Below, in pieces: positions 1 through 64,000 of a stretch of 64,000 nt of DNA. Below the pieces are notes generated by a model that saw only the letters and a list, made by a program, of their open reading frames with translations, had not been told where the DNA came from and made no database searches. Made by a program: the position numbers and the translations under genes. How positions within the stretch are numbered: the first letter of the stretch is position 1; every line of letters begins with the position of its first letter. Source of the stretch: Thermoanaerobaculia bacterium (GTDB lineage Bacteria > Acidobacteriota > Thermoanaerobaculia > Multivoradales > Multivoraceae); NCBI GenBank assembly GCA_963664405.1, contig OY761158.1, forward strand, positions 3,872,001 through 3,936,000, given 5' to 3'.

Positions 1-53
1 TGGGACTCTATGCGAAGTACCTGGCACTTTGCAGAGCAGCGATCACTCATTGC

Positions 54-3000
54 TCACTGCCTACCTGTTTTGATGTAGAGCACCGGAACGATGACCAGGT
101 TCAGTAGGGTTGAGGACGCGAGTCCTCCGAGGATGACTTGGGCCATGGGGCTCTGGATCTCGTTGCCGGGAGCGCCTGCCGCCAGGACCAAAGGAACAAG
201 GGCCAATGCCGCGGTGAGGGCCGTCATCAAGATCGGGGCCATGCGTTCCTCGGAGCCGCGCTGCACTGCTTCTTCGAGGGAGGTGCCGTTGGCCCTAAGT
301 CGCTGGTAGTTGTTGACAAGCAATACACCATTGCGTGCTGCGATGCCAAATAGGGCGACGAAGCCGACCATCGTTGCTACTGAAAGGACTCCGTCGCTCA
401 GAGCGATCGCGAGTACGCCACCGATGAGGGCCAAGGGCAGGTTGACCAGCACAATCAGGGCGTCTCGGTGGGAGCCGAATTCTAGGTAGAGGAGGCTGTA
501 CATGCCAGCGAGTAGCAACAGGGAGAGCAAAGCGAGGTTGCGAGTGCTCCGCACCGCCTCTTCGAATTGGCCACTGAAGGTCACGAAGTAGCCCTGCGGC
601 AGGTCGACTTTGTTCTCGACCGCAGCCCTAGCGCGAGCTACAGCCCCGGCGAGATCGACTCCCGTCACGTTTGCGGTGAGCATCGCGACTCGTTGCACGT
701 TCTCGCGACGGATCAGTGAGGGTCCGAGGGTTTTCCGGACGTCAGCAACACGGTCGAGGTGCACGATGTCGCCCGTCGGCAAGGACACCGGCAGCCTGGC
801 GATGCGCTCCGGCGACGTACGCAGCTCGGGCGGAAGCCGCACGATGACTCTCGAGGTCAGCCCCCCCTCGAGGATCTCCCCGACATGCACGCCCTGGAAC
901 AGCGCTTCGACCGAAGTCGCTAGCTCGGCGGGCGATAGCCCGCTCTGACCCATCGCTGCTCGATCGAAGTCGATGAGCAATTGCGGAACAACAGCCTGCT
1001 CTTGGTTGGACAGGTCTACGATCTCGGGAATCGAGCCAAGCACCTGCTCGATGCTCGAGGCGATATTTCTTAGAACCGCGAGGTCGGGGCCAAAGATCTT
1101 CACCGCGAGATTGGTTCTGGAGCCGGAGATCATGTGATCGATGCGGTGACTGATCGGCTGGCCGAAGGTGACCGTGGCGCCCGGCACTGTCGCCACTGCT
1201 TGCCGCATCTCCGCTATCAGCTCCTCCTTGTCGCGGCCGTGCTCCAACGGGCCAAGGACCACCTCCATCTCTGAGGCATTGACTCCTTGCACGTGCTCGT
1301 CCTTCTCCGCGCGTCCTGTGCGACGGCTGGTCGAGACGACCTCGGGGAACGCGAGCAGGCTCTCCTCGACCAGCTGTCCCGCACGGTCACTGTCGGCCAA
1401 GGGGATGCCGGGTGGACTGACGATCGAGATCGTGAGCGAGCCCTCGTTGAACGCGGGTAGAAAGCTGCGGCCAAGACCCGGCAGCAGAGCCGCTGAGGAC
1501 GCCAGGCCCGCTAGGGCCAGAATCGCGACCGGCCGCGGGTGGGCGAGGCTCCACCCGAGAACCGGCCGGTAGACGTTGCGACAGCCTCGAAGCAGCCACG
1601 ACTCACGCCTCTTCGCCAGCCCCGGAGCGTCGAGCATCAGCGAGCACAGCGCCGGGGTGATCGTCAGCGCGACGAAGAGTGAGGAGGCCACGGCCGCAAC
1701 AAAGGCGAATCCGAGAGGTCGAAGAAGCCGCCCCTCGAGACCGGGCAAGAAGAAGATCGGGACGAAGACCAGGATTACCAACAGCGTTGCGAAAAAGATC
1801 GGGCTCACGATCTCCGAGGTCGCATCGGCGACCACTTCGATCAGCGGCCGTTGGTCCGGTCCACCGGCACGCTCTTCTTTGAGTCTGCGGAAGATGTTTT
1901 CGACCGCGATGATGGCGTCGTCGACGAGAAGGCCAATGGCGATGGTCAGACCGCCCAGTGTCATCGTATTGATGGTCATGCCGAGCAGCGAGATGACAGT
2001 GACTCCGGCGACGAGTGAAAGTGGGATCGCCAAGGCGGAGATGAGAGTGGTGCGAACACTGCCGAGAAAAAGGGCGAGAACCAAGACGACCAAGAATGCC
2101 CCGTCGCGTAGCGCCCGCGTGACGTTGTCGATTGCGACTTCGATGAAGTCGGCCTGCCGAAAGTTCTCTTTCTCGAGCACTACTCCATCAGGTAGCGAGG
2201 CCTCGAGCCGTTCGATGACTCCGTCGATCTTTCGAGTGAGCTCGAGAGTGTTGGCGCTTGGCTGCTTCTGCACCGACAGAATGATTGCCGGTCGAGCGCG
2301 GTAGGAAGCGGTTCCCCTCGAGGGCTCGGCCCCCCAAGCGACGTCGGCTATGGCGCCGACGCGCAACGGCACACCGTCGACGGACCTCACGACAGCGCTG
2401 GCGACGTCCTCTGCGGTTCTGGCGCGCCCGAGGCCCCGTACCAAGTACTCCTGGCCTCCCTCGACATGGAAGCCCGCGACCGGGCTGCGACTCGCCCTCG
2501 AAACGGCATCGATGAGCTCCTGGAGCGGCACTCGGTACTGAGCCAGCGAAGCCGGACGGGCCGTCACTTGCAGCTGCCGCACCTCGCCGCCGATGGGCAC
2601 AACCTGCGAGATGCCGGGGATCGCCAGTAGGTTGCGGCGCACTACCGTGTCGGCCAATCGCCTGAGCTCCATAGCCGAGACGCCGTCGCCAGTCATCGCG
2701 ATGAAAGTGATCTCTCCCATGATCGACGAGACAGGGCCGAGCTCGGGCGGCTGGACCTGGGTGGGGAGCTCGACCCCTTGCAAGCGCTCGGTCACGATCT
2801 GCCGGGCCTGGTAGATGTCGGTACCCCAGTCGAACTCCGCCCAGGTGACCGAGAGTCCGTCGGCTGAGACTGAGCGCAGGCGCCGAACTCCAGGCGAGCC
2901 ATTGACTGCCGATTCGATGGGGAAGGTAACCAGCAGCTCGACCTCCTGGGGCGCCATCCCCGGCGCCTCGGTAATGACCGTGACTGTCGGCGCAGATAGA

Positions 3001-3128
3001 TTGGGGAAGATGTCCAGAGGCAGACTGGCGATCCAGATACCGCCGACAATGAGCAGGACTGCGGCCGCCGCCGTGACCAGACCACGGTGACGAATCGAGG
3101 AACGGATCAGATGATCGAGTGGGCCCAT
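54..3128 (-). CDS. Heavy-metal efflux RND permease, CusA/CzcA family
   Basis: 1024 aa; N-terminal LPLDIFPNLSAPTVTVITEAPGMAPQEVELLVTFPIE, TM4 GLLVDDAIIAVENI, GIAARNGVLLV and RMAPILMTA motifs typical of HME-type RND. Confidence 0.93.
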   Translation of the reverse strand: MGPLDHLIRSSIRHRGLVTAAAAVLLIVGGIWIASLPLDIFPNLSAPTVTVITEAPGMAPQEVELLVTFPIESAVNGSPGVRRLRSVSADGLSVTWAEFDWGTDIYQARQIVTERLQGVELPTQVQPPELGPVSSIMGEITFIAMTGDGVSAMELRRLADTVVRRNLLAIPGISQVVPIGGEVRQLQVTARPASLAQYRVPLQELIDAVSRASRSPVAGFHVEGGQEYLVRGLGRARTAEDVASAVVRSVDGVPLRVGAIADVAWGAEPSRGTASYRARPAIILSVQKQPSANTLELTRKIDGVIERLEASLPDGVVLEKENFRQADFIEVAIDNVTRALRDGAFLVVLVLALFLGSVRTTLISALAIPLSLVAGVTVISLLGMTINTMTLGGLTIAIGLLVDDAIIAVENIFRRLKEERAGGPDQRPLIEVVADATSEIVSPIFFATLLVILVFVPIFFLPGLEGRLLRPLGFAFVAAVASSLFVALTITPALCSLMLDAPGLAKRRESWLLRGCRNVYRPVLGWSLAHPRPVAILALAGLASSAALLPGLGRSFLPAFNEGSLTISIVSPPGIPLADSDRAGQLVEESLLAFPEVVSTSRRTGRAEKDEHVQGVNASEMEVVLGPLEHGRDKEELIAEMRQAVATVPGATVTFGQPISHRIDHMISGSRTNLAVKIFGPDLAVLRNIASSIEQVLGSIPEIVDLSNQEQAVVPQLLIDFDRAAMGQSGLSPAELATSVEALFQGVHVGEILEGGLTSRVIVRLPPELRTSPERIARLPVSLPTGDIVHLDRVADVRKTLGPSLIRRENVQRVAMLTANVTGVDLAGAVARARAAVENKVDLPQGYFVTFSGQFEEAVRSTRNLALLSLLLLAGMYSLLYLEFGSHRDALIVLVNLPLALIGGVLAIALSDGVLSVATMVGFVALFGIAARNGVLLVNNYQRLRANGTSLEEAVQRGSEERMAPILMTALTAALALVPLVLAAGAPGNEIQSPMAQVILGGLASSTLLNLVIVPVLYIKTGRQ

Positions 3129-3129
3129 A

Positions 3130-4689
3130 TCAGTGAACGTGGCCCTGGGGCTCTCCTGTCGCCAACAGCGACGAGCGCCGGATCGCCTGACCTCCTCGCG
3201 TCACCAGGCGCTGGCCGATCGCCAGACCCTCGACAATGGCCCATTTGCCCTGCCGTGCTGTGACGTTCACCGGCTGGCGCGCGAAGCTCTCTCCGCCGAG
3301 CTGGAGATAGGCGATCATGACGCCGCCGTCGTCGACCACTGCCGTAGCGGGTACGACGATCCCCTCGGCATCTTCTTTGAGTAGGACCTGCGCTGTCGCC
3401 GAAGTCCCCAAGATCAGATCCTCAGACGGAGGTACCTCGAGTAGGACCTTGACCGTACCGGTTCTCGCGTCGACCTCCGGCGCAATCGCAACGAGACGAG
3501 ATCCGTTCTCCACTCGCAGAGACGCCCCCTCGGGGAAGTTGACGACTACCCCCCTAATGCCCTTGCTCACCCGTCTCGCCGCCTCCGGAGAGACGTCGAT
3601 CTCGAGCCAGACAGAGTCGGTTCGTACCAGTCTCGCTAGAGCAGCCCCCGCCGCTACCACCTCGCCCGGAGACGCGTGGACGACCGAGATCTCGCCGCCA
3701 AAGGGGGCTGTTACCGTTGTCGCACCCGCGCTGCCGCCCTCTCGGGCGGAGTGAGCCGCCTCCAGGTCTCGTTCGGCGGCGGCGAGACGCCCGGCGATCC
3801 GGTTGACACGGTTCTCCGCTTCTTCGATCTCGCTCTGGCTTGTCGCCTCGACTTCCAAGAGGCCCGCGAGTCTTAAGAGGCGCGCCTCGGCGACGGCCAA
3901 CTCGGCTTCGTGGGAATCGCGTTCCGCTTCGAGCGTGGCAAGGCTCCGTTCTGGAGCGATGCGTGGCACCATGCGAAAGAGTGCAGCCCCGCGAACGACC
4001 CGCCGACCGGCGTGAGGCCAGAGCCCGGGTAGTAACACCGCGTCCACCGGTGCAGTAATCGTCGCAGCCCCACCTGCCGGCGGTCGTACGCGTGCCACGC
4101 CCTCGACAGACTGGGGCAGGCTCCCGCTCGCCACCCACTCAGTGCCGAAAGAACCGCGCCATTGCTGCTCCTTGAGAAAGGAGAGAGGCTCGCCGTTGCC
4201 AATGGAGCCAGCCGGAGGTGGCGCTTCGGCGACGGCTCCTGGCGCGTTCGCCGTCCCCACGCGTACGCGCCCGCCTTTGATTTCTTCTCGACCTCCGGGC
4301 GAGGCGACGAGGAAGGCGAGATCGTATTCACCAGGCGCCTGGGGAGTGATTTCGACGTTGAAGATGCCCGCGCGGACGGGCTCATCGGCACGAAAGCGTT
4401 CCTCGCCCGCCCCGGAGCGCAGGATGATCTCCACACTGCCCTCGGCCATCGGAACAAAGCCTTCTAGCACCGTTATGTGGGTGTGAGCCAGAGAGCTCCG
4501 GCCGGCGACCAGAGATTCGACCTCCGGGAAAACCTCGTAGCGCTCTCCCCAGGCCGTAACCGACCAGCTCTCGCGCTCCACCGATTCCGCCTCCTCTATC
4601 ACCTCGGGCACACACCCCGCCAGGAGCACAAGGATCGTGAGCGCGAAGGTCGCGCTTGTCGTGTCATCATCTTTTCTTCTCATGCTCAC
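3130..4689 (-). CDS. RND periplasmic adaptor (CzcB/CusB-like), probable lipoprotein
   Basis: LAGC lipobox, coiled hairpin, APFGGEI and VPATAVVD adaptor motifs, C-terminal GHVH; directly upstream of the RND gene. Confidence 0.88.
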   Translation of the reverse strand: MSMRRKDDDTTSATFALTILVLLAGCVPEVIEEAESVERESWSVTAWGERYEVFPEVESLVAGRSSLAHTHITVLEGFVPMAEGSVEIILRSGAGEERFRADEPVRAGIFNVEITPQAPGEYDLAFLVASPGGREEIKGGRVRVGTANAPGAVAEAPPPAGSIGNGEPLSFLKEQQWRGSFGTEWVASGSLPQSVEGVARVRPPAGGAATITAPVDAVLLPGLWPHAGRRVVRGAALFRMVPRIAPERSLATLEAERDSHEAELAVAEARLLRLAGLLEVEATSQSEIEEAENRVNRIAGRLAAAERDLEAAHSAREGGSAGATTVTAPFGGEISVVHASPGEVVAAGAALARLVRTDSVWLEIDVSPEAARRVSKGIRGVVVNFPEGASLRVENGSRLVAIAPEVDARTGTVKVLLEVPPSEDLILGTSATAQVLLKEDAEGIVVPATAVVDDGGVMIAYLQLGGESFARQPVNVTARQGKWAIVEGLAIGQRLVTRGGQAIRRSSLLATGEPQGHVH

Positions 4690-4720
4690 TCTCCCCCAGG
4701 CGGCTCGTGCGCGGTTCTCT

Positions 4721-5911
4721 TCATTCGAGATCCAGTGGCCGTCCCTCGAATCTCTCCAGTCGTCGATGAGCCTCGAGTGCCGCAGCGTGCACTCGCAGTG
4801 TCGTCATTTCGGCGGCGAGAACTGAGCGCAGAGTGTCCAGGAGGTCGGTCAAGCTCGCCTCCCCGGCCTGAAAGGCAGCTGCCTCTGCACTCAGGATCTG
4901 CCGGTTGCCCGTGTTTGCTCCGCGGGCGGCCGCGGTAGCCTCGGCCAGTCGCTGATAGGACGCCCTGGCGCCCTCCCTCCCGGCGCCGATGGTTCGCCGC
5001 GCGGCTTCTAGCCTCGCGGTTGCGGCTTCGATACGGGCCTCGGCCAGTGCTCGCTCGGCTCTGTTGCGGTCGGCCAGAGGTAGTTGCCACGAAAGGCCAA
5101 GAATGGGACCGTCGAGAGACTCAGGGCCGGCGTCCACCTGCTGCCAGCCGGCGATCAGCTCCGGAAGCTCGATATAGCGGCCTTCGGCCTCCTGAGTGAG
5201 CTTGGCGGCCTCCAGCTCTTGCTCGAGCTCTGTCACAGTCGGGTGCTCGTCCCCGGCGCCTACCGGGTTGGGCGGCAACCGCGAAAGAGATGGCCGACTC
5301 CTCCTACTCATCGAGGGATTCCAGCCCCTCGCCCTCGCGGCTGCATAAATCGAGTCGCTCTCGAGAATCGCGTGCTGCGCCAGCAGCTCCGCTGCGGCAA
5401 GAGCCAAGCGGTCTGCAGCTAGGCCCGAGGTCTCACCATGCTCGGCTCGGCGTCGCTCCCGGGTCGCGAGCTCGCCTACAGTGCGAGCGTGATCGCCGAC
5501 TCGCGACGCGAGCTCGGTCGCCACCGCCCAATCTGCGTAGACCTCTCTCATCTCCAGTCGAAGAACTATCCGGTCGAACGCCAGTCGCGCCTGGGCGGCG
5601 GCTAGCCCCCGCTGTCCTGATGCGACCGCCGCTCGCCGAGAGGGGCGGGGCAACTGCCATGTGAGAGTCAGGTCGATCTGGTCAGTCGGTCCCGAGGGGT
5701 CCTCGTGGGTTGCTTCGAGGCGAGGGTTTGCCAGAGTCCCTCGACGTCTCAGCTCGGCCTCGGCCACGGCGATGCCCTCCGCTCGCGCCAGGAGGGCGGG
5801 GTGATCTTCCTGTAAAGCCGAAAGGAATTCGGCCTCCGTAACCGTGGGCGACGATTGGCCCGCGCACGCGGCGGCAGTCGCCGCCACCACGGCAAACGCG
5901 AAGCGATGCAT
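4721..5911 (-). CDS. TolC/CzcC-family outer membrane efflux protein
   Basis: Helical OEP repeats (HPALLA, NPRLE, LPLADRNRAE, FQAGEASLTDLLD). Start moved to ATG 5911, which follows a GAAGGAGAG RBS and begins a signal peptide. Confidence 0.85.
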   Translation of the reverse strand: MHRFAFAVVAATAAACAGQSSPTVTEAEFLSALQEDHPALLARAEGIAVAEAELRRRGTLANPRLEATHEDPSGPTDQIDLTLTWQLPRPSRRAAVASGQRGLAAAQARLAFDRIVLRLEMREVYADWAVATELASRVGDHARTVGELATRERRRAEHGETSGLAADRLALAAAELLAQHAILESDSIYAAARARGWNPSMSRRSRPSLSRLPPNPVGAGDEHPTVTELEQELEAAKLTQEAEGRYIELPELIAGWQQVDAGPESLDGPILGLSWQLPLADRNRAERALAEARIEAATARLEAARRTIGAGREGARASYQRLAEATAAARGANTGNRQILSAEAAAFQAGEASLTDLLDTLRSVLAAEMTTLRVHAAALEAHRRLERFEGRPLDLE

Positions 5912-6083
5912 GTTGGCTCTCCTTCCCAGCCCACGGAAGCGATCGCTGTCACTTCCTTCGGCTGGAGAACATGGTGCCGAGGACGGCATGTTCGAACCTA
6001 CAGAAGCGATCGCGATCTCTTCCGTAGATCCCTCGTCTGAGTTAGCGCCCTACGCCGAAAAGGTAGGGTTTCTCAGCCGAGGC

Positions 6084-6455
6084 TCAAAGCCGCAGAGAGC
6101 AGTGGCTGTAGAAGAGCTGTTGAGGCGGCCCAGCCCGAGAGTCGAGCGCGTTCAGAGCGTCCGCTTGTTTGACTTCCCCTCTCGACAGGGTTTCCATCTG
6201 CGCTTCCCCGGCGACTGCCTTCAGAATCGGAGTCGCCTCGGGGATGGGAGCCGAGTGCTGGTGGTCCGGAACGACCTCCGAGTGTCGGTGGCCGTGAGCG
6301 GCCGCAAAGACATCAGCGCGGGGGTGGTGGCTCGTGTCTTCGTGATGATGATCGAGGGCGACGTGAAGCGAAAGGGCCATCGCGTTCGCCGCCGGCACTG
6401 CCCACAAGGCGAGGACCAAAGGAGCCCCAAGTCGCGATAAGAAGGTCCTTTGCAC
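6084..6455 (-). CDS. Small His-rich exported protein heading the metal efflux operon (CzcI-like position)
   Basis: Hydrophobic N-terminus, then HHHEDTSHH..HGHRH..HQH, RAGPP and C-terminal HCSLRL. Start (GTG 6455) is uncertain. Confidence 0.6.
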   Translation of the reverse strand: MQRTFLSRLGAPLVLALWAVPAANAMALSLHVALDHHHEDTSHHPRADVFAAAHGHRHSEVVPDHQHSAPIPEATPILKAVAGEAQMETLSRGEVKQADALNALDSRAGPPQQLFYSHCSLRL

Positions 6456-6574
6456 GCACCCATGTTCCCAGATAGGTATGTTCGCGTCAAAAGAAGACGG
6501 CCCGGTCGTCCTGCTAGGATTCGAGGCCCGAAAGCCCCACGGGCTCCCGAGAACCAACTCTACGAGGTCTTTCA

Positions 6575-7213
6575 ATGTCGAAACGAGCCAGCTTCCGGTC
6601 GGCGATCGCGGTCGCCTTAGTGCTTCTCGCGTCGCTCAGCTTTGCCGAGGTCGGTAAGAACACCGCCGTCCTGAATCCGAACCTCGCTTCCGAGGCGGAG
6701 CTCACGGCGCTCGATGGCGTTGACGCTTCAACCGCGCAAGCCATTATCGACGGCCGTCCTTTCCTCGATATCACCGAGCTCGAGGAGTTGCTCGCCGGGC
6801 GCCTCTCGGACGAGGTGCGCACAGAGCTCTATCAAGCGGTCTTCGTTCCCCTCGATCTGAATCGGGCTTCGAACGAATCGATCCTTCTGGTGCCGGGGGT
6901 GGGGCGGCGCATGGCGCACGAGTTCGACGAGTACCGCCCCTACGAGGGGATGGCGCGCTTTCGCCGAGAGATCGGCAAGTACGTCGATGAAGACGAGGTC
7001 GCCCGCCTCGAGCAATACGTCTTTGTTCCGATCAACCTCAACACCGCCTCGGAAGAGGACATCAAGACCATCCCTGGGGTCGGCAAGAGGATGACTCACG
7101 AATTCCTCGAGTACCGCCCCTATCGTAGCCTGGAGCAGTTCAGGCGCGAGATCGGCAAGTACGTCGATGAAGACGAGCTTGCTCGATTGGAACGCTTCGT
7201 CACCCTCGACTAG
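6575..7213 (+). CDS. Secreted helix-hairpin-helix repeat protein (ComEA/PsbU-like HhH domains)
   Basis: Signal peptide plus three LN.AS...LxxxxGVG-type units; the last two 60-aa units are highly similar. Confidence 0.8.
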   Translation: MSKRASFRSAIAVALVLLASLSFAEVGKNTAVLNPNLASEAELTALDGVDASTAQAIIDGRPFLDITELEELLAGRLSDEVRTELYQAVFVPLDLNRASNESILLVPGVGRRMAHEFDEYRPYEGMARFRREIGKYVDEDEVARLEQYVFVPINLNTASEEDIKTIPGVGKRMTHEFLEYRPYRSLEQFRREIGKYVDEDELARLERFVTLD

Positions 7214-7221
7214 CGGCGGCG

Positions 7222-7617
7222 ATGCGACGCTTGCTGCGGATCATTCTGCTGATCGGAATGCTCGGGACCCTGGCTGAGCTCGTTCTGCTGGAGCATACCG
7301 AGGGCTACTGGCAGCGCCTTCCGCTGGTCCTGTTGATCTTGGGCCAGGCCGCGATCGTTCTCGAGGCGATGAGTGCCCGCCGTTGGCCTCGGCGGGCTCT
7401 GCAGGGTCTGATGGCGGCTTTTCTGGTCGGCGGAACGATCGGCCTCTACCAGCACTACCAGGTGAATCTGGAGTTCGAGCGCGAGATGTATTCCTCTCGG
7501 GCCGGGCTCGAGCTGGTCTGGGAGTCCCTCAAAGGCGCGACGCCCGCCCTCGCACCGGCTGCAATGATCTACCTGGGCCTACTCGGACTGCTCTACTGCC
7601 GAGCGCAGGCAGACTAG
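7222..7617 (+). CDS. Small multi-pass membrane protein, hypothetical
   Basis: 131 aa with about 4 hydrophobic segments and a PALAP motif; 8 nt downstream of the HhH gene. Confidence 0.7.
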   Translation: MRRLLRIILLIGMLGTLAELVLLEHTEGYWQRLPLVLLILGQAAIVLEAMSARRWPRRALQGLMAAFLVGGTIGLYQHYQVNLEFEREMYSSRAGLELVWESLKGATPALAPAAMIYLGLLGLLYCRAQAD

Positions 7618-7704
7618 CCCCAGAAAACGCGCCTTCGGCCCGTTTTCCGGCCCATCCCCGCCTGAGAACTACTCGCCTGTCCGAATTCTCGGACACACTC
7701 CTAG
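7614..7704. repeat. CTAG-bounded short element sharing the family A end (A')
   Basis: CTAG at 7614 and 7701; ends in GAATTCTCGGACACACTCCTAG, a variant of the family A terminus GAATACTCGGACACGCTCCTAG. Confidence 0.6.
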
Positions 7705-7846
7705 CCTCCAGAAATGATTGCTATCATTTCCTCCGCTGGGCGCGCCCCGGCTAGTTGCCCTTTGGCGCCGAGGACGGCGCACTCAGGCGTTGCTTCCTAT
7801 TCGCTCCGGGAAACGGCGCTGGCCGAATACTCGGACACGCTCCTAG
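7701..7846 (+). repeat. Interspersed repeat family A, copy 1 (MITE/REP-like)
   Basis: Near-identical to the reverse complement of 34762-34894 and of 27108-27119 plus 28597-28716; CTAG at both ends; GAAATGAT-N4-ATCATTTC hairpin. Confidence 0.9.
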
Positions 7847-8871
7847 CGGCGAGTGAAGAGCTCTTCGCAGCCTGTACCTTCGAGCACCCGGTCGGCACCG
7901 GCGCGATCCTCCGCCGAGAGCGCTCCGTAGGCCTGGCGAAGGGCGAGCAGACACTTGCCTTGATAGGGGAAGGGCTGCTGGACCCAGGGCTCGCCGTCGA
8001 TCGTGCACTCGACCCGCTCTGCGCCTTGTTCGAGGGTGTCGGCGTTGGCCAGGAGGAAGGGGACATAAGTCCGTCCGACCTCGACCAGAAGAGGGCCCAG
8101 TGTCTCGGCAACCTCGTTGCGCGAAAGCCAATCCCCAGCGCCGGGCTCCAGGCCGGAGAGGTCTTCCACCACGTCGACCCAGGCGATCACCCGCGGCGCC
8201 AACTCCAACGCCAAGGCGGCCGGTGTCGGGTCGAAGATCGCAAGTTGGGTGAGCTGGCCGTAAATGCCGAAGTCCGAGGCGCCAGGGCGCCCGCCCATGA
8301 GGAAGCGGTGGCCGGTGAGGTGGCGGTCGAGAAGGCCCAGGCAGCGAGCGTAGCTCGCCTCGATCACCGGCGAGGTGGTCGGGTTCGAGCCCGCAACCCA
8401 GAGCCTACCGACCTGGCGGTCGCGAGCCCATCGCGCGACCTCGGCGATCTCTTCTTCGGTCGCATCGATCCGCGCCCATCGCGGAAGGATGGCGACCGTC
8501 TTTTTGATGTCCGCTTCGTGAGTCCAGCGGTAGTGGAAGGTTGCCTTGTTGAGCCACTCGTCGGCGTAGTCCTCGAGGATGGCGTCGACCAGCGCGATCA
8601 CCGGATCCGGGGGGATCACACCGCGCCCCTCGCGCTCGGTCTCGAAGCGGCGGATCAACGGCGTCGAGTCGACGACGGCCTGAAGGCACCCCGCGGTGTC
8701 TGGCAGATAGAAAGTGGGCAGGAGTGCGACCTTCGGTTGTGGCAGGTCGTGGTCCTCCGGCGAGCCTTGCACGACCATCCGATAGGGGATCAGCCGGTAA
8801 CGCAGGAACGCCCGCATTTTGCGGGTGTAGGGCGATCCTGGGACACCGAGAAAGCTAATGGCCTCCGTCAC
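7843..8871 (-). CDS. Glutathione S-transferase family protein
   Basis: GSPYTRKMR, LLPTF, VDSTPLI, ILEDYADEW and FLMGGRPGASDFGIYGQL motifs. Likely GTG start at 8871; the longer track ORF overlaps the SDR gene. Confidence 0.85.
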   Translation of the reverse strand: MTEAISFLGVPGSPYTRKMRAFLRYRLIPYRMVVQGSPEDHDLPQPKVALLPTFYLPDTAGCLQAVVDSTPLIRRFETEREGRGVIPPDPVIALVDAILEDYADEWLNKATFHYRWTHEADIKKTVAILPRWARIDATEEEIAEVARWARDRQVGRLWVAGSNPTTSPVIEASYARCLGLLDRHLTGHRFLMGGRPGASDFGIYGQLTQLAIFDPTPAALALELAPRVIAWVDVVEDLSGLEPGAGDWLSRNEVAETLGPLLVEVGRTYVPFLLANADTLEQGAERVECTIDGEPWVQQPFPYQGKCLLALRQAYGALSAEDRAGADRVLEGTGCEELFTRR

Positions 8872-8878
8872 TTCGGGC

Positions 8879-9646
8879 TCACGCGACCAGGGCTCCGCCG
8901 TCGACGACCAGGGTTGTGCCGGTGCAGTAGGACGACGCGCTGGACGCCAGATAAACCGCGGCCCCGGCGATATCTTCGGGCTGGCCCCAGCGCCCAACAG
9001 GCATGTACTCCCGCCAATGCTGTCTCTTCTCCTCGGTGTCGAGGACCGCCTGCGAGAAGCGGGTCTCGACAACCCCGGGGGCGATCGCGTTGACCCGGAT
9101 TCCCTTGGGCCCGAGCTCACGGGCGAAGTTCTTGGTTACACTGATCACACCGGCCTTGGTCATGGCGTAGGTCGTCTCCAGTGCTTGCGGCCGCAGACCC
9201 CCGATCGAGGTGATATTGATGATCGAGCCGCCGCCGGACTTCTCGATCAGCGGCGCCGCCTGCTGGATCATGAGCATGTAACCGCGTAGGTTGACTTCGA
9301 TGGTCTTGTCGAAGGCCCGCATCGGAGTTCCCATGGCCTCGCCGAAGTAGGGGTTTGTGGCGGCGTTGTTGACGTGAATGTCGAGGCGACCCAGCTCAAC
9401 CTGGACCCGCTCGAAAAGAGCCCGGATCTGATCTTCCTTGCCACCGTGGCAGGCGATTGCGAGGGCGCGTCCGCCGCTCGACTCGATCGAACGGGCCACC
9501 GCATCGAGGGCGTCCTGGTTGCGGGAGGAGAGGACCACGGTCGCGCCGCGCTCGGCGAACGCGCGGGCAATCGCCTCGCCGATACCTCGACTCGCTCCGT
9601 TGATGGTCGCCACCAGGCCCTCGAGGCCGAAGTCGATTACTGGCAT
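8879..9646 (-). CDS. SDR family oxidoreductase
   Basis: GASRGIG, NNAA, YAMTK catalytic motif, RVNAIAPG, VDGG. Confidence 0.93.
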   Translation of the reverse strand: MPVIDFGLEGLVATINGASRGIGEAIARAFAERGATVVLSSRNQDALDAVARSIESSGGRALAIACHGGKEDQIRALFERVQVELGRLDIHVNNAATNPYFGEAMGTPMRAFDKTIEVNLRGYMLMIQQAAPLIEKSGGGSIINITSIGGLRPQALETTYAMTKAGVISVTKNFARELGPKGIRVNAIAPGVVETRFSQAVLDTEEKRQHWREYMPVGRWGQPEDIAGAAVYLASSASSYCTGTTLVVDGGALVA

Positions 9647-9679
9647 TTGCCTCCCTCTTTTTCTGAGCCTGTAGGATAG

Positions 9680-9695
9680 TAGACCGGTCCGTCTA
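9680..9695. promoter_or_regulatory. Palindromic operator candidate (TetR/NemR-like)
   Basis: TAGACCGGTCCGTCTA in the divergent intergenic region, next to an AT-rich TAATATTA; one mismatch from TAGACC-N4-GGTCTA. Confidence 0.4.
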
Positions 9696-9737
9696 ATATT
9701 AGCGTAGACCTGGAACGACTCAGGAGGGTCGCCTACG

Positions 9738-12548
9738 ATGAGATCTCCATCTGGGTGGAGGGGGCGAGCTGTCGTGTTGGCGGCCGCCGTGGTCTTCGGT
9801 TCCGCTTTGCTAGGCCCGGTGTGGAATCAGGAGACGGAGCCACCGCTACTGTCGAGCGAGCATGCGCCCGGCCCCAAAGAGTGGGTGGCACCTCGGACGG
9901 GGGAGCGTGAGGGGCTGGAGCCCGCGGCATTGCTCGAGGCTCGAAGGAATCCTGGGTCTGCCGCGGGCGTCAACTCGCCGGGGCGGGTGAGGACCGACGC
10001 GCCGGCCTGGTTCGAGCTCAATCACATCGATCCGAATATGCCGGAGTGGGCGGCCTATACGCTGGTGCCGCGGGACCCCGGGCCGATCCCGGCGCCGGAT
10101 TCTCGTTTCCACGACGTGGTGCGGATGGGCGAGGACTTCCGCGCCGACGACTACCCGGCCATCGTTACCAACCCAGACAATAGCGACGACGTGTGGATGA
10201 TCTGGGTGAGCTACTCGGGCCGACGCGACGAGCTTCGGCTGGCACGTCGTGACCCTGAGTTCGGTGTCTGGGGCCCGTGGAATCCCGTCCCCGGCGTGAC
10301 CGGCGACGTGTGGCGGCCGTCGCTCGCCTTCGATGCGAAGGGCAGATTGTGGATCATCTGGGCCCAGCAGCGACTCTTCGATGCCGCCTTCGATCTCTAC
10401 GCCCGCTGGTTCGACGGCGAGCGCTGGGGCCGAGTGGAGCGATTGACCACGGCTCCCGAAGGAGACTTCAATCACCAGGTGGCACGGGGCGACGACGGCA
10501 GGCTCCATCTGGTTTGGCAGGGATTTCGTGAGGGCCAATCGGACATCTTCTACCTCAGCTACGACGGCGAGTCATGGTCGCGCGAGCTGCGCCTCTCCGA
10601 CTCTGATGCCAACGACTGGGCACCCGCGGTCGCCACCAACTCGAAAGGCGAGGCCTTCGTTGTCTGGGACAGCTACGACCGGGGCGATTACGACGTCATC
10701 GGCAAGATCGTGCGCGACGGTGTGCCGGGGGGCCTGGTGACGGTGGCGGCCACCGACTTTTTCGAGGCACGAGCGACGGTCGCGGTCGATCGAGCCGATC
10801 GAGTGTGGATCGCCTACGAGGTCGGTGACAAAGGCTGGGGCAAGGACACCGGTCTCCTGATCGACCCGCAGCGCCAACCCGGGTCGATGCTCAACGACGA
10901 GCGCACGGTCCAGGTTCGGGTGTTCAGCCAGCCGGATCACTCGTGGAGCGCGGCCGTGCCCGAGCTCGGCACCCTCTTCCCGGAGCGGAGCACTCTTCCC
11001 TATACCGACACCAAGAACCCCTCGCTCCACGCGCCACATCTCGCAGTCGACGGTGACGGGCGGGTGAGCCTCGTCCTCCGAGCGCTCGAGAGCCCCGGTG
11101 GGCGGGTGCAGTACTGGCAGCCTTACATCACGACCATGACCGACCGGGGCTGGAATGATCCGGTTCGTCTGCCGTTTGGGCGCGGAAGGATGTCGATGAG
11201 CGTCGACGCCGTCCCTTCGACGGACGGAGGGCTCTGGCTGGTCTGGTCGCAGGACAACTGGCCCACTTTCGCGACCATGATCACCTTCCCCGAGGAGACG
11301 GTAGTGGAGAACGTCTATGCTGGACGCTTCGAGCCCGCCACCCGACCCGGCTTTCTCACCGGAGAACCGGTTCCACCGCCCTTTCCCGACCGTTCTCCCG
11401 GCCATCAGGATGAGGCCGGCGACGTGGCGCGCCTGCGTGGCTGGCGGACCCGAGTCGACGGCGAGGAGCTCCAGATCCTGCGCGGCGACACCCATCGCCA
11501 CACCGAGCTCTCATTGGATTCGCGCGGCACCCCGGACGGATCTGTCTTCGATTTCTACCGCTACATGCTCGACGCTGCCGCTATGGACTTCGGTCTCATC
11601 AGCGATCATCAGTACGGAGCCGAGCGCGAGTACTGGTGGTGGCTAGAGGAGAAGCTCGCCGACATGTTCCACTCTCCCGAGCGCTACATCGCGATGTTCG
11701 GTTACGAGCGCTCGATCAACTATCCGATGGGGCATCGCAACATCATCCACTCCAAGCGTGGCTGGGGCCCCGTCCCCTTCTACGGCAAGACCAGTTACTC
11801 CGGCACCGAGTACCCGAACATCCGCTACCACAACGGCATCGGGACGGTGCAGGACGACGACACCCGGATGCTCTACGAAGAGGTGCGTGCGAGCGGCGGC
11901 ATCACCATTCCGCACACCTCGGCCACCACCATGGGCACCGACTGGCGCGACAACGACCCCGAGATCGAGCCGCTGGTCGAGATCTTCCAGGGCGACCGTC
12001 ACAGCTACGAGAAGCCGGGAGCGCCACTGTCGGATCTCGCCGAGACCCCCCAGCAGGCGCTGACCGCTCCCGCTGCAGCCGGCTTTGTCTCCAACGCCTT
12101 GGCGAAGGGCTACAAGCTCGGCTTCATCGCCAGCTCCGATCACCTCTCGACCCATCTCTCCTACGCCATGGTTTGGGCGCCGGAACGCTCCCGCGAGGCG
12201 GTGCTCGACGCGATGCGAGCGCGGCGGACTTACGCCGCGACCGACAACATCGTGCTGGAGTTCTGGGTCGGCAAGCACTTCATGGGCGATGAGTTTGTGG
12301 CCGGCGCTGAGGGAGTGCCCGAGATTCGAGTCAAGGCCGTCGGTACAGGTCCCTTCCTGCAGGCGGACATCCTCCGCAACAGCGATACGATCCACTCCAG
12401 CTCTCCCGGTGAAGCGAGCGTCGAGATCCGCTATCGCGACCTCGAGCCAGGGCCGGGTACCAACTATTACTACGCACGGGTGATTCAGGAAGACGGACAG
12501 ACGGCCTGGAGCTCACCGATCTGGGTCGAGGTGGCACCGGCCCGCTGA
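9738..12548 (+). CDS. Exported beta-propeller plus PHP-like metallohydrolase (DUF3604/CehA-McbA-like)
   Basis: Repeated P.LA.D..G..W..W blades, then GDTHRHT, SDH, GHRN, PHT and SSDH metal-ligand motifs, and a C-terminal YYYARVIQ..AWSSPIW. Confidence 0.75.
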   Translation: MRSPSGWRGRAVVLAAAVVFGSALLGPVWNQETEPPLLSSEHAPGPKEWVAPRTGEREGLEPAALLEARRNPGSAAGVNSPGRVRTDAPAWFELNHIDPNMPEWAAYTLVPRDPGPIPAPDSRFHDVVRMGEDFRADDYPAIVTNPDNSDDVWMIWVSYSGRRDELRLARRDPEFGVWGPWNPVPGVTGDVWRPSLAFDAKGRLWIIWAQQRLFDAAFDLYARWFDGERWGRVERLTTAPEGDFNHQVARGDDGRLHLVWQGFREGQSDIFYLSYDGESWSRELRLSDSDANDWAPAVATNSKGEAFVVWDSYDRGDYDVIGKIVRDGVPGGLVTVAATDFFEARATVAVDRADRVWIAYEVGDKGWGKDTGLLIDPQRQPGSMLNDERTVQVRVFSQPDHSWSAAVPELGTLFPERSTLPYTDTKNPSLHAPHLAVDGDGRVSLVLRALESPGGRVQYWQPYITTMTDRGWNDPVRLPFGRGRMSMSVDAVPSTDGGLWLVWSQDNWPTFATMITFPEETVVENVYAGRFEPATRPGFLTGEPVPPPFPDRSPGHQDEAGDVARLRGWRTRVDGEELQILRGDTHRHTELSLDSRGTPDGSVFDFYRYMLDAAAMDFGLISDHQYGAEREYWWWLEEKLADMFHSPERYIAMFGYERSINYPMGHRNIIHSKRGWGPVPFYGKTSYSGTEYPNIRYHNGIGTVQDDDTRMLYEEVRASGGITIPHTSATTMGTDWRDNDPEIEPLVEIFQGDRHSYEKPGAPLSDLAETPQQALTAPAAAGFVSNALAKGYKLGFIASSDHLSTHLSYAMVWAPERSREAVLDAMRARRTYAATDNIVLEFWVGKHFMGDEFVAGAEGVPEIRVKAVGTGPFLQADILRNSDTIHSSSPGEASVEIRYRDLEPGPGTNYYYARVIQEDGQTAWSSPIWVEVAPAR

Positions 12549-12629
12549 GCGTGGCTCTGCCACTTTCGTCAGTAGAATGCTTGGACAGTCTGTTTGGAGA
12601 ACCCGATCCCGCTCGAGAAAGGAGCGAAC

Positions 12630-13355
12630 ATGAGATCACTCGGATTCGGTCTGGTCGTCGCCTTGATCCTCGCCAACACAGTGGCCCTCTCAGCGCAGAC
12701 GGATGTGGACATCGTCGGTGCCGACGGCGTCAAGCTCAGGGCTACCTATTCCTCGCCAGGTAAGGCCGGCCCCGGTATGTTGCTGATCCATCAATGCAAC
12801 ATGGACCGCAGCTCTTGGAGCGCGCTCACCAAGAAGTTGGTGGGAGCGGGTGTGCACGTGCTCGCAATGGACCTTCGCGGTTTCGGTGAAAGCCCAGGCG
12901 AAAAGCTGGGTTCGGGTGGGACTTTCCAGAACTTGATGAAGGTGTCTCCCGGCGACGTCGACGCGGCTCTGGCTTTTCTGCTCGACCAGAAAGGCGTCGA
13001 CAGCGCCAGTATTGGCGCAGGTGGCGCCAGCTGTGGAGCGATGCTCACTGCCGATTTGGCGAGCCGCAACGAGTCCGTGAAGACGCTGATGCTGCTCTCG
13101 GGTCCGCCCAGCGCCGCCGCCGTCGCGCACATGGCGGCGAGCTCCGAGCTGGCTGTCTTCGCGGCCGCTACCAGCGGTGACACAGTCACTCCGGGTGTCG
13201 GGGAAAAACTCAGCGCCGCGGTCGAGGGCTCGAAGAACGAGAGCTCGACGGCAATGATCTTCGAAGGCAGCGAGCACGGGCTGCCGATGTTCGCCAAGAA
13301 CCCAGCGCTCGGCCCTGAGCTTTTCGCCTGGCTCACCGGCCGGCTGCAGCAGTAG
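12630..13355 (+). CDS. Secreted alpha/beta hydrolase
   Basis: ATG 12630 after an AAAGGAG RBS; signal peptide; DLRGFGES, nucleophile elbow GASCG, C-terminal EHG. Confidence 0.8.
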   Translation: MRSLGFGLVVALILANTVALSAQTDVDIVGADGVKLRATYSSPGKAGPGMLLIHQCNMDRSSWSALTKKLVGAGVHVLAMDLRGFGESPGEKLGSGGTFQNLMKVSPGDVDAALAFLLDQKGVDSASIGAGGASCGAMLTADLASRNESVKTLMLLSGPPSAAAVAHMAASSELAVFAAATSGDTVTPGVGEKLSAAVEGSKNESSTAMIFEGSEHGLPMFAKNPALGPELFAWLTGRLQQ

Positions 13356-15115
13356 TGACTATCGGGGAGCTGCTCGAGCGAAGGGCGCTCGATCCGGAGT
13401 TCTCAGAGCGTCCGTTTCTGCTCTTCGAGGACGAGGTCTATACCTGGCAGGAGACCTGGGATAGGTCGGTTCTCTATGCCAACGCCATCCGGCGTTGGTG
13501 CGCGCGTCCCGACATGCCTCCACACGTCGGAGTTCTCACCGACAATCGTCCGGAGTTCGTGTTCGCCCTTCTAGGCTGTGCCCTGGCGGGAGCCGTGCTT
13601 GTCGCGCTCAACACGGTCTACCGCGGACAGACTCTGGCGCGCGCCATCACTCACTGCGATTGCCAGGTGCTGCTGATCGAGGAGGGCTTGGCCGACGAGA
13701 TCGAGAGCGTCCGCGACGACCTGGGGATGCTCGGCGATCGCATCTTCACCTTTTCGGCCTTGAGGGACGAGGGCGCCGTAGCCCAGCTACCGCCTGGCAT
13801 GGGGCGCTTGGACCGGCACCTGGAGGAGCTGCGCGAGCACGGTGGGGAGGCCGTGACTCGCAAGCCGGAGATCGAGGTCAGCCCGGACGATCCCTGGGCG
13901 ATCATCTTCACCTCGGGCTCCACCGGCGCTCCCAAGGCCATCGTCAACAGCCATCGCAAGGTGATGTCGGCGAGCTCGGAGCCGGTCGGCCCGGTGGCGT
14001 TGAGCGATCAAGATGTCTTCTATGCGGCGATGCCGCTCTTCCACTCCAACTCGCTAGGGCTGGGACTCATGCCCGCGCTCGTGCTTGGCGGCAAGCTTGC
14101 CATCGCGAGACGCTTCAGTGCCCGCGGCTTCCTACCGGACCTGCGACGCTACGGAGCTACCTGCTTCAACTACGTGGGCAAACCCTTCGCCTACATCCTG
14201 GCCACCGAAGAAGGTCCCAACGACGCTGAGAACCCACTGCGGGTGGCGGTGGGAGCGGGGGCGAGCGCGCGCCAGCAAGATGAGTTCAAGCGCCGCTTCG
14301 GCGTCGATGAGGTGGTGGAGACCTTCGGCTCGACCGAGTCGGGCGCCAGCACCGTTCGTCTTCAGGACGATCCGCGCGGGAGTGTCGGCGCCATGCCGCC
14401 CCATGTACGGATCCTGAACCCGAGTGACGAAGAGTGCGCACCTGCGGAGGTGGACGCGAGTGGCGCACTCCTCAACTACGAGGAGGCGGTAGGGGAGATC
14501 GTCAACATCGACGGCCCCGGCCTCTTCGAGAGCTACTACAAGAACCTAGAGGCCAGCGCTGCCAAGACCCGCGGTGGTAAGTTTCGCAGCGGAGACCTCG
14601 GCTACTGCCGCGTGCACGATCGCGATGGAGAGCCGACCCGCTTTCTCTATTACGTCGGGCGCACCGACGACTGGATCCGCAAGGATGGCGAGAACTTCGT
14701 CGCCGAGCCGATCGAGGAGATCCTGATGCGCCACCCGGACATCGAGGTCTGCTCGGTCTACGGAGTTCCCTGCGCTCAGGGCGACGACCATGTGATGGCC
14801 GCGCTCGTTCTACGGGGTGGAGCCCACCTCGATCCTGCCGCGTTCTACCGGTTCCTGGAGAGCCAGCCCGACTTCTCGCCGAAGTGGATGCCCGACTACC
14901 TCCGCCTGGCGACCTCGCTGCCCCAGACTCAGACCCTGAAGATCGTCCGCGGCGCTCTTCAGCGCGAGGGCTTCGATCTCGCTCGAGTTGAGGACTCGCT
15001 CTACTGGCGGGAGCGTGGCGAGGTCGCCTGGAAGCCCTTCACTGCGACCGATTTCAACAGGGTGCGAGACGACTTCGGGCGAGCGGGGCGAGCGGAGGTC
15101 TTGTCACGATCCTGA
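13355..15115 (+). CDS. Acyl-CoA synthetase (AMP-binding, FadD17/CaiC-like)
   Basis: FTSGSTGAPK, FGSTE, SGDLG and RKDGEN motifs. Confidence 0.9.
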   Translation: MTIGELLERRALDPEFSERPFLLFEDEVYTWQETWDRSVLYANAIRRWCARPDMPPHVGVLTDNRPEFVFALLGCALAGAVLVALNTVYRGQTLARAITHCDCQVLLIEEGLADEIESVRDDLGMLGDRIFTFSALRDEGAVAQLPPGMGRLDRHLEELREHGGEAVTRKPEIEVSPDDPWAIIFTSGSTGAPKAIVNSHRKVMSASSEPVGPVALSDQDVFYAAMPLFHSNSLGLGLMPALVLGGKLAIARRFSARGFLPDLRRYGATCFNYVGKPFAYILATEEGPNDAENPLRVAVGAGASARQQDEFKRRFGVDEVVETFGSTESGASTVRLQDDPRGSVGAMPPHVRILNPSDEECAPAEVDASGALLNYEEAVGEIVNIDGPGLFESYYKNLEASAAKTRGGKFRSGDLGYCRVHDRDGEPTRFLYYVGRTDDWIRKDGENFVAEPIEEILMRHPDIEVCSVYGVPCAQGDDHVMAALVLRGGAHLDPAAFYRFLESQPDFSPKWMPDYLRLATSLPQTQTLKIVRGALQREGFDLARVEDSLYWRERGEVAWKPFTATDFNRVRDDFGRAGRAEVLSRS

Positions 15116-15159
15116 AGCGGACAAAGACGGCGGGTAACGCCTCGTCCCTTGCGCTTTCC

Positions 15160-16764
15160 TTGGCCATCTCTTTGATGGCGGGTGACCGGCAGCCGGTTCA
15201 CGCTCAGATCCTGACCAGCTTTCTCGACGCTGCGACCTCGCCGGTTCGCTACAGCGAAGCAAAGGCGAAGCCCGAGATCGAGTGCCGCCGGCTCCTTTCG
15301 CTTACCAGCTTCGACTTTGCCGTCATCTCGGCCCGCGAGATGACTGGGCACGACACCGTCGGTGCCCATTGCCGCGTTGTCGGCCACATCGCGCCCCAGA
15401 TCCGATTCCAGGTGAATTTGCCGACGGCCTGGAACGAGCGCCTTTACATGATCGGCAACGGCGGTTTTGCTGGTGCTCATCCGGATAGCTCTGCCTTCTT
15501 GCGCTGGCAAGAGCGCGGGGTCGCCAACGGCTTCATCTCGGTGTACATGGATACCGGTCACGACGCCTCGGTCGAGCCTGGCAGTAGCTTCGCCGACGGC
15601 AACCTTTCAAAGGAGGTCGACTTCGGCTTCCGCTCCCTCAAGGTCACGGCCGATGTTGCCAAGTTGATTGCGGAGCGCTACTACGGGCGGCCTCCGCGGC
15701 GCTCCTACTTCGACGGCTGCTCGACAGGCGGTCGCCAGGCCTTCGTCATCGCCCAGCGTTTCCCCGATGCCTTCGACGGTATCGTCGCGGGGGCGCCACC
15801 CTTCGACGCCACCGGCTTCTTTCTGTTGAGTCACCACGCAGTCAGCGCGCTCGAGAAGATCGAGATGACGCGGGAGCGACTTGCTGTCCTCGGCGAAGCC
15901 GTCTATCGCGAGTGCGATGGGGTCGACGGGCTCACAGACGGCGTTATCGAGGATCCCCGGCGTTGCCCCTTCGACCCGGTTGAAGACCTGCCGGCGTGCG
16001 AGCGGGACGCTCCCGGCAAGAGTTGCTTTACGCGCTCCCAGCGCGAGGCGCTAGCCGACCTCTACGGCCCGCTGCGCGCTGGAGGTAGCGAGCTTCACCC
16101 AGGAGTTCCGTTCGGCGCCGAGCCCCTCGGTCAGCCGCCGGCAGGCAGTTCGCCGACCGGCCTGGTGTCGGGCTGGGAGCCGCGCCTGTGGGCTCCTACA
16201 CCGGCGACTGGGGCAGACACGCGCACTTTGCTCGAGCAGCGGGTCGATGACTGGATCACATTCCTCGCGTTCGAGGACGACGATGCCGAGCGCACCTGGC
16301 GAGATTTCGATCTCGACCGTGATCTTGATCGAGTCGGCCTCTCCACCGCTATCCTGAGCGCACTCGACACCGACCTCGCTCCACTTGCAGAGGCTGGCGG
16401 CAGGCTGATCGTTTATCACGGGTGGGCCGACGCTGGACCCAGTCCACAGCGTACGGCGGAGTACTTCGAAGCGCTGCAGGAGGAGATGGGGATGACGGCG
16501 GCTCACGGTACCGCTCGCTTGTTCATGGTGCCAGGCATGTTTCACTGCTCCGGCGGAGTGAACGTGGACCGCATCGACGCGATGACGGCTTTGATCAACT
16601 GGGTGGAGGAAGGAGTGGCTCCCTCCGAGCTCCTCGCGCGGCGTGAGGAGGGCGGCAAAGTGGTCCGTGCAAGACCGATCTGTGCCTATCCTCAGGTGGC
16701 CCGTTACACGGGAGAGGGGAGCACCGAGGAGGCCGCTAACTTTCGTTGTGTGAGTCGCGAATGA
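15160..16764 (+). CDS. Tannase/feruloyl esterase family hydrolase
   Basis: GCSTGG, DGIVAGAP, HGWAD, PGMFHC and RPICAYP motifs; start uncertain. Confidence 0.9.
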   Translation: MAISLMAGDRQPVHAQILTSFLDAATSPVRYSEAKAKPEIECRRLLSLTSFDFAVISAREMTGHDTVGAHCRVVGHIAPQIRFQVNLPTAWNERLYMIGNGGFAGAHPDSSAFLRWQERGVANGFISVYMDTGHDASVEPGSSFADGNLSKEVDFGFRSLKVTADVAKLIAERYYGRPPRRSYFDGCSTGGRQAFVIAQRFPDAFDGIVAGAPPFDATGFFLLSHHAVSALEKIEMTRERLAVLGEAVYRECDGVDGLTDGVIEDPRRCPFDPVEDLPACERDAPGKSCFTRSQREALADLYGPLRAGGSELHPGVPFGAEPLGQPPAGSSPTGLVSGWEPRLWAPTPATGADTRTLLEQRVDDWITFLAFEDDDAERTWRDFDLDRDLDRVGLSTAILSALDTDLAPLAEAGGRLIVYHGWADAGPSPQRTAEYFEALQEEMGMTAAHGTARLFMVPGMFHCSGGVNVDRIDAMTALINWVEEGVAPSELLARREEGGKVVRARPICAYPQVARYTGEGSTEEAANFRCVSRE

Positions 16765-16778
16765 AGAAGGATCGCAGA

Positions 16779-16912
16779 CTAGACCAGCGTTTCCAAAGTA
16801 ACGATCCAGGTGCAGCGACGGTCAAATCTCCGATGTCGCCTCTCCGAACAGGGCCACCAGCCGTCATCTCGGCCCCTACCGTTGTAGCGAGACTTAGGAA
16901 ACGCTGGTCTAG
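16779..16912. mobile_element. MITE-like element family B, copy 1
   Basis: CTAG-ACCAGCGTTTCC ... GGAAACGCTGGT-CTAG perfect terminal inverted repeat; the right CTAG is the AraC gene stop. Confidence 0.8.
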
Positions 16913-17913
16913 TGCTGCCACTTCCGCCGCAACGTGCTGGATGGCGACTCTCCGAAGCACTCTCTATAGGCGGTTGAGAACTCGCCAAAGTGCCAGAAGC
17001 CCCAGTCCAGTGCCACATTCGTCACCGTCGTCGAACCTCGGGTGGCAGTCTCCAGGGCGCGTCGCGCTTGGTGAAGTCGGACCCGCTTCACGAAGCTCAT
17101 CGGCGATATCCCCAGCGCCGCGTGAAAGGCCGTCTGAAGGGTTCTCTCGCTCACTCGGGCGGCCTCGCACAGATCAGCCACGTAGAGGCGTTGATTGGGA
17201 TCGGCAAGAGCACGTTTCTCGGCGAGTCGAACGATTCGGCTATAGCGCCCCCGCGTCGCGTCGCTGCGGGAGGGCTCGGGCGCCTCAGCCGTGGACAGCG
17301 CCTCCAGTAGTGCCTCGATGACTTCGACTTCAGCAGATTCTCTCAGATCAGGGCGTTCGTCGAAGAGCTGCGGGCGACGCTCGGCGACCACCGAGAGGCG
17401 GTGGCACAGCTCATAGAGCGATCGATTACCTGGCACGTTTACGCGCATTCGTGCCATTCCGGAAGGAACTGCGAAGTTTCGCACGCGACGACGACGACGG
17501 AGTTGTTCGAGGAGCCGTGCCGGCGGGAGCATGATCATCACGCTCCGATAGCCTCGCTCGACGACGACCTCGCTCACTGATCCCGGTGCCCCGACAACCA
17601 ACTCGTCCGGCCGCATGGCGATTCCGTTCAACCGCCCTCGAGCTTTCGGCGCCACCACCTGGAACCCCACCAGGCCCGCGGCCACCGTGGTGCGGGAGCG
17701 GAGTCGCGCCTTGACTCGGTGAACGACGACAAGGCAATTCGCAAGTCTTATCGCGACCCGACGCGCCCGGAAGGGAGCGGCATCCAGGTGGATGACCTCT
17801 TGGTAGACTGCCTCGAAGCCTTCACTGGATTTGGTGGGTACCTTGACATCGAAGACGGTCACCGCCGCCGCTTCTGGCTCGGTGGCAAGATTGCTGAGTG
17901 GCTTCACAGACAT
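16909..17913 (-). CDS. AraC-family transcriptional regulator (EutR-like)
   Basis: C-terminal VADLCEAARVSERTLQTAF...VALDWGFWHFGEFSTAYRECFGESPSSTL. Confidence 0.92.
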   Translation of the reverse strand: MSVKPLSNLATEPEAAAVTVFDVKVPTKSSEGFEAVYQEVIHLDAAPFRARRVAIRLANCLVVVHRVKARLRSRTTVAAGLVGFQVVAPKARGRLNGIAMRPDELVVGAPGSVSEVVVERGYRSVMIMLPPARLLEQLRRRRRVRNFAVPSGMARMRVNVPGNRSLYELCHRLSVVAERRPQLFDERPDLRESAEVEVIEALLEALSTAEAPEPSRSDATRGRYSRIVRLAEKRALADPNQRLYVADLCEAARVSERTLQTAFHAALGISPMSFVKRVRLHQARRALETATRGSTTVTNVALDWGFWHFGEFSTAYRECFGESPSSTLRRKWQH

Positions 17914-18010
17914 CGAGATTATCGCGGAATTCCGATAGCTTGCACTTCGGCAGCTGCCTAAGATGAGCCATCTTACTTACTCTCGAGTAAGGGGCGCAGG
18001 GGGGGGAATT

Positions 18011-19813
18011 GTGAACAGTGAGTCGTCGATCCACCGGCACACGATCGTAGTTTTGATAGCCATCGCGCTGGCGACCACCGCGATGGCACAAGAGGATGCA
18101 CGACCGAATATCGTCATCCTCCTTGCCGACGACATGGGATTTGCGGACCTCGGGTCTTTCGGTGGCGAGATCGCCACTCCGAATATCGACGCCCTGGCCA
18201 CCGCCGGCGTTCGCTTCACCAACTTCTATACCCACGCCAGCTGCTCGCCCACCAGGTCGCTGCTGCTGTCCGGAGTCGACACCCACCTCAACGGCCTCGG
18301 CAACATGAGCGAGTGGACTGCCCCCAACCAGCGGGGCGTGCCGGGCTACGAGGGATACCTCAACGATCGGGTCGCGACCCTACCCCAGCTCCTCCGCGGG
18401 GCCGGTTACCACACCTACATGACCGGCAAGTGGCATATGGGAAAGGCGCCGGACAAGATCCCCGCCGCGCGCGGCTTCGAGCGAGACTTCTCACTCCTGG
18501 ACGGCGGCGGAAACTACTGGGACATGACCAACGTCGTCGCCGCCTCGCCTAGGCTGGTCTTTACCGAGGACGGAAGCTACTTGAAGAGTCTTCCGCCGGA
18601 CTACTACGCGACCAGAACTTATACCGACAAGATGATCGAGTACATCGAATCGAATCGAGAGGACGGAAAACCGTTCTTCGCCTACGTTGCCCACCAGGCA
18701 CCTCACGACCCCTACCATCTGCCTCGCGAGTGGCGAAAGCGCCACGTTGGCGAGTACGACAAGGCCTGGGACGCGGTACGTCAAGAGCGGCTTGCCCGGC
18801 AGATCGAGCTCGGCATCGTTCCCGAGGGAACCGAGCTGTCGGAACGGATGTGGTTCGTTCCTGACCCTACGGTCCTTGCACCAGCGTCACGGGCCACTCT
18901 CGGCATGAAGATGGAGCTTTACGCCGGGATGGTAGAGAACATGGATTTTCACATAGGGCGTTTGATCGAATACTTGAAGCAGATCAACGAGTACGACAAC
19001 ACGATTTTCATCGTCTTCGGCGACAACGGCGCCGAGGGGACCGACCTCTTCGCGATGATCGCCGGTAGTCCCGGGACGTTGAACTACCTCTGGGCAGCCG
19101 TCAATTGGTCGCAGACCCATCCCAACTCCTGGGGTGATCCCGGCTCGTTCGTCGGCTATGGACCGATGTGGGCACAGGTATCGATGACTCCCTTCAGCCA
19201 ATACAAAGGTTGGCTTGCCGAGGGAGGCATCCGCAATGCCCTCATCGTCAGCGGTCCGGTGAGCCGGAGATCGGCAGGGAGTATCAACCACAGCTTCCTG
19301 CATGTGGCCGACATCATGCCGACCCTGCTGGAGGTCGCTGCCGTCGACTATCCCGAAGCGCTGAATGGCCAGGCCTTACCACCCCTGATCGGGAAGTCCT
19401 GGGTTCCGCTGCTGTCGGGCGAGACCGAGTCTCCGAGGACCGACGAAGACTGGATGGCATGGGAGCTATTCGGCAACCGTGCCCTGCGTCAGGGAAGCTG
19501 GAAGCTACGCTGGCAGTCGAGGCCTTTCGGCAAGGGAGACTGGGAGCTCTTCGATCTCGCGAAGGATGTAGCGGAGCGTCACGATCTCGCTCGAGAGCGG
19601 CCCGAAAAACTAGCGGAAATGACCGGGCTGTGGGAGGAGTACGCCGCCACCAACAACGTGATACTGCCCAGCCGCTCGGTGTACGAAGACCTGCAAAACA
19701 CCCTCCCGACGCGCTTTCCGCAAGTGCCGGGCTACCCACCGCTGATTTACAAAGGCCAGTTCGTCCCGCCACCGGAGATGATGGCCGAGCCAAAAGAAGG
19801 GAGCCACCCTTGA
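18011..19813 (+). CDS. Arylsulfatase (AtsA-like)
   Basis: RPNIVILLADDMG, CSPTR formylglycine motif, GKWHMG, GDNG. GTG 18011 follows a G-rich RBS and begins a signal peptide. Confidence 0.92.
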   Translation: MNSESSIHRHTIVVLIAIALATTAMAQEDARPNIVILLADDMGFADLGSFGGEIATPNIDALATAGVRFTNFYTHASCSPTRSLLLSGVDTHLNGLGNMSEWTAPNQRGVPGYEGYLNDRVATLPQLLRGAGYHTYMTGKWHMGKAPDKIPAARGFERDFSLLDGGGNYWDMTNVVAASPRLVFTEDGSYLKSLPPDYYATRTYTDKMIEYIESNREDGKPFFAYVAHQAPHDPYHLPREWRKRHVGEYDKAWDAVRQERLARQIELGIVPEGTELSERMWFVPDPTVLAPASRATLGMKMELYAGMVENMDFHIGRLIEYLKQINEYDNTIFIVFGDNGAEGTDLFAMIAGSPGTLNYLWAAVNWSQTHPNSWGDPGSFVGYGPMWAQVSMTPFSQYKGWLAEGGIRNALIVSGPVSRRSAGSINHSFLHVADIMPTLLEVAAVDYPEALNGQALPPLIGKSWVPLLSGETESPRTDEDWMAWELFGNRALRQGSWKLRWQSRPFGKGDWELFDLAKDVAERHDLARERPEKLAEMTGLWEEYAATNNVILPSRSVYEDLQNTLPTRFPQVPGYPPLIYKGQFVPPPEMMAEPKEGSHP

Positions 19814-20787
19814 AGCACGCTCTGTCGCCTTCTCGTCTCGCTAGCGGCTTCGCGTTCGTGCTCTGTCTTGTCCCGATGCTGGCCTCCGCGCAGGTCCCGC
19901 CCCGCTTTTACTGGAAGACACTTTCCGGCGCCAACGCTTTCCCGCTCATCTATCTGTCCGTGAGCGGCAACAGTAATCCTTTTGACCCGGCTCACGTGGT
20001 GAGCGACATCGAGTTCGAGGCCGAGGTCTTCATGGTCGGCTACGCCAAGGTGTTTACTCTTTTTGACCGCTCCGCGACGGTGGCGGTGCTGGAGACCATG
20101 GGCCGCGTCACCGCAGACACGAGGCTGGGAGGGCTCGGCGCCATCGAGCAGACCACCGGTTTCGGCGATCCGCTGGTGGAGCTCGCGATCGGCTTACTCG
20201 GCCCGCCGCCGATCAAGAACATGCCCGACCTGTTGCGCTACGAGCCGGGGTTCTCGCTCGATCTCTTGGTCGACCTCGTGCTGCCGATCGGCGAGTACGA
20301 CCGGGAGGCGGCAGTGAATCTCGGTCAGAACCGATGGTACGGCCGGGTCGGTTTCCCCATCGTCTGGCAGCTCAGCCGGTGGGTGCCGGGCAAGCGGACT
20401 ACGCTCGAGCTCTTGCCCTCACTCTGGCTCTACGGCGACAACGACGACTTTCAGGGTGCCACTCTGGAGACCGATCCCATGTTCCAGGTTGAGGGGCATC
20501 TCACTCGAGATTTTGGCGAGTCTTTCTGGGCTTCACTCGATTCGACCTTGATGACCGGCGGAAAATCCACCATTCAGGGGCATGTCGGCGAATCGTTGAG
20601 TAACCTTGGGGTGGGATTCACCATGGGTTATCAGCTCTCCGAGAATCTCCAGATGACCGCCGGCTACATGGCCTCTATTGACGACAGCGCTCCGACCGAT
20701 CTACGGATGGATGTGTTCAAGGTCTCTCTCGTCTACGGATGGCACAAGATCATCGAAGGTATGGGGCGGTTAGGAAGCGCCGAGTAG
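19810..20787 (+). CDS. Outer-membrane beta-barrel 'transporter' (MetA-pathway of phenol degradation/QbdB-like)
   Basis: TTG start overlapping the sulfatase stop; signal peptide; GFGDP and PIGEYD...VNLGQNRW motifs. Confidence 0.75.
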   Translation: MKHALSPSRLASGFAFVLCLVPMLASAQVPPRFYWKTLSGANAFPLIYLSVSGNSNPFDPAHVVSDIEFEAEVFMVGYAKVFTLFDRSATVAVLETMGRVTADTRLGGLGAIEQTTGFGDPLVELAIGLLGPPPIKNMPDLLRYEPGFSLDLLVDLVLPIGEYDREAAVNLGQNRWYGRVGFPIVWQLSRWVPGKRTTLELLPSLWLYGDNDDFQGATLETDPMFQVEGHLTRDFGESFWASLDSTLMTGGKSTIQGHVGESLSNLGVGFTMGYQLSENLQMTAGYMASIDDSAPTDLRMDVFKVSLVYGWHKIIEGMGRLGSAE

Positions 20788-20816
20788 GGGCGGCATCGAG
20801 GGGAGGGAACAGGCTG

Positions 20817-21794
20817 ATGAAGATGGAGCAGGTCAGCGAGCGTTGCTTTGCGGTCCTCAACGAGAAGAACCGTATCTGTGATGCGAATTCCGGATTGATC
20901 AATGTCGGTGGCGGGATGGTCATCGACACGCAGTCCGACCTCGCTCATGCCCGTCAGATGATCGAGATGTTCGGGAAAGTGTGGCCCGCACTTCCGCGGC
21001 GGGTGGTCAACACCCACGAAGATGCCGACCATGTGTATGGCAATCAGCTCTTCGAGGGAGCGGAGATCATCGGGCAACGAAGCGTCCCCGAGCGCATGAA
21101 GGCGGTGGCGGAGCCAGGGGATTTCCAGAAGCTGATGCGGATGGGGACCGGCCGTCTCAGCGGACCGCTTCTGCGTCTGATTCATCCCGGTGTGGTCGCC
21201 GCGGCTTGGCAACTGCAGGAGGATTACGACTTCGCCGGCGTCGAGCTCGTTCCTCCGACCACTCTCTTCGACGATCGCATGGTGGTGAACCTCGACGATC
21301 TCGAAGTGCACCTCATCCACGTCGGCCCCTGTCATCAAGTATGCGATTCGATCGTCTGGGTGCCTGCCGAGCGAGTCCTGTTCGCGGGCGACGTGATCTT
21401 CCGTCTTTGCACGCCCATGGGCTGGGTCGGCACCTACGAGGGTTGGCTGGAGTGCCTCGATTTGATCGTCGAGCTCGACCCGTTGGTCATCGTGCCTGGG
21501 CATGGACCCGTCTCCGATGTCGAGGGCGCCAAGAGCATGAAGGCCTATCTCGAGTACGTCCGGGAGGAGTCGGGTAAGTTCTACGAAGAGCGGGTCTCGG
21601 CGAGCGATGCCGCTCGAAGGATCGATCTCGGCCCCTACGCGGACTGGATGAGCCCTGAGCGGGCGTATCTCAATATCGAGCGCGCCTATCGCGAGCTTCG
21701 GGGGGACCCCGCAGACCAGCCATGGGATCAGATGAAGGTCTTCGACGAGCTCTATGCGATCGCCAAATCGAGGGGGGTGGCCCCCGTCTTCTGA
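20817..21794 (+). CDS. MBL-fold metallo-hydrolase (cyclase-like)
   Basis: NTHEDADHVYGN, FAGD and VPGHG motifs; ATG 20817 after a GGGGAGGG RBS. Confidence 0.88.
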   Translation: MKMEQVSERCFAVLNEKNRICDANSGLINVGGGMVIDTQSDLAHARQMIEMFGKVWPALPRRVVNTHEDADHVYGNQLFEGAEIIGQRSVPERMKAVAEPGDFQKLMRMGTGRLSGPLLRLIHPGVVAAAWQLQEDYDFAGVELVPPTTLFDDRMVVNLDDLEVHLIHVGPCHQVCDSIVWVPAERVLFAGDVIFRLCTPMGWVGTYEGWLECLDLIVELDPLVIVPGHGPVSDVEGAKSMKAYLEYVREESGKFYEERVSASDAARRIDLGPYADWMSPERAYLNIERAYRELRGDPADQPWDQMKVFDELYAIAKSRGVAPVF

Positions 21795-21868
21795 CGACGT
21801 AGTAACCTCGCTGGGTCGTTCTGAAGCGAACCCCGCCCAGTGAAGATCGTCAGGGGTCGCCGCTGACC

Positions 21869-23098
21869 ATGGTGAAAGTAGACGAGATCGAGATCCGGCC
21901 CGCTACCGCCGAAGAGATGCCGCAGCTCGGCCTTCTCGGCGGCTACGTCTACGGTGGAACCTTCGGCGATGGGCCCGACAACGTCATCAGCCAGTCCAAC
22001 CGGCCCGAGTGGACGCTCTGTGCCTTCGACGGCGATCGCATGGTGGCGAGCTGGTCCGTGCTTCCCTTCACCATGCGAGCCAACGGCAATGCGCTCGCCC
22101 TGGCCGGCGTGTCCGCGGTCGGCACCCTGCCGGAGTACCGACGCCGGGGCCTGGTGCGACGCATCAGTACGCAATCCCTGGGACAGATGCGCGAACGGGG
22201 GCAATCGGTCGCGGCGCTATGGGCGTCCCAGGCCGCGATCTATCAACGTTACGGCTACGCTCAGGCCACGATGAATCGCACCTACACCGTCGACACGGTG
22301 GACATCCGCTTTCACGACGGAGACCCCGGATCCGACCGCGTGGAGCGCCTGGACGTCACCGCAGGGTACGACTTGGCGAAGCGCGTCTACATCGACTTCG
22401 TTGCCGAGCGCATGGGTTACATACATCGCGGCAAGGCGCTGTGGCTGAATAACGCTCTCGCCTCCCGAGACCAGGACGGACCTGTCCACATCGCGGTGAG
22501 CCGCAACGTCGACGGCGAGCCTTCGGGCTATGTCGTCTATACCCTTCGAGCCGGGCGAGTCGATCATCCGGCGCGGCCCCAGGAGATCGTCATTCGTGAT
22601 CTCGCCTGGCTGTCCCTGGACGCCTATCGTTCACTATGGAGTTGGATCGCTCGCCACGATCTGGTCGGCCGCGTCCGATGGTCGAACGCTCCCATCGACG
22701 ATCCGGCGGCCGAGCTCTTCATGGAGCCGCGACTGCTCAACTCTCTGGATCGTGAAGGCCTTTGGTTTCGGATGGTGGATGTACCTCGTGCGCTCGAAGG
22801 TCGCGGCTACGACGAGGCCGGGGAGATTACGATCGAGGTCACTGAGGACCCGGTGGCGCCGTGGAATCCGGGTACCTATTGCCTCGAGACCTCCGCCGAG
22901 GGCGCGCAGGCGGCGACCACCTCTCGTTCCCCAGACATCCAGTTGTCAGTGAAGGCGCTAGCTTCGCTCTACACAGGCTTCCGATCCGCCCGCCAGTTGG
23001 CCGCCTGGGGTCTCATGGTGGGCAGCGACGAGGCCGTTCGGCGTGCCGATGTCATCTTCGCCACGCGCCACGCCGCTCACTGCCCGGACTCCTTTTAG
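21869..23098 (+). CDS. Eis-family GNAT acetyltransferase with C-terminal SCP2-like domain
   Basis: VGTLPEYRRRGL, LWASQAAIYQRYGY, LWFRMVDVPRALEGRGY, C-terminal CPDSF. Confidence 0.9.
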   Translation: MVKVDEIEIRPATAEEMPQLGLLGGYVYGGTFGDGPDNVISQSNRPEWTLCAFDGDRMVASWSVLPFTMRANGNALALAGVSAVGTLPEYRRRGLVRRISTQSLGQMRERGQSVAALWASQAAIYQRYGYAQATMNRTYTVDTVDIRFHDGDPGSDRVERLDVTAGYDLAKRVYIDFVAERMGYIHRGKALWLNNALASRDQDGPVHIAVSRNVDGEPSGYVVYTLRAGRVDHPARPQEIVIRDLAWLSLDAYRSLWSWIARHDLVGRVRWSNAPIDDPAAELFMEPRLLNSLDREGLWFRMVDVPRALEGRGYDEAGEITIEVTEDPVAPWNPGTYCLETSAEGAQAATTSRSPDIQLSVKALASLYTGFRSARQLAAWGLMVGSDEAVRRADVIFATRHAAHCPDSF

Positions 23099-23264
23099 CC
23101 TCGACCCGCTCAGCCGAAGAGAAAACGAAGAGCGGCATAAGCGCGTGCCGTGCCGACCAGGGCGAGGATCGAGATGGCAACAGGCCCGCGCGCGTCTCGC
23201 GGGAGAGGGCGTAGCCGGGCGGCGACCGCGCCGACGATGGCAAAGGGCGGCCCTGAGCCCTCGA

Positions 23265-23280
23265 GCACGAAACTTCGTGC
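23265..23280. promoter_or_regulatory. Palindrome identical to the candidate sigma54-activator binding site
   Basis: GCACGAAACTTCGTGC; same 14-bp core as 26323-26336. Confidence 0.45.
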
Positions 23281-23322
23281 CCCGGGGTGCCAGGGGAGTT
23301 GGGCGCGTCCCTATTTGACGCC

Positions 23323-24762
23323 TCAGGCGCCAGGTCCTTCCGACCTGTCGGCGGGTGGACACCAGGTAAAAACTTTGAGCTTCTTCGCGAGATCGCGAAG
23401 AGCTGCGCGGATCCCTTCCTCTATGACCGGGTGATAGACCGGCATCTCCAGGATGTGATTTATGGTCAGTCCCTGCTGAACCGCCCAAGCGAGTAGGTGT
23501 GATGTGTGCTCGACTCTCGGACCGAACATCTCCGCTCCCAGAAGCCTACAGCTGGTGCGCGAGCCGTACACGTGCACGAGGCCGCGATTCTTTCCCATTA
23601 CCCGCGCTCGCCCCTGGTTGTCGTAGGAAGCAGCTCCGACTTCGATCTCCGACGAGCTGAGGTCCGCGAAGCGCTCGCCGACCAGAGCCATCTGTGGATC
23701 GGTGAAGGCGATCATCAGGCGTGTGCGACGCACCGATGCTGCCACCTCCGGCCAGCGCGCAGCATTGGCTCCGGCGATGCGGCCCTCGTCGGCGGCCTCG
23801 TGGAGTACCGCGCGATGTGCACTGACGTCCCCAGCGATGAAGATCGGAAGGTCTCCGCACTGCGTCGTTGTCGGGTCCCACGATGGCAGGCCGTTGGGGT
23901 CGAGCTGGCAGCCCGCCGTCTCCAAGCCCAGCCCAGAGAGGTTGGGACGGCGCCCAGTGGCAGCGAGAATGCAGTCGAAGCGCTCCTCGTGCTCCGCGCC
24001 CTGGGGGTCGCGGTAACGGAGAGAGAACCCGTCTCCGCTGCGCTCGGCACCCAGGAGCTCGGTCTCGAGGTGCAGGGTCAGCTCTTGGTCGAAGGTCTGG
24101 CGGGCTGCCGCACGGAGGGCCGGGTCGGTCAGTGGCCCGAGGCTCGAGCGTGGATTGAAGAGGGCGACGCGGACACCGAGCCGATGAAGAGCCTGTCCCA
24201 GCTCCAGCCCCATGGCGCCGGTGCCTACGACCGCCACCGAATCGGGCAGCTCGGTGAGCTCGAAGACGTCGTCATTGACCATAACCTCTTCGCGCACCGC
24301 ATCGAGCTCGTCAGGGACACGGGGCGAAGATCCGGTCGCAACGACTACCGATTTCGCCTCGACGCGAGTGTGGTCTCCCACTTCGAGAGTCGTGGTGCCG
24401 ACGAAGTGGGCTCGACCCCTAAGCCTATTTTGCTCCGGCAGAGCCTCGGTCGCGTCGGCGGCGAAGCCTGCGAATCGATCTCGTTCGCTTCGGACGCGGG
24501 CCATCACCGCCGCTCCGTTGATTTTCCACCCGTCTTCGGCGACGTCGATACCGAAGCGCTCCGCCTCGCGCACCTCCTGCGCCGCGTCAGCGGCGGCGAT
24601 GAGGAGCTTCGACGGCATGCAACCCACTCTGGCGCACATGGTGCCGTAGGGGCCGGATTCGATGAGGACCCAGCTCGCACCCGCAGAAGCCGCCTCGCGC
24701 TGGGCGTTGAGGCCGGCAGTACCCGCCCCGATAATGGCGACATCGACTTTGAGTACTTCCAT
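23323..24762 (-). CDS. Dihydrolipoyl dehydrogenase-family flavin disulfide reductase
   Basis: GAGTAG, CARVGCMPSK redox disulfide, GTGAMG, AGDV, HPVIEE; ATG 24762 after an AGGAG RBS. Confidence 0.9.
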   Translation of the reverse strand: MEVLKVDVAIIGAGTAGLNAQREAASAGASWVLIESGPYGTMCARVGCMPSKLLIAAADAAQEVREAERFGIDVAEDGWKINGAAVMARVRSERDRFAGFAADATEALPEQNRLRGRAHFVGTTTLEVGDHTRVEAKSVVVATGSSPRVPDELDAVREEVMVNDDVFELTELPDSVAVVGTGAMGLELGQALHRLGVRVALFNPRSSLGPLTDPALRAAARQTFDQELTLHLETELLGAERSGDGFSLRYRDPQGAEHEERFDCILAATGRRPNLSGLGLETAGCQLDPNGLPSWDPTTTQCGDLPIFIAGDVSAHRAVLHEAADEGRIAGANAARWPEVAASVRRTRLMIAFTDPQMALVGERFADLSSSEIEVGAASYDNQGRARVMGKNRGLVHVYGSRTSCRLLGAEMFGPRVEHTSHLLAWAVQQGLTINHILEMPVYHPVIEEGIRAALRDLAKKLKVFTWCPPADRSEGPGA

Positions 24763-24802
24763 GAAAATTCTCCTAGGAGATGGTCGGTCCGGCTGAGTTC
24801 GA

Positions 24803-26272
24803 TTAGCCCCGCCGGAGGCCGAGTTTCTTGATCCGCGATGCAAGAGTCGTGGGCTTGATGCCAAGGAGGTCGGCAGCGGCGCCGGAACCGTAGACCTTCC
24901 AGTCTGTTGTCTCCAGCGCCGCCAGAATGTTGTCGCGCTCTCGCCGCCTCATCTCGGCCTCAGAAAGGATACCGGGCATCGCGGGCGGGTCTGGAGTGCC
25001 CCCGTATCCTGGTCTCCAGGGCGCTGATGCGGCGGTGGTCGGCAGATCGAAGAATAGAGCTCCTTCGCGAGCTGTGATCACCGCACGCTCGAGAACATTC
25101 CGCAGCTCGCGAACATTACCCGGCCAGTCGTAGGCGCGGAGATCCTCGATATTGGCCTGGGTAAGACGCGGTTTCTCACGCCTCATCTGGGTCGCGATCG
25201 CGTCGAGGAGGTGACTGGCCAGGAGCTTCAGGTCGTCTTTGCGCTCGCGCAGTGGGGGGACCGTGATCGGGAAGACGTTGAGTCGATAGTAGAGGTCCTG
25301 GCGGAAGCGACCTCTCTCCACCTCTCCGGCGAGCTCCCGGTTGGTTGCGGCGATCACCCGCACGTCGACCTTGCGAGTGCGCTCGTCTCCAATGCGCTCG
25401 AACTGCCCCTCCTGCAGGACCCTGAGCAGCTTGCTCTGCATCTCCAGGGGTATTTCTCCCACCTCGTCTAGAAACAAGGTGCCTCCATGAGCGAGCTCGA
25501 AACGGCCGGCCCGGTCCTTGTGGGCTCCGGTGAACGAGCCTCGCACGTGACCGAAGAACTCGCTCTCGAAGAGGTCGCGTGGAATCGAGGCACAGTTGAC
25601 CTTGATGAGAGGTCGACCTTCACGACTGCCGGCGGAATGTAGGGCGCGGGCCACGAGCTCTTTCCCGCAACCGGTCTCGCCGCTGACGAGGACATTGGCG
25701 TCGGTCGGTGCGACCGTCTCGATCTCCTCGATCACCCGGCGAATCGCTGCCGAATCACCGACGATTTCTGAGAAGCCGTGATGGCGGCCGATCTCTTCTT
25801 GCAGATAGGTGTTCTCCGCCTCGAGCCTGTCTTTGATGGCTTCGAGCTCAGCGAGCGCTCGGGTCAGGTGTCCCTGGGTCTTCTTGATCTCGCTGAGATC
25901 GCGGAAGACGACCACGGCGCCTTCGAGCTCGCCGCCGCGGTGGATTGGTGTGCTGGTGTACTCGACAGGGAAGCTCGATCCGTCCCCTCGCCAGAACACC
26001 TCGTCATCGACGGTGTGCACGCGCCCATCCTTGAAGGCTTGATAGATCGGGCAGTTCTTCGCTTCGTAAGGACTGCCGTCCGGATGGCTGTGGTGAAGGA
26101 CGGCATGCATCGACTCTCCGAGCAGCTCCTCGGCTCCAACCTGGAGCATGCTTGCAGCGGCCGGGTTGACGAAGGTGGTTTTGCCCTCGGTGTCGAGACC
26201 GTAGATGCCTTCGCCCGCCGCCTCGAGGATGAGAGCCAGCCGTTCGTGTAGGTCGTCCTGAGGTTCGCTCAT
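24803..26272 (-). CDS. PAS-domain sigma54-dependent activator (FhlA/Fis-type)
   Basis: N-terminal [32 protein letters not shown]-terminal [15 protein letters not shown]. Confidence 0.93.
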
Positions 26273-26322
26273 TCAACCCTCCTGATTCGCTTCCTTGGCC
26301 TCGATTGGAGCCTTCGAGTGTG

Positions 26323-26377
26323 CACGAAACTTCGTGATTGGGCAACGTAATGCCGTGAGCCTCGAAACTTCGGGCTC
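26323..26377. promoter_or_regulatory. Candidate upstream activator sites
   Basis: CACGAA-AC-TTCGTG at 26323-26336 and variant CTCGAA-AC-TTCGGG at 26361-26374, about 70-120 bp upstream of a -24/-12 motif. Confidence 0.55.
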
Positions 26378-26445
26378 TCCCGACGTCGTGCCTAGAGGTT
26401 CAGAAGTAATTCATTCATAAAGGCTTATTAGGATCCATAGAAAAC

Positions 26446-26460
26446 TGGCACAGAGGTTGC
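26446..26460 (+). promoter_or_regulatory. sigma54 -24/-12 promoter
   Basis: TGGCAC-AGAGG-TTGC matches the consensus, is preceded by an AT-rich tract and faces away from a sigma54 activator gene. Caveat: predicted +1 falls very close to ATG 26474. Confidence 0.75.
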
Positions 26461-26473
26461 GGAGGGAGTCAAC

Positions 26474-27097
26474 ATGAAGAAAACAGTGAGTAACGTAGCC
26501 TTCAGCCCCACTGTCAGGGCCACACAGGAGCGCCTCGGATCAAGGCCCACCTACGCCCGCATGGAGCAGTTGGCCGGCTGGCAGTCGGCCATCAATCCGG
26601 ACTTGGAGCGCTTCATCGCTGAGCGGGACTCGTTCTATCTAGGCACTGTGAGTGCCGACGGCCAGCCCTATGTGCAACACAGGGGCGGCCCGAAGGGCCT
26701 CCTCAAGGTGATCGACGAGCACACTCTGGCGTTCGCCGACTTCGGCGGAAACCGGCAGTACATCTCGATGGGAAACCTGGAGGACAACCCCAAGGCTTTC
26801 ATCTTTCTGATGGACTACCCGAACCGCCGCCGGATCAAGATCTGGGGCCGGGCCGAGGTGGTCGAGGACGACCAGGCTCTGCTGCGGCAGCTCGCCGATC
26901 CTGACTACAAGGCCACTCCGGAGAGGGTCTTCCGGTTTCGCGTCGAGGCCTGGGATGTGAACTGCAGGCAGCACATCACCCGTAGATTCACAGAGGAAGA
27001 TATCGGCCCTGAAATGAAGGAGTTACGAAATCGCGTCGCGCAGTTGGAAGGGGAGCTTCACGAGCTCAGAAAGAGCGCTCTCACTTCCGGTCCCTGA
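26474..27097 (+). CDS. Pyridoxamine 5'-phosphate oxidase-like FMN-binding protein
   Basis: SFYLGTVSADGQPYVQHRGGPKG, FADFGGNRQYISMGNL, WDVNCRQHI. Confidence 0.9.
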   Translation: MKKTVSNVAFSPTVRATQERLGSRPTYARMEQLAGWQSAINPDLERFIAERDSFYLGTVSADGQPYVQHRGGPKGLLKVIDEHTLAFADFGGNRQYISMGNLEDNPKAFIFLMDYPNRRRIKIWGRAEVVEDDQALLRQLADPDYKATPERVFRFRVEAWDVNCRQHITRRFTEEDIGPEMKELRNRVAQLEGELHELRKSALTSGP

Positions 27098-27199
27098 TTT
27101 TCTTGTGCTAGGAGCGTGTATCTGGACTCCAATGTCAACAGGGGTGGGTCGGTCTTCTTGTTTTTGATAGAGGTTTCCTTGGTGTGTAATCACAGGCAG

Positions 27200-27400
27200 T
27201 ATGGAGGTCGATGGTGAGTCAAGACAGCAGACGTATCTCCGGCCTGTAGTGGGCGATTATTAGCGCCGGGCCATGATGAAGAAATGCGCGTGAGGGAGCC
27301 GAATCGTCCGAAAGGGCCTCGAAGGCCAACGCTCCTATCGGCTTTTCCCCCCACGCCAGTCTGACTGGAAACCATCAGAATTCTCTACTCGCGCTGTCGG
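27200..27400 (-). ncRNA. Putative bridge/seekRNA of the IS1111 element (boundaries approximate)
   Basis: Stem AGCCGA (27297-27302)/TCGGCT (27338-27343) encloses GTCCGA, a GGCCT/AGGCC hairpin and ACGCTCCTA, which match the target. A second loop carries TATCT and ATGATGAA, which match the IS ends. Confidence 0.75.
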
Positions 27401-27466
27401 AGTGTTTGTGAGTGTTCAATTTGAAGTCTTCGGGTGCGTTGGGGTCCAGAGATCGAGGCCAAGGGC

Positions 27467-28507
27467 TCAGGCCGTGACTTGCCGTGGAGGCTGCAGCTGG
27501 AAGGAGGTCTCGTGGGTCCAGACCGCCCAGACAACGCGTGCGAGCTTGTTGGCGAGGGCAACGGCGGCCCGGTTCCGTCCCCGCGAGCTCTCGACTCTGA
27601 GGGCCCACTGTTCGAGCCTACCGGCGGGTCCCTTTCTCCTCGCCCAGCTGAGCACCGACCTGGCGCCATGAATGAGGAGAGTTCGTAAGTACGCGTCCCC
27701 GCGTTTGCTGATCCTGCCGAGCCACCGCCGAGCGCCACTGGAGTGTTCCCTGGGAGTCAGTCCGAGATAGCTGGCGAGATGCCGGCCGCTTTTGAAGCGG
27801 CGAATGTCTCCGATCCAAGCGACCATGGCTGTGGCCGTGAGTACGCCTACGCCCTTGATCGTCAGGAGTCGCTTCACGGCCTCGTCCTGGCGCGCGAGGG
27901 CTTGGATCTGTGCCTCGAGCTCTTGGATCTTCGTGGTCAGCTCGTCGATGTGGTCACAGATGCTTTCGAAAAAGGGTCGCAAGACGAGCGGGATCTCGGT
28001 ATCCGGATCCGCGAGCCAGACGCGGACGCGCGGCAGGACCTGGGCGCGTCCCTGGGGCAGAAAGAGCCCGAGCTCTCGTAGGTGCCCGCGCAGAGCATTG
28101 ATGTGGGCGGTGCGATCGTCCATGAACGACGAACGGATGCGATGGAGCGTGGTCATCGTCTGCTGCTCGAGCGATTTGACCGGTACGGGTAGGATGTCCT
28201 CGTTTCGATGCGCCTCGAGCATGCCCGTGGTATCCGTTCGATCCGATTTATTGCGCAACACATAGCGCCGGGTGAAATGCGGTGGCAGCAGGATCACCTC
28301 GTGGCCGAGACTCTGAATACGCCGGCCCCAGTAGTGCGCCGAACCGCAGGCTTCCATGAGGACGGTCGCGGGCTTGATCTGCGCGAAGAACCTGAGGAAT
28401 TTCGCCCTTCGCACGCGCTGCCTCTCGGCGACCTTACCCGGCTCGTAAGACACCGCGATCTCGAAGACATCCTTGGCGATATCGACTGCGATACGTGTAC
28501 TCTTCAT
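27467..28507 (-). CDS. IS110-family DEDD recombinase/transposase
   Basis: AVDIAK, MEACG, KSDRTD (DEDD), GVGVLTA, YLGLTPREHSSG (catalytic Ser), ISKRGDAYLRTLL. True start is ATG 28507; the track's 28669 start lies outside the IS. Confidence 0.95.
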   Translation of the reverse strand: MKSTRIAVDIAKDVFEIAVSYEPGKVAERQRVRRAKFLRFFAQIKPATVLMEACGSAHYWGRRIQSLGHEVILLPPHFTRRYVLRNKSDRTDTTGMLEAHRNEDILPVPVKSLEQQTMTTLHRIRSSFMDDRTAHINALRGHLRELGLFLPQGRAQVLPRVRVWLADPDTEIPLVLRPFFESICDHIDELTTKIQELEAQIQALARQDEAVKRLLTIKGVGVLTATAMVAWIGDIRRFKSGRHLASYLGLTPREHSSGARRWLGRISKRGDAYLRTLLIHGARSVLSWARRKGPAGRLEQWALRVESSRGRNRAAVALANKLARVVWAVWTHETSFQLQPPRQVTA

Positions 28508-28931
28508 CGTGGACTCCCTTTCTACGATCAACGTTTGCGACTTAGGTGACCCCTGGCACATAGATGCCGAAGTCACCGGGGAGTCCATTTCATCATCCGA
28601 GTATTCGTCCTGAGCCGTTTCCGTGAGCGAATAGGAAGCAACGCCCAAGTGCGCCGTCCTCGGCGCCAAGAGACAACTAGGCGGAGGAAATGATAGCCAT
28701 CATTTCTGGAGCCTAGGTTTTTTCGGTGCCAGCCCGTTCTCCATCCCGCTTCGGGTCCTGCCGCCGCGCTGTTCGCTGCGGCGTTCATTGCAGAGAGCCG
28801 GCGCCTAGAGCCTCGGAGTGCGCTAGCAGACGAGAGCTTCCTGAAGCACCCGTTCGTTGAATTGGAGCCAGCTCAGCTCCCGGTTCGAGTAGTAGGTAGA
28901 ATGGCCGAGATTTGAGCATCGAGGTGCGAGA

Positions 28932-29498
28932 TTGAAGGTCTTGGTCATCCTCCGACACGGTAAGTCCGCCAGTTACTCGCCGACCGGAGAGGACCGTGAT
29001 CGCCCATTGCGGAAGCGAGGCAGAAGAGCCGTCGAGAGCGTTGCGCTTCGGCTTGCAGAGTCGGAGATATCCCCCGATCTCATTCTCGTTTCGCCGTCTC
29101 GGCGAACCCGCGAGACTGCCGAGACAGCGGTGGAGGCCGCAGGATGGACCTGTCCCACGGTCATCGAGGATCGCCTCTATCACGCGACTGCGGGCTCGGG
29201 GATGGCGCTCTGTCGACAACAGCCCGAGGAGGCTGGGACTGTGCTCGTATCTGCGCACGAGCCCATGTGCTCGGAGCTCATCGCCTTGCTCTGTGACCTC
29301 AGCGAAGAGCCACGCTTCCCGCCGGCGGCCTTCGCCGTGCTCGACTTCGCCGCCGAGAAGTGGAGCGAGATCGGGGTCGGTTCGGCGGCGCTCCGTCTCC
29401 TCGCAACACCCCGCGACCTGTCGAGCACCGCACCGTCCTCGTCGGTCGCCCAGTTCCCACCGTCCGGATTTGTGCCAAAGACCGATTCGGAGTCCTGA
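28932..29498 (+). CDS. SixA-like histidine phosphatase
   Basis: LRHGKS, DRPL, SPSRRTRET, AHEP. Confidence 0.85.
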   Translation: MKVLVILRHGKSASYSPTGEDRDRPLRKRGRRAVESVALRLAESEISPDLILVSPSRRTRETAETAVEAAGWTCPTVIEDRLYHATAGSGMALCRQQPEEAGTVLVSAHEPMCSELIALLCDLSEEPRFPPAAFAVLDFAAEKWSEIGVGSAALRLLATPRDLSSTAPSSSVAQFPPSGFVPKTDSES

Positions 29499-29547
29499 GA
29501 CTCCGTCGAGAGATACCCAGAAATACGACAAGAGGAAGGTTGATCGA

Positions 29548-30024
29548 ATGAAATTCGCACTTTCAGACATGCAGCTCACCAGCTCGGCCTTCGCCCAGGG
29601 CGGGCCGATTCCCGCACGCCATACCGGCGAGGGCGAAGACACCTCTCCGCCCTTGGAATGGAGCGACGCTCCGGATGGCGCGCGGTCCTTTGCGGTTGTC
29701 TGCCACGATCCCGACGCGCCGGTCGTATCGGCCGGTGGCTACGGTTTCGTGCATTGGGTGCTCTACAACATTCCGGCAGGGGTGACCGGCCTGGCGGAAG
29801 GCGGCGCGGACTATTCAACCGGGCCTTCGGACTTCGGTAAGCTCGGCTACGGAGGTCCTATGCCGCCGAACGGACACGGGACGCATCGCTACTTCTTTTG
29901 GGTGCTTGCGCTAGGTCGCGAGCCGGACCTCGAGCCGGGGCTTACACTGCGCCAGCTACTCGAGACGATCGAGCCGGACGTTCTCGGGATGAACCGCCTG
30001 CTGGGGACCTACGAGCGAGAGTAG
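29548..30024 (+). CDS. YbhB/YbcL (PEBP) family protein
   Basis: SPPLEW, DPDAP, FVHWVLYNIP, YGGPMPPNGHGTHRYFF; ATG 29548. Confidence 0.92.
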   Translation: MKFALSDMQLTSSAFAQGGPIPARHTGEGEDTSPPLEWSDAPDGARSFAVVCHDPDAPVVSAGGYGFVHWVLYNIPAGVTGLAEGGADYSTGPSDFGKLGYGGPMPPNGHGTHRYFFWVLALGREPDLEPGLTLRQLLETIEPDVLGMNRLLGTYERE

Positions 30025-30088
30025 AAATCGTACGGCCGCTGCGTTAGCAGGGCTGCTCCTCGTCTTCTGGGTTGCCGCCCCGGCCGTC

Positions 30089-31528
30089 GTGTCTCATCTC
30101 GCCGCCGACGAGCCGCTATGGCTCGAGACGGTGGTGCTCGAGGAATTCCAGCCGGCGCAGGGCCTGGCCTTTCGCAGCCGGCTTCCGAGTGGGTCGGACT
30201 CGCGATGGAGTCCTCGCTTCACGACCGTCTTCGAGGACGGTAAGCCTCTCGAAAGGGTCAGTCGGCCGGCCGTTCAGAGAGCACCTGGCGCTTTCGCGAT
30301 CGGCAAGGTAGCGTTTTTGAGCCCCAGCGATCGATCCGATCCGAGGTCGAGCAGCCGGGTCTACGAGGCTCGTCTGCCCGGACGTATCTCGTCCGCCATT
30401 GCCACGTCTCTGGTCTTCCTGTTCTTCGGGCTGCACGTCGCGGTCGTTCTCCTCTTTCTGCCCTCCTTGCTGCGCCACCGCCCTTCGGCGCCCGCACTTC
30501 TCTTCGTCGGACTGGCCCTCGCGGGCTTCGCCATCACGCGCGGCGTCGCTGATCGGCTGCCGCTGACGGCGGGCACGGACCTCCTCGGCGAGCGCTTGGA
30601 CCGCATTCGCGACGACAAGGACGCCTTCGATGCCCTCTTTCTCGGCTCCAGCCGCGTCTACCGTCAGCTCGACCCTCGCGTGTTCGACGAGGTGTTCGCG
30701 GAGCGCGGGGAGACGATGAGATCGTTCAATCTGGGTACACCTGGCACCCGCATGTTCGAGGTTCTCGACACTGCCCGCTGGGTGCTCGCGCTGCGACCCA
30801 AGCGCCTACGTCTACTGGTGGTCGATTGCAGCAGCGATCCGATGCGCGTCGAGCGGGAGAACCTGCAGACCGCCAGAGTCATTCGTTACCACGGCGTCCG
30901 CAATACGGTCATCTTTCTTCGTGCGATTGCGGCTTCTCGTGACAGCCCCGCGGAGAAACTGGTCGAAGCGGGCCGGCATCTGTTTCCGGCGGCCTTGCAG
31001 ATTGGCAACGTAGGGCGGGGTCTCGGTTGGGTCGCTTCGGCTACCGGCGAGCGCAGCCCCTTCGTTCCGGCGCGGAATCAAGGCTACTTTTCGCTAGATG
31101 AGCAGTTCCGGCAGCCCGACCGACAACGCTACGAAGCCCTCGAGCTCAGCAAACGATACCAAGATCTGCACTCGGATCTAGAGCACTACGGCGAACTGGT
31201 GCGGCGGCTGCCCGGTCGACAAAAGAGGCGGCCGAAGCTCGACGAGCTCGAGATCGCGCTCTTTCGCACCCTCCAGGAAGAAGCCGGGAACGAGGGAGTC
31301 CGCGTTGTCTTCCTGATCGATCCTCGAGTCCTGCCGCGACACGATCTCGTAGCCGCCTTCGAGCTCGGTGCCGTCGAGAGCCTGCTGCGCTTCGACAACC
31401 CTGAGCGCTTCCCCGCTCTCTACGAACCCTCGAACCGCTTCGACATTCACCATCTGAACGAGCGCACTGCACAGATCTACACCCGCCTCGTGGCCGAGAG
31501 CCTCCTAGAGCTGGAGGAGTCGAGATGA
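30089..31528 (+). CDS. Membrane-anchored SGNH-like protein (DltD/AlgJ-like partner of the MBOAT)
   Basis: Two TM segments, FLGSSR, FNLGTPG, FDIHHLN (DxxH); stop overlaps the MBOAT start; own start uncertain. Confidence 0.65.
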   Translation: MSHLAADEPLWLETVVLEEFQPAQGLAFRSRLPSGSDSRWSPRFTTVFEDGKPLERVSRPAVQRAPGAFAIGKVAFLSPSDRSDPRSSSRVYEARLPGRISSAIATSLVFLFFGLHVAVVLLFLPSLLRHRPSAPALLFVGLALAGFAITRGVADRLPLTAGTDLLGERLDRIRDDKDAFDALFLGSSRVYRQLDPRVFDEVFAERGETMRSFNLGTPGTRMFEVLDTARWVLALRPKRLRLLVVDCSSDPMRVERENLQTARVIRYHGVRNTVIFLRAIAASRDSPAEKLVEAGRHLFPAALQIGNVGRGLGWVASATGERSPFVPARNQGYFSLDEQFRQPDRQRYEALELSKRYQDLHSDLEHYGELVRRLPGRQKRRPKLDELEIALFRTLQEEAGNEGVRVVFLIDPRVLPRHDLVAAFELGAVESLLRFDNPERFPALYEPSNRFDIHHLNERTAQIYTRLVAESLLELEESR

Positions 31529-32919
31529 TCTTCACCGAATTTCGTTTCCTCTTTTTCTTCGTTGCCGTCTTCGTCGTCTACTGGACTCTGACCTCGCTGC
31601 CGGCCAGGAAGCTCTGGCTGCTGATCGCGAGCTACACCTTCTATGGCGCCTGGGACTGGCGCTTTCTGTCGCTGATCGTGCTCTCGACGCTGGTCGACTA
31701 CTGCGCCGGTTTGCAGATGGCGAAAGACAGACCCGCTGGAGGTCGCCGCTTCTGGCTGATCGCCAGTCTGGTCACCAACCTCGGCATGCTCGGTTTCTTC
31801 AAGTACTTCGGTTTCTTCCTCGATTCGACGGAATCGTTCCTCGACTTCCTCGGTCTGTCGCTCTCGCGGCCGAGCTTGACCGTCATTCTGCCGGTGGGCA
31901 TCAGCTTCTTCACCTTTCAGACCATGAGCTACTCGATCGACGTATACCGACGCCGACTGCAGGCGACCCGCAGCCTGCTCGATCTAGCGCTCTTCGTAGC
32001 CTTTTTTCCGCAGCTCGTCGCCGGACCCATCGTGCGCGCCGCTGCCTTTCTTCCCCAGCTTCGTCGGCCCGCGATGCTGAGCCGGGTCCACTTCCGGCCG
32101 CTTCTCGGACTCTTCCTGGTCGGCTTCATCAAGAAGGCGTGCATCTCCGACAACGTGGCGACGGCGGTCGACCCGTACTTCGCCGATCCGGCGCAATTCA
32201 CCGCCGCCGCGGCATGGCTCGCGATCCTTCTCTACGCCGTTCAGATTTACTGTGACTTCTCCGGCTACTCCGATATGGCGATCGCCTGTGCCGGCCTTCT
32301 AGGTTTCGAGTTGGGCCTCAACTTCGATGCCCCCTATCTCGCCCGGAACCTCCGCCAGTTCTGGCGCAGGTGGCACATCAGCCTCTCGAGCTGGCTGCGC
32401 GACTACCTCTACATACCGCTCGGCGGGAGCCGGGGTAGCGGTTTGTTCACCGCGCGCAACATCTTGCTGACCATGGCTCTGGGAGGGCTGTGGCATGGCG
32501 CCGCGTGGCGCTTCATCGTCTGGGGCCTAATTCACGGAGGCGGGCTCCTCGTCCACCGCCAGTTGTTCGGTACTCGCGACGGGGAGTCGAGCGGAGTCGT
32601 ACGCTGGGCGTCCACGGCCCTCACCTTTTACTGGACTTGCCTGGCCTGGATCTTCTTCCGGGCTCCAAGCATGAGCGATGCATTGCAGATTTGCCGCTCC
32701 TACTTATTCTTCGACAGCCCGGGCTCGACGACGATCGATCCGGCATGGTGGCTGCTCCTCGCCGCCCTGGCGGTCGCTCAGATCGTCGCCCGCAGGATCC
32801 CGCGCTGGTACGCGACAGTACCCGCCTGGAGCTTCAGCCTCGGCTATGGCGCGACCGTCGCCACAGCACTGCTCTTCGTGCGCTTCGAAGCACAGCCTTT
32901 CATCTACTTCCAGTTCTAG
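31525..32919 (+). CDS. MBOAT family O-acyltransferase (AlgI/DltB-like)
   Basis: LPVGISFFTFQ, FFPQLVAGPI, DFSGYSDMA, FWRRWHISLSSWLRDYLYIPLGG, GLWHGA, PFIYFQF. Confidence 0.95.
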   Translation: MIFTEFRFLFFFVAVFVVYWTLTSLPARKLWLLIASYTFYGAWDWRFLSLIVLSTLVDYCAGLQMAKDRPAGGRRFWLIASLVTNLGMLGFFKYFGFFLDSTESFLDFLGLSLSRPSLTVILPVGISFFTFQTMSYSIDVYRRRLQATRSLLDLALFVAFFPQLVAGPIVRAAAFLPQLRRPAMLSRVHFRPLLGLFLVGFIKKACISDNVATAVDPYFADPAQFTAAAAWLAILLYAVQIYCDFSGYSDMAIACAGLLGFELGLNFDAPYLARNLRQFWRRWHISLSSWLRDYLYIPLGGSRGSGLFTARNILLTMALGGLWHGAAWRFIVWGLIHGGGLLVHRQLFGTRDGESSGVVRWASTALTFYWTCLAWIFFRAPSMSDALQICRSYLFFDSPGSTTIDPAWWLLLAALAVAQIVARRIPRWYATVPAWSFSLGYGATVATALLFVRFEAQPFIYFQF

Positions 32920-32953
32920 CGGCGCCGACAACAGTGCGACTGTGGTCGCCGAT

Positions 32954-33646
32954 TCAGAACTCCTTCCAGTTCTTCACCGCCACGCACTGGGGAATTTCCG
33001 CCACCGGCACCACGCCGCCGGCTGCCGTGTTCACCGCGACGCGGAAGCCGAAGCTGCCGAAGCGGCAGGTGGATGGGTAGAGACCCTTCAAGCTGCTCCG
33101 GATGTTCTGCATCTCGGGGGTGTCGAAGGGGTCCACTCCGCTGGTGGTGGACCTCGTCTTCCCGGGGCAGGGACTGTCGTCATGACCCCAGCTGTAGTTG
33201 TCTGGATGGTTGCCGTCCGGCCCGGCGCGGCCGCAGGTTTCCGGGTCGATCTCCGGATCGACGTCGAACTCGAAGCCATACAAGCCGTCGAGCTTGCCGC
33301 CATCGAGGCCGTAGATCTGGAGCAGGAGGTATATCCAGGTCTCGTCCTGCCCGGCCATGGCGTAGACGACGTCGAGATCGGGCCTGAAGACGGACCCCGC
33401 CTGAAAGGGTCGCTCCCAGAAGTCGTTGAGCCAGTCATCGCAATATATCCCGGCTATCGCGGTGCCGTCGGCGAGCTTCTCGTCGACGATGTCGGGCTGG
33501 TCGCACATGCCGTCGGGCAGCTCCGGGCAGCTTTGGCTAGAGGAGTAATGGTCGCCGGTGACGCAGTCGTAGCGGATCTGGGTGATCTCCTAGGCGGCCG
33601 GCGTGCACTTCGGGGGCCGAGCGGTCTTGTACACTGCCGTAACCAT
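32954..33646 (-). pseudogene. Cys/acidic-rich hypothetical ORF with an in-frame TAG (possible gene remnant)
   Basis: Track ORF 32954-33508 continues upstream in frame (EITQIRYDCVTGDHY...) to TAG at 33590-33592, then to ATG 33646. Confidence 0.4.
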
Positions 33647-33660
33647 CGGAGGAACCAGGC

Positions 33661-34722
33661 TTGAAACAATTCACCAAATCACTGGCGACGATCGCTCTTC
33701 TGGTTGTCGCCAACCCTGGCTTCGCAGCCGAGGACGACGCTATTCGGCGCACCGCAAGCGGGCGCCCCGACTTGACGGGCAACTACGACGCCGCCACGTT
33801 GACGCCGCTCTCGCGTCCGGAGAAGTATGGCGACAACCTCTATTTGAGCCGCGAGGAAGCCGCGAAGATCGAGGCGGAGGAGGCCTCGGTGATCGAGTCA
33901 CGATCCCTGGCCAGCGATCCGAATCGCGAGCCGCCGCCGGAGGGTGGCGACGGATCTTCGGGAGGCGCCGGCAACGTCGGTGGTTACAACACTTTCTGGA
34001 TCGACCGGGGGAGCGATGCCTTCGCGGTGGAGGGAAAGTTTCGTACTTCGATCCTCGTCGATCCGCCCAACGGGCGCATTCCTCCAAAGACCGAGGCGGC
34101 GGCCAAACGCGCGCAAGAGCGCCCGAGACGTCGCGCCAACGATGGCACTCCTTGGTGGCTCGAAAATGACGGCCCCGGTCCCTACGACGGTCCTGAGTCT
34201 CTAGGCATCCCCGAGCGTTGCATCGTGGGATTCACCGGCGCGACGCCAACATTCCCCAGCCTCTACAACAATTACAAGAGCATCGTGCAGACCGAGGATT
34301 CGGTGATGATCCTGATCGAGATGGTGCACGATGCTCGCGTCGTGCGGATGAACTCCGAGCACCCGCCGGCCGAGATCAGGAAGTGGCTTGGCGATTCGAT
34401 CGGCTGGTGGGAAGGCGACACCCTGGTTGTCGACACCACCAACCTCCATCCCAAGGCCGTTCTCCGTGGCGGCTCCGAGAACATGCACGTCGTCGAGCAC
34501 TTCACCAAGCTCGCGGACGGCAATGTGCTCTACCGTTTCACCCTGGAGGACGACACAGTGTGGACCGCGCCCTGGACCGGCGAGTACATATGGCGCGCGA
34601 GCGAGAACAAGGTGTACGAGTACGCTTGCCACGAGGGCAACTACTCGATGGGGAACATTCTGCGCGGGGCCCGATTGCTCGAAGCCGAGACGCTGGGAAA
34701 GGTCGGCTCGACCGGCGAGTGA
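33661..34722 (+). CDS. Conserved-type secreted hypothetical protein
   Basis: Signal peptide; GRPDLTG, DPPNGRIP, WLGDSIGWWEGDTLVVDT, YEYACHEGN. Confidence 0.8.
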   Translation: MKQFTKSLATIALLVVANPGFAAEDDAIRRTASGRPDLTGNYDAATLTPLSRPEKYGDNLYLSREEAAKIEAEEASVIESRSLASDPNREPPPEGGDGSSGGAGNVGGYNTFWIDRGSDAFAVEGKFRTSILVDPPNGRIPPKTEAAAKRAQERPRRRANDGTPWWLENDGPGPYDGPESLGIPERCIVGFTGATPTFPSLYNNYKSIVQTEDSVMILIEMVHDARVVRMNSEHPPAEIRKWLGDSIGWWEGDTLVVDTTNLHPKAVLRGGSENMHVVEHFTKLADGNVLYRFTLEDDTVWTAPWTGEYIWRASENKVYEYACHEGNYSMGNILRGARLLEAETLGKVGSTGE

Positions 34723-34761
34723 GAGATCGCCTCAGACTTCGACTTCGTCCGCTCGCGATAG

Positions 34762-34894
34762 CTAGGGAGCGTGTCCGAGTATTCGTCCTGAGCCGTTTCT
34801 CGGAGCGAATAGGAAGCAACGCCTGAGTGCGCCGTCCTCGGCGCCAAAAGACAACTAGGCGGAGGAAATGATAGCCATCATTTCTGGAGCCTAG
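34762..34894 (-). repeat. Repeat family A, copy 3
   Basis: CTAGGGAGCGTGTCCGAGTATTCG...CATTTCTGGAGCCTAG; the right CTAG is the stop of the ABC-2 permease. Confidence 0.9.
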
Positions 34895-35664
34895 CTCAAG
34901 AGCTTCTCGCGACGTTCCATCCGACGAAGCGCCAGAAACAAGAGCATCGCGCCTCCGCTGAGGACCGACAGCCGGTTGATCAGGATCTTTTCCAGCCACA
35001 GCGGATCGTCGCTCGTCGAGGCGATCTCGAAGGGTTTTAGAAAGAGGTCGTAGCTCGTGCCCTGTAGCGTTCCGTAGGTGATCATGACGAGGATCACGAA
35101 CCCCAATGCCAGCATGCCGGCGGCGTTGGCGCTGCGGGTGAGCACAGAGAAGAAGAAGGTCAGACTGGCGACCAGAAACGCAGGCACGAAGGCGTTGAGA
35201 CCGCCCCAGACGAACGGAAACTCGGCGAAGAAAAAGTACGAGATTGTGCTCATGGTCATGAGTGTGACGAAGAGAACCGCAACAACCGCTAGCAGCCGCA
35301 CCGACCACACCAGATAGTGCGAGCTCGCGGTGCTGAAGAGCACTTCGAGGGTGTTCGAATCACGCTCTTTCGGGACCAGATCCATGACCAGGTAGATGCC
35401 GAGAATCGTTCCAGGCAGCTCGACCAGAATGAAGAGCGCTTGCTCGACACCGAAGCCGGAGCCCGGCTGGTAGACCGCGAACGCGTAGAGAATGGCGTAG
35501 TAGGTGACGATCCCGGCGGCCATGAAGAGCAGCTTGCGCCGAAATACGACCCGGCCGGAGAGGCGAAACAGCGCCGCCAGGCTTCCCAGTAGCTGTCCCC
35601 AGCTCAGCTGCGCGGTCGGCGCTTCGGCGTCGCGCAGGCCTGTAGCCGGTTCGAGTCTGCTCAT
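34891..35664 (-). CDS. ABC-2-type permease
   Basis: About 6 TM segments; ERDSNTLEVLFST coupling-helix-like motif; start overlaps the stop of the upstream ATPase domain. Confidence 0.8.
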   Translation of the reverse strand: MSRLEPATGLRDAEAPTAQLSWGQLLGSLAALFRLSGRVVFRRKLLFMAAGIVTYYAILYAFAVYQPGSGFGVEQALFILVELPGTILGIYLVMDLVPKERDSNTLEVLFSTASSHYLVWSVRLLAVVAVLFVTLMTMSTISYFFFAEFPFVWGGLNAFVPAFLVASLTFFFSVLTRSANAAGMLALGFVILVMITYGTLQGTSYDLFLKPFEIASTSDDPLWLEKILINRLSVLSGGAMLLFLALRRMERREKLLS

Positions 35665-38600
35665 GCCGCCCTCCGGTGCTCGCCGAGGAGATAGATGTAG
35701 GCATCTTCGAGGGTCGGCTCGACGTCGACCGCTGTGAAGTCTGGTGGTGACTCGGTTACCAGAAATCTGACCCGGATGCCGGCGGGTGTCCTCAGGTGGG
35801 TGATGATGTCGAGGTCAGCCTCGACCTGATGGAAGACTTCGTCGTCCAGCACCGCTTCCCACACCTTCCCCTGTGCCTGCACCCGCATCGCGTCGGGAGA
35901 TCCGGTGTAGATGCAGCGCCCACTGTTGATGACCGCGAGTCGGTTGCAGCTGCCGGCGATGTTCTCGACGATGTGGGTGGAGAAGATCACGATGCGGTCT
36001 TTGCTCAGACGGGCCAGGAGGTTGCGGAAGCGAATTCTCTCGACCGGGTCCAGGCCCGCCGTCGGCTCGTCCACGATCATGATCTGCGGCATATGCAACA
36101 GCATCTGGGCGATCCCGATGCGCTGCTTCATGCCCCCCGAGTAGGTGCCGATCAGGTCGTCCTTGCGGTCGAGCAGGTTGACCTGCTCCAAGCAGGCCAA
36201 GACCCTCTCCTCACGCTCGGCTTTGTGTTTGAACCCCTCGAGCAGACCCCTGTATTGGAGGTAGTCGTAGCCGCTCATGTTGTCGTAGGTGCCGAAGTGC
36301 TGAGGCAGATAGCCGATCAATCCCTGTACCTGCTGGTGCCTGGCGAGGTTGACCCCGTTCACCGACACCGAGCCGAAGGTCGGCTCGAGCACCTGGCAGA
36401 GGATCCGCATCAGGGTCGTTTTGCCGGCCCCGTTAGGGCCCAGGAGACCGAACATTCCACGACCGATCTCCAGGTTGACCCCGGCCAGAGCCGTAAAGGT
36501 GGCTTTCTTGGCGCCGAGGATGGGTACGGCTGCGGCAACGCGGTAGACCGGTCCTCGCAACCAGCGCGACCTTCCACTCATTCGGTCGATGTCGACGACG
36601 CCGGATTCGACTCGACCGGCCAACCATCGAATCCATCGCAGGGCAACGAAGGTGAGCGCCGTGGCGATCGTCACCGAGGGGAGCTCGAGTCGCTGCTGGA
36701 TGTAGACCAGAAGGAGCGCCAGGAAGAAGTAGCGGATGCCGAGGGTTATGGCCTTCGGCGCCGGCGACCCCATCAGCAGGCCCAGGGAGTGGGTGAGGTG
36801 AACCAGCAACCCCCAGGTGGCTGCGGAGATGACATAGAGCCACAGTGGGTCGACGAGGTAGGTGTGAAGAAAGATCAACAACGCCAGCAACGGAGACTTC
36901 CACAGCAGGCCGTCTTTCACCGAGCGCCGATCGAGAGGGTCGATCCCGGCGTCGATCAGTTGCTTGGTGCGGCGCTCGAAGCGGCCCCATTCGAGGCGAA
37001 GGCGCCCCGGAGCGCCGTAAGTCTTGGTCAGGGTGTTCAGCGATATCGAGTCCACCGGCGGACGGTCGCGGCGGGCGAGGGCGCGAGCGTGATGGGCGCA
37101 CTCGACAGTCCAGACCGCCGTCAGAGCGAGGAGCCATATCGGCACCGCCGCGAGACAGGTCCAGAAGTAGCTTTCGTAGCGAAGCTGCACTCCAGCCATC
37201 GCGATCGCTGTGGCGCCCGTCGCCAGGCCGACTCCCAGCCATCCGAGGCTGCGGAGCCAGTGGCGGACCTGGTCGATGCCCAGGTAGGCGACCGGAACGA
37301 AGATCAGCGTCGAGACCATCGACACCGCGAGGCCACCGACGACGGTGATGGCGAAGGGCGGCCAGATCTCGAAGTCGCCGCCGAGCGCAAGAGTGAGGGG
37401 GAAGATGCCAAGCAGGGTCGTCGCCGAGGTCATCAGGATGGGCCGAACGCGGGAGCGCCCGGCAGCGAGGACGGCGCGCTCGCGGCGGAAGCCGCGCTGG
37501 CGAAGGCCGGTGACGGCGTCGATCAGAATGATCCCGTTGTTTACGGCGATGCCGATCAGCACCACGAAGCCGAGAAGAGCCATCGGACCAGCCTCGGAGG
37601 TCAGCCCGGTGCCGGTCAGAAGCAGGGCCAGGCACGAGCCGATGACGGCGGTGGGCAGGGTGCAGAAGATGACGATCGGAGAGGCGAAGGACTCGAACAA
37701 GGCGGCGAGGATCATGTAGACCAAGAGAGCGGCGATCCCCATCATCCAGTAGTAGATGGTGTCGACCTCTCCCTCGACGATCTCCGCCGTATAGCCGGGG
37801 GGTAGGACCATGTCGGCGACGAGTAGGCGAACCAGATCGCGAGCCGCGTCGACCCGCGGCTGAGAATCGAGCACTTCGCTGGTGAAGCGATAGGTCAGCA
37901 CCACCCGCCGCGACTGATTGGTGCGCAGGATGGTGTTGCGGCCTTCGTCGGTCCTCACCCTCGCCACTTCTTCAATCGGGGTGAGCTCCCCGGCCGGGTC
38001 AGGATCGGGAGCCGTCGAAGATCGTCTAGGCCGATCGTGTTGTCTTCGAGGTCCTCGATGTAGGTGACCTGGATCGGCGTCTCGGTGCCGTCCGCCTCAA
38101 GGAAGTTGCTCGCGGTCTGGGCTCCGAGTGGGTTCGCCTGGGTGATCGCAGCTAGCACAGTCTCGACCTGGAGGCGGCGGTCGAACATCGCGATCGGGTC
38201 CGGAATCACTTGAACTTCCGGACCTGCGCGGGCCAGATCGATCGAGATCGAGCCCGCATCGACCTCGCCATCGATGAGCTCGAGGCGATACTGAAGATCA
38301 TCGGCGATCATCTGCAGGGTCGCGAGATCGTTGCCGCGGATCACCAGACTCTCTGACGCGGGACCTTGGCCGAGAGTGAAGCCGCCGGTTGTACTCGCGC
38401 CTCCCCGCGATCCACCCGCAGCGCGCCCGCCCCGGCCGCCGCCACCGCCACGACCGGCCGTGGCCGCCGGATCGTAGCCGACATCGCCGCTCTCGATCGC
38501 ACTGAGGGCGTCCTCGAGGGAGTCCTGAATGGCCTCCACGGTGCCGCGCTCAGGGGCGAGAGAGCGGTCGACGAGCTTGACCTCGACGGTCCCCTGGGCT

Positions 38601-40372
38601 TCCTCGACGTTGGTGGTGAATCGCTCGATCTCGTCGACGTCGGTGACGACCGCCTCGACCTTCCGCACCAGCGCATCGGTCGCGTCGAGAGTCGCACCCT
38701 CGGGCAGTGACGCATAGATCGTGAAGCCACTCTCTTCCTCGAGAGACTGCTGCTGGAGGATCAGAAAGAAAGCTACGATCAAAGTGGCGATCAGCGCTGA
38801 GAAGACCCCCACCGCGATGCGCACCCGGTGGCGAAGACTGGCCTTGAGAAGGACGGTGTACATCTCGAGCAGGCGGCCGGTGCCGAGGGGCCTCGGGGCC
38901 GCTCCAGAGAGCGTCCTCGCTCCGGTCATCGGCACCAGTGTCAGCGCGACCAGCAGGGAGGCCAACAGGGGGAATGTGATGGCCAGCGCCAGCTCGCGGA
39001 TGATGTCCTGGAAGTCGCTTTGGATGAAGACCACCGGTAGGAACACCGCTATCGTCGTTGCGGTCGAGGCGACGATCGCCCGACTCACCTCCGCAGTGCC
39101 CTCGCGCGCCGCGTCGATCGGCGACTTGCCACGCTCGAAGTGCTTGAAGATCGACTCCATGACCACGATGCCGTTGTCGGCGAGCATCCCCATCGACAGC
39201 GCCAGGCCGCAGAGCGAGAGAACATTCAACGACAGATCGAAGGCATACATGAGGTTGAAGGTGATCAGCAGGGACGCCGGGATGGCGAGCAGCAGGATCC
39301 CGACGAAGCGCGCGCTGCGCAGGAAGAGGAAGAGCACGCCGAGTCCGAGAAAGACTCCGACGATCGCGGCCTGTCGCAGTGTTGCGAGCGCCTCGCGCAT
39401 CAAGGCGGCTTGATCGTCGGTGACCAGGAGCTCGATGCGCTCGACGGCGAGGTCGCGGTTGAGCCTCGCGATCGTCGCATGGAGCTCATCCGCCACCGAG
39501 ATCAGGTTGGCCTCGCTCTCCTTTTGAATGCGGATGTTGACCGCCTCGAGCCCGTTGACGCGGCTGAGGTCGGTTCGCTCCTGCAGCCCGTGCTTGATCT
39601 TGGCGATGTCGCCTAGGGTGAGCTGCCCGTCCCGACGTATCACCACCTCGCGGATCTCGGCGAGCGACTCGAACTGACCCGAGAGGCTGACGGGAAAACG
39701 CTGGTTGGCATCGAAGACACGCCCGATGTAGGTTCGCGGCACGTTGACCTCGTTGATCGCCCTCGTGATGTCGTTCATCGACAACGAGTGAGCGGCAAGC
39801 AGGTCGGGGTCGACGATGATCTCGATGTTGCTCTGTCGGCCGCCCAGCGGCATGGCGGCGGCGACGCCCTCAACCGCCTCCAGCTCCGGGCGGATCTTCT
39901 CTTCGGAGAAGTCGCGCAACCAGTTGAGGTCGCCCTCGCCGAGCACCTGGAGAGTCATCACCGCACTCGATGTGACCGAGGTGTCGAAACGCTGCACTGT
40001 GAGCTGGGTCCGCTCGGGCAGGTTGGGCAGTAACTGACCCATACGGCGACTGACTTGCAGCTCGGCGAACTTCATGTCGGTCGCGGGCTGGTAAGAGACC
40101 GTCACCGTGCCGGTTCCGAGCCGCGCCTGCGCGTCGATCTGCGCCACCCCCTCGAGCTTGCCGATCTCTTCCTCGACCGGCATCACCAGGTCTCTCTCGA
40201 CCTGCTCCGGCGACAGTGTCGGTTGAGATACAGAGACGAAGATCTGGGGAAAGACCACCTCGGGCATGAGCTCGACATCGAGGCGACCGAGCGACACCAC
40301 CCCCAGCATGCCCAGGGCGATGAAGAACATCGAGGTCGTTACTGGGCGGTCAACGGCGAGCTTGGAGATCAT
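35661..40372 (-). CDS. RND permease fused to extra TM helices and a C-terminal ABC ATPase (about 1570 aa, joined across a 1-bp frameshift)
   Basis: Track ORFs 37955-40372 (RND N-part) and 35661-37967 (RND C-part plus NBD) join if one G is added to GGG at 37996-37998, giving LPILTPAGELTPIEEVARV. NBD has GPNGAGKTT, YSGGMKQR, IVDEP and STH. Confidence 0.8.
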
Positions 40373-43300
40373 GCCGCTTCTTCTCTCCGCCGCAGCTTCT
40401 CGACCAGCTCGTAGACCACCGGTATGAAGAGCAGGCTCGTCACCGTCGAGCTGAACAAGCCGGCGATGACGGCGATGGCCATCGGCGCGCGAAGCTGGGC
40501 TCCCTCACCAAGGCTGAGCGCCATCGGTGTTAGCGCAAGCATCGTGGTGGCGCTGGTCATCAGAATCGGCCGCACTCTGTCCTGCGTGCCTCGCAGCACC
40601 GCTTCACGAATCGGCATCGAGGCGCGAAGTCGGTTGGTGTGATCGACGAGAATGATGGCGTCGTTCACCGCTATGCCCCCGAGCATGATGATGCCGATGA
40701 AGGCCATGACGCTGAGCGGCTCGCCCAGCGCCCAGAAGGCGACGACCACGCCGGCACCGGCCATTGGAACCGTGAGCATGACGGTGAAGGGATGGAGGAG
40801 CGACTCGAACAAGGACGCCATGACCATGTAGACGAGGATCACCGACAGGCCGAGTGCGAAGCCGAGGCTGGCGAAAGACTCGGCGCGCTCGCGCTCCTCG
40901 CCGCCGATCAAGACTTCATATCCGGGGGGTAGGGTCACTTGCGCGACCAACCCGTCGATCTGGGCAATCGCCTCGCTGAGCACCGCGCCCTCGACGAGAT
41001 AGCCGCTGAGACGACCCATGCGCCGCTGGCCTTCGCGAAGAATCTCGCGCGGACCGTCGACGATCTTTGGGTCGGCGATGTCGCCGAGGGTCAGCTGGGC
41101 TCCATCGGCGTCGATGCGGAGACTGCGAAGCTCCTGCAGCGTGACGTCCTCGAAGCCGACGCGAATGTCGCGCGAGCGCTGATCCTTTGAAAGCTCCCCG
41201 GCGAGCTCGCCGGACAGTCGTCGCTCGAGATCGGCGATCAAGGACTGCGGTGTGAGTCCGAAGGCGGCAATGACGTCGTCTCTGAGGTTGAGATCGACCT
41301 CGGGCTGGCCGCCTTGGAAGCTGGTGGTGACGTTGTAGATGGCCGGAAGCTCCTCCACCAGGACCGCGATCTCGTCGGTCAGCCGGCGCAGCGAGTCGAG
41401 ATCGTCACCGATGACTTCGACCTGTATCGGCGCCGCTCCGGCTCCCAGGACCCCTTGCAGGGCGGTCTCGTGGAGCTCGTAGCTGACCTCGAGGTCGGGA
41501 ATATGAGTGAGCTCTCGATCGACGGCCTCGACGAGCTGCCCGATGCTGCGGCGTCTTCCACTTGCAAGACCGACAGAGAGGTTGGCTCGATTGGGTCCGC
41601 TCGGTTCCCCGACGTTGGAGATGCGAGACGGATCGAGACCGGCGCGCGCGTAGACCGTTCTCACTTCCGCAGAGCCGATCTCCTCGATGATCGATCCGAC
41701 CCTCGCTGCAACGCGATCGGTCATCTCCAGGCGTGAGCCTTCCGGTAGCGCGAGGTCGACGTTGAACAGCCCCTGGTCCTCGCGCGGGATGAACTCGGCC
41801 TCGATCGAGCCGGCGAGCCGGTAGGTCACGGCAGCGATCGCGGCAATCAGGACGAAGACCACGAGCTTGTGGTCGAGCGCGACGGTCAGCAGGGCGAAGA
41901 ACCTGGGGCTCTCTTTGGGCTCCGGGGAGGCGGTGCGGCGACGGAGCAGGCGAGAGGTGAGCATCGGCACGACCGTCATCGCGACCAGGAGTGAGGACAC
42001 CAGCGAGAAGGCGACAGTCCATGCCTGCTCCTTGAAGAGCTCGCCGACCAGACCCTCCACATAGACGATCGGCAAGAAGACCGAGACCGTGGTCAGAGTC
42101 GAAGCGAGAATCGCGACGCCGACCTCCGACGCCCCGATGACCGACGCCTCCCGTGGATCGGCGCCGAGCTCGTAGCGGCGATAGATGTTCTCGATGACGA
42201 CGATGGCGTTGTCGACCAACATTCCCGCGCCTAGCGCCAGCCCACCGAGGGTCATGATGTTGAGGGTCAGACCTTGGAAGTACATGAGCGTGAAAGTGGC
42301 GAGAACCGAGATCGGAATCGCCAGTCCGATCACCAGGGTCACCTTGAGGCTGCGCAGGAAGAGCAGTAGAACCGCGACTGCGAGGACAGCGCCGTAGAGC
42401 GCCGCTTCCTCGACCTCCTGGACCGCTTGTTCGACGAAGCGCGCCTGGTTCTCGACCACGGTGAATTCGACACCCGGTAGGTCGAGCGCCAGCTGCTCGA
42501 GGTCCCTAAGGACAGTCTGAACGACACTGACGGTGCTGGCGTCGGCTTCCTTGTAGACCGCCAGCCCCAAACACTCGACTCCGCCAAGGCGCACGATGGT
42601 CTCGCGCTCGGCGTACTCGAGCACGACGCGCCCGACGTCGGCCACGTAGACCGGAACCCGCAGCGTCTCTTCGTCGGCCGTCTCGGTCCCGCCCGCCGCG
42701 GTACCGACGGCGTCGCCGGCGCGCTCGCCGACGATCAGGTTCTCGACCTCGGTGATGTCGCGGAGGCGCCCAAGGCCCTTGACCTGATAGGACTGGTCGT
42801 CCTGCTCGAGACGACCCCCCGACACATCCTGGTTCGCCTGCTTGATCCGCTCCACCACGGTCGCGGCGGTGAGCCCGAAGGCCTCGAGGAGATACTCGTC
42901 CAGGATGATTCGGATCTCCTTTTCGGCGTCTCCCTCGATCTCCGCCGAGGCGACACCGGTGAGTGCTTCCAGCCTCGGCTTGACCAGAGTGTCGACCGTG
43001 CCAAGAAGCTCGTCGAGGTCGGCTTCACCGGTCGAGGACACCGCAATCCTGGCGACGGGCAGAGCCTGCGGATCCTCCTGGGTCACGTCGATGGTGTCGA
43101 TATCTTCGTCGGTAGCGTAGGTGCCCGTTCGCTTTTGGACGTCGAGCAGAGCGAAGTCCATGTCGGTGTCCCAATCGAGCTCGGCTACCACGACGGTCTG
43201 GCCGGAGCGGGTCATCGAGTAGACCCGATCGACACCACTGACGGTGCTGATATCGCGCTCGAGCCGACGCGTGTAACGTTCTTCCATCTCCTGCGGCGAT

Positions 43301-43461
43301 TTGCCGGCGACCCTGAGATCGACTGTGATCACCGGCGTCTCGACATTGGGGAGCAGATCGGTGCCGAGGCCACCGAGCGAGATCCAGCCGAGCAGGAGGA
43401 TGGCAAGGGTCGCCATCGTGACGGTGACCGGGTAGCGGGTCGAGAGCTCGGGTAACGACAT
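40369..43461 (-). CDS. RND permease (AcrB/MdtB-like)
   Basis: 1030 aa; GMLVDNAIVVIENI, GIAVNDAIILVD, RVRPILMTS. Confidence 0.92.
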   Translation of the reverse strand: MSLPELSTRYPVTVTMATLAILLLGWISLGGLGTDLLPNVETPVITVDLRVAGKSPQEMEERYTRRLERDISTVSGVDRVYSMTRSGQTVVVAELDWDTDMDFALLDVQKRTGTYATDEDIDTIDVTQEDPQALPVARIAVSSTGEADLDELLGTVDTLVKPRLEALTGVASAEIEGDAEKEIRIILDEYLLEAFGLTAATVVERIKQANQDVSGGRLEQDDQSYQVKGLGRLRDITEVENLIVGERAGDAVGTAAGGTETADEETLRVPVYVADVGRVVLEYAERETIVRLGGVECLGLAVYKEADASTVSVVQTVLRDLEQLALDLPGVEFTVVENQARFVEQAVQEVEEAALYGAVLAVAVLLLFLRSLKVTLVIGLAIPISVLATFTLMYFQGLTLNIMTLGGLALGAGMLVDNAIVVIENIYRRYELGADPREASVIGASEVGVAILASTLTTVSVFLPIVYVEGLVGELFKEQAWTVAFSLVSSLLVAMTVVPMLTSRLLRRRTASPEPKESPRFFALLTVALDHKLVVFVLIAAIAAVTYRLAGSIEAEFIPREDQGLFNVDLALPEGSRLEMTDRVAARVGSIIEEIGSAEVRTVYARAGLDPSRISNVGEPSGPNRANLSVGLASGRRRSIGQLVEAVDRELTHIPDLEVSYELHETALQGVLGAGAAPIQVEVIGDDLDSLRRLTDEIAVLVEELPAIYNVTTSFQGGQPEVDLNLRDDVIAAFGLTPQSLIADLERRLSGELAGELSKDQRSRDIRVGFEDVTLQELRSLRIDADGAQLTLGDIADPKIVDGPREILREGQRRMGRLSGYLVEGAVLSEAIAQIDGLVAQVTLPPGYEVLIGGEERERAESFASLGFALGLSVILVYMVMASLFESLLHPFTVMLTVPMAGAGVVVAFWALGEPLSVMAFIGIIMLGGIAVNDAIILVDHTNRLRASMPIREAVLRGTQDRVRPILMTSATTMLALTPMALSLGEGAQLRAPMAIAVIAGLFSSTVTSLLFIPVVYELVEKLRRREEAA

Positions 43462-43491
43462 CTCAGGTCACTCGGAAAGAGTGAAGGGTGG

Positions 43492-44600
43492 TCAGCTCGA
43501 GCTCGGGGGCCCGATCTCGTCGGTAACGCGAACCTGGGTGCGCGAGCGCAGAGTTTCGTAGTTGCTTGCGATCAGGCGCTCCCCTTCGGACAAGCCATCG
43601 ACGACCTCGACTCTGGCCTCGTCTTCCAGGCCGGTCTTGATCCTCCGCTCCTGGGCCACGCCGCCTTCCTCGACGAAGACGATGTCGCGACCGCCGCGAG
43701 AGAGGATCAGCTGTCGCGAAATCACCAGCACGTCCTGGCGTTGATCGACGACGATGTCGGCCTTGACGAACATGCCGGGGCGAAGGATCAGATCGGGATT
43801 GTCGACGGTGACCTCGATCCGGAAGGTCCGTGTCGTCGGATCGATCGTCGGATCGATCACCGCGATCCGTCCCGAGAAGAGAAGATCGCGGAAGGCGTAG
43901 TTGGTGACTCGGACCTCCTGGCCGATCGCGATCAGCGTCATCTGCGAGTTGGGGATCTTCAGATCCACCACGACACCACCGTAGTCGCTGACCTGCCCGA
44001 TCACCGTGTTCGCCTCGACGACAGTCTCCTCGGCGGTGTCGACCAGGCCGGTCAGGTAGCCCGTCAGCGGAGCGAGGACGTTCATCTTCCCGAGCTGAAT
44101 ATTGGCGTCGGTGATGTCGGCCTTGGCGTCGGCGACGATTTTCAGCGCCGACTGAACATCGGAGCGAAGGGCGATCCCGTCTTCGAAGAGCAGCTGTTGC
44201 TCCGCGAGGCTGTCCAGCCCGTCCTGGAGGGCGATCTCGAGCGACTCGAGACGGATCGAGTTGGTGTACTCATCGCTCTCGATCCTTGCGATCTGCTGGC
44301 CGGCCTTGACCCGCGTGCCCTCCACCGGCTTCCGCCCCCGAGTCCAGACGTTGCGAAGGTTTGCACCCGAGGACCAGGGACGTAGTGGAGCTCGCCGCGA
44401 ACCTCTACCAGGATGTCGGCCGCCCGGTTGGCTCGCAGGCTTCCAGTGGTCGAAACGAAGGACTCGATCGTCCCGATCGTGACCGGCTGCACCGTCACCG
44501 GAACGACCAGGTCGACGACGCTCTCCACCGGCTCTTCGCGGCAGCCGGCCAGCGCGACCGCGGTCACCAAAAGAACTGCCGTTAAGCTCCTGAGTGTCAT
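43492..44600 (-). CDS. RND periplasmic adaptor lipoprotein (frameshifted near 44340-44385)
   Basis: N-part (ATG 44600, LAGC lipobox, VPVTV..TTGSL) is in one frame; the C-part (GTRVKAGQ, APLTG, IDPTTRTF, LRPGMF) is in another. Confidence 0.8.
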
Positions 44601-44765
44601 TTCCGTTCACTTTCCAGGGATCGCAGCGACCTTTTTACAACGCTGGAGCCCCTTGGCGGCCCCAATTCGGGAGGTCTTACAAAAACTTTACCTGGATACT
44701 CTGGATGACCGAGGCTCTTCCGCGCAAGACTATTCTTAGGGCGTTATCCTTTTTCGAGAGAGTCC

Positions 44766-45668
44766 ATGGACATACAGATCTCTTCGCTGACCAAGGTCTA
44801 CCGAGAGGGAGCGCCGCCGGCACTGGACGACCTCAGCCTGCGGATCCGTAGCGGAACCTTCGGTCTTCTCGGGCCCAACGGCGCCGGCAAGACCACCCTG
44901 ATCAAGATCCTGTCGACGCAGATGAAGGCCAGTGCCGGCGCCGTTGTGATCGACGGCTTGCGCATCGACGTCGAGCGAGCTCAGGTCCGTGATCGCCTCG
45001 GTTATCTGCCGCAGCACTTCGGTGCCTACCCCAAGCTCACCGCCTTCGAGTTTCTCGACTACATGGGGCGGCTCGCCGATCTCCACCCCAGGAAGAAGCG
45101 CAGGGAAGCCGTTGAACAGGCGCTCGAAGCCGTCGGTCTGGCCTCGGTGCGCGACAGACGAACCGGCACCTTCTCCGGCGGCATGACGCGGCGCCTCGGC
45201 ATCGCCCAGGCCATCCTCTCCGATCCTCCCTTCCTGATCGTCGACGAGCCCACCACCGGGCTCGACCCCGAGGAGCGGATTCGCTTCCGCAAGATTCTCG
45301 GGCGCTTGAGCCGCGACCGCACCATTCTGATCTCGACCCACATCGTCGGCGATATCTCGAGCACATGCGAGGAGATCGCTCTTCTCGATCGCGGCCACCT
45401 GTTGTTTAGTGGCCCGCCCGAGGAGCTCGTTCGCCATGCCGAGAACAAGACCTGGAAGGTCGAGATCGACGATGCCGGATTTGCCGAGCTAAGCCGCCTC
45501 TGGCACGTCGTATCGGTCACCCCGGAAGGCGACGGGCTGACGGTTCGGGTCGTCGGCGACGACACTCCGCCCCCTGGCGCCGTACCCCTTTCGCCCAATC
45601 TCGAAGACGCCTACGTCTATTTCATGGCGATCGAGGGACAGGCTCCCCAATCCCATGGCAGTGGGTGA
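44766..45668 (+). CDS. ABC transporter ATP-binding protein (ABC-2 type)
   Basis: GPNGAGKTT, FSGGMTRR, IVDEPTTGLDP, STH, PNLEDAY. Confidence 0.95.
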   Translation: MDIQISSLTKVYREGAPPALDDLSLRIRSGTFGLLGPNGAGKTTLIKILSTQMKASAGAVVIDGLRIDVERAQVRDRLGYLPQHFGAYPKLTAFEFLDYMGRLADLHPRKKRREAVEQALEAVGLASVRDRRTGTFSGGMTRRLGIAQAILSDPPFLIVDEPTTGLDPEERIRFRKILGRLSRDRTILISTHIVGDISSTCEEIALLDRGHLLFSGPPEELVRHAENKTWKVEIDDAGFAELSRLWHVVSVTPEGDGLTVRVVGDDTPPPGAVPLSPNLEDAYVYFMAIEGQAPQSHGSG

Positions 45669-48600
45669 TGAGAGCGCTGCGCAACATCGCCGGTGTCGCC
45701 CGCTACGAGCGCATCATGCTGATGCGAACCACTCGTTTCCGCGCTCTCGGGGTTGTAGGGATCGCTTTTCCTGTCGTCTTCGGGATCGCTCTCGCGATTG
45801 CGGAGTCACGCGGTGGAATCGGCGAGCTTCCCTCGGCCCTGGGCCTCGATGCCTTCGTTCCTTTCTACCTGTACACCTACGTCCAGTCGGTGGTCATCGC
45901 CTTCGTGGCCGGCGGCTTTCGTGCCGCCGACGAGCAGGCCCAGGTCGAGGAGGTCATCGCTGCGCGCCCGCTGTCGACCGCCGAGCTGGTGATCGGGAAG
46001 TACCTGGGGGTGGTGCAGTCTCTGACCCTTCTCAGTCTCAGCGTCATCGGCCTGACCCTGGCGATCCAGGCTGCCAAGCTCAGCCTCACCGGAACGCCCT
46101 TCCTGCTGGCGCCGTACCTCGCCTACTTCTTCCTGATGACGCTCCCGGCGCTCATCTTCATGTCGGCGCTGGTGTTCTGCCTGGGCGCGGTGCTCAAGAA
46201 TCGCACGGCGGTCGCGCTGGTCTCGATCGCTTACGTGCTCGCCGTCCTCTTCTTTCTCGGCACCCGTTACGGCGGCATCTTCGACTTTGGTGCTTTCTTC
46301 GCGCCGCTGGTGTATTCCGACCTGCTCGGGCTCGGCGATATCACCCGGGTCATCGAGATCCGAATCTTCTATCTGGCCTTGGCCGCCGCTCTGCTCGGGT
46401 TCGCGGTGATCGCTTACCCGCGGCTACCGCAATCGGGTCTCTTCGGACGAATGGGTCCTGTTGCGGCGGCGGGAGGTCTGGCCGTGGCCGTCGGTGTGTT
46501 CGTCACCATGGCGCGCCACGACGCCGCGGTAAACGACTACCGGAGCGATCTCTTCGCGACCCAGATCCAACACGGCGACCTCCCGGTACCTTCCGTCGTG
46601 CACTACGACATCGACGTCGACATTCTGGAGGGCGGGGTGCCGCTGAGGGCCCGGGTCGCGATGCAGCTCGTCAACGAGAACGACATCGCCATCGACCCGC
46701 TGATCTTCACTCTCAACCCGGGACTCCTTCTCACCGGGGTGTCAGGCGCGGGGGGGAACGACCTGCCTTTCGAGGTCGACGGCTCGGTGGTGCGAGTGGG
46801 CTTGCCGATGGCGCCGGGCGCGGAGGCCTCGCTCTCGATGTCGTACTGCGGGGACATCGACCGCGACGCTTTCGATCTCCTACGTCGGGTAGCGCGGCTC
46901 GAGAAGCGGACCGGCCCGATCCACAAAGGTGACTTGACGGCGTGGATCCGTGACGAGTCGGTCTTTCTACCGCCGCGCAGCCGCTGGTATCCGGTGCCGG
47001 GCGTCGACTACGGTAACGACGAGGGACGTCCGGTTTTCTTCTACACCGCTCAAATCACCGTCGAGGTGCCAGGCGGATTGGAGGTCGTAACGCAAGGGGT
47101 GCCAAGCGTCGGAGTGTCTCGTGGCGCCGAGGTCGGGGAGCGCGGTCGATCGGTGTGGACCGTTGACACGCCCGTGCCCCAGCTCTCCCTCAACGTCGGC
47201 CGCTACGAGGTGCTCGAGGCCGAGGCAGGTGACACGACAGTTGCCCTCTACGTGCATCCCTCGCATCTGGCGCAGGTGATGGGCTTCGAGGACGCCACCG
47301 AGGAGGTCCTGTCGCTGGTCGAGCAGATGCTCCGGGCGATGGCGCAAGAGACCGGGCTGCCCTACCCCTACCCGCGTTTGTCGGTCGTCGAGATCCCGTT
47401 CCTCGTGCAGTGGTACTACGAAGGATGGGAGGAGAACGGAGGCCTGACCCAGCCCGGCATTCTGATGCTCGAAGAGGACGTGCTCGTCCAGCGCGCTCAG
47501 GGCATGGCGCGCTTGGCGAATCGGATACTGAGCTCCGAGCTCGGCCGTAACCAAGAGCCGGCATCGATCAAACGTAACCTGCTTGCCAATACGATCTTCA
47601 GCGTGTTTCTCGCCAGCGAAGGCCAAAGCAGCGGTTTGTTTCGCTCACCCCTGGTGCAGCTCTGGTCGTTCAACCGCCGCTTCGGGGGCGACAACTCTCC
47701 GCTGATAGCGCGGGGAATGCCTGTGTATCTGCAGGAAGACAAAGCAGAAGACATTCGTATCGCGATGTTTCAGCGCGGTCGCGGTGGCTCACGCGGCGCC
47801 GGAGGAGGCTTCGGGGGTCGCGGCGGCGACCGCTCTGGTGGTGGCAGGGGGCCTGGCCAGTTCCGGGGTGGTCCTGGCGGCCCCGGCGGGCGTCGCAAGC
47901 TCGGCGAGGACGCGACCTGGGACGAGATGCTTGCGGCGATGCAGCAGAGCTCGCTGGCCGAGATGGACCCGGAGGCCGACCCCGATCTTTACCGCTCGGT
48001 CCTCGATGTCAGGGGCATCACGCTCTTTCGGATGATCGAGGCTGTTGTGGGGGACGACCGGTTTACCAACGCCCTCGAGGCCTTCGGCGAGGCCTCCGAA
48101 TTCGGCGAGGTCACTCTCGACGCTTTCGAGCAAGCGATGCTCCCAGAAGGCGCCGACGAGGATGAGATGAGTCGCGAGAGCCTCGATCGACTGATCGGTG
48201 ATTGGCTCTACGGCAGCTACGTTCCTGGCTACACCCTGACCCGCACCGAGGCCAAGAAGGTCGAAGACGGGTGGGGCGCTGTTGTCTACCAGGTCATGGT
48301 TCGCATCCGTAATGGCGAGCCGGGGCGCGGTTTTGTTCAGGTCGAGCTCAGCGGCCGCGGCGACCAGATCACGAAGAACGTCGAGATCGACGGGGGGCAG
48401 GAGGTGGAGGTCTCGATGATCATTAGCACGCGGCCCTCGTTCGTCACGGTCGAGCCCTTCCTGGCCAAGAATCGGCGTGCGCTGCGCTCGCCTCTACGCA
48501 TACCCGAAGAGGTCGAAGCCGGGTCGCCCGAGGAGTATGTTCGGGTGGTGACCGGGGAAGAGGCCGCTTCGACCGAGATCATCGTCGACAACGAGGACGA

Positions 48601-49162
48601 CGGCTTCTCGATGCCGGTGCGCCGTGTGCAGCGTTATCTGCGCCCGGAGCTCGAAGGGGGCAACTGGAACGTGCTCGAGCACCGCTACGCGTTCGGACGC
48701 TACGAGACCAATTTCAGATCCAAGTCGGGTGCCGACGGTGCGCAGCCGGCGCAATGGGCGGCGACGATCCCGCATAGCGGGTACTACGACGTTGCTTACT
48801 ACTTCCTGCCTCGACGCATCAATGGCAGGCCGGTGTTCTTCGGCGCCGCTGATACTTATCGCTTCACCATCTCCCATGGTGGAGAACGAACCGAGATGGC
48901 GGTCCAGACCGATCGGCTCCAGCCCGGTTGGAACCAGCTCGGCCGCCTCATCTTCGAGGCTGGCCAAGAAGCTACCGTCGAGCTAGCAGATCTCGGTGAT
49001 GGCCGAATCTACGCAGACGCTGTGCGCTGGCGCTATATCGACCCCGAGAGCCCCAACGCCGTCTATGACGAGGGTCTTTCGCCTTGGGAGTCAGGCGGGC
49101 CTGGTGGTTTCGGTGGTCGCGGCGGTCCAGGGGGCGGGGGTGGTGGTAGGCGCGGCGACTAG
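45665..49162 (+). CDS. ABC-2 permease fused to an inactive M1-aminopeptidase-like domain and a Golvesin/Xly CBD-like domain
   Basis: N-terminal TM bundle with RPLSTAELVIGKYLG; M1-like YDIDVD, PYPYPRLSVVE, LFRMIEAVVGDDRF and DWLYG but no HEXXH; C-terminal IIVDNED...GWNQLG...ADAVRW. Confidence 0.75.
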   Translation: MMRALRNIAGVARYERIMLMRTTRFRALGVVGIAFPVVFGIALAIAESRGGIGELPSALGLDAFVPFYLYTYVQSVVIAFVAGGFRAADEQAQVEEVIAARPLSTAELVIGKYLGVVQSLTLLSLSVIGLTLAIQAAKLSLTGTPFLLAPYLAYFFLMTLPALIFMSALVFCLGAVLKNRTAVALVSIAYVLAVLFFLGTRYGGIFDFGAFFAPLVYSDLLGLGDITRVIEIRIFYLALAAALLGFAVIAYPRLPQSGLFGRMGPVAAAGGLAVAVGVFVTMARHDAAVNDYRSDLFATQIQHGDLPVPSVVHYDIDVDILEGGVPLRARVAMQLVNENDIAIDPLIFTLNPGLLLTGVSGAGGNDLPFEVDGSVVRVGLPMAPGAEASLSMSYCGDIDRDAFDLLRRVARLEKRTGPIHKGDLTAWIRDESVFLPPRSRWYPVPGVDYGNDEGRPVFFYTAQITVEVPGGLEVVTQGVPSVGVSRGAEVGERGRSVWTVDTPVPQLSLNVGRYEVLEAEAGDTTVALYVHPSHLAQVMGFEDATEEVLSLVEQMLRAMAQETGLPYPYPRLSVVEIPFLVQWYYEGWEENGGLTQPGILMLEEDVLVQRAQGMARLANRILSSELGRNQEPASIKRNLLANTIFSVFLASEGQSSGLFRSPLVQLWSFNRRFGGDNSPLIARGMPVYLQEDKAEDIRIAMFQRGRGGSRGAGGGFGGRGGDRSGGGRGPGQFRGGPGGPGGRRKLGEDATWDEMLAAMQQSSLAEMDPEADPDLYRSVLDVRGITLFRMIEAVVGDDRFTNALEAFGEASEFGEVTLDAFEQAMLPEGADEDEMSRESLDRLIGDWLYGSYVPGYTLTRTEAKKVEDGWGAVVYQVMVRIRNGEPGRGFVQVELSGRGDQITKNVEIDGGQEVEVSMIISTRPSFVTVEPFLAKNRRALRSPLRIPEEVEAGSPEEYVRVVTGEEAASTEIIVDNEDDGFSMPVRRVQRYLRPELEGGNWNVLEHRYAFGRYETNFRSKSGADGAQPAQWAATIPHSGYYDVAYYFLPRRINGRPVFFGAADTYRFTISHGGERTEMAVQTDRLQPGWNQLGRLIFEAGQEATVELADLGDGRIYADAVRWRYIDPESPNAVYDEGLSPWESGGPGGFGGRGGPGGGGGGRRGD

Positions 49163-49325
49163 TACACGCGACCATAAATACGGACACGTTTGGAGCGACG
49201 CTGCATCCTCTCCAGCAGCGTTGCGTTCCTTGCGGCGTACTGCCAGGTACGCCTCAGTCACGCGCCTTGCTGGCGAGGCGCTTCGTCGCTCGAAACGTAC
49301 CCGTACTTATGGCCGCATGTACTAG
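49159..49325. mobile_element. MITE-like element family C
   Basis: About 42-bp imperfect TIR: CTAGTACACGCGACCATAAATACGGACACGTTTGGAGCGACG vs reverse complement of the right end CTAGTACATGCGGCCATAAGTACGGGTACGTTTCGAGCGACG; the left CTAG is the stop of 45665-49162. Confidence 0.8.
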
Positions 49326-49405
49326 CCACCCAACAAGCGATCAGCGCGTTGCCGGAGAGTCGCAATCTCTTCGTTGTTCATTGGAGTAGAGCGCGGCGCG
49401 AACAC

Positions 49406-50488
49406 CTATTGCATGAGCGGGCTGTCGTCTCCCCAGGGTTTGATCTGATGGGCGTAGACCGTCGGTCCGTTTCGGAAGTGCGAGGCCTCTTGGAGGGTCT
49501 CGACAAAGGGCATGTCCCGCGGGTAGAGCCTTTCGCCTCGCGGCCGCGGTCCGGCCTTGGAGACGTGGCCCCAGAGTGGGTGTCCGACGACTTCCTCCGC
49601 GATTGCGGCGGCTTCGATCAGCTTGTCCAGGTCTAGACCCGTCTCGACACCCATTTCTTCGCACAGGTAAACAAAGTCTTCGGTTGGAACGTGCCCAGCG
49701 CTTCTGCCATTGCCGCAGTAGGGGCAGCCACCCAAACCGCCGAGAGAAGTGTCGAATCGGGTGACCCCGAACTTGAGGGCCTCGTAGTAGCAGATATTGG
49801 TGACGCCTCTTTGGTTGTGCAGATGAAGACCCAGATCGGAGATCTCGGGCCACCTCTCCGTAATCGCTGACAGCATTTCTATGAGCCGGTCGGGCATGCA
49901 GGCGCCCATGTCGTCGACAATCCTCAGAGATCTGACCGTCAGGTCTCGTTCATGCCAGTGGGCGATCGCCTCGTCGAGTACGCCCAGGGACTGCTCGAGA
50001 GTGGCCTCGCCCTCGAAGTTGGAGCCGAAGGGGTTGCCCAAGGTAATTCCGCCGGCCTCGGCGCCAGCCAGTTTGGCGCGCTCGATGGTGGCGTCGCCTT
50101 GTTGCAACAATTGCTCGGGCGTCCGATTGTAGTTGCGCATCGGGAAGACTCTGCCTACTTCGACGTGGGTTAGGTATCCGCCGGTTTCGACCTTGATCTT
50201 GGGGTAGTACTTCTGCGCTCGCTCCAGGCCGCGTTGGTTGAAGACGGCTGCGGTATAGGTGACGCCCGGCTTGGGCACGAAGCGCTCGGCGATCTCGTCG
50301 ATACAGGCCATCTGGGGAGTCCACTTCGGGCTGACAAAAGAACCGATCGAGATGATCTCGAGCCCGGTATCTCCAAGCGCATCGAGGAGTCTCAGCTTCT
50401 CGTCGACCGAGATGTCCTTGCTTTCGATCTGCAGGCCTTCCCGCATCGTGTCGTCTCTCACCTCTACCGACTTGGGCAAGCGGAACAT
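49406..50488 (-). CDS. HMG-CoA lyase-like DRE-TIM metallolyase
   Basis: DTMREGLQ, GSFVSPKWTPQM, LHLHN, GGLGGCPY, GHVPTED. Confidence 0.88.
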   Translation of the reverse strand: MFRLPKSVEVRDDTMREGLQIESKDISVDEKLRLLDALGDTGLEIISIGSFVSPKWTPQMACIDEIAERFVPKPGVTYTAAVFNQRGLERAQKYYPKIKVETGGYLTHVEVGRVFPMRNYNRTPEQLLQQGDATIERAKLAGAEAGGITLGNPFGSNFEGEATLEQSLGVLDEAIAHWHERDLTVRSLRIVDDMGACMPDRLIEMLSAITERWPEISDLGLHLHNQRGVTNICYYEALKFGVTRFDTSLGGLGGCPYCGNGRSAGHVPTEDFVYLCEEMGVETGLDLDKLIEAAAIAEEVVGHPLWGHVSKAGPRPRGERLYPRDMPFVETLQEASHFRNGPTVYAHQIKPWGDDSPLMQ

Positions 50489-50636
50489 CGTGGTATCTCC
50501 CTTAGTGGCTCATGCCCTTGCAGCAGAAGACACTCTGGGTGTCAACTCGGCTCACCTGGTTGGGCCTCGGCCGTCGGCTCACTGCTCTGGCGACGACCGC
50601 TGCCCATGATTCTAAGGCCAAACGACCTTGGACGCC

Positions 50637-50815
50637 CTAGACCAGCGTTTCCGAAGTTCGCGCACATATCTCGGCCCCTTCTGCCCGCTGCCGGCGTTGG
50701 CTAGGCGCCCCCGCGCTCCTCGACATATTGCCCAATATGCCTGCGTCGGCGCGCCTGGCCAGCGAACAGAATGACCTCGAGCTATGGTGCACGAACTTCG
50801 GAAACGCTGGTCTAG
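50637..50815. mobile_element. MITE-like element family B, copy 2
   Basis: 24-bp perfect inverted ends CTAGACCAGCGTTTCCGAAGTTCG / CGAACTTCGGAAACGCTGGTCTAG; same TIR tip as 16779-16912. Confidence 0.85.
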
Positions 50816-50911
50816 TTGGCGACGGGCGGCGAAGCGTCGCACGTCTTGAACGCTTGCGTATCAGGTGCAAAGAAGAAGTTGACCCCCCGCGGGTTGAACT
50901 AAGCGAAGAGC

Positions 50912-51448
50912 TCAGCCGTTTGCGCTGGCATTCAGTCGCTGGATGGCGAGATCGGTGATGTCGATTCGCGGGTCTACCCACACCAGCCCTGACTGGCGGT
51001 TTTCGAGGATCAGCGAATAGCCGAAGTCCTGCGCCAGGGAGCTGATGATCGGGCCCATTAGAGCTCGGATCTTGTTCACCTGCTCTTCTTGCATTTTCTG
51101 AAACTCCCGCTGCGCGTCCTCCACCATCCTGTCGTAAGTGCGCTTCTTCTCTTCCGCCTGTGCCTGAATCTCGGCGAGCTTGTCCTCCGCGAGCGACAAT
51201 TCTCCCTCCTGAAAGCGGCGCTGCAGAGCGAGCAACTCGTTCTCGATCACTTTGAGCTCCGCCTCCTTCTCTGATCCCACCTTTTGGAGCTCAGCGATCA
51301 TCGCCTTACCGGGCATGGAGTCCCTCACGACTCGGTCCGAATCTATAGTCGCGATCTTGGTTCCTTCCTGCGCCGGAGCTGCACCGGCTGCACTGAACAT
51401 CATCAGTACGCCTAGCACCGTCCGTTTTGTATGGCTCTCGAAGCTCAT
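50912..51448 (-). CDS. skp: OmpH/Skp periplasmic chaperone
   Basis: Signal peptide; KIATIDSDRV, long coiled coil, GYSLIL...DITDLAIQRL; GAAGGAG RBS. Confidence 0.85.
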   Translation of the reverse strand: MSFESHTKRTVLGVLMMFSAAGAAPAQEGTKIATIDSDRVVRDSMPGKAMIAELQKVGSEKEAELKVIENELLALQRRFQEGELSLAEDKLAEIQAQAEEKKRTYDRMVEDAQREFQKMQEEQVNKIRALMGPIISSLAQDFGYSLILENRQSGLVWVDPRIDITDLAIQRLNASANG

Positions 51449-51711
51449 GGTCGCTCCTTCTCATCTGGTTGAAACGGTCTCTCCTAGATGGCGCTAACCG
51501 TTGACCGGCACCCGATTGGGATTGGTGGGGAAGACCAGGTTGCCGCGATCTGTCACCCTATAACCCAGGCCTCTGAGAGGCTCTTCCAGCCCGGCGACCC
51601 GCAGCGTGAACCTGGCTCATAGGCTCGGAGCATAACGCTGCGCTGGCGGCGAGGCGATAGCTCTCTGAGCTACACTACTGCCTTGGCACCAGAATAGGAG
51701 AACTGCGAGGA

Positions 51712-52668
51712 ATGGCGGGACGCATTGTCGTCGTGGGGAGCCTGAACACGGACTTCGTCCTGCAGGCGGAGCGCATCCCCGTGTCGGGGGAGACTCTGCT
51801 CGCGACCGCCGACCTGGTGACGAATCCTGGGGGCAAGGGCGCCAACCAGGCCTTTGCCGTGGGGCGCCTCGGCGGAGCGGTTGCGATGGTCGGACGGGTG
51901 GGTAGCGATCCGCGGGGACGCGAGCTCAAAGACAGCTTGCACAGCGTGGGCGTCGACATCGCCGGGGTGAGCGAGGATGTCGAAGCCCCGACCGGTCTCG
52001 GCTCCATCATTGTCGACTCGGCGGGGCAGAACTCGATCGTCGTCGCCGCGGGCGCCAACGCCCGCCTGACACCCCACGATCTCGAAGCGTCGAGCCCCCT
52101 GTTCGAGCAGGGCGGCACTCTGCTGGTCCAGCTCGAGGTTCCGGTCGAGACGGTCGAAGATGCGCTCAGCCGGGCGAAGAGCGCCGGAATGACGACGATC
52201 CTCGACCCCGCGCCGGCTCCGCTGTACCCGCTACCCGAGTCCCTCGCGGGGTTGGTCGACATTCTGACGCCGAATGAGTCGGAAGCCAGAGTGCTGCTCG
52301 GCGAACCGCCCGGGGAGATCGCCGCCGACGAGGTCGTCGAGGTCGCCCGCAGGCTGCAGCGGCTCGGCCCGCGCAACATCGTCCTCACCCTGGGTGAGCG
52401 CGGCGCGCTGTTGCTTGCGGAAGACGGGGATAGGTCTTCGATTCCAACGCCGCGGGTGGAAGTCCGCGATACGACGGCGGCGGGCGACACCCTCAACGCA
52501 GCCTTGGCGGTAGCCCTCGCTGAGGGTCGCCCCTTGGTCGATGCGATCGCCTTCGCCTGTACCGCGGCCGCCCTGGCGGTCACGCGCGTCGGCGCGCAGA
52601 GCTCGGTCCCGGAGCGGTCTGAGGTCGACACTCTCCTATGCAAGATGATGGAAGGCAGCACGGTCTGA
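51712..52668 (+). CDS. rbsK: Ribokinase (PfkB family)
   Basis: GSLNTD, PGGKGANQA, PNESE, DTTAAGDT. Confidence 0.88.
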   Translation: MAGRIVVVGSLNTDFVLQAERIPVSGETLLATADLVTNPGGKGANQAFAVGRLGGAVAMVGRVGSDPRGRELKDSLHSVGVDIAGVSEDVEAPTGLGSIIVDSAGQNSIVVAAGANARLTPHDLEASSPLFEQGGTLLVQLEVPVETVEDALSRAKSAGMTTILDPAPAPLYPLPESLAGLVDILTPNESEARVLLGEPPGEIAADEVVEVARRLQRLGPRNIVLTLGERGALLLAEDGDRSSIPTPRVEVRDTTAAGDTLNAALAVALAEGRPLVDAIAFACTAAALAVTRVGAQSSVPERSEVDTLLCKMMEGSTV

Positions 52669-52699
52669 TGAAGTCGGTTTCAAGAAGAGGAGGCCTCGA

Positions 52700-53854
52700 A
52701 TGAAGATCTGGAGATTCGTTTTGTCGTGCGGTCTTGGATCGGCGCTGATGGCGTCATCGGCTGTCGGGCAGGAGGGCGAGTTCGATGGCCTTTACATGGG
52801 CCTCGGCAATCTGCCGCGCCTTTCCAGTGCCAAGACCCGGTCTATCTCTCCTGAGAACTTCACCGGCGAGAAAGGGCGGGGCGGCATGGCGACCGAAGGC
52901 ACGGGAGCCGTACCCGCTCGCGATCTCGGTCAGGGCTGGAAGGTGTCGCCGTCGGTCATCATCGGCGCTGGCGAGACCTTCACGCTCGCTGAGATGGAAG
53001 GACCCGGCGCCATCCAGCAGATCTGGATGACTCCGACCGGAGTGTGGCGCTTCTCGATTCTGCGCATCTACTGGGACGACGAGACCACCCCTTCGGTGGA
53101 GGTCCCGGTAGGGGACTTCTTCGCCAACGGCTGGGGCAGCTACGCCCAGGTCTCGTCGATCCCGGTCGCGGTCAATCCCGGGAGTGCCTTCAACTCCTTC
53201 TGGATGATGCCGTTTCGCAAGAAGTGCAGGATCACGATGGAGAACCTCGACGAAGAGGAGATGAGGCTCTACTACCAAGTCAACTACACCCTGACAGAGG
53301 TACCCGCGGACGCGGCCTACTTCCACGCCCAGTTCCGTAGAACCAACCCGGTGCCCTACAAGACCGTCTACACGATTCTCGACGACGTCGCCGGGCAAGG
53401 GCACTACGTCGGCACCTACATGGCCTGGGGCTCGAACAACAACGGCTGGTGGGGAGAAGGGGAGATCAAGTTCTTCATGGATGGTGACAAAGAGTTCCCC
53501 ACCATCGCCGGCACCGGAACCGAGGACTACTTTCTCGGCTCCTACGGCTTCCATGATCCGGGGACGCGGGATTACCTGGAGTTCACCACCCCTTTCGCCG
53601 GCATGCCGCAGGTCATCCGCCCCGACGGCAAGGACAACTCCCAGCAACGCTTCGGCCTGTATCGCTGGCATGTCATGGACCCGATCCGCTTCGATAAAGA
53701 TCTGAGGGTGACCATGCAGGCGCTGGGGTGGCGCAAGGGGCGTCGCTACCTGCCGCTGCAGGACGACCTCGCCTCAGTTGCCTACTGGTACCAGAGAGAG
53801 CCCCACGCGCCCTTCCCAGCACTGCCCGACAAGGACTACCTCGAGATCAGGTAG
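52700..53854 (+). CDS. GH172 (DUF2961) glycoside hydrolase with signal peptide
   Basis: SISPENFTGEKG, GPGAIQQIWMT, WWGEGEIKFFMDG, GTGTEDYF, YRWHVMDPI, SVAYWYQ. Confidence 0.9.
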   Translation: MKIWRFVLSCGLGSALMASSAVGQEGEFDGLYMGLGNLPRLSSAKTRSISPENFTGEKGRGGMATEGTGAVPARDLGQGWKVSPSVIIGAGETFTLAEMEGPGAIQQIWMTPTGVWRFSILRIYWDDETTPSVEVPVGDFFANGWGSYAQVSSIPVAVNPGSAFNSFWMMPFRKKCRITMENLDEEEMRLYYQVNYTLTEVPADAAYFHAQFRRTNPVPYKTVYTILDDVAGQGHYVGTYMAWGSNNNGWWGEGEIKFFMDGDKEFPTIAGTGTEDYFLGSYGFHDPGTRDYLEFTTPFAGMPQVIRPDGKDNSQQRFGLYRWHVMDPIRFDKDLRVTMQALGWRKGRRYLPLQDDLASVAYWYQREPHAPFPALPDKDYLEIR

Positions 53855-53875
53855 TCGCGAAGGAGGATCGTAGAA

Positions 53876-55399
53876 ATGAGCCAACCTATTGCGATCTTCT
53901 GGCCCGGTGACTACCGGGCCCTGCCGAACGAGCTCGCCCTCCCCAGCGTCGAAGAGGCGACGGTGCAGCTCGAGAACGCTCTGCGCCGTCTCGGACGGAG
54001 CAGCTACCGAGTGGAAGGGTTCCTGACCAAGCCCCACCAGGCGATCGAGAAGCTCGGGCCGATCGACGATCCCATGATCGGGGTGTGCGTGCACTGGTTC
54101 TACGGCCCGCACACGACCGACGGCGTCGTTGGCGGGGACAACCCGCTGCTCTTGGCGAGCAACTTCTCCGGGACCTGGCCAGGCCTGGTTGGGCTGCTCA
54201 ACACCGGCGCCTGCCTCGAGAGCCTTGGCCGCCCTTACTCCCGAGCCTGGACCGAGGCCCAGGACTGGGGCTCCGACGAGGCCTTCATGGCTCGTCTCGA
54301 CGAGTGGTCGACGACGGGGGCCATCGCCTATGCGGAAGACGAGCTGCACCCGGCTCCCGAGATACCCGCTTCCGCCCAGGCGGTAGCCGGGGAGGTGGCG
54401 GAAGGGATTCGCCGGCGCAGGGTGCTGGCTCTGATGCTCGGCGATACCTCGATGGGAATGATCAACGGCTACTTCGGGCCACGGCGGCTGCTTCCCATCG
54501 GGTTCACCGAGCATAAGGTCGATCAGGCCTGGATTCTGGATCGCGGTCGCGCGATCGCCGACAGCCGTATCGACGAGGCGATGCGCTTCGTCGAGGAGAA
54601 GGGCGTCGAGTTTCACTGGGGCGAAGTGGAGGCCGAAGACTTCGACCGGGCCGCGACTCGCGAGCAGCTGCGAGACTACCTTGCGGTGCTCGACCTGATC
54701 GACGAGTTCGAGGCGGACTGCCTCGGTTGGCAGTATCAGCTCGGCCTCCTGCCGCTACGACCACCTTCGGACTTCGCCGAGGGGCTGTTCAATTCGGTGT
54801 GTCGGCCGGAGTCGAACGGCGACACCATCGCCTGCGCCACCGAGGCCGACCAGGGCAATCTGGTGCCCATGGAAATGATGAAGCGGCTGCTCCTGGCAAA
54901 GGGGCTGCATCAGGCGGTGATGTTCCACGACGTGCGCTGGGGGGGAGAGCACGAGGGGCGCTTCGTCTGGGTGCTGCTCAACAGCGGCTCTTGCGGTGCC
55001 TACGCCTTCAACCACGACCCCGACACTCTCCAAGGCGTTCACTCCTATCGCCAGCCGGCCGGCTACTTCCCGGTGGCGGGGGGGACGTTCACGGGGGAGA
55101 GCCTGGCGGGGGCGATGACCTGGGCCAGGGCCTATCTCCGGGACGGTCAGATGTGGATGGATGTGGGGCGCGGCGAAGTCGTTGAGCTGCCCCCGGACAA
55201 GCGCGACGCGTGGTGGGAGGGGACGACACGCCAGTGGCCCTTCATGGCCGCCTGGCTGGGGGTACGCCAGGACACGGTCATGGCCCACTACCAGAGCAAC
55301 CACATCGCGGTGGCGTACGGCGACATCTTCGCCGAGATGGTGGCGCTCAGTCAGAGTCTCGGCTTCCAGGTGCGGGTCCTCGGCGAATCGGCGGTCTGA
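53876..55399 (+). CDS. L-fucose/D-arabinose isomerase-like protein
   Basis: WPGLVGLLN, SMGM, ATEAD, NSGS and C-terminal SNHIAVAYG, resembling the FucI/AraA fold. Confidence 0.7.
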   Translation: MSQPIAIFWPGDYRALPNELALPSVEEATVQLENALRRLGRSSYRVEGFLTKPHQAIEKLGPIDDPMIGVCVHWFYGPHTTDGVVGGDNPLLLASNFSGTWPGLVGLLNTGACLESLGRPYSRAWTEAQDWGSDEAFMARLDEWSTTGAIAYAEDELHPAPEIPASAQAVAGEVAEGIRRRRVLALMLGDTSMGMINGYFGPRRLLPIGFTEHKVDQAWILDRGRAIADSRIDEAMRFVEEKGVEFHWGEVEAEDFDRAATREQLRDYLAVLDLIDEFEADCLGWQYQLGLLPLRPPSDFAEGLFNSVCRPESNGDTIACATEADQGNLVPMEMMKRLLLAKGLHQAVMFHDVRWGGEHEGRFVWVLLNSGSCGAYAFNHDPDTLQGVHSYRQPAGYFPVAGGTFTGESLAGAMTWARAYLRDGQMWMDVGRGEVVELPPDKRDAWWEGTTRQWPFMAAWLGVRQDTVMAHYQSNHIAVAYGDIFAEMVALSQSLGFQVRVLGESAV

Positions 55400-57094
55400 A
55401 TGGTCGACGAAGCCGGCAGCTCCAGCTGCGCAGTCGGCGAGCGCTGCTACCTCGGTGTCGACGTCGGCACCGGCAGTGCCAGGGCCGGGGTCTTCGACGC
55501 CGGCGGTAAGCTCCTTGGCGCCGGCGATAGCGAGATCGAGACCTGGCGTCAGAGCCCCGATTTCGTCGAGCAGTCCTCGGCCGATATCTGGCGCGCATGC
55601 TGCGCCGCGGTGCGTCTGGCACGGTCCGAGGCTGAGGTCGAGCCGGAGCGGGTGCGCGGTCTGGGCTTCGATGCCACCTGTTCGCTGGCGGCGCTCGACG
55701 AGGCCGGTGGCCCGGTCACCGTCAGTCCGTCGGGGAGCGACGAGCGCAACGTCATCGTCTGGATGGACCACCGAGCGGTGGAAGAAGCTGCGCGCATCGA
55801 TCGCACCGGACACGAAGTGCTTCGCTACGTCGGCGGCACGATCTCGCCGGAGATGGAGACCCCGAAGCTGCTGTGGCTCAAGGAGAATTTGCCGGAGACC
55901 TGGCGGCGGGCGGCGCGCTTCTACGATCTGCCGGATCTGCTCGTCCATCTCGCCACCGGCGCCGACGTGCGCTCTCTCTGCTCCACAGTCTGCAAGTGGA
56001 CCTACCTCGGCCACGAACCGTCCTCGGACGGCGAAGGCTCCGGCCGCTGGGACGACTCGTTCTTCGAAGGTGTCGGGCTTGGCGATCTCGCCGCGGAGGG
56101 CTATCGCCGGATCGGTCGGCGCATCCGGCCGATGGGCGAGCCCGTCGGCAACGGGCTCCACGCCCGAGCCGCCGCCGACCTGGACCTCGTTCCCGGTACT
56201 CCGGTGGGAGTGTCGATCATCGACGCCCACGCCGGCGGGCTGGGGGTGTTGGGGGCGGCGGCGGAGGGTGGCGGCCCGTCGGTCGACGCTCTAGAGACTC
56301 GCTTGGCCCTCATCGGCGGCACCTCCTCGTGCCACATGGCGGTGTCTCGGGATCCGCGCTTCATCGCCGGAGTCTGGGGCCCGTATTTCTCGGCCATGGT
56401 TCCGGGGCTGTGGCTCAACGAAGGCGGACAGTCCGCCACCGGAGCCCTGGTCGACCATGTCATCTTCGGCCATGCCCGTTCCGAGGAGCTGGCTCAGGCG
56501 GCTCGAAGTGAGGGCCGGACAGTCTACGATCTCCTCAACGACCGCCTGGAGACGCTGGCTTCCGAGCTGCCGTATCCCGCGCAGCTCACGCGTGAGCTCC
56601 ACGTCCTGCCCTACTTCCACGGCAACCGCTCACCGCGAGCCGACCCCAGCCTTCGAGGGGTCATCTCCGGCCTGAGGCTGTCGGACACCGTCGACGATCT
56701 GGCGCTTCTCTACCTTGCCACGCTCCAGGCCATCGCCTACGGCACGCGGCACATCGTCGAGACCCTGAACGAGGCCGGCTATCGCATCGCCGACATCCAC
56801 GCCTGCGGCGGCGGCACCAAGAACCCTCTCTTTCTTCGCGAGCACGCCGACGCGACCGGCTGCCTCCTGGTGCTGCCGCGAGAGCCGGAAGCGGTGCTCC
56901 TGGGCAGCGCGATTCTCGCTTCGGTCGCGGCCGGCGATCATGCAAGCGTGCTCGAGGCGATGTCGGAGATGAGCCACGTGGGGGCTACCGTCGCGCCCGC
57001 TGTCGACGAAGTCGAGCGCTACCATGCCACCAAGTACGAGGTTTTCCAGCGCATGTACGACGACTTCATAGCCTGGCGGCGGATCATGGCGTGA
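55400..57094 (+). CDS. FGGY pentulose kinase (D-ribulokinase type)
   Basis: [58 protein letters not shown]. Confidence 0.92.
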
Positions 57095-58668
57095 GTGCAC
57101 AGGGCGTTGCGAAGAGCAGCTCCGGCCCGCGTGGCGAGGTCGAGGCGAGCACCACGCTCGTACCGCGCCTGCGCATGCGTGCCATCTCCAAGCGCTTCGG
57201 GTCGGTCCGAGTGCTCTCCGAAGTCGACTTCGAGGCTTTCGGCGGCGAGGTGCACGTCCTCGCGGGCGAGAACGGGGCGGGCAAAACCACACTCATCAAG
57301 ATCCTCGCCGGGGCCCACGCCGACTACGAAGGGCGGATCGAGCTCGACGGCGTCGAGGTCCGTCCGCGCACGCCGCGAGAAGCCGCCGCTCTGGGTATCG
57401 CCGTGATTCATCAGGAGCTCTCCCTGGTTCCTTCCCTCGGCGCCGCCGACAACCTCTTTCTCGGTCGCTGGCCGACCCGTCTGGGCCTCGTTCAAGAAGG
57501 TGCCATGCGCGCCTCGGCGGTCGCGGCGCTCGAGCGCTTCGGTATCGACATCGACCCCGAGCGCCCGGTTGGCGAGCTCGGCACCGCTACGCGACAGCTC
57601 ATCGAGATCGCCAAGGCGCTCCTGCGTGAGGCCCGTGTTCTCGTTTTGGACGAGCCGACGAGCGCGCTGCAGGCTCCCGAGGTCGAGGACCTCCTGGGCC
57701 GCCTCGGCGACATTCGAGCCCGAGGCTGTGCGATCGTCTACATCAGCCATCGAATGGAGGAGATCGAGCGCGTGGCGGATCGCCTCACGGTGCTACGCGA
57801 CGGACACCGGGTGGCCTCGGCACCCGCCGCCGACGTCACACCGGCGCAGCTGGTGGGGTGGATGGCGGGCCGAGAAGCCGCGGAGCCCTTCACCCGCCAT
57901 GCCCCTCCCGGTGGCTCCGAGCGCCTCCGGGTGGAGAATCTCTCGGTCCGAGTGCGGGGCGCCGTCGCTGTCGAGGGTGTCTCCCTGTCGGTGAGGTCGG
58001 GCGAGATCCTGGGACTCGCCGGTCTTCACGGCGCGGGCACGAGTGAGCTCCTCACCGGCCTTTTCGGAGGTGGCGGCGCGGTCCAAGGTGAGTTGTGGGT
58101 CGACGGTGAGCGGGTCCGGTTCCGTGGCCCCGCCGAGGCGATCTCTAGGGGTCTTGCCCTCGTCACGCCCGACCGCCAGGCCACGGGTCTGGTGCTCCCA
58201 CTCTCGGTGGCCGCGAACCTGACTCTTCCGGATCTACGGCGTCTCTCGCCGTGGGGCCTGCGACACCCCGGTCGCGAGCTCAGCGTGGCGTCAGAGCTGA
58301 TGGACACTCTCGGCGTCCGCGCGAATTCACCTTCGGACCCGGTAGCTCAGTTGTCAGGGGGCAACCAGCAGAAGGTAGCCATCGGCAAGTGGCTGACGGT
58401 CGAGCCGCGGGTGTTGCTTCTCGACGAGCCGACCCGTGGCATCGACGTCGGGGCGAAGCGGGAGCTCTACGATCTAATCGAGCGCTGGACCTACGAGGGT
58501 ATCGCCATCGTGCTGGTGACGTCGGATCTGCGGGAGCTGCTTGCCCTGAGCGACCGCATCCTAGTCCTGCACCGCGGTCGACCGGCGGCAGAGCTGTCGG
58601 GGCTACAGGCGACGCCGGAGGCTGTGCTCGAAGCGGCGATGGGGGAGCGGCGGGCGGTGGCGAGATGA
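57091..58668 (+). CDS. Sugar ABC transporter ATPase (RbsA-like, two NBDs)
   Basis: [35 protein letters not shown]. Confidence 0.93.
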
Positions 58669-59651
58669 CGGCCGGTAGTTGGCTCAGAGGCTCCACCGCC
58701 CGGGCGGTCCTGGCCCTCGCTCTGGTGCTCGCACTCGGCGCGGTCTTCCACGCCGACGGGGCGTTCTTGAAGATCTCGACGCATCGCGATGCCCTGCGCC
58801 AGGCGTCGGTCTACGGCATCCTGGCGTGCGGCATGACCTTGGTCATCATCACCGGCGGCATCGATCTCGCTGTGGGCAGCGTTTTGGCCCTCAGCGCGGT
58901 CTGCTTCTCACTGTGGACCATCCACTGGGGCTGGTCAGCCTGGCTCGCGGTGCCTGCGTGTATCTTGGTCGGGGCGGCTGTGGGCGCGGCCTCCGGCGGG
59001 CTGGCGTCGGTGTTCCGGATCCAGCCCTTCATTGCCACCCTGTCGCTGATGGTCTTCGTGCGCGGGATCGCCAAGACCATCTCCGGCGGGACCAAGGTCT
59101 CGACCGCAGTACCTGCCGCCGATGGCGGCTATCGCTACGTCGAGGTCCCTGAGATCTTCCGCGCGATCGACTCTCGCGTCTTGGGCGGCCAGGTATCGAC
59201 CGTGACCCTGCTCTTCGCCGTCTGTGCCGTAGTCTCATGGGTGCTCCTCGCCCGCCATCGCTGGGGTCGCCAGCTCTATGCCATCGGTGGCAACGAAGAG
59301 GCGGCACGATTGTCGGGTGTACCGGTACGGGCGGCGAAGATCGGTGCCTACGTCGCGTGCGGTGCTCTGGCGGCGGTCGCCGGCATCTGCCAGGCTGCCC
59401 AGGAGCAGCAGGGCGATCCCGAGGCGGGCGCCGGCTACGAGCTCACTGCGATTGCCATCGTCGTCATCGGAGGCATCCATCTCGGAGGTGGGCGGGGCGG
59501 CATCGGTCGCACTCTCCTCGGCACGCTGACGATTGGATACCTGGGGAAGATCCTGAGCATTAACGCTGTGCCGGAGGCCGCCCGCCTCATGCTCACCGGC
59601 ACGATCATCGTCGCTGCGGTCCTGACCCAGCGGCGGGAGGCCCGATCATGA
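58665..59651 (+). CDS. Sugar ABC transporter permease (RbsC-like)
   Basis: GGIDLAVGS, PFIATL, AIGGNEEAARLSG, YELTAIA; ATG 58665 overlaps the upstream stop. Confidence 0.92.
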   Translation: MTAGSWLRGSTARAVLALALVLALGAVFHADGAFLKISTHRDALRQASVYGILACGMTLVIITGGIDLAVGSVLALSAVCFSLWTIHWGWSAWLAVPACILVGAAVGAASGGLASVFRIQPFIATLSLMVFVRGIAKTISGGTKVSTAVPAADGGYRYVEVPEIFRAIDSRVLGGQVSTVTLLFAVCAVVSWVLLARHRWGRQLYAIGGNEEAARLSGVPVRAAKIGAYVACGALAAVAGICQAAQEQQGDPEAGAGYELTAIAIVVIGGIHLGGGRGGIGRTLLGTLTIGYLGKILSINAVPEAARLMLTGTIIVAAVLTQRREARS

Positions 59652-60649
59652 ACTCTCGAGAGCCGACCTCCTCCTCCGTTCTTCACCTCTTCGGGCGCGT
59701 CGCCGCGGCTGTCGTCGCCGTGGCGGCTCTCGCGAGTTGTGGCCCGAGCACCGAGCCCGGCGAAGTCGAGCCGGCCGAGCCACGCTGGCGCATCGGTATG
59801 AGCCAGTGCAACCTCGGCGAGCCTTGGCGGGTGCAGATGGATGCCGACGTTCGTAGCGCCGCGGCTGACCATCCCGAGATCGAAGTTCTGTTCAAGGACG
59901 CCCAGAACGATGTTCTGAAGCAGCGAGCTCACGTCGAGGAGTTCGTCAGCGCCGGTGTCGACGCCATCCTCATCAGTCCGAAAGAGGCCGCCCCCCTGAC
60001 CGAGCCGGTGGCGAAGGCGATGGAGGCCGGCATCCCGGTGGTGGTCATCGACCGCAAGGTCCTCGGTGACCGCTATACCACCTTTGTCGGCGCCGACAAC
60101 CACGAGATCGGCCTGGCGGCGGGGCGGTGGCTGGTCGAGGCCCTGGGCGGCAAGGGGCGTGTTGTCGAGCTCAAGGGGCTGATGACCTCGACTCCGGCGC
60201 AGGATCGACACTCGGGGTTTCGCGAGGGTATCGCCGGCAGCGACATCGAGGTGGTATTCGAGGCCGACATGAAGTGGCTCGAGCCCGAGGCGCGCCGCGA
60301 GATGGAGTCTGCTCTCGCGCGTTTCGAAGAGATCGACGCGGTGTACGCCCACAACGATCCGGGTGCTCACGGGGCTTACCTGGCGGCGCGTGCCGCCGAG
60401 CGCGAGAGCGAGATGCTCTTTGTCGGCATCGACGCGCTGCCGCACGAAGGGGTCATGTACGTAAAGCAGGGCATGCTCGACGCGACTTTCGAGTACCCCA
60501 CCGGAGGCCGCGAAGCTCTCGAGCTGGTGCTCGCGACGTTGGGTGGGGAAGCTCCGCCCCGCGAGGTCACCCTCGGCTCACGTCTCTTCACCGAGCAAAA
60601 CGTCGAGCAGGGCGGCGCGCCCATCGCGAGCCAAGGAGAGATCCAATGA
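59648..60649 (+). CDS. Sugar ABC substrate-binding lipoprotein (RbsB-like)
   Basis: LASC lipobox; GIPVVVIDR, VGADN, AHND, GIDA. Confidence 0.9.
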   Translation: MNSREPTSSSVLHLFGRVAAAVVAVAALASCGPSTEPGEVEPAEPRWRIGMSQCNLGEPWRVQMDADVRSAAADHPEIEVLFKDAQNDVLKQRAHVEEFVSAGVDAILISPKEAAPLTEPVAKAMEAGIPVVVIDRKVLGDRYTTFVGADNHEIGLAAGRWLVEALGGKGRVVELKGLMTSTPAQDRHSGFREGIAGSDIEVVFEADMKWLEPEARREMESALARFEEIDAVYAHNDPGAHGAYLAARAAERESEMLFVGIDALPHEGVMYVKQGMLDATFEYPTGGREALELVLATLGGEAPPREVTLGSRLFTEQNVEQGGAPIASQGEIQ

Positions 60650-62118
60650 CCCGCTCTATGAAGCCGGCACAGATTGCCATCGCGTTTTCTCTCGCTGCAG
60701 TGCTCGGCCACGCCGCGACGCTCGCCCAATCGACGGAGAGACCCAACATCGTCCTCATCTTCGCCGACGACATGGGCTGGGGCGATGTGGGGGTCAACGG
60801 CTCGCCCGACATTCGTACTCCGAATATCGACCGCCTGGCGAGCGAGGGGGTCCGCTTCACCAGCTTTTACGCGGCGGTGTTCTGCGGTCCGTCTCGAGCG
60901 GCGCTGCTCACCGGCTCCTACCCGGCCCGGCTCAGCTTGGCGTTCAACCACGGCCCGAAGAGCCGGACCGGGATTCACCCTGACGAGATCACCGTCGCCG
61001 AGATCCTCAGCGACCAGGGTTACGCCACGATGATGGTCGGCAAATGGCACCTCGGCCATGAACGACCGTTCCTCCCTCACCGTAACGGCTTCGATCACTG
61101 GTTCGGGCTGCCCTACTCCAATGACATGTGGCGCTATCACCCCAAGATGCCGCCGCGTCCCGACGAAGACGAGCGCATGAACGCCGCCAGGGAGCGCGCT
61201 GCATACACCGGTTACGCGGGCCAGGAGAGCTACTACGACGTCGAAGCGGGTGAAGGCTTCCCGGAGCCGCTGCCGCTGATGGAAGATGATGCGGTGGTGG
61301 AGGAACAACCCGATCAGACCCGGCTCACGACGCGCTTCACCGAGCGGGCTCTACGCTTCATCGAAGAGAGCCGCGACGAGAGCTTCTTCCTCTACCTTCC
61401 GCACACCATGCCCCACGTGCCTCTCTTCGTCGAGGAGGAGCGCACCGGCAGTTCGGTCCGCGGACTCTACGGCGACGCGGTCGAAGAGATCGATTGGAGT
61501 GTCGGAAGGATCGTCGACAAGCTCGAGGAGCTCGGCCTCACTCGCAAGACCCTGATCTGTTTCACCTCCGACAACGGACCGTGGCTGCAGTACGGCGTTG
61601 ACGGGGGCTCGGCAGAACCTTTCAGCTGGGGCAAGGGGACCACTTTTGAAGGGGGCATGAGGGTTCCTGGGATCTTTCGCTGGCCGGGGACCATCCCCGC
61701 CGGTCGGGTCAGCTCGGAGCCGGTCTCGAACATGGACATCCTGCCCACCTTCGCCCGTCTGGCGGGTGCCGAGACACCCGACGGCCGAACTCTCGACGGC
61801 CACGACATCTGGCCGCTGCTCGCCGGTGAGCCGGGGGCGCGATCGCCCTACGAGCTCTTTTACTATTTCAACGGCAGGCGCGGTCAGGCGCTCCCCAACA
61901 TCGAGGCGGTTCGACAGGGCCGATGGAAGCTCCACCTTCGTCGCTCGGAGCGACCGGAGGAGCTCGAGCCCGTCGCCCTCTACGATCTCCACGAAGATCC
62001 GGGCGAGCGCTTCGATCGCAAGGATTTGCACCGAGAGCTGGTTGAGCGCCTCCTCGACACCACAGCGGAGTTCACAAAAGAGCTTCACGACAACCGCCGG
62101 CCCCTGGGCCGAATCTAG
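60646..62118 (+). CDS. Secreted sulfatase (ArsA/GALNS-like)
   Basis: RPNIVLIFADDMG, CGPSR, GKWHLG, YSND, SDNG; ATG 60646 after an AAGGAG RBS. Confidence 0.92.
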   Translation: MTRSMKPAQIAIAFSLAAVLGHAATLAQSTERPNIVLIFADDMGWGDVGVNGSPDIRTPNIDRLASEGVRFTSFYAAVFCGPSRAALLTGSYPARLSLAFNHGPKSRTGIHPDEITVAEILSDQGYATMMVGKWHLGHERPFLPHRNGFDHWFGLPYSNDMWRYHPKMPPRPDEDERMNAARERAAYTGYAGQESYYDVEAGEGFPEPLPLMEDDAVVEEQPDQTRLTTRFTERALRFIEESRDESFFLYLPHTMPHVPLFVEEERTGSSVRGLYGDAVEEIDWSVGRIVDKLEELGLTRKTLICFTSDNGPWLQYGVDGGSAEPFSWGKGTTFEGGMRVPGIFRWPGTIPAGRVSSEPVSNMDILPTFARLAGAETPDGRTLDGHDIWPLLAGEPGARSPYELFYYFNGRRGQALPNIEAVRQGRWKLHLRRSERPEELEPVALYDLHEDPGERFDRKDLHRELVERLLDTTAEFTKELHDNRRPLGRI

Positions 62119-62153
62119 AAACCTCGGATGGCTCCCGTGCTAGCGTCGCTCTG

Positions 62154-64000
62154 TTGAAGAAGCCTGAACAGGGTCTTGCCAGCGGCCGGCGCACCTTTCT
62201 CAAGCAGGTGGCGTCGGTGGCGGCGGTGGGTGCCGCGCCCCTGAGAGCGGGGGCAGCCGAGCCCCAACAGACGGCGAAGACCTCCGCTGCGGGGACCTCC
62301 GGCGAGGCGAGCAGCGCGGAGGCTGCCTCGGGGGGCTCCTCGGTCACGTTCCCAAGGGTCTTCCAAGGGTCGCAGCTGCAGACGCTGGCGTTCCCTCTTG
62401 GCGGCATCGGAACCGGTTCGATCTCCCTTGGCGGCTACGGCGAGCTCCGAGACTGGGAGATCTTCAACCGCTCCGAGAAGGGCCGGCAACCGGCCTACGG
62501 ATTCGCGGCGATCTGGGCGCAGGCGGGCGAGGAGCCCGCCGTTGCACGGGTCGTGGAGGCGAGGCGACCCCCGCCCTTTGTTGGCGAGAGAGGGTTCGGC
62601 TGGCGCAGCGCCCCCGGGCTCCCTCGGCTCGAGCGGGCGGTATTCACCGGCGAGTTTCCCTTTGCCACCGTCGATTTCACGGATGAGCGCCTACCGGTCG
62701 AGGTCACCCTCGAGGCGTGGAGCCCCTTTGTGCCGCTCGACGTCGACGCCACCGGCTTCCCGGTCAGCGTTCTGCGCTACAGGGTCCGTAATCCAGGGCC
62801 CCGGCCGGCGCAGATCGCGCTGAGCTTCAGCCTCGACAACCCGGTCGGAGCGCAAGGGAGAGTCAACCAGCTGTGGCGGGAAGGCCCGGTGGAGGGGCTC
62901 TTCTTTTCCAATCCCGCCCTCGACCGCGCCGACCCCTTTTGGGGATCCTTCGCGGTGGCGCTGGCTCCCTCGGTCGGCGGTGAGCTCACCTACTTGACCT
63001 CGTGGCGCGACCTGCAGTGGAACCTCCCGGTGCGGAGTTTTTGGGAGGACTTCGCCGCGGATGGCCGCCTCGACCCGTCACTGCATCGCGAGGCTCCACA
63101 ACCCGGGACGTTTGGTCCCAGCTCCTCAGTGATGTCGCCTGTCGAGGTCGGATCGCTCTCGGTGTCACGATCGCTGGATCCCGGCGAGGAGGCCACGACG
63201 ACCTTCGTCTTAGCCTGGCACTTTCCCAATCGAACTCCCTCCCGCTGCGGCTGGAGGCCTCCACCGGGGGCCGGCGACGTTGTCATCGGCAACCGCTACT
63301 GCGAGCGTTTCTCCGACGCCTGGGAGGCGGCCCTTGCCGCGCTCGCCGATCTCCCCGAGTTGGAGCGGCGCAGCCGGGCCTTTACCGGTGTCATGCGCTC
63401 TAGCAGCCTGCCGGAGCCGGTGATCGAAGCGGCGATGTCGAACCTCTCGACGCTGCGCACCAACACCTGCTTCCAGACCGCCGACGGCGGCTTTCATGCC
63501 TTCGAGGGCGCCAGGGACGATGGCGGCTGCTGCTCGGGATCCTGCACTCATGTCTGGAACTACGAAGGCGCGCTCGCCGCCCTCTACCCGCAGCTCTCCC
63601 GCTCGGTGCGAGAGAGCCAGTTCGGCTACGCCACCGCCGAGAACGGCCTGCAGGACTTCCGCTATCTCCTGCCCTACGGACAAGAGCGCTATGGGCAGGC
63701 GGCGGCCGACGGCCAGATGGGAAACCTGGTCAAGCTCTATCTCGATTGGCGCCTGAGCGGCGACCTCGCTTGGCTGCGCCGGTTGTGGCCCAAGGCGAAG
63801 CTGGCGTTGGAGTTCGCCTGGATCGAGGGCGGTTGGGACGCCGATCGCGATGGGGTGATGGAGGGTTGCCAGCACAACACCTACGACATCGAGTTCTTGG
63901 GGCCCAATCCGCTCTGCGGCGTCTGGTATCTGGCGGCGCTGCGGGCAGGCGAGGAGATGGCAACGGCGGTGGGCGACACGGCCGCCGCGGGCGAGTATCG
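62154..64000 (+). CDS. GH116 family glycoside hydrolase with Tat signal (runs off the window; absent from the ORF track)
   Basis: Manual translation: MKKPEQGLASGRRTFLKQ..., FPLGGIGTGSISLGGYGELRDWEIFN, then CCSGSCTHVWNY, AADGQMG and DGVMEGCQHNTYDIEF. Confidence 0.88.
   Translation, partial: MKKPEQGLASGRRTFLKQVASVAAVGAAPLRAGAAEPQQTAKTSAAGTSGEASSAEAASGGSSVTFPRVFQGSQLQTLAFPLGGIGTGSISLGGYGELRDWEIFNRSEKGRQPAYGFAAIWAQAGEEPAVARVVEARRPPPFVGERGFGWRSAPGLPRLERAVFTGEFPFATVDFTDERLPVEVTLEAWSPFVPLDVDATGFPVSVLRYRVRNPGPRPAQIALSFSLDNPVGAQGRVNQLWREGPVEGLFFSNPALDRADPFWGSFAVALAPSVGGELTYLTSWRDLQWNLPVRSFWEDFAADGRLDPSLHREAPQPGTFGPSSSVMSPVEVGSLSVSRSLDPGEEATTTFVLAWHFPNRTPSRCGWRPPPGAGDVVIGNRYCERFSDAWEAALAALADLPELERRSRAFTGVMRSSSLPEPVIEAAMSNLSTLRTNTCFQTADGGFHAFEGARDDGGCCSGSCTHVWNYEGALAALYPQLSRSVRESQFGYATAENGLQDFRYLLPYGQERYGQAAADGQMGNLVKLYLDWRLSGDLAWLRRLWPKAKLALEFAWIEGGWDADRDGVMEGCQHNTYDIEFLGPNPLCGVWYLAALRAGEEMATAVGDTAAAGEY

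Follow-up and report, generated by a model that had tools for sequence, protein, structure and literature searches.

The window analysed here is a stretch of 64,000 nucleotides of a Thermoanaerobaculia bacterium (GenBank assembly GCA_963664405.1), whose genome is present as one contig of 6.78 Mb. On its minus strand lies an insertion sequence made up of a transposase gene, a long non-coding region downstream of that gene and a pair of subterminal inverted repeats (Table 1). This copy is intergenic and sits inside a 128-nt repeat; to one side are found the genes for a PNPOx-like protein (26474-27097, plus strand) and a sigma-54 activator with a PAS domain (24803-26272, minus strand), and to the other a 285-aa open frame without a Pfam family (28785-29642, minus strand). 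The element is 1475-1476 bp long across its three copies in the genome. When occupied and empty sites are compared one A (27119 or 28596) can be assigned neither to the element nor to the target, and no target duplication is seen.

The transposase gene is preceded by AAGGGAG, eight nucleotides upstream of the ATG, and its product has the two Pfam domains PF01548 (DEDD_Tnp_IS110, E = 7.6e-11) and PF02371 (Transposase_20, E = 2.8e-27), as well as a score of 316.8 bits against a cut-off of 140 for the NCBIfam family NF033542, "IS110 family RNA-guided transposase". In a 14-sequence transposase alignment D9, E52, D89 and D92 are invariant, as is the C-terminal motif G249 L250 T251 P252 ... S257 G258, which reads YLGLTPREHSSG and is of the form GL-P----SG. 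The available text of the papers cited here by PMC number gives IS1111 transposases as 330-350 aa long with a GL-P----S(T)G motif in the C-terminal domain (PMC11187229), and IS1111 subterminal inverted repeats as 7-17 bp (PMC11208160). The non-coding stretch 3' of the stop codon is 346 nt long, against 88 nt 5' of the ATG, and the terminal extension on the right is 3-4 nt. All the traits of the IS1111 group are thus present, namely domains, size, motif, inverted repeats, downstream non-coding region and site-specificity without duplication, and within the IS110 family the element is of IS1111 type; the preliminary description had made this assignment, with which the Pfam domains, NF033542, the 3' non-coding region and the order of the guides all agree. 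A candidate promoter would form only when the two ends are joined (Table 1), and junction promoters are reported for ISEc11 in the accessible part of PMC11187229.

Table 1. Features of the insertion sequence, its RNA, its target site and its sister element. Positions are those of the window, or of the genome contig where prefixed C1.
Feature	Position	Strand	Basis or remark
Whole insertion sequence, TGATGAA...GGAGTCCAGAT	27120..28595	-	Shared ends of three copies, diverging outer flanks, empty-site comparison
Left flank, part of 128-nt repeat ending in left target half TCGGA (28600-28596)	28596..28700	-	
Left terminal extension TGATGAA plus one A	28595-28588	-	Precedes left inverted repeat
Left subterminal inverted repeat TGGACTCC	28580..28587	-	Read directly; 8 bp
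TGAAAT, candidate other promoter half, TG upstream	28592-28587	-	17-nt spacer from TTGACA crosses joint
Transposase gene, 346 aa plus stop	27467..28507	-	ATG 28507, stop 27469-27467
Conserved RNA core, GACAGC (27398-27393) to GCUGUC (27228-27223), outer helix P0	27223..27398	-	Profile matches, alignment, pair counts
Helix Px, 5' strand UGAUGG	27372..27377	-	Pairs with 27279-27274; columns 49-54 with 176-181
P1 hairpin CCAGUCAGACUGG	27356..27368	-	CCGGUCAGACCGG in relatives, A-U to G-C change
P2a, 5' strand CGUGGGGGG	27347..27355	-	Pairs with CCCUCACGC 27296-27288; pair counts, RNAalifold
P2b, 5' strand AGCCGA	27338..27343	-	Pairs with UCGGCU 27302-27297; fold, pair counts
Target guide 1 UAGGAGCGU (DNA TAGGAGCGT)	27329..27337	-	Complementary to top strand of right half ACGCTCCTA (27117-27109)
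P3 hairpin GGCCUUCGAGGCC, between target guides	27315..27327	-	Fold, RNAalifold, pair counts
Target guide 2 UCGGAC	27306..27311	-	Identical to top strand TCGGA plus crossover C
Candidate left-end guide UUCAUCAU (DNA TTCATCAT)	27273..27280	-	Complementary to A-T-GATGAA, 8/8
P4 (GGCC/GGCC) enclosing P5 (GGCG/CGCC), between donor segments	27241..27272	-	Pair counts
Right-end guide AGAUACG	27232..27238	-	Identical to tip AGATA plus crossover C
TTGACA, candidate -35 of promoter forming only on joined ends	27133..27138	-	Read from sequence
Right subterminal inverted repeat GGAGTCCA	27123..27130	-	8 bp; then tip GAT(A)
Right target half at this copy: crossover C 27118, ACGCTCCTA 27117-27109, G 27108	27108..27118	-	
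Unoccupied target TCGGACACGCTCCTA	7831..7845	+	Sole exact copy in window
Sister element, first copy	C1:5487854-5489228	-	
Sister element, second copy	C1:6026922-6028293	+	
Sister element, copy without 5' part	C1:6025684-6026768	+	
Sister element, fragment	C1:5984590-5984920		

In all three copies the element is preceded by ...CTCGGA and followed by (T)ACACGCTCCTAG, with the insertion point TCGGA/CACGCTCCTAG (the slash marking the point) within the 128-nt repeat. The right flanks of the three part after 13 nt, and the copies are therefore separate insertions. Two of the copies are identical and the third has four substitutions and a 1-nt indel, none of them in the RNA core. Genome-wide the empty 15-nt target TCGGACACGCTCCTA has 64 exact occurrences, and the occupied left and right junction strings have six each, three of the six belonging to a sister element. 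Among the 29 repeat copies listed, 25 are empty, with ACGCTCCTAG or a close variant of it coming after ...CTCGGAC; in three ...CTCGGAT leads into the left end of an IS, and one is unrelated. The empty site put forward by the preliminary description is right on the evidence of these listed copies and of the 64 exact 15-mers, and its expectation that further copies would lie at the same place, which it had offered as a means of refutation, was put to the test: all three copies (3/3) and all three sister copies (3/3) share one site, with outer flanks that differ.

The repeat has the unit CTAG...hairpin GGAAATGAT/ATCATTTCC...GGCGCCGAGGACGGCGCAC...TCGGACACGCTC, with one target site per unit, and occurs at more than 50 dispersed places as well as in head-to-tail arrays of 3-4 units (within the window at 28596-28700, 7740-7850 and 34774-34878; in the genome also at C1:1964976-1965449). 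It has no match to an Rfam family. In the contigs of four DNA runs over 26900-28800 the element forms one contig (27108-28607), the depth of which is about three times that of the right flank; the joints listed for these contigs are those of the tandem 128-nt repeat, with none of an excised site or of a circle. A set complete in sequence yet inactive, its copies being relics kept by the repeat family, would be in keeping with the lack of such joints in those contigs and with the result that, among the listed sequencing runs containing the element, none is of RNA, although neither is evidence of absence. That the element is such a relic is nevertheless held to be improbable, as the third copy departs at 5 places from the two identical ones, the frame is open and has all the residues invariant in the family, and neither an end, nor a repeat, nor the predicted junction promoter is missing. 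The set, which had earlier been called intact, is so at the level of sequence, as judged by the open frame, the invariant residues, the near-identical copies and the 64 free targets.

The non-coding region downstream of the transposase had been proposed to encode a guide RNA with two loops, and a fold had been suggested as a check. The first loop is reproduced by a single-sequence fold, the energy of which is no better than that of shuffled sequences (z = -0.36), thus the fold alone proves nothing. No match to Rfam at the gathering score was found in the whole window, only chance-level matches with E up to 10 in 26900-28900, and Rfam 15 appears to be without a model of this RNA. As the fold energy is ordinary and there is no Rfam family, relatives of the element were collected, and the homology of the RNA therefore rests on a purpose-built profile. 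The relatives comprise 6 loci from representative genomes (a single-protein scan), 30 loci from a search of 401 genomes of the phylum, 32 of these genomes having a match, and 80 loci from metagenomes. An nhmmer profile built from 20 of the non-coding regions finds a homologous RNA in 100 loci, and it also matches the non-coding regions of ISPa25 (E = 3e-22) and ISKpn4 (E = 2.6e-12), the sequences of which were located through annotated plasmid records. The seekRNA of ISKpn4 is described as co-purified with its transposase in the text available of PMC11187229. At one locus (L065:1479-1549) the target-binding part of the profile (positions 53-124) is matched again, incompletely, some 120 nt past the first RNA, which may be a duplicated target loop, and another locus (L087:1253-1458) has an insertion of about 18 nt in the hairpin between the target guides, thus this hairpin tolerates changes of length.

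An alignment of 75 distinct sequences, made with MAFFT, allowed the structure of the RNA to be examined. On it RNAalifold returned only P0, P2a, P3 and P4 (21 pairs), with Px, P2b and P5 added by hand and then counted, giving a final structure of 34 pairs in seven helices; P1 was left uncounted as the alignment, which is blind to structure, moves it by one column in some rows. In the 75 sequences 90.6% of cells are paired, compared with 35-42% when the partners are slid by 1-3 columns, the pairs changed on both sides number 24 out of the 34 compared with 11-15, and compensatory cells number 247 compared with 22-50, with the observed values reached in 0 of 500 shuffles. The seven-helix structure is therefore supported by covariation. 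All six pairs of P2a (6/6) have changed on both sides, P2b, which closes the target-binding loop, is paired in 93.3% of cells, P4 in 99.3% and P5 in 73.7%, the last with 4/4 pairs changed on both sides. The strings from which the two loops had originally been read, which are the stems AGCCGA/TCGGCT (27343-27338/27302-27297) and GGCCT/AGGCC (27327-27323/27319-27315) together with TAGGAGCGT (27337-27329), TCGGAC (27311-27306) and AGATA (27238-27234), all lie on the minus strand at the places given for them, with the single exception of GCGTG, which was off by one, as 27355-27351 is CGTGG.

Within the target-binding loop the two target guides jointly spell 15 nt of the insertion site. Guide 2 is identical to the top strand and would thus pair with the bottom strand. 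In the available description of IS1111 seekRNAs the RNA lies downstream of the gene, and the match to the top strand lies 5' of the match to the bottom strand (PMC11187229); the order found in the window, with the top-strand match at 27337-27329 and then the bottom-strand match at 27311-27306, fits this rule. When the non-coding region is shuffled with its dinucleotides preserved, a complement of at least 9 nt to the 14-nt right flank arises in 9 of 5000 shuffles and a 6-mer shared with the left flank in 2113 of 5000, thus TCGGAC by itself is not significant.

For guide 1 the first 11 nt after the P2b 5' strand were compared with the 14 nt after ...AGAT in 75 elements with a flank, reduced to 61 by dropping repeated guides, and the longest Watson-Crick run has a mean of 6.43 for cognate pairs against 3.74 for non-cognate pairs, a value reached in 0 of 10,000 permutations. 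Runs of 8-10 nt are present in 23 of the 61, with quite different sequences, for example guide UAACAACCG with flank ACGGTTGTTA (L019), guide CAACUGCGU with flank ACGCAGTTG (L012) and guide GUACGUCCU with flank AGGACGTAC. It was considered that guide 1 of the window might be shifted by 2 nt relative to its relatives, which was rejected, as a start 2 nt past ...AGAT, which is that of the window, is the commonest register of the long runs (13/23). For guide 2 a fixed register was used, the guide minus its last C being compared with the nucleotides just before the element in the 77 of 79 elements that are non-redundant; the contiguous match averages 3.03 nt, as opposed to 0.50 nt for non-cognate pairs, again with 0 of 10,000 permutations reaching it; both permutation tests treat the elements as independent, relatedness being ignored. 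Many relatives match over only 0-3 nt in guide 2 (0 in 12/77; 1-2 nt in L019, L020 and L026), and it may be that some of their copies are off-target or that the left guide matters less. Both guides exceed chance, because they covary with their flanks across the family; the two target guides are real, and the reading of them against the 15-nt site that had been made from a single element is upheld in the 61 and 77 relatives.

That the matches are chance and the non-coding region a 3' untranslated region or terminator without a guide role would sit well with the ordinary fold energy and the frequent 6-mer of the left flank, yet it is already contradicted by the covarying pairs of the RNA, leaves the rarity of the 9-nt complement and the covariation of guides and flanks unexplained, and has to set aside the homology with the RNA of ISKpn4, the seekRNA of which was purified; it is considered extremely improbable. 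Amongst the relatives there is natural reprogramming, as both guides change with the flanks. Many relatives (L101, L116, L125, L100, L111, L106 and others) have sites of the form ...GCTTGAA/C GAATTGTTAGGC. Since these resemble the attC targets published for ISKpn4, ISPst6 and ISPa25, attC-like sites and unrelated chromosomal repeats are both used by the family, which switches between them. None of the others among the 61 non-redundant relatives has guide 1 of the window, the rows dropped as its duplicates being only the sister element and a further copy in this genome, and the target is not among the five IS1111 targets in the table of a review, as far as its text was available (PMC13604230). 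On these comparisons the specificity is one not seen in the other relatives examined.

The junctions of the relatives also define where the crossover would lie. The first element nucleotide at the left junction is T in 68/77, the right junction is AC in 60/84 and guide 2 ends in C in 69/77. A core of two nucleotides, like the CT of IS621, was considered for this family and rejected: only one position is shared, because immediately ahead of the crossover the left junction varies whilst the right one always has A.

The second loop was thought to read the joined ends of the element. In 66 of 83 relatives the 6-mer that corresponds to its right-end segment is equal to the right junction, and it is apparent that this guide follows the tip of the element, since the identity holds through six sequence classes (AGATAC, ATATAC, ATACAC, ATACCC, ATATAG and AGACAT); the shorter match AGAUA noticed earlier is thereby borne out. 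The left-end segment is less simple. Six of the eight nucleotides of UUCAUCAU, UCAUCA (27279-27274), form the 3' strand of helix Px with UGAUGG (27377-27372), a 5' strand that has the same letters as the left end of the element (TGATGA). Because of this pairing the second loop differs from the first in not being an internal loop, and the donor segments lie in a multi-branch junction closed by P0. The strings given for this loop are at their place and complementary to the ends, whilst its internal-loop form gives way to the covarying Px and the multi-branch junction. For IS1111 orthologues donor-binding nucleotides in multi-loops are mentioned in the available part of PMC11208160, and the junction closed by P0 agrees with that remark.

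It could be that the RNA guides the choice of target only, with the transposase reading the ends through the inverted repeats, UUCAUCAU being a structural strand of Px and its fit to the left end a matter of conserved sequence. Px does covary as an RNA helix, the column pair 50-180 being G-C in 49 and C-G in 21 sequences and the pair 54-176 G-C in 52, A-U in 12 and G-U in 8. In 17 of 64 relatives RNA column 180 is G where pairing with DNA needs C (opposite a DNA G in 13 and an A in 4), so that these relatives keep helix Px instead of the DNA pairing, with the DNA left end keeping its G at this site. The identity of the left-end segment also differs little between cognate and non-cognate pairs (5.78 against 5.17 of 8), and in the text available of PMC11187229 only target matches are identified for seekRNA. 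Against this stands the right-end segment AGAUAC(G), which follows its tip through all six classes. RNA column 176 moreover tracks DNA position e5 better than it tracks its RNA partner, U being found only opposite a DNA A (19/19) and C opposite G in 30 relatives and opposite A in 10, and ISKpn4 has changed left end, Px strand and guide together, its left end being GCTGTA, its guide segment CUACAG and the 5' strand having CUGU. A role confined to the target is thus given little credence, and the left-end segment is probably a guide, as judged from these sequences, held in the free RNA by a strand that copies the donor.

A further reading of Px is possible, if rather unlikely: its 5' strand may be a built-in decoy of the donor that sits on the left-end guide, with the circle junction present as a T-G heteroduplex. 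The two donor segments disagree at the joint, the left-end guide expecting a top-strand T and the right-end guide a bottom-strand G, which fits such a heteroduplex, as would be left behind when a left junction bearing T and a right junction bearing C are exchanged. The donor could then bind only through strand displacement that begins at an unpaired toehold (U/C at columns 175-176 and onwards), and recombination would be gated on the presence of joined ends. No description of a donor decoy or of a T-G heteroduplex was found in those parts of the IS110/IS1111 literature that were available.

Taken together, it is proposed, with a probability of roughly 85%, that the 3' non-coding region of this IS1111-type element encodes a structured RNA of about 176 nt, of the seekRNA or bridge-RNA kind, that works in the following manner. 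By analogy with ISEc11, ISKpn4 and IS621, the seekRNA would be the 3' portion of the transcript of the transposase gene, which probably starts at the promoter formed when the excised element circularises, and would then bind the transposase. To the right of the crossover guide 1 would pair with the top strand, and to its left, the crossover C included, guide 2 with the bottom strand; on the joined ends (AGATA-C-G) it is again the bottom strand with which AGAUACG would pair. Strand exchange may then take place at the single shared pyrimidine, and the element would be recombined in without target duplication. Less certainly, the left end (T-GATGAA) might be read by UUCAUCAU once this is freed from Px.

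The element is not the only one of its type in the genome. The sister element is 72% identical in DNA and 73% in protein and has three copies at the same target site, two of which occupy consecutive repeat units; the same sister element is also found in the same repeat in another genome (L018, G164). Its guide 1 is kept, its guide 2 is lengthened to UCUCGGAC and the hairpin sequences are different, with its guide 2 matching 6 nt plus the C, compared with 5 nt plus the C for that of the window. At C1:592109-592288 (minus strand), together with about 1.2 kb upstream, lies a third element of IS1111 type, the RNA of which is homologous but has a different guide 1 (CGAAAGGCU) with the adjoining flank ACGCCTTTCT. 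Its left inverted repeat was not seen upstream, thus this element may be truncated.

RNA-guided recombinase systems of the IS1111/IS110 kind have been known since 2024. The kind is thus already known, and the element, its target and its sister element are new examples of it. They add a natural set that is fully readable, consisting of a recombinase, an RNA and a 15-nt target of which 64 copies are free; the host is remote from the elements of enterobacteria and pseudomonads on which work has been done until now. Of more use than any single element are the relatives, about 100 homologous RNAs of which 61 to 77 have readable flanks, as they make up a natural table of guides and targets for one scaffold. 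This table fixes the register, guide 1 being nine nucleotides from one nucleotide past the crossover pyrimidine and guide 2 running up to the crossover C; it shows how much mismatch is tolerated in nature, which bears on the design of IS1111-type recombinases, and it contains moves between integron attC-like sites and unrelated chromosomal repeats made by changes of a few guide nucleotides.

The available text of PMC13626964 describes IS621 with an RNA upstream, two internal loops and a CT core at both boundaries; for an IS1111-type complex no solved structure was found in the literature searched, only work on IS621 and reviews. As far as that description goes, the element of the window is like IS621 in having a DEDD recombinase with a Tnp domain and one RNA with separate target and donor parts, each of which reads both strands, as well as a repeated extragenic target and a circle-junction promoter, which here is predicted. 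It is unlike IS621 in that the RNA is downstream, the order of the guides is reversed and the donor part is a multi-branch junction with Px, and the shared core is one pyrimidine position (T on the left, C on the right) in place of the CT dinucleotide.

Amongst IS1111 elements, ISEc11 has been reprogrammed experimentally and is described, in the part of PMC11187229 that was available, as having an essential 3' non-coding region and RNA forms of 82 and 154 nt. The element of the window is like it in the 7-nt left extension beyond the repeat, the lack of duplication and the junction promoter, a candidate in the present case, whereas the target of ISEc11 is different (GTGAAAATACTG). ISPa11 targets REP sequences and has a 96-nt seekRNA (PMC11187229), with a bridge RNA model in PMC11208160, and going by the available descriptions only it shares with the element a repeated extragenic target, an RNA at the right end and donor nucleotides in a multi-loop (PMC11208160, PMC11187229).

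The closest likeness is to ISKpn4, ISPst6 and ISPa25, which belong to IS1111, insert into attC sites of integrons and have as published targets CGGCTTGAA/CGAATTGTTAG and GACCTTGAG/CGACTTGTTAG in the accessible text of PMC13604230. The transposase of the window is 42.6% identical to that of ISKpn4 and 49.7% to that of ISPa25. The RNAs have the same layout, GCCGA, guide 1, hairpin, guide 2, GAU/GCU and UGGC, and in all of them the top-strand match comes first and no target duplication is made; the published targets, so far as they were available, fit the junction rule of the window, which is left flank, C and right flank. The left extension is TGATGAA in the window compared with GGCTGTA in ISKpn4. 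Unlike these three, the element has its target, TCGGA/CACGCTCCTAG, in a chromosomal 128-nt repeat and not in attC, its guides differ from theirs at most positions, and its host belongs to another phylum.

Follow-up and report, generated by a model that had tools for sequence, protein, structure and literature searches.

A conserved gene cassette joining an RND permease to an ABC ATPase and predicted to serve export

The cassette and its genes

Within the window, the whole 64,000-nucleotide stretch that was analysed, a cassette of two divergent units occupies positions 34891-49162, and the coding regions that a first-pass annotation had listed across this interval were all found in place. According to open reading frames and profile searches, the minus strand encodes an adaptor, RND1, RND2, an ABC_tran domain in frame with the RND2 C-terminus and a small ABC-2-like permease; the plus strand encodes a free ABC ATPase and a permease of 1165 aa with a Golvesin_C domain and a weak Peptidase_M1 match. 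The inventory of the interval is two NBDs and two ABC-2-type membrane subunits, the same count as in the annotation. No match to the MacB_PCD or FtsX families was present among the profile hits at the cassette. The features are as follows.

34891-49162, both strands: whole cassette, a minus-strand unit and a plus-strand unit, divergent
34891-35664, minus: small ABC-2-type permease P0004, 257 aa (ABC2_membrane_2, E 3.7e-05, 23.6 bits, below the 27.2 cut-off)
35661-36515, minus: ABC NBD core fused to RND2, P0001 about 485-768 (ABC_tran 496-637, E 2.6e-27)
36603-36929, minus: four-helix membrane insertion in the NBD, between strand 1 and Walker A, P0001 347-455 (AF2 model, hydrophobic sequence)
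37014-37055, minus: NBD strand 1 and A-loop 'ISLNTLTKTYG', apart from the remaining NBD, P0001 about 305-318 (model strand 307-317)
37071-37250, minus: two extra transmembrane helices after RND TM12, P0001 about 240-299 (model helices 203-264 and 267-299)
37251-37997, minus: C-terminal part of RND2 in the P0001 frame, end of the porter domain and TM8-TM12 (ACR_tran 794-1019 at P0001 2-230)
37995-37997, minus: frame break of RND2::NBD in a run of C, one base short relative to homologues (tblastn with P0155, P0156, P0160 and P0165)
37955-40372, minus: N-terminal ORF of RND2, P0002, 805 aa (ACR_tran 1-651, E 1.7e-122)
40369-43461, minus: RND1, complete RND permease, 1030 aa (ACR_tran 4-1020 of 1021, E 1e-213)
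43492-44337, minus: adaptor (membrane fusion protein), main part (HlyD_D23, E 1.3e-23)
44338-44369, minus: frame break of the adaptor, 32 nt against one codon in three close homologues (tblastn in two pieces, different frames)
44370-44600, minus: N-terminal part of the adaptor with signal peptide, lipobox LAGC and first strands (translation)
44601-44765, no strand: divergent intergenic region between both units, a layout shared by loci L099-L102
44766-45668, plus: free ABC ATPase, 300 aa (ABC_tran, E 2.3e-30, full NBD motif set)
45665-46573, plus: ABC-2-type membrane domain of the large permease P0003, residues 1-303 (AF2, six helices and a seventh leading out)
46574-48214, plus: M1-aminopeptidase-like ectodomain without zinc motif, residues about 304-850 (Foldseek)
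48656-49027, plus: Golvesin_C beta-sandwich, residues 998-1121 (PF25275, E 7.1e-14, 52.4 bits, above the 31.6 cut-off; strands in the model)

The C-terminal half of the fusion is carried by P0001 (35661-37967, minus strand, 768 aa), which comprises ACR_tran 794-1019, a linker and ABC_tran; homologues match its frame from 37997 downwards in tblastn, and the junction from the RND end to the NBD is stop-free and in frame. The linker contributes six extra membrane helices in total, four of which separate strand 1 of the NBD from its Walker A loop (347-370, 374-398, 405-427 and 430-455 in the AF2 model, mean pLDDT 85.7). In the strand 1 region K315 is invariant and Y317 nearly so in a 74-row alignment; the Walker A, Q-loop, SGGM signature, Walker B DEPT, D-loop and H-switch do not vary in alignments of 29 and 74 rows, and by these motifs the fused NBD looks catalytically complete. 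Its top Foldseek matches are TM_1403 (4yer) and NosF (7osf_B and 7o0y_B), and drrA is the first or second NCBIfam match for both NBDs, below cut-off. The N-terminal ORF P0002 has a Gly/Arg-rich insert in its porter domain, and TM4 of RND2 reads 'LADNG' in the PDB alignment. RND1 carries 'VDNA' in TM4, 'VNDA' in TM10 and 'RVRPILMT' in TM11, scores 587 bits with RND_permease_2 (cut-off 1250) and stays far under the NCBIfam cut-offs for MdtB and MdtC (326 vs 1584 and 369 vs 1774). The adaptor exceeds the cut-off of TIGR01730 RND_mfp (151.3 against 94.9 bits); its homologues align across the main part from 44337 on in tblastn, and its N-terminal part is 62% identical to the adaptors of L099 and L100.

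P0004 begins at the stop of the fused gene, with 4 nt in common. It has 122 homologues, some labelled by JGI as NosY-type 'multi-copper enzyme maturation permease', and JGI gives NosY-type labels to both permease families. For P0003 a long stalk helix (259-303) is modelled by AF2, and its homologue in L010 reaches 29.5 bits with ABC2_membrane_2, above the 27.2 cut-off. Homology between the large and the small permease family is marginal (HHalign probability 54%, E 1.3e-4). The ectodomain, interrupted by a disordered Gly/Arg-rich loop at 707-745, matches IRAP, ERAP1/2, APN and F3 in Foldseek with E values of 4e-17 to 1e-14 over 644-733 columns at 9-12% identity, and neither HExxH nor GxMEN occurs in any of the 61 family members. 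Since ABC-2 permeases usually have their N-terminus in the cytoplasm and seven helices precede the ectodomain, we infer that it would be periplasmic. A predicted complex of the small permease with the fused linker and NBD scored 0.59 (best of 3 controls 0.00), with at least 71% contact agreement between runs and a partner pLDDT of at least 69. Among 80 solved complexes 58 passed the mark, against 2 among 110 mismatched pairs, and scores of 0.60 or below comprise only 7 of the 80 solved complexes plus both passing mismatches; this score, which is to be read with care because ABC NBD-TMD pairs resemble solved complexes, weakly supports binding of the small permease to the fused linker and NBD.

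Frame breaks in this copy

The first-pass annotation had described RND2 as fused to an ABC ATPase and the adaptor as a lipoprotein, and had overlooked two frame breaks. The fusion stands as an in-frame junction and as a single ORF in relatives; here RND2::NBD is two ORFs in different frames with a 13-nt overlap, the final 14 or so residues of P0002 being out of frame, and four close homologues read uninterrupted '...LPILTPAGELT...' across the site near 37995. For the adaptor, the signal peptide and LAGC lie in 44370-44600, and the remainder continues in another frame after the 32-nt stretch, a break evident in tblastn against the adaptors of L099, L100 and L101 and also of L010 and L022. With both genes frame-broken, the copy in the window may be inactive or decaying.

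It is doubtful that both breaks are assembly errors in an intact and functional copy, even though a single base in a short homopolymer makes up the RND2 break, the genome was assembled into one 6.78 Mb contig, as is typical of long-read assemblies, and another of its OEP genes is also split over two open frames. Against such errors, contigs from three runs of two studies (X1; X3 and X6), at least one of which may be the source of the assembly, are identical to the window across 37995, break included, with no inserted base; long housekeeping frames of 1056, 880, 825, 690 and 1421 aa are unbroken, tblastn with RND1 found no frame change in the other RND loci of the genome, and the 32-nt stretch in the adaptor is no homopolymer slip. 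A contig from X8 has one G inserted behind 37995 and represents a seawater relative, about 2% diverged, with an intact frame.

Conservation and gene order

Many genomes encode the fusion in one uninterrupted ORF, which excludes a chance pattern of reading frames. Searching for fusions of ACR_tran with ABC_tran elsewhere, as the first-pass annotation had proposed, gave abundant examples: stop-free frames of 1610-1648 aa that match P0001 over its full length occur in 11 of the 40 relatives searched, and 162 long proteins were found at E<=1e-30, with PF00873 and PF00005 in all 120 of those listed. In relatives the fusion is a single protein of 1560-1650 aa, represented by at least 162 protein clusters; among the 150 best cluster representatives, 45 measure 1344-1601 aa and each has one C-terminal Walker A, signature and Walker B. 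The sources assign fusion clusters to Gemmatimonadota, Acidobacteriota, Latescibacteria, KSB1 and Bacteroidota.

Conservation of the neighbourhood across phyla, a further check proposed by the annotation, was likewise found. The six parts (free NBD, large ABC-2 permease with ectodomain, adaptor, RND1, RND2::NBD and small ABC-2 permease) co-occur in every complete labelled locus through three gene orders: co-directional, as NBD, big permease, (OEP), adaptor, RND1, RND2::NBD and small permease, in L009, L010, L016, L019 and L022; divergent, like the window, in L099-L102; and shuffled, with an OEP gene, in L020. Immediately downstream of the fused gene, 12 loci (L009, L010, L016, L018, L019, L022 and L099-L104) carry the small permease gene, and diverged 'class 2' loci retain homologues of both permeases (HHalign probability 96.7% for the large and 62% for the small one). 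Both units are united in one co-directional operon in genus g11, in G004 and in two Bacteroidota MAGs; the two divergent operons of the window are therefore not independent units, contrary to the possibility left open by the annotation. In a tree of NBDs one branch with support 93/95 separates 19 fused from 16 free rows, and the two lineages contain matching sub-groups with parallel branching, which would fit a fixed pair.

The annotation had also noted that the locus lacks a TolC gene. This holds for 34891-49162, where no OEP gene was found; one lies at 4751-5830 of the window, adjoining another RND gene. The annotation had overlooked that relatives from other phyla (L019, L022 and L020) have a TolC-family gene within the locus.

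Relation to known systems and proposed mechanism

In the library searched no paper on an RND-ABC fusion system was found, in agreement with the annotation's remark that no characterised system has this layout. The cassette resembles MdtABC-TolC and MuxABC-OpmB in its single adaptor gene followed by two tandem RND permease genes, in the presence of MdtB (9lyq_B) among the top PDB sequence matches of RND2 and in the TolC-family gene of the three loci just named. We know of no Mdt or Mux permease with an NBD or extra helices, whereas RND2 here continues into six transmembrane helices and an ABC ATPase, and a second NBD and two ABC-2 permeases are added. NosDFY(L), composed of the ATPase NosF, the permease NosY and the periplasmic NosD, is alike in the large periplasmic domain associated with a permease, in the NosY-type labels of both permease families and in NosF, the closest in fold to the fused NBD at 29-31% identity; the cassette differs in having no NosD beta-helix and no nos genes nearby, its permease carries a dead M1-peptidase fold, and one of its NBDs is fused to an RND protein. 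Like the cassette, MacAB-TolC combines an ABC transporter bearing a periplasmic domain with an adaptor and TolC, but MacB contains an FtsX-type domain of 4 TM and stands in for the RND permease, whereas the cassette has ABC-2-like permeases and RND permeases as well. The M1 aminopeptidases (APN, ERAP1/2, IRAP and tricorn factor F3) share the overall fold of the ectodomain, which differs in lacking HExxH and GxMEN throughout its family and in its position between an ABC-2 membrane domain, which anchors it, and Golvesin_C. MmpL7 (RND) and DrrABC (ABC-2, with a DrrA-type ATPase) are both reported to be needed for the export of one envelope lipid, PDIM, in mycobacteria (PMC11539658, PMC8427324). 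Unlike in the cassette, these are separate proteins from unfused genes without an M1-like ectodomain, and MmpL, from another branch of the RND family, works with neither adaptor nor TolC.

The best reading, which we hold with about even confidence, is a conserved cassette in which a tripartite two-paralogue RND pump is tethered to a NosFY/DrrAB-like ABC-2 module in a two-stage relay. The annotation's inference of an ATP-driven module docked onto an RND heteromer is partly supported. The pump would consist of the lipoprotein adaptor, RND1, RND2 and an outer-membrane factor encoded elsewhere in the genome, with RND2 continuing past TM12 through two membrane helices into the ABC ATPase, whose strand 1 is split off by four helices. 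We infer that the fused NBD would pair with the free one and that this pair would make up, together with the small and the large permease, a single heterodimeric ABC-2 transporter set against the RND trimer, with hand-over from ABC to RND. The substrate, amphipathic or polymeric, would leave the cytoplasm or the inner membrane by ATP hydrolysis and move into or past the periplasmic dead M1-peptidase-like/Golvesin_C ectodomain, and the proton-driven RND pump would pick it up in the periplasm and pass it via the adaptor to the outer-membrane channel. Two observations sit uneasily with this relay: L009 has three tandem small-permease paralogues, which clash with a strict 1:1:1:1 count, and RND trimers and NBD dimers differ in symmetry.

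It is unlikely, if consistent with several features, that the ABC-2 module carries nothing across the inner membrane and that ATP instead cycles the periplasmic M1-like/Golvesin_C domain, which would capture, hold or release periplasmic or outer-leaflet cargo at the RND porter entrance, as in NosDFY, LolCDE, FtsEX and MacB. NosDFY acts on a periplasmic partner, the fold of the fused NBD is nearest to its NosF, both permease families bear the NosY-type label, the large ectodomain is joined to its permease by the seventh helix and the stalk, and the dead M1 fold may point to binding over catalysis. Nothing separates this proposal from true transport, however; the ABC-2/type V relatives DrrAB, Wzm-Wzt and TarGH are real exporters, and the small permease has no ectodomain. 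Two independent transporters for the same or related substrates, working sequentially or in parallel and fused only for co-expression or co-localisation, without conformational coupling or direct hand-over, seem quite improbable. The full motif sets of both NBDs and the precedent of MmpL7 and DrrABC, separate yet both reported as required, speak for such independence, as does RND2, which retains the TM4 Asp and TM11 Arg of the stand-alone RND paralogues and is therefore probably still proton-run. A covalent six-helix link kept over several phyla with one apparent origin exceeds the needs of co-expression, and the six parts remain linked in each of the three gene orders.

Least credible, and very improbable, is an RND protein driven or gated by ATP, in which the fused NBD would act on RND2 via the extra helices and replace or regulate proton coupling, the ABC-2 permeases forming a separate transporter with the free NBD. 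The NBD does sit on the RND polypeptide, and RND2 has Asn at the sites of D408 and K940 in AcrB, a DN/NN pattern that is invariant across the fusion family. The same pattern occurs in five stand-alone RND paralogues of the genome and is thus no loss tied to the fusion; the small ABC-2 permease gene comes right after the fused gene in the 12 loci, its product passes weakly as a predicted partner of the linker and NBD, and a lone NBD without partner cannot make the usual ATP sandwich. As judged from sequence, the cassette would represent a widely conserved, unstudied system with a predicted role in export, in which an RND subunit is covalently joined to an ABC ATP motor.

Gene content and reading frames of the cassette

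The first-pass annotation listed for the cassette (34891-49162) a pair each of RND permeases, NBDs and ABC-2-like membrane proteins, and no TolC gene; ORF listing and Pfam/NCBIfam scans bear out the inventory, and no gene for a TolC-family outer-membrane factor (OEP) lies inside 34891-49162. What does not hold in the window is the reading of RND2-ABC as one open frame, which is split into two ORFs by a break at approximately 37995-37997.

34891-35664, minus strand: small ABC-2-type permease P0004 (257 aa, hydrophobic; ABC2_membrane_2 at 23.6, below the 27.2 cut-off)
35661-37967, minus strand: P0001, RND2 C-terminus with linker and NBD (768 aa; ACR_tran 794-1019 at residues 2-230; ABC_tran at 496-637)
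37955-40372, minus strand: P0002, RND2 N-terminal ORF (805 aa; ACR_tran 1-651)
40369-43461, minus strand: RND1 (ACR_tran 4-1020 of 1021)
43492-44610, minus strand: adaptor (HlyD_D23; TIGR01730 RND_mfp at 151.3 bits, above the 94.9 cut-off)
44766-45668, plus strand: free ABC ATPase (300 aa)
45665-49162, plus strand: large ABC-2-type permease P0003 (1165 aa; Golvesin_C at 52 bits; Peptidase_M1 at 18.5 bits, below the 27.7 cut-off)

The periplasmic adaptor of a tripartite efflux system is recognized by its RND_mfp family match, in a gene that is frame-broken in the window. RND1 is a full-length RND by its ACR_tran match and RND2 is one across two ORFs, its intact homologue in locus L010 spanning ACR_tran 4-1020. 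The source genome holds seven OEP loci, all outside the cassette, the nearest being the gene at 4751-5830 (minus strand; genome 3876751-3877830); close to it, at the start of the window, lies a second RND gene at 75-3098 (minus strand; genome 3872075-3875098), and these two genes probably form an ordinary tripartite pump. Convergent with the small-permease gene is a plus-strand group at 31525-34722 consisting of an MBOAT-family acyltransferase gene (E 2.3e-28) followed by two ORFs that have no Pfam hits; this group could be an envelope-polymer acylation unit, and no link between it and the cassette was seen in the other loci.

The ORFs of RND2 share 13 nt, which they read in different frames. 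Four homologues (73-79% identity) read '...LPILTPAGELT...' at this point, whereas the window carries 'LPILT' and 'PAGELT' in successive frames, being one C short in a C run at approximately 37995-37997 of the minus strand. Contigs of four public sequencing runs were compared over 37500-38500. Those of X1, from one study, and of X3 and X6, from another, are identical to the window at 37995, with no added base; the assembly may have its source among X1 and X3. The contig of X8, a seawater metagenome, has 11 other differences in 486 positions and one G behind 37995 that restores the frame. No slippery heptamer indicative of programmed frameshifting was seen by eye at 37995. The adaptor gene is broken as well: the frame of 44370-44600 holds the first strands together with the signal peptide and the lipobox 'LAGC', and the rest of the protein is in a different frame at 43495-44337, with 32 nt at the break versus one codon in the adaptors of loci L099, L100 and L101. 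Elsewhere in the genome the assembly appears sound: the Ile-, Val-, Leu- and Met-tRNA synthetase genes and rpoC are open over 1056, 880, 825, 690 and 1421 aa, respectively, and the other RND loci show no frame change in a tblastn search with RND1. An OEP gene outside the window (G000:C1:1077324-1078554, source genome) has its two OEP repeats split between an open frame of 346 aa and another of 256 aa, and is possibly another broken efflux gene. We consider it likely that the RND2 and adaptor breaks are real rather than assembly errors, and the window copy is therefore probably decaying.

The split NBD, the permeases and the ectodomain

The RND part of P0001 ends near residue 235 and the frame continues stop-free beyond it. 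In the AlphaFold2 model (74 homologues, mean pLDDT 85.7, pTM 0.71), a helix at 203-264 that continues TM12 and a second helix at 267-299 are followed by a strand (307-317), a helix (322-339), four membrane-length helices (347-455), a helix (468-480) and a complete NBD. The strand bears 'ISLNTLTKTYG', in which K315 is invariant and Y317 nearly invariant over the 74 rows; it is strand 1 of the NBD itself, with the A-loop, and the NBD is thus interrupted by a four-helix insertion. The six extra helices, being even in number, would place the NBD on the cytoplasmic side. Walker A (G..GAGKT), Q-loop, signature (SGGM..R), Walker B (VDEPT.GLD), D-loop and H-switch are invariant in 29- and 74-row alignments of the fusion proteins, and the free NBD also has every ABC ATPase motif. 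A Foldseek search with the P0001 model returned matches to the NBD only and nothing for the six extra helices; the best fold matches of the fused NBD are TM_1403 and NosF of NosDFY, and the NCBIfam matches to GldA and DrrA are strong yet under the cut-offs. The database protein P0062 (526 aa) has a Met start, two TM helices, strand 1, four TM helices and an NBD, the RND part being absent, and the nearest atlas clusters to the linker and NBD are 480- and 551-aa 'ABC transporter ATP-binding' proteins of Bacteroidota that resemble it. Membrane-split NBDs may exist in unfused form, or such proteins may stem from gene calls that are truncated.

In JGI, members of the large as well as the small permease family bear the name 'ABC-type transport system involved in multi-copper enzyme maturation permease subunit', which denotes the NosY type. 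The large and small permease families show marginal likeness to each other (HHalign probability 54%, E 1.3e-4), and the L010 homologue of P0003 scores 29.5 for ABC2_membrane_2, above the 27.2 cut-off. The P0003 model (pLDDT 82.3, pTM 0.80) has an N-terminal interfacial helix, six membrane helices and a seventh helix that runs into a long stalk (259-303), beyond which lie a beta domain, a helical domain and two beta-sandwich domains, the last being Golvesin_C; its seven helices suggest that the ectodomain is on the periplasmic side. A Foldseek search against the PDB identified the M1 fold of IRAP, ERAP1/2, APN, factor F3 and EryP at E 4e-17 to 1e-14, the alignments to M1 aminopeptidases covering 644-733 columns at 9-12% identity; the top ectodomain match is IRAP 8cgw_B (E 3.7e-17, TM 0.41 on the target). 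Neither the zinc site HExxH nor the exopeptidase motif GxMEN occurs in any of the 61 P0003 family members, and 'pseudo-peptidase', the name given to this domain at first reading, is therefore a fair one. The family has an 'HPxH' pair in place of the zinc motif, with H531 in 55 of 61 members and H534 in all 61, and several Glu, Tyr and Trp residues of the ectodomain are conserved among them.

Gly/Arg-rich low-complexity loops (GRGGGGGRGGRAAGGSRGG, RGRGGSRGAGGGFGGRGG...) are present in RND2 and in the large permease, on the periplasmic side in each case. The family consensus of either alignment shows them again, the P0003 model gives them pLDDT values under 50, and they may serve as contact or tether segments that link one protein to the other.

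38300-38420, minus strand: loop in P0002 (residues ~650-690)
47783-47899, plus strand: loop in P0003 (residues 707-745)
49067-49159, plus strand: C-terminal tail of P0003

Complex prediction with residues 235-768 of P0001 and P0004, each with its own alignment, gave weak support of 0.59 (best of three controls, 0.00), where the support mark is attained for 58 of the 80 solved complexes and for 2 of the 110 mismatched pairs, and passes at 0.60 or under include 7 of the 80 solved complexes and both passing mismatches. Agreement between runs covers at least 71% of contacts, with a partner pLDDT of at least 69. Because NBD-permease pairs resemble solved complexes, this prediction reflects likeness more than binding.

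Distribution, gene order and descent

A lack of homologous fusions elsewhere had been named at the outset as evidence that would weigh against the proposed machine; fusions are in fact abundant in relatives and in protein clusters. In a search of 41 genomes of the window's order, a stop-free frame of 1610-1648 aa matching P0001 from residue 3-14 to 762-763 was found in all 10 genomes of genus g11 and in a further genome, G008, which among the matches listed amounts to at least 11 relatives with the full fusion. Eight more relatives (G004, G005, G009, G014, G015, G025, G030 and G031) have, again among the matches listed, an open frame of 1319-1894 aa that ends in an NBD. Among 1.84 billion cluster representatives, 45 of the 150 best matches are 1344-1601 aa long, each with one Walker A, one signature and one Walker B, all C-terminal; 162 proteins of 1345-3840 aa score E<=1e-30, and all 120 listed of these carry both PF00873 and PF00005. 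The nearest long proteins have 1559-1570 aa and 72-79% identity. The source names of the fusions include Gemmatimonadetes/Gemmatimonadota, Acidobacteriota, Latescibacteria, KSB1, Fermentimonas and Tannerella, and they are annotated no more closely than as 'efflux RND transporter permease subunit', 'ATP-binding cassette domain-containing protein' or 'AcrB/ABC-type ... ATPase subunit'. A linker-only probe matched 17 of 301 genomes across the phylum, yet none of five g11 genomes known to hold the fusion; it undercounts, missing diverged copies. A related-locus search with full-length alignment, which used generic NBD motifs and is not a census, gave three fusions (L019, L020 and L022) among the 80 loci listed; L028, from Massilia, contains no fusion.

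The ORFs of 20 fetched loci were labelled by BLASTP against the seven window proteins, some being checked with Pfam and HHalign. The same parts are kept together in three layouts, which answers the call for a neighbourhood check across phyla.

Layout a, co-directional: free NBD, large permease, adaptor, RND1, RND2::NBD, small permease; L009, L010, L016 and the Bacteroidota MAG loci L019 and L022
Layout b, divergent as in the window: L099-L102, with intact fusions of 1563-1588 aa (61-76% identity to P0001)
Layout c, shuffled: L020 (adaptor, NBD, small permease, RND1, large permease, RND2::NBD, OEP) and the diverged 'class 2' loci L011-L015 and L017

The two divergent operons of the first-pass annotation are thus one unit that is co-directional in other loci and has been inverted in the window's clade. 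Three loci (L019, L020 and L022) additionally have an OEP gene within the cassette, which in L019 and L022 lies between the large permease and the adaptor. In the class 2 locus L014, a 1022-aa gene encodes a P0003-family homologue (HHalign probability 96.7%, E 4e-10) and a 250-aa gene gives a weak P0004-family match (HHalign probability 62%); L018 and L104 were scored in part because their locus sequences are incomplete. Two further arrangements were observed. L103 (G201:C5, 11302-15414) is a damaged and rearranged cassette in which RND1 is a 257-aa C-terminal piece abutting a partial large-permease ORF on the opposite strand, the adaptor and free NBD being unlabelled. L009 (genome G020, 27-3228) has three tandem small-permease paralogues (229-230 aa each) behind the fused gene, not one.

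A maximum-likelihood tree was built from 19 fused NBDs and 16 free ones, leaving out the free NBDs of L022 (truncated by the start of the locus), of L018 and L104 (beyond the locus sequence) and of L103. One branch (support 93/95; present in 93% of bootstrap trees) has every fused NBD on the same side, consistent with what may be a single origin of the fusion. Matching sub-groups occur on both sides (the window with L099/L100 and then L101/L102; L009/L010/L016; class 2). The fused and free NBDs seem to be inherited as a pair; the loci being kin, the tree is not proof of co-evolution.

The window copy belongs to the clade with the divergent layout. Its closest cassettes are those of other families of the same phylum, f20 and f38 (G042, G094, G078 and G060; L099-L102), at 57-76% identity, rather than the g11 copies of its own family (L009 and L010), at 36-39%. 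This divergence suggests two old cassette lineages or else a transfer inside the phylum. Going by the names that sources give to its nearest homologues, the window copy would be a Gemmatimonadota-type instance.

Proposed mode of action and implications

Alignment of RND2 to solved RND pumps places D-N at D407-D408 and N-N at K940-N941 in the numbering of AcrB; RND1 has D-N in TM4 and N-D in TM10, and both proteins keep 'R.RPILMT' in TM11. The D-N/N-N pattern is invariant in the fusion family and is also present in five stand-alone RND paralogues of the source genome, and on these sequences it reads as a subfamily trait, not a loss. Because the stand-alone paralogues share it, there is no sign of the fused RND giving up protons, and for the same reason the pattern was set aside as evidence for an RND2 that has lost its proton relay and is driven by ATP.

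We propose, at about even chances, that the cassette is a two-stage relay of an ABC-2 module followed by an RND pump. The fused and free NBDs would form one heterodimer serving the small and large permeases, this ABC-2 module would deliver to the periplasmic side a substrate that starts out in the cytoplasm or the inner leaflet, and the RND heteromer, working with the adaptor and some outer-membrane factor, would then export it. A peptide- or glycan-bearing cargo is a guess prompted by the sugar-binding-like sandwich and the dead peptidase fold. The sequences and models show a covalent link of RND to NBD via six helices, full ATPase motifs in both NBDs, a fixed set of six parts joined by an OEP gene in three loci, an RND resembling its proton-driven paralogues, and an M1-like ectodomain that is non-catalytic. 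Rival readings are ATP-driven mechanotransmission to the ectodomain in place of transport, simple co-localisation of two pumps, and an RND gated by ATP. Beyond the two-stage relay, the parts could form one machine in which ATP hydrolysis by the ABC-2 heterodimer would be conformationally coupled, via the six-helix linker and membrane-split NBD, to proton flux through an RND heterotrimer, with a substrate taken up in the cytoplasm or at the inner leaflet being driven across both membranes along a single uninterrupted, dual-energised path. We regard this coupling as rather unlikely; if true, it would make a transporter class of what textbooks treat as two alternatives.

The RND half of the cassette resembles the two-paralogue pumps MdtABC and MuxABC, and the ABC half resembles ABC-2 systems of the NosFY/DrrAB type. 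In MacAB-TolC an FtsX-type ABC transporter replaces the RND, whereas the cassette has RND permeases and the FtsX and MacB_PCD families are absent from the Pfam hits of all seven window proteins. The nearest functional analogy is that of MmpL7 (RND) with DrrABC (ABC-2), both of which are reported to be required for PDIM export (PMC11539658, PMC8427324); they are separate proteins there, whereas the two engines are fused in the cassette. The consulted portions of a 2021 Chem Rev review of tripartite systems (PMC8277102) contain no RND-ABC fusion and use 'fused', 'hybrid' and 'chimeric' in other contexts. No paper on an RND-ABC fusion or a permease-M1 family was found in the literature searched.

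In teaching, RND (proton-driven) and ABC (ATP-driven) transporters figure as alternatives for powering envelope-spanning efflux. In the cassette both engines lie on one polypeptide and in one conserved gene set in several phyla, which by source names include gut- and mouth-associated Bacteroidota, and to these the window adds a divergent-layout copy with two frame breaks. Two parts are of structural interest, the membrane-split NBD and the dead M1-peptidase ectodomain, which might be a receptor for cargo. Since there are relatives in culture whose operons are intact, the architecture can be tested directly. If the parts act together, they would constitute the first dual-energised two-stage export path, which could explain how some large or amphipathic products cross both membranes.
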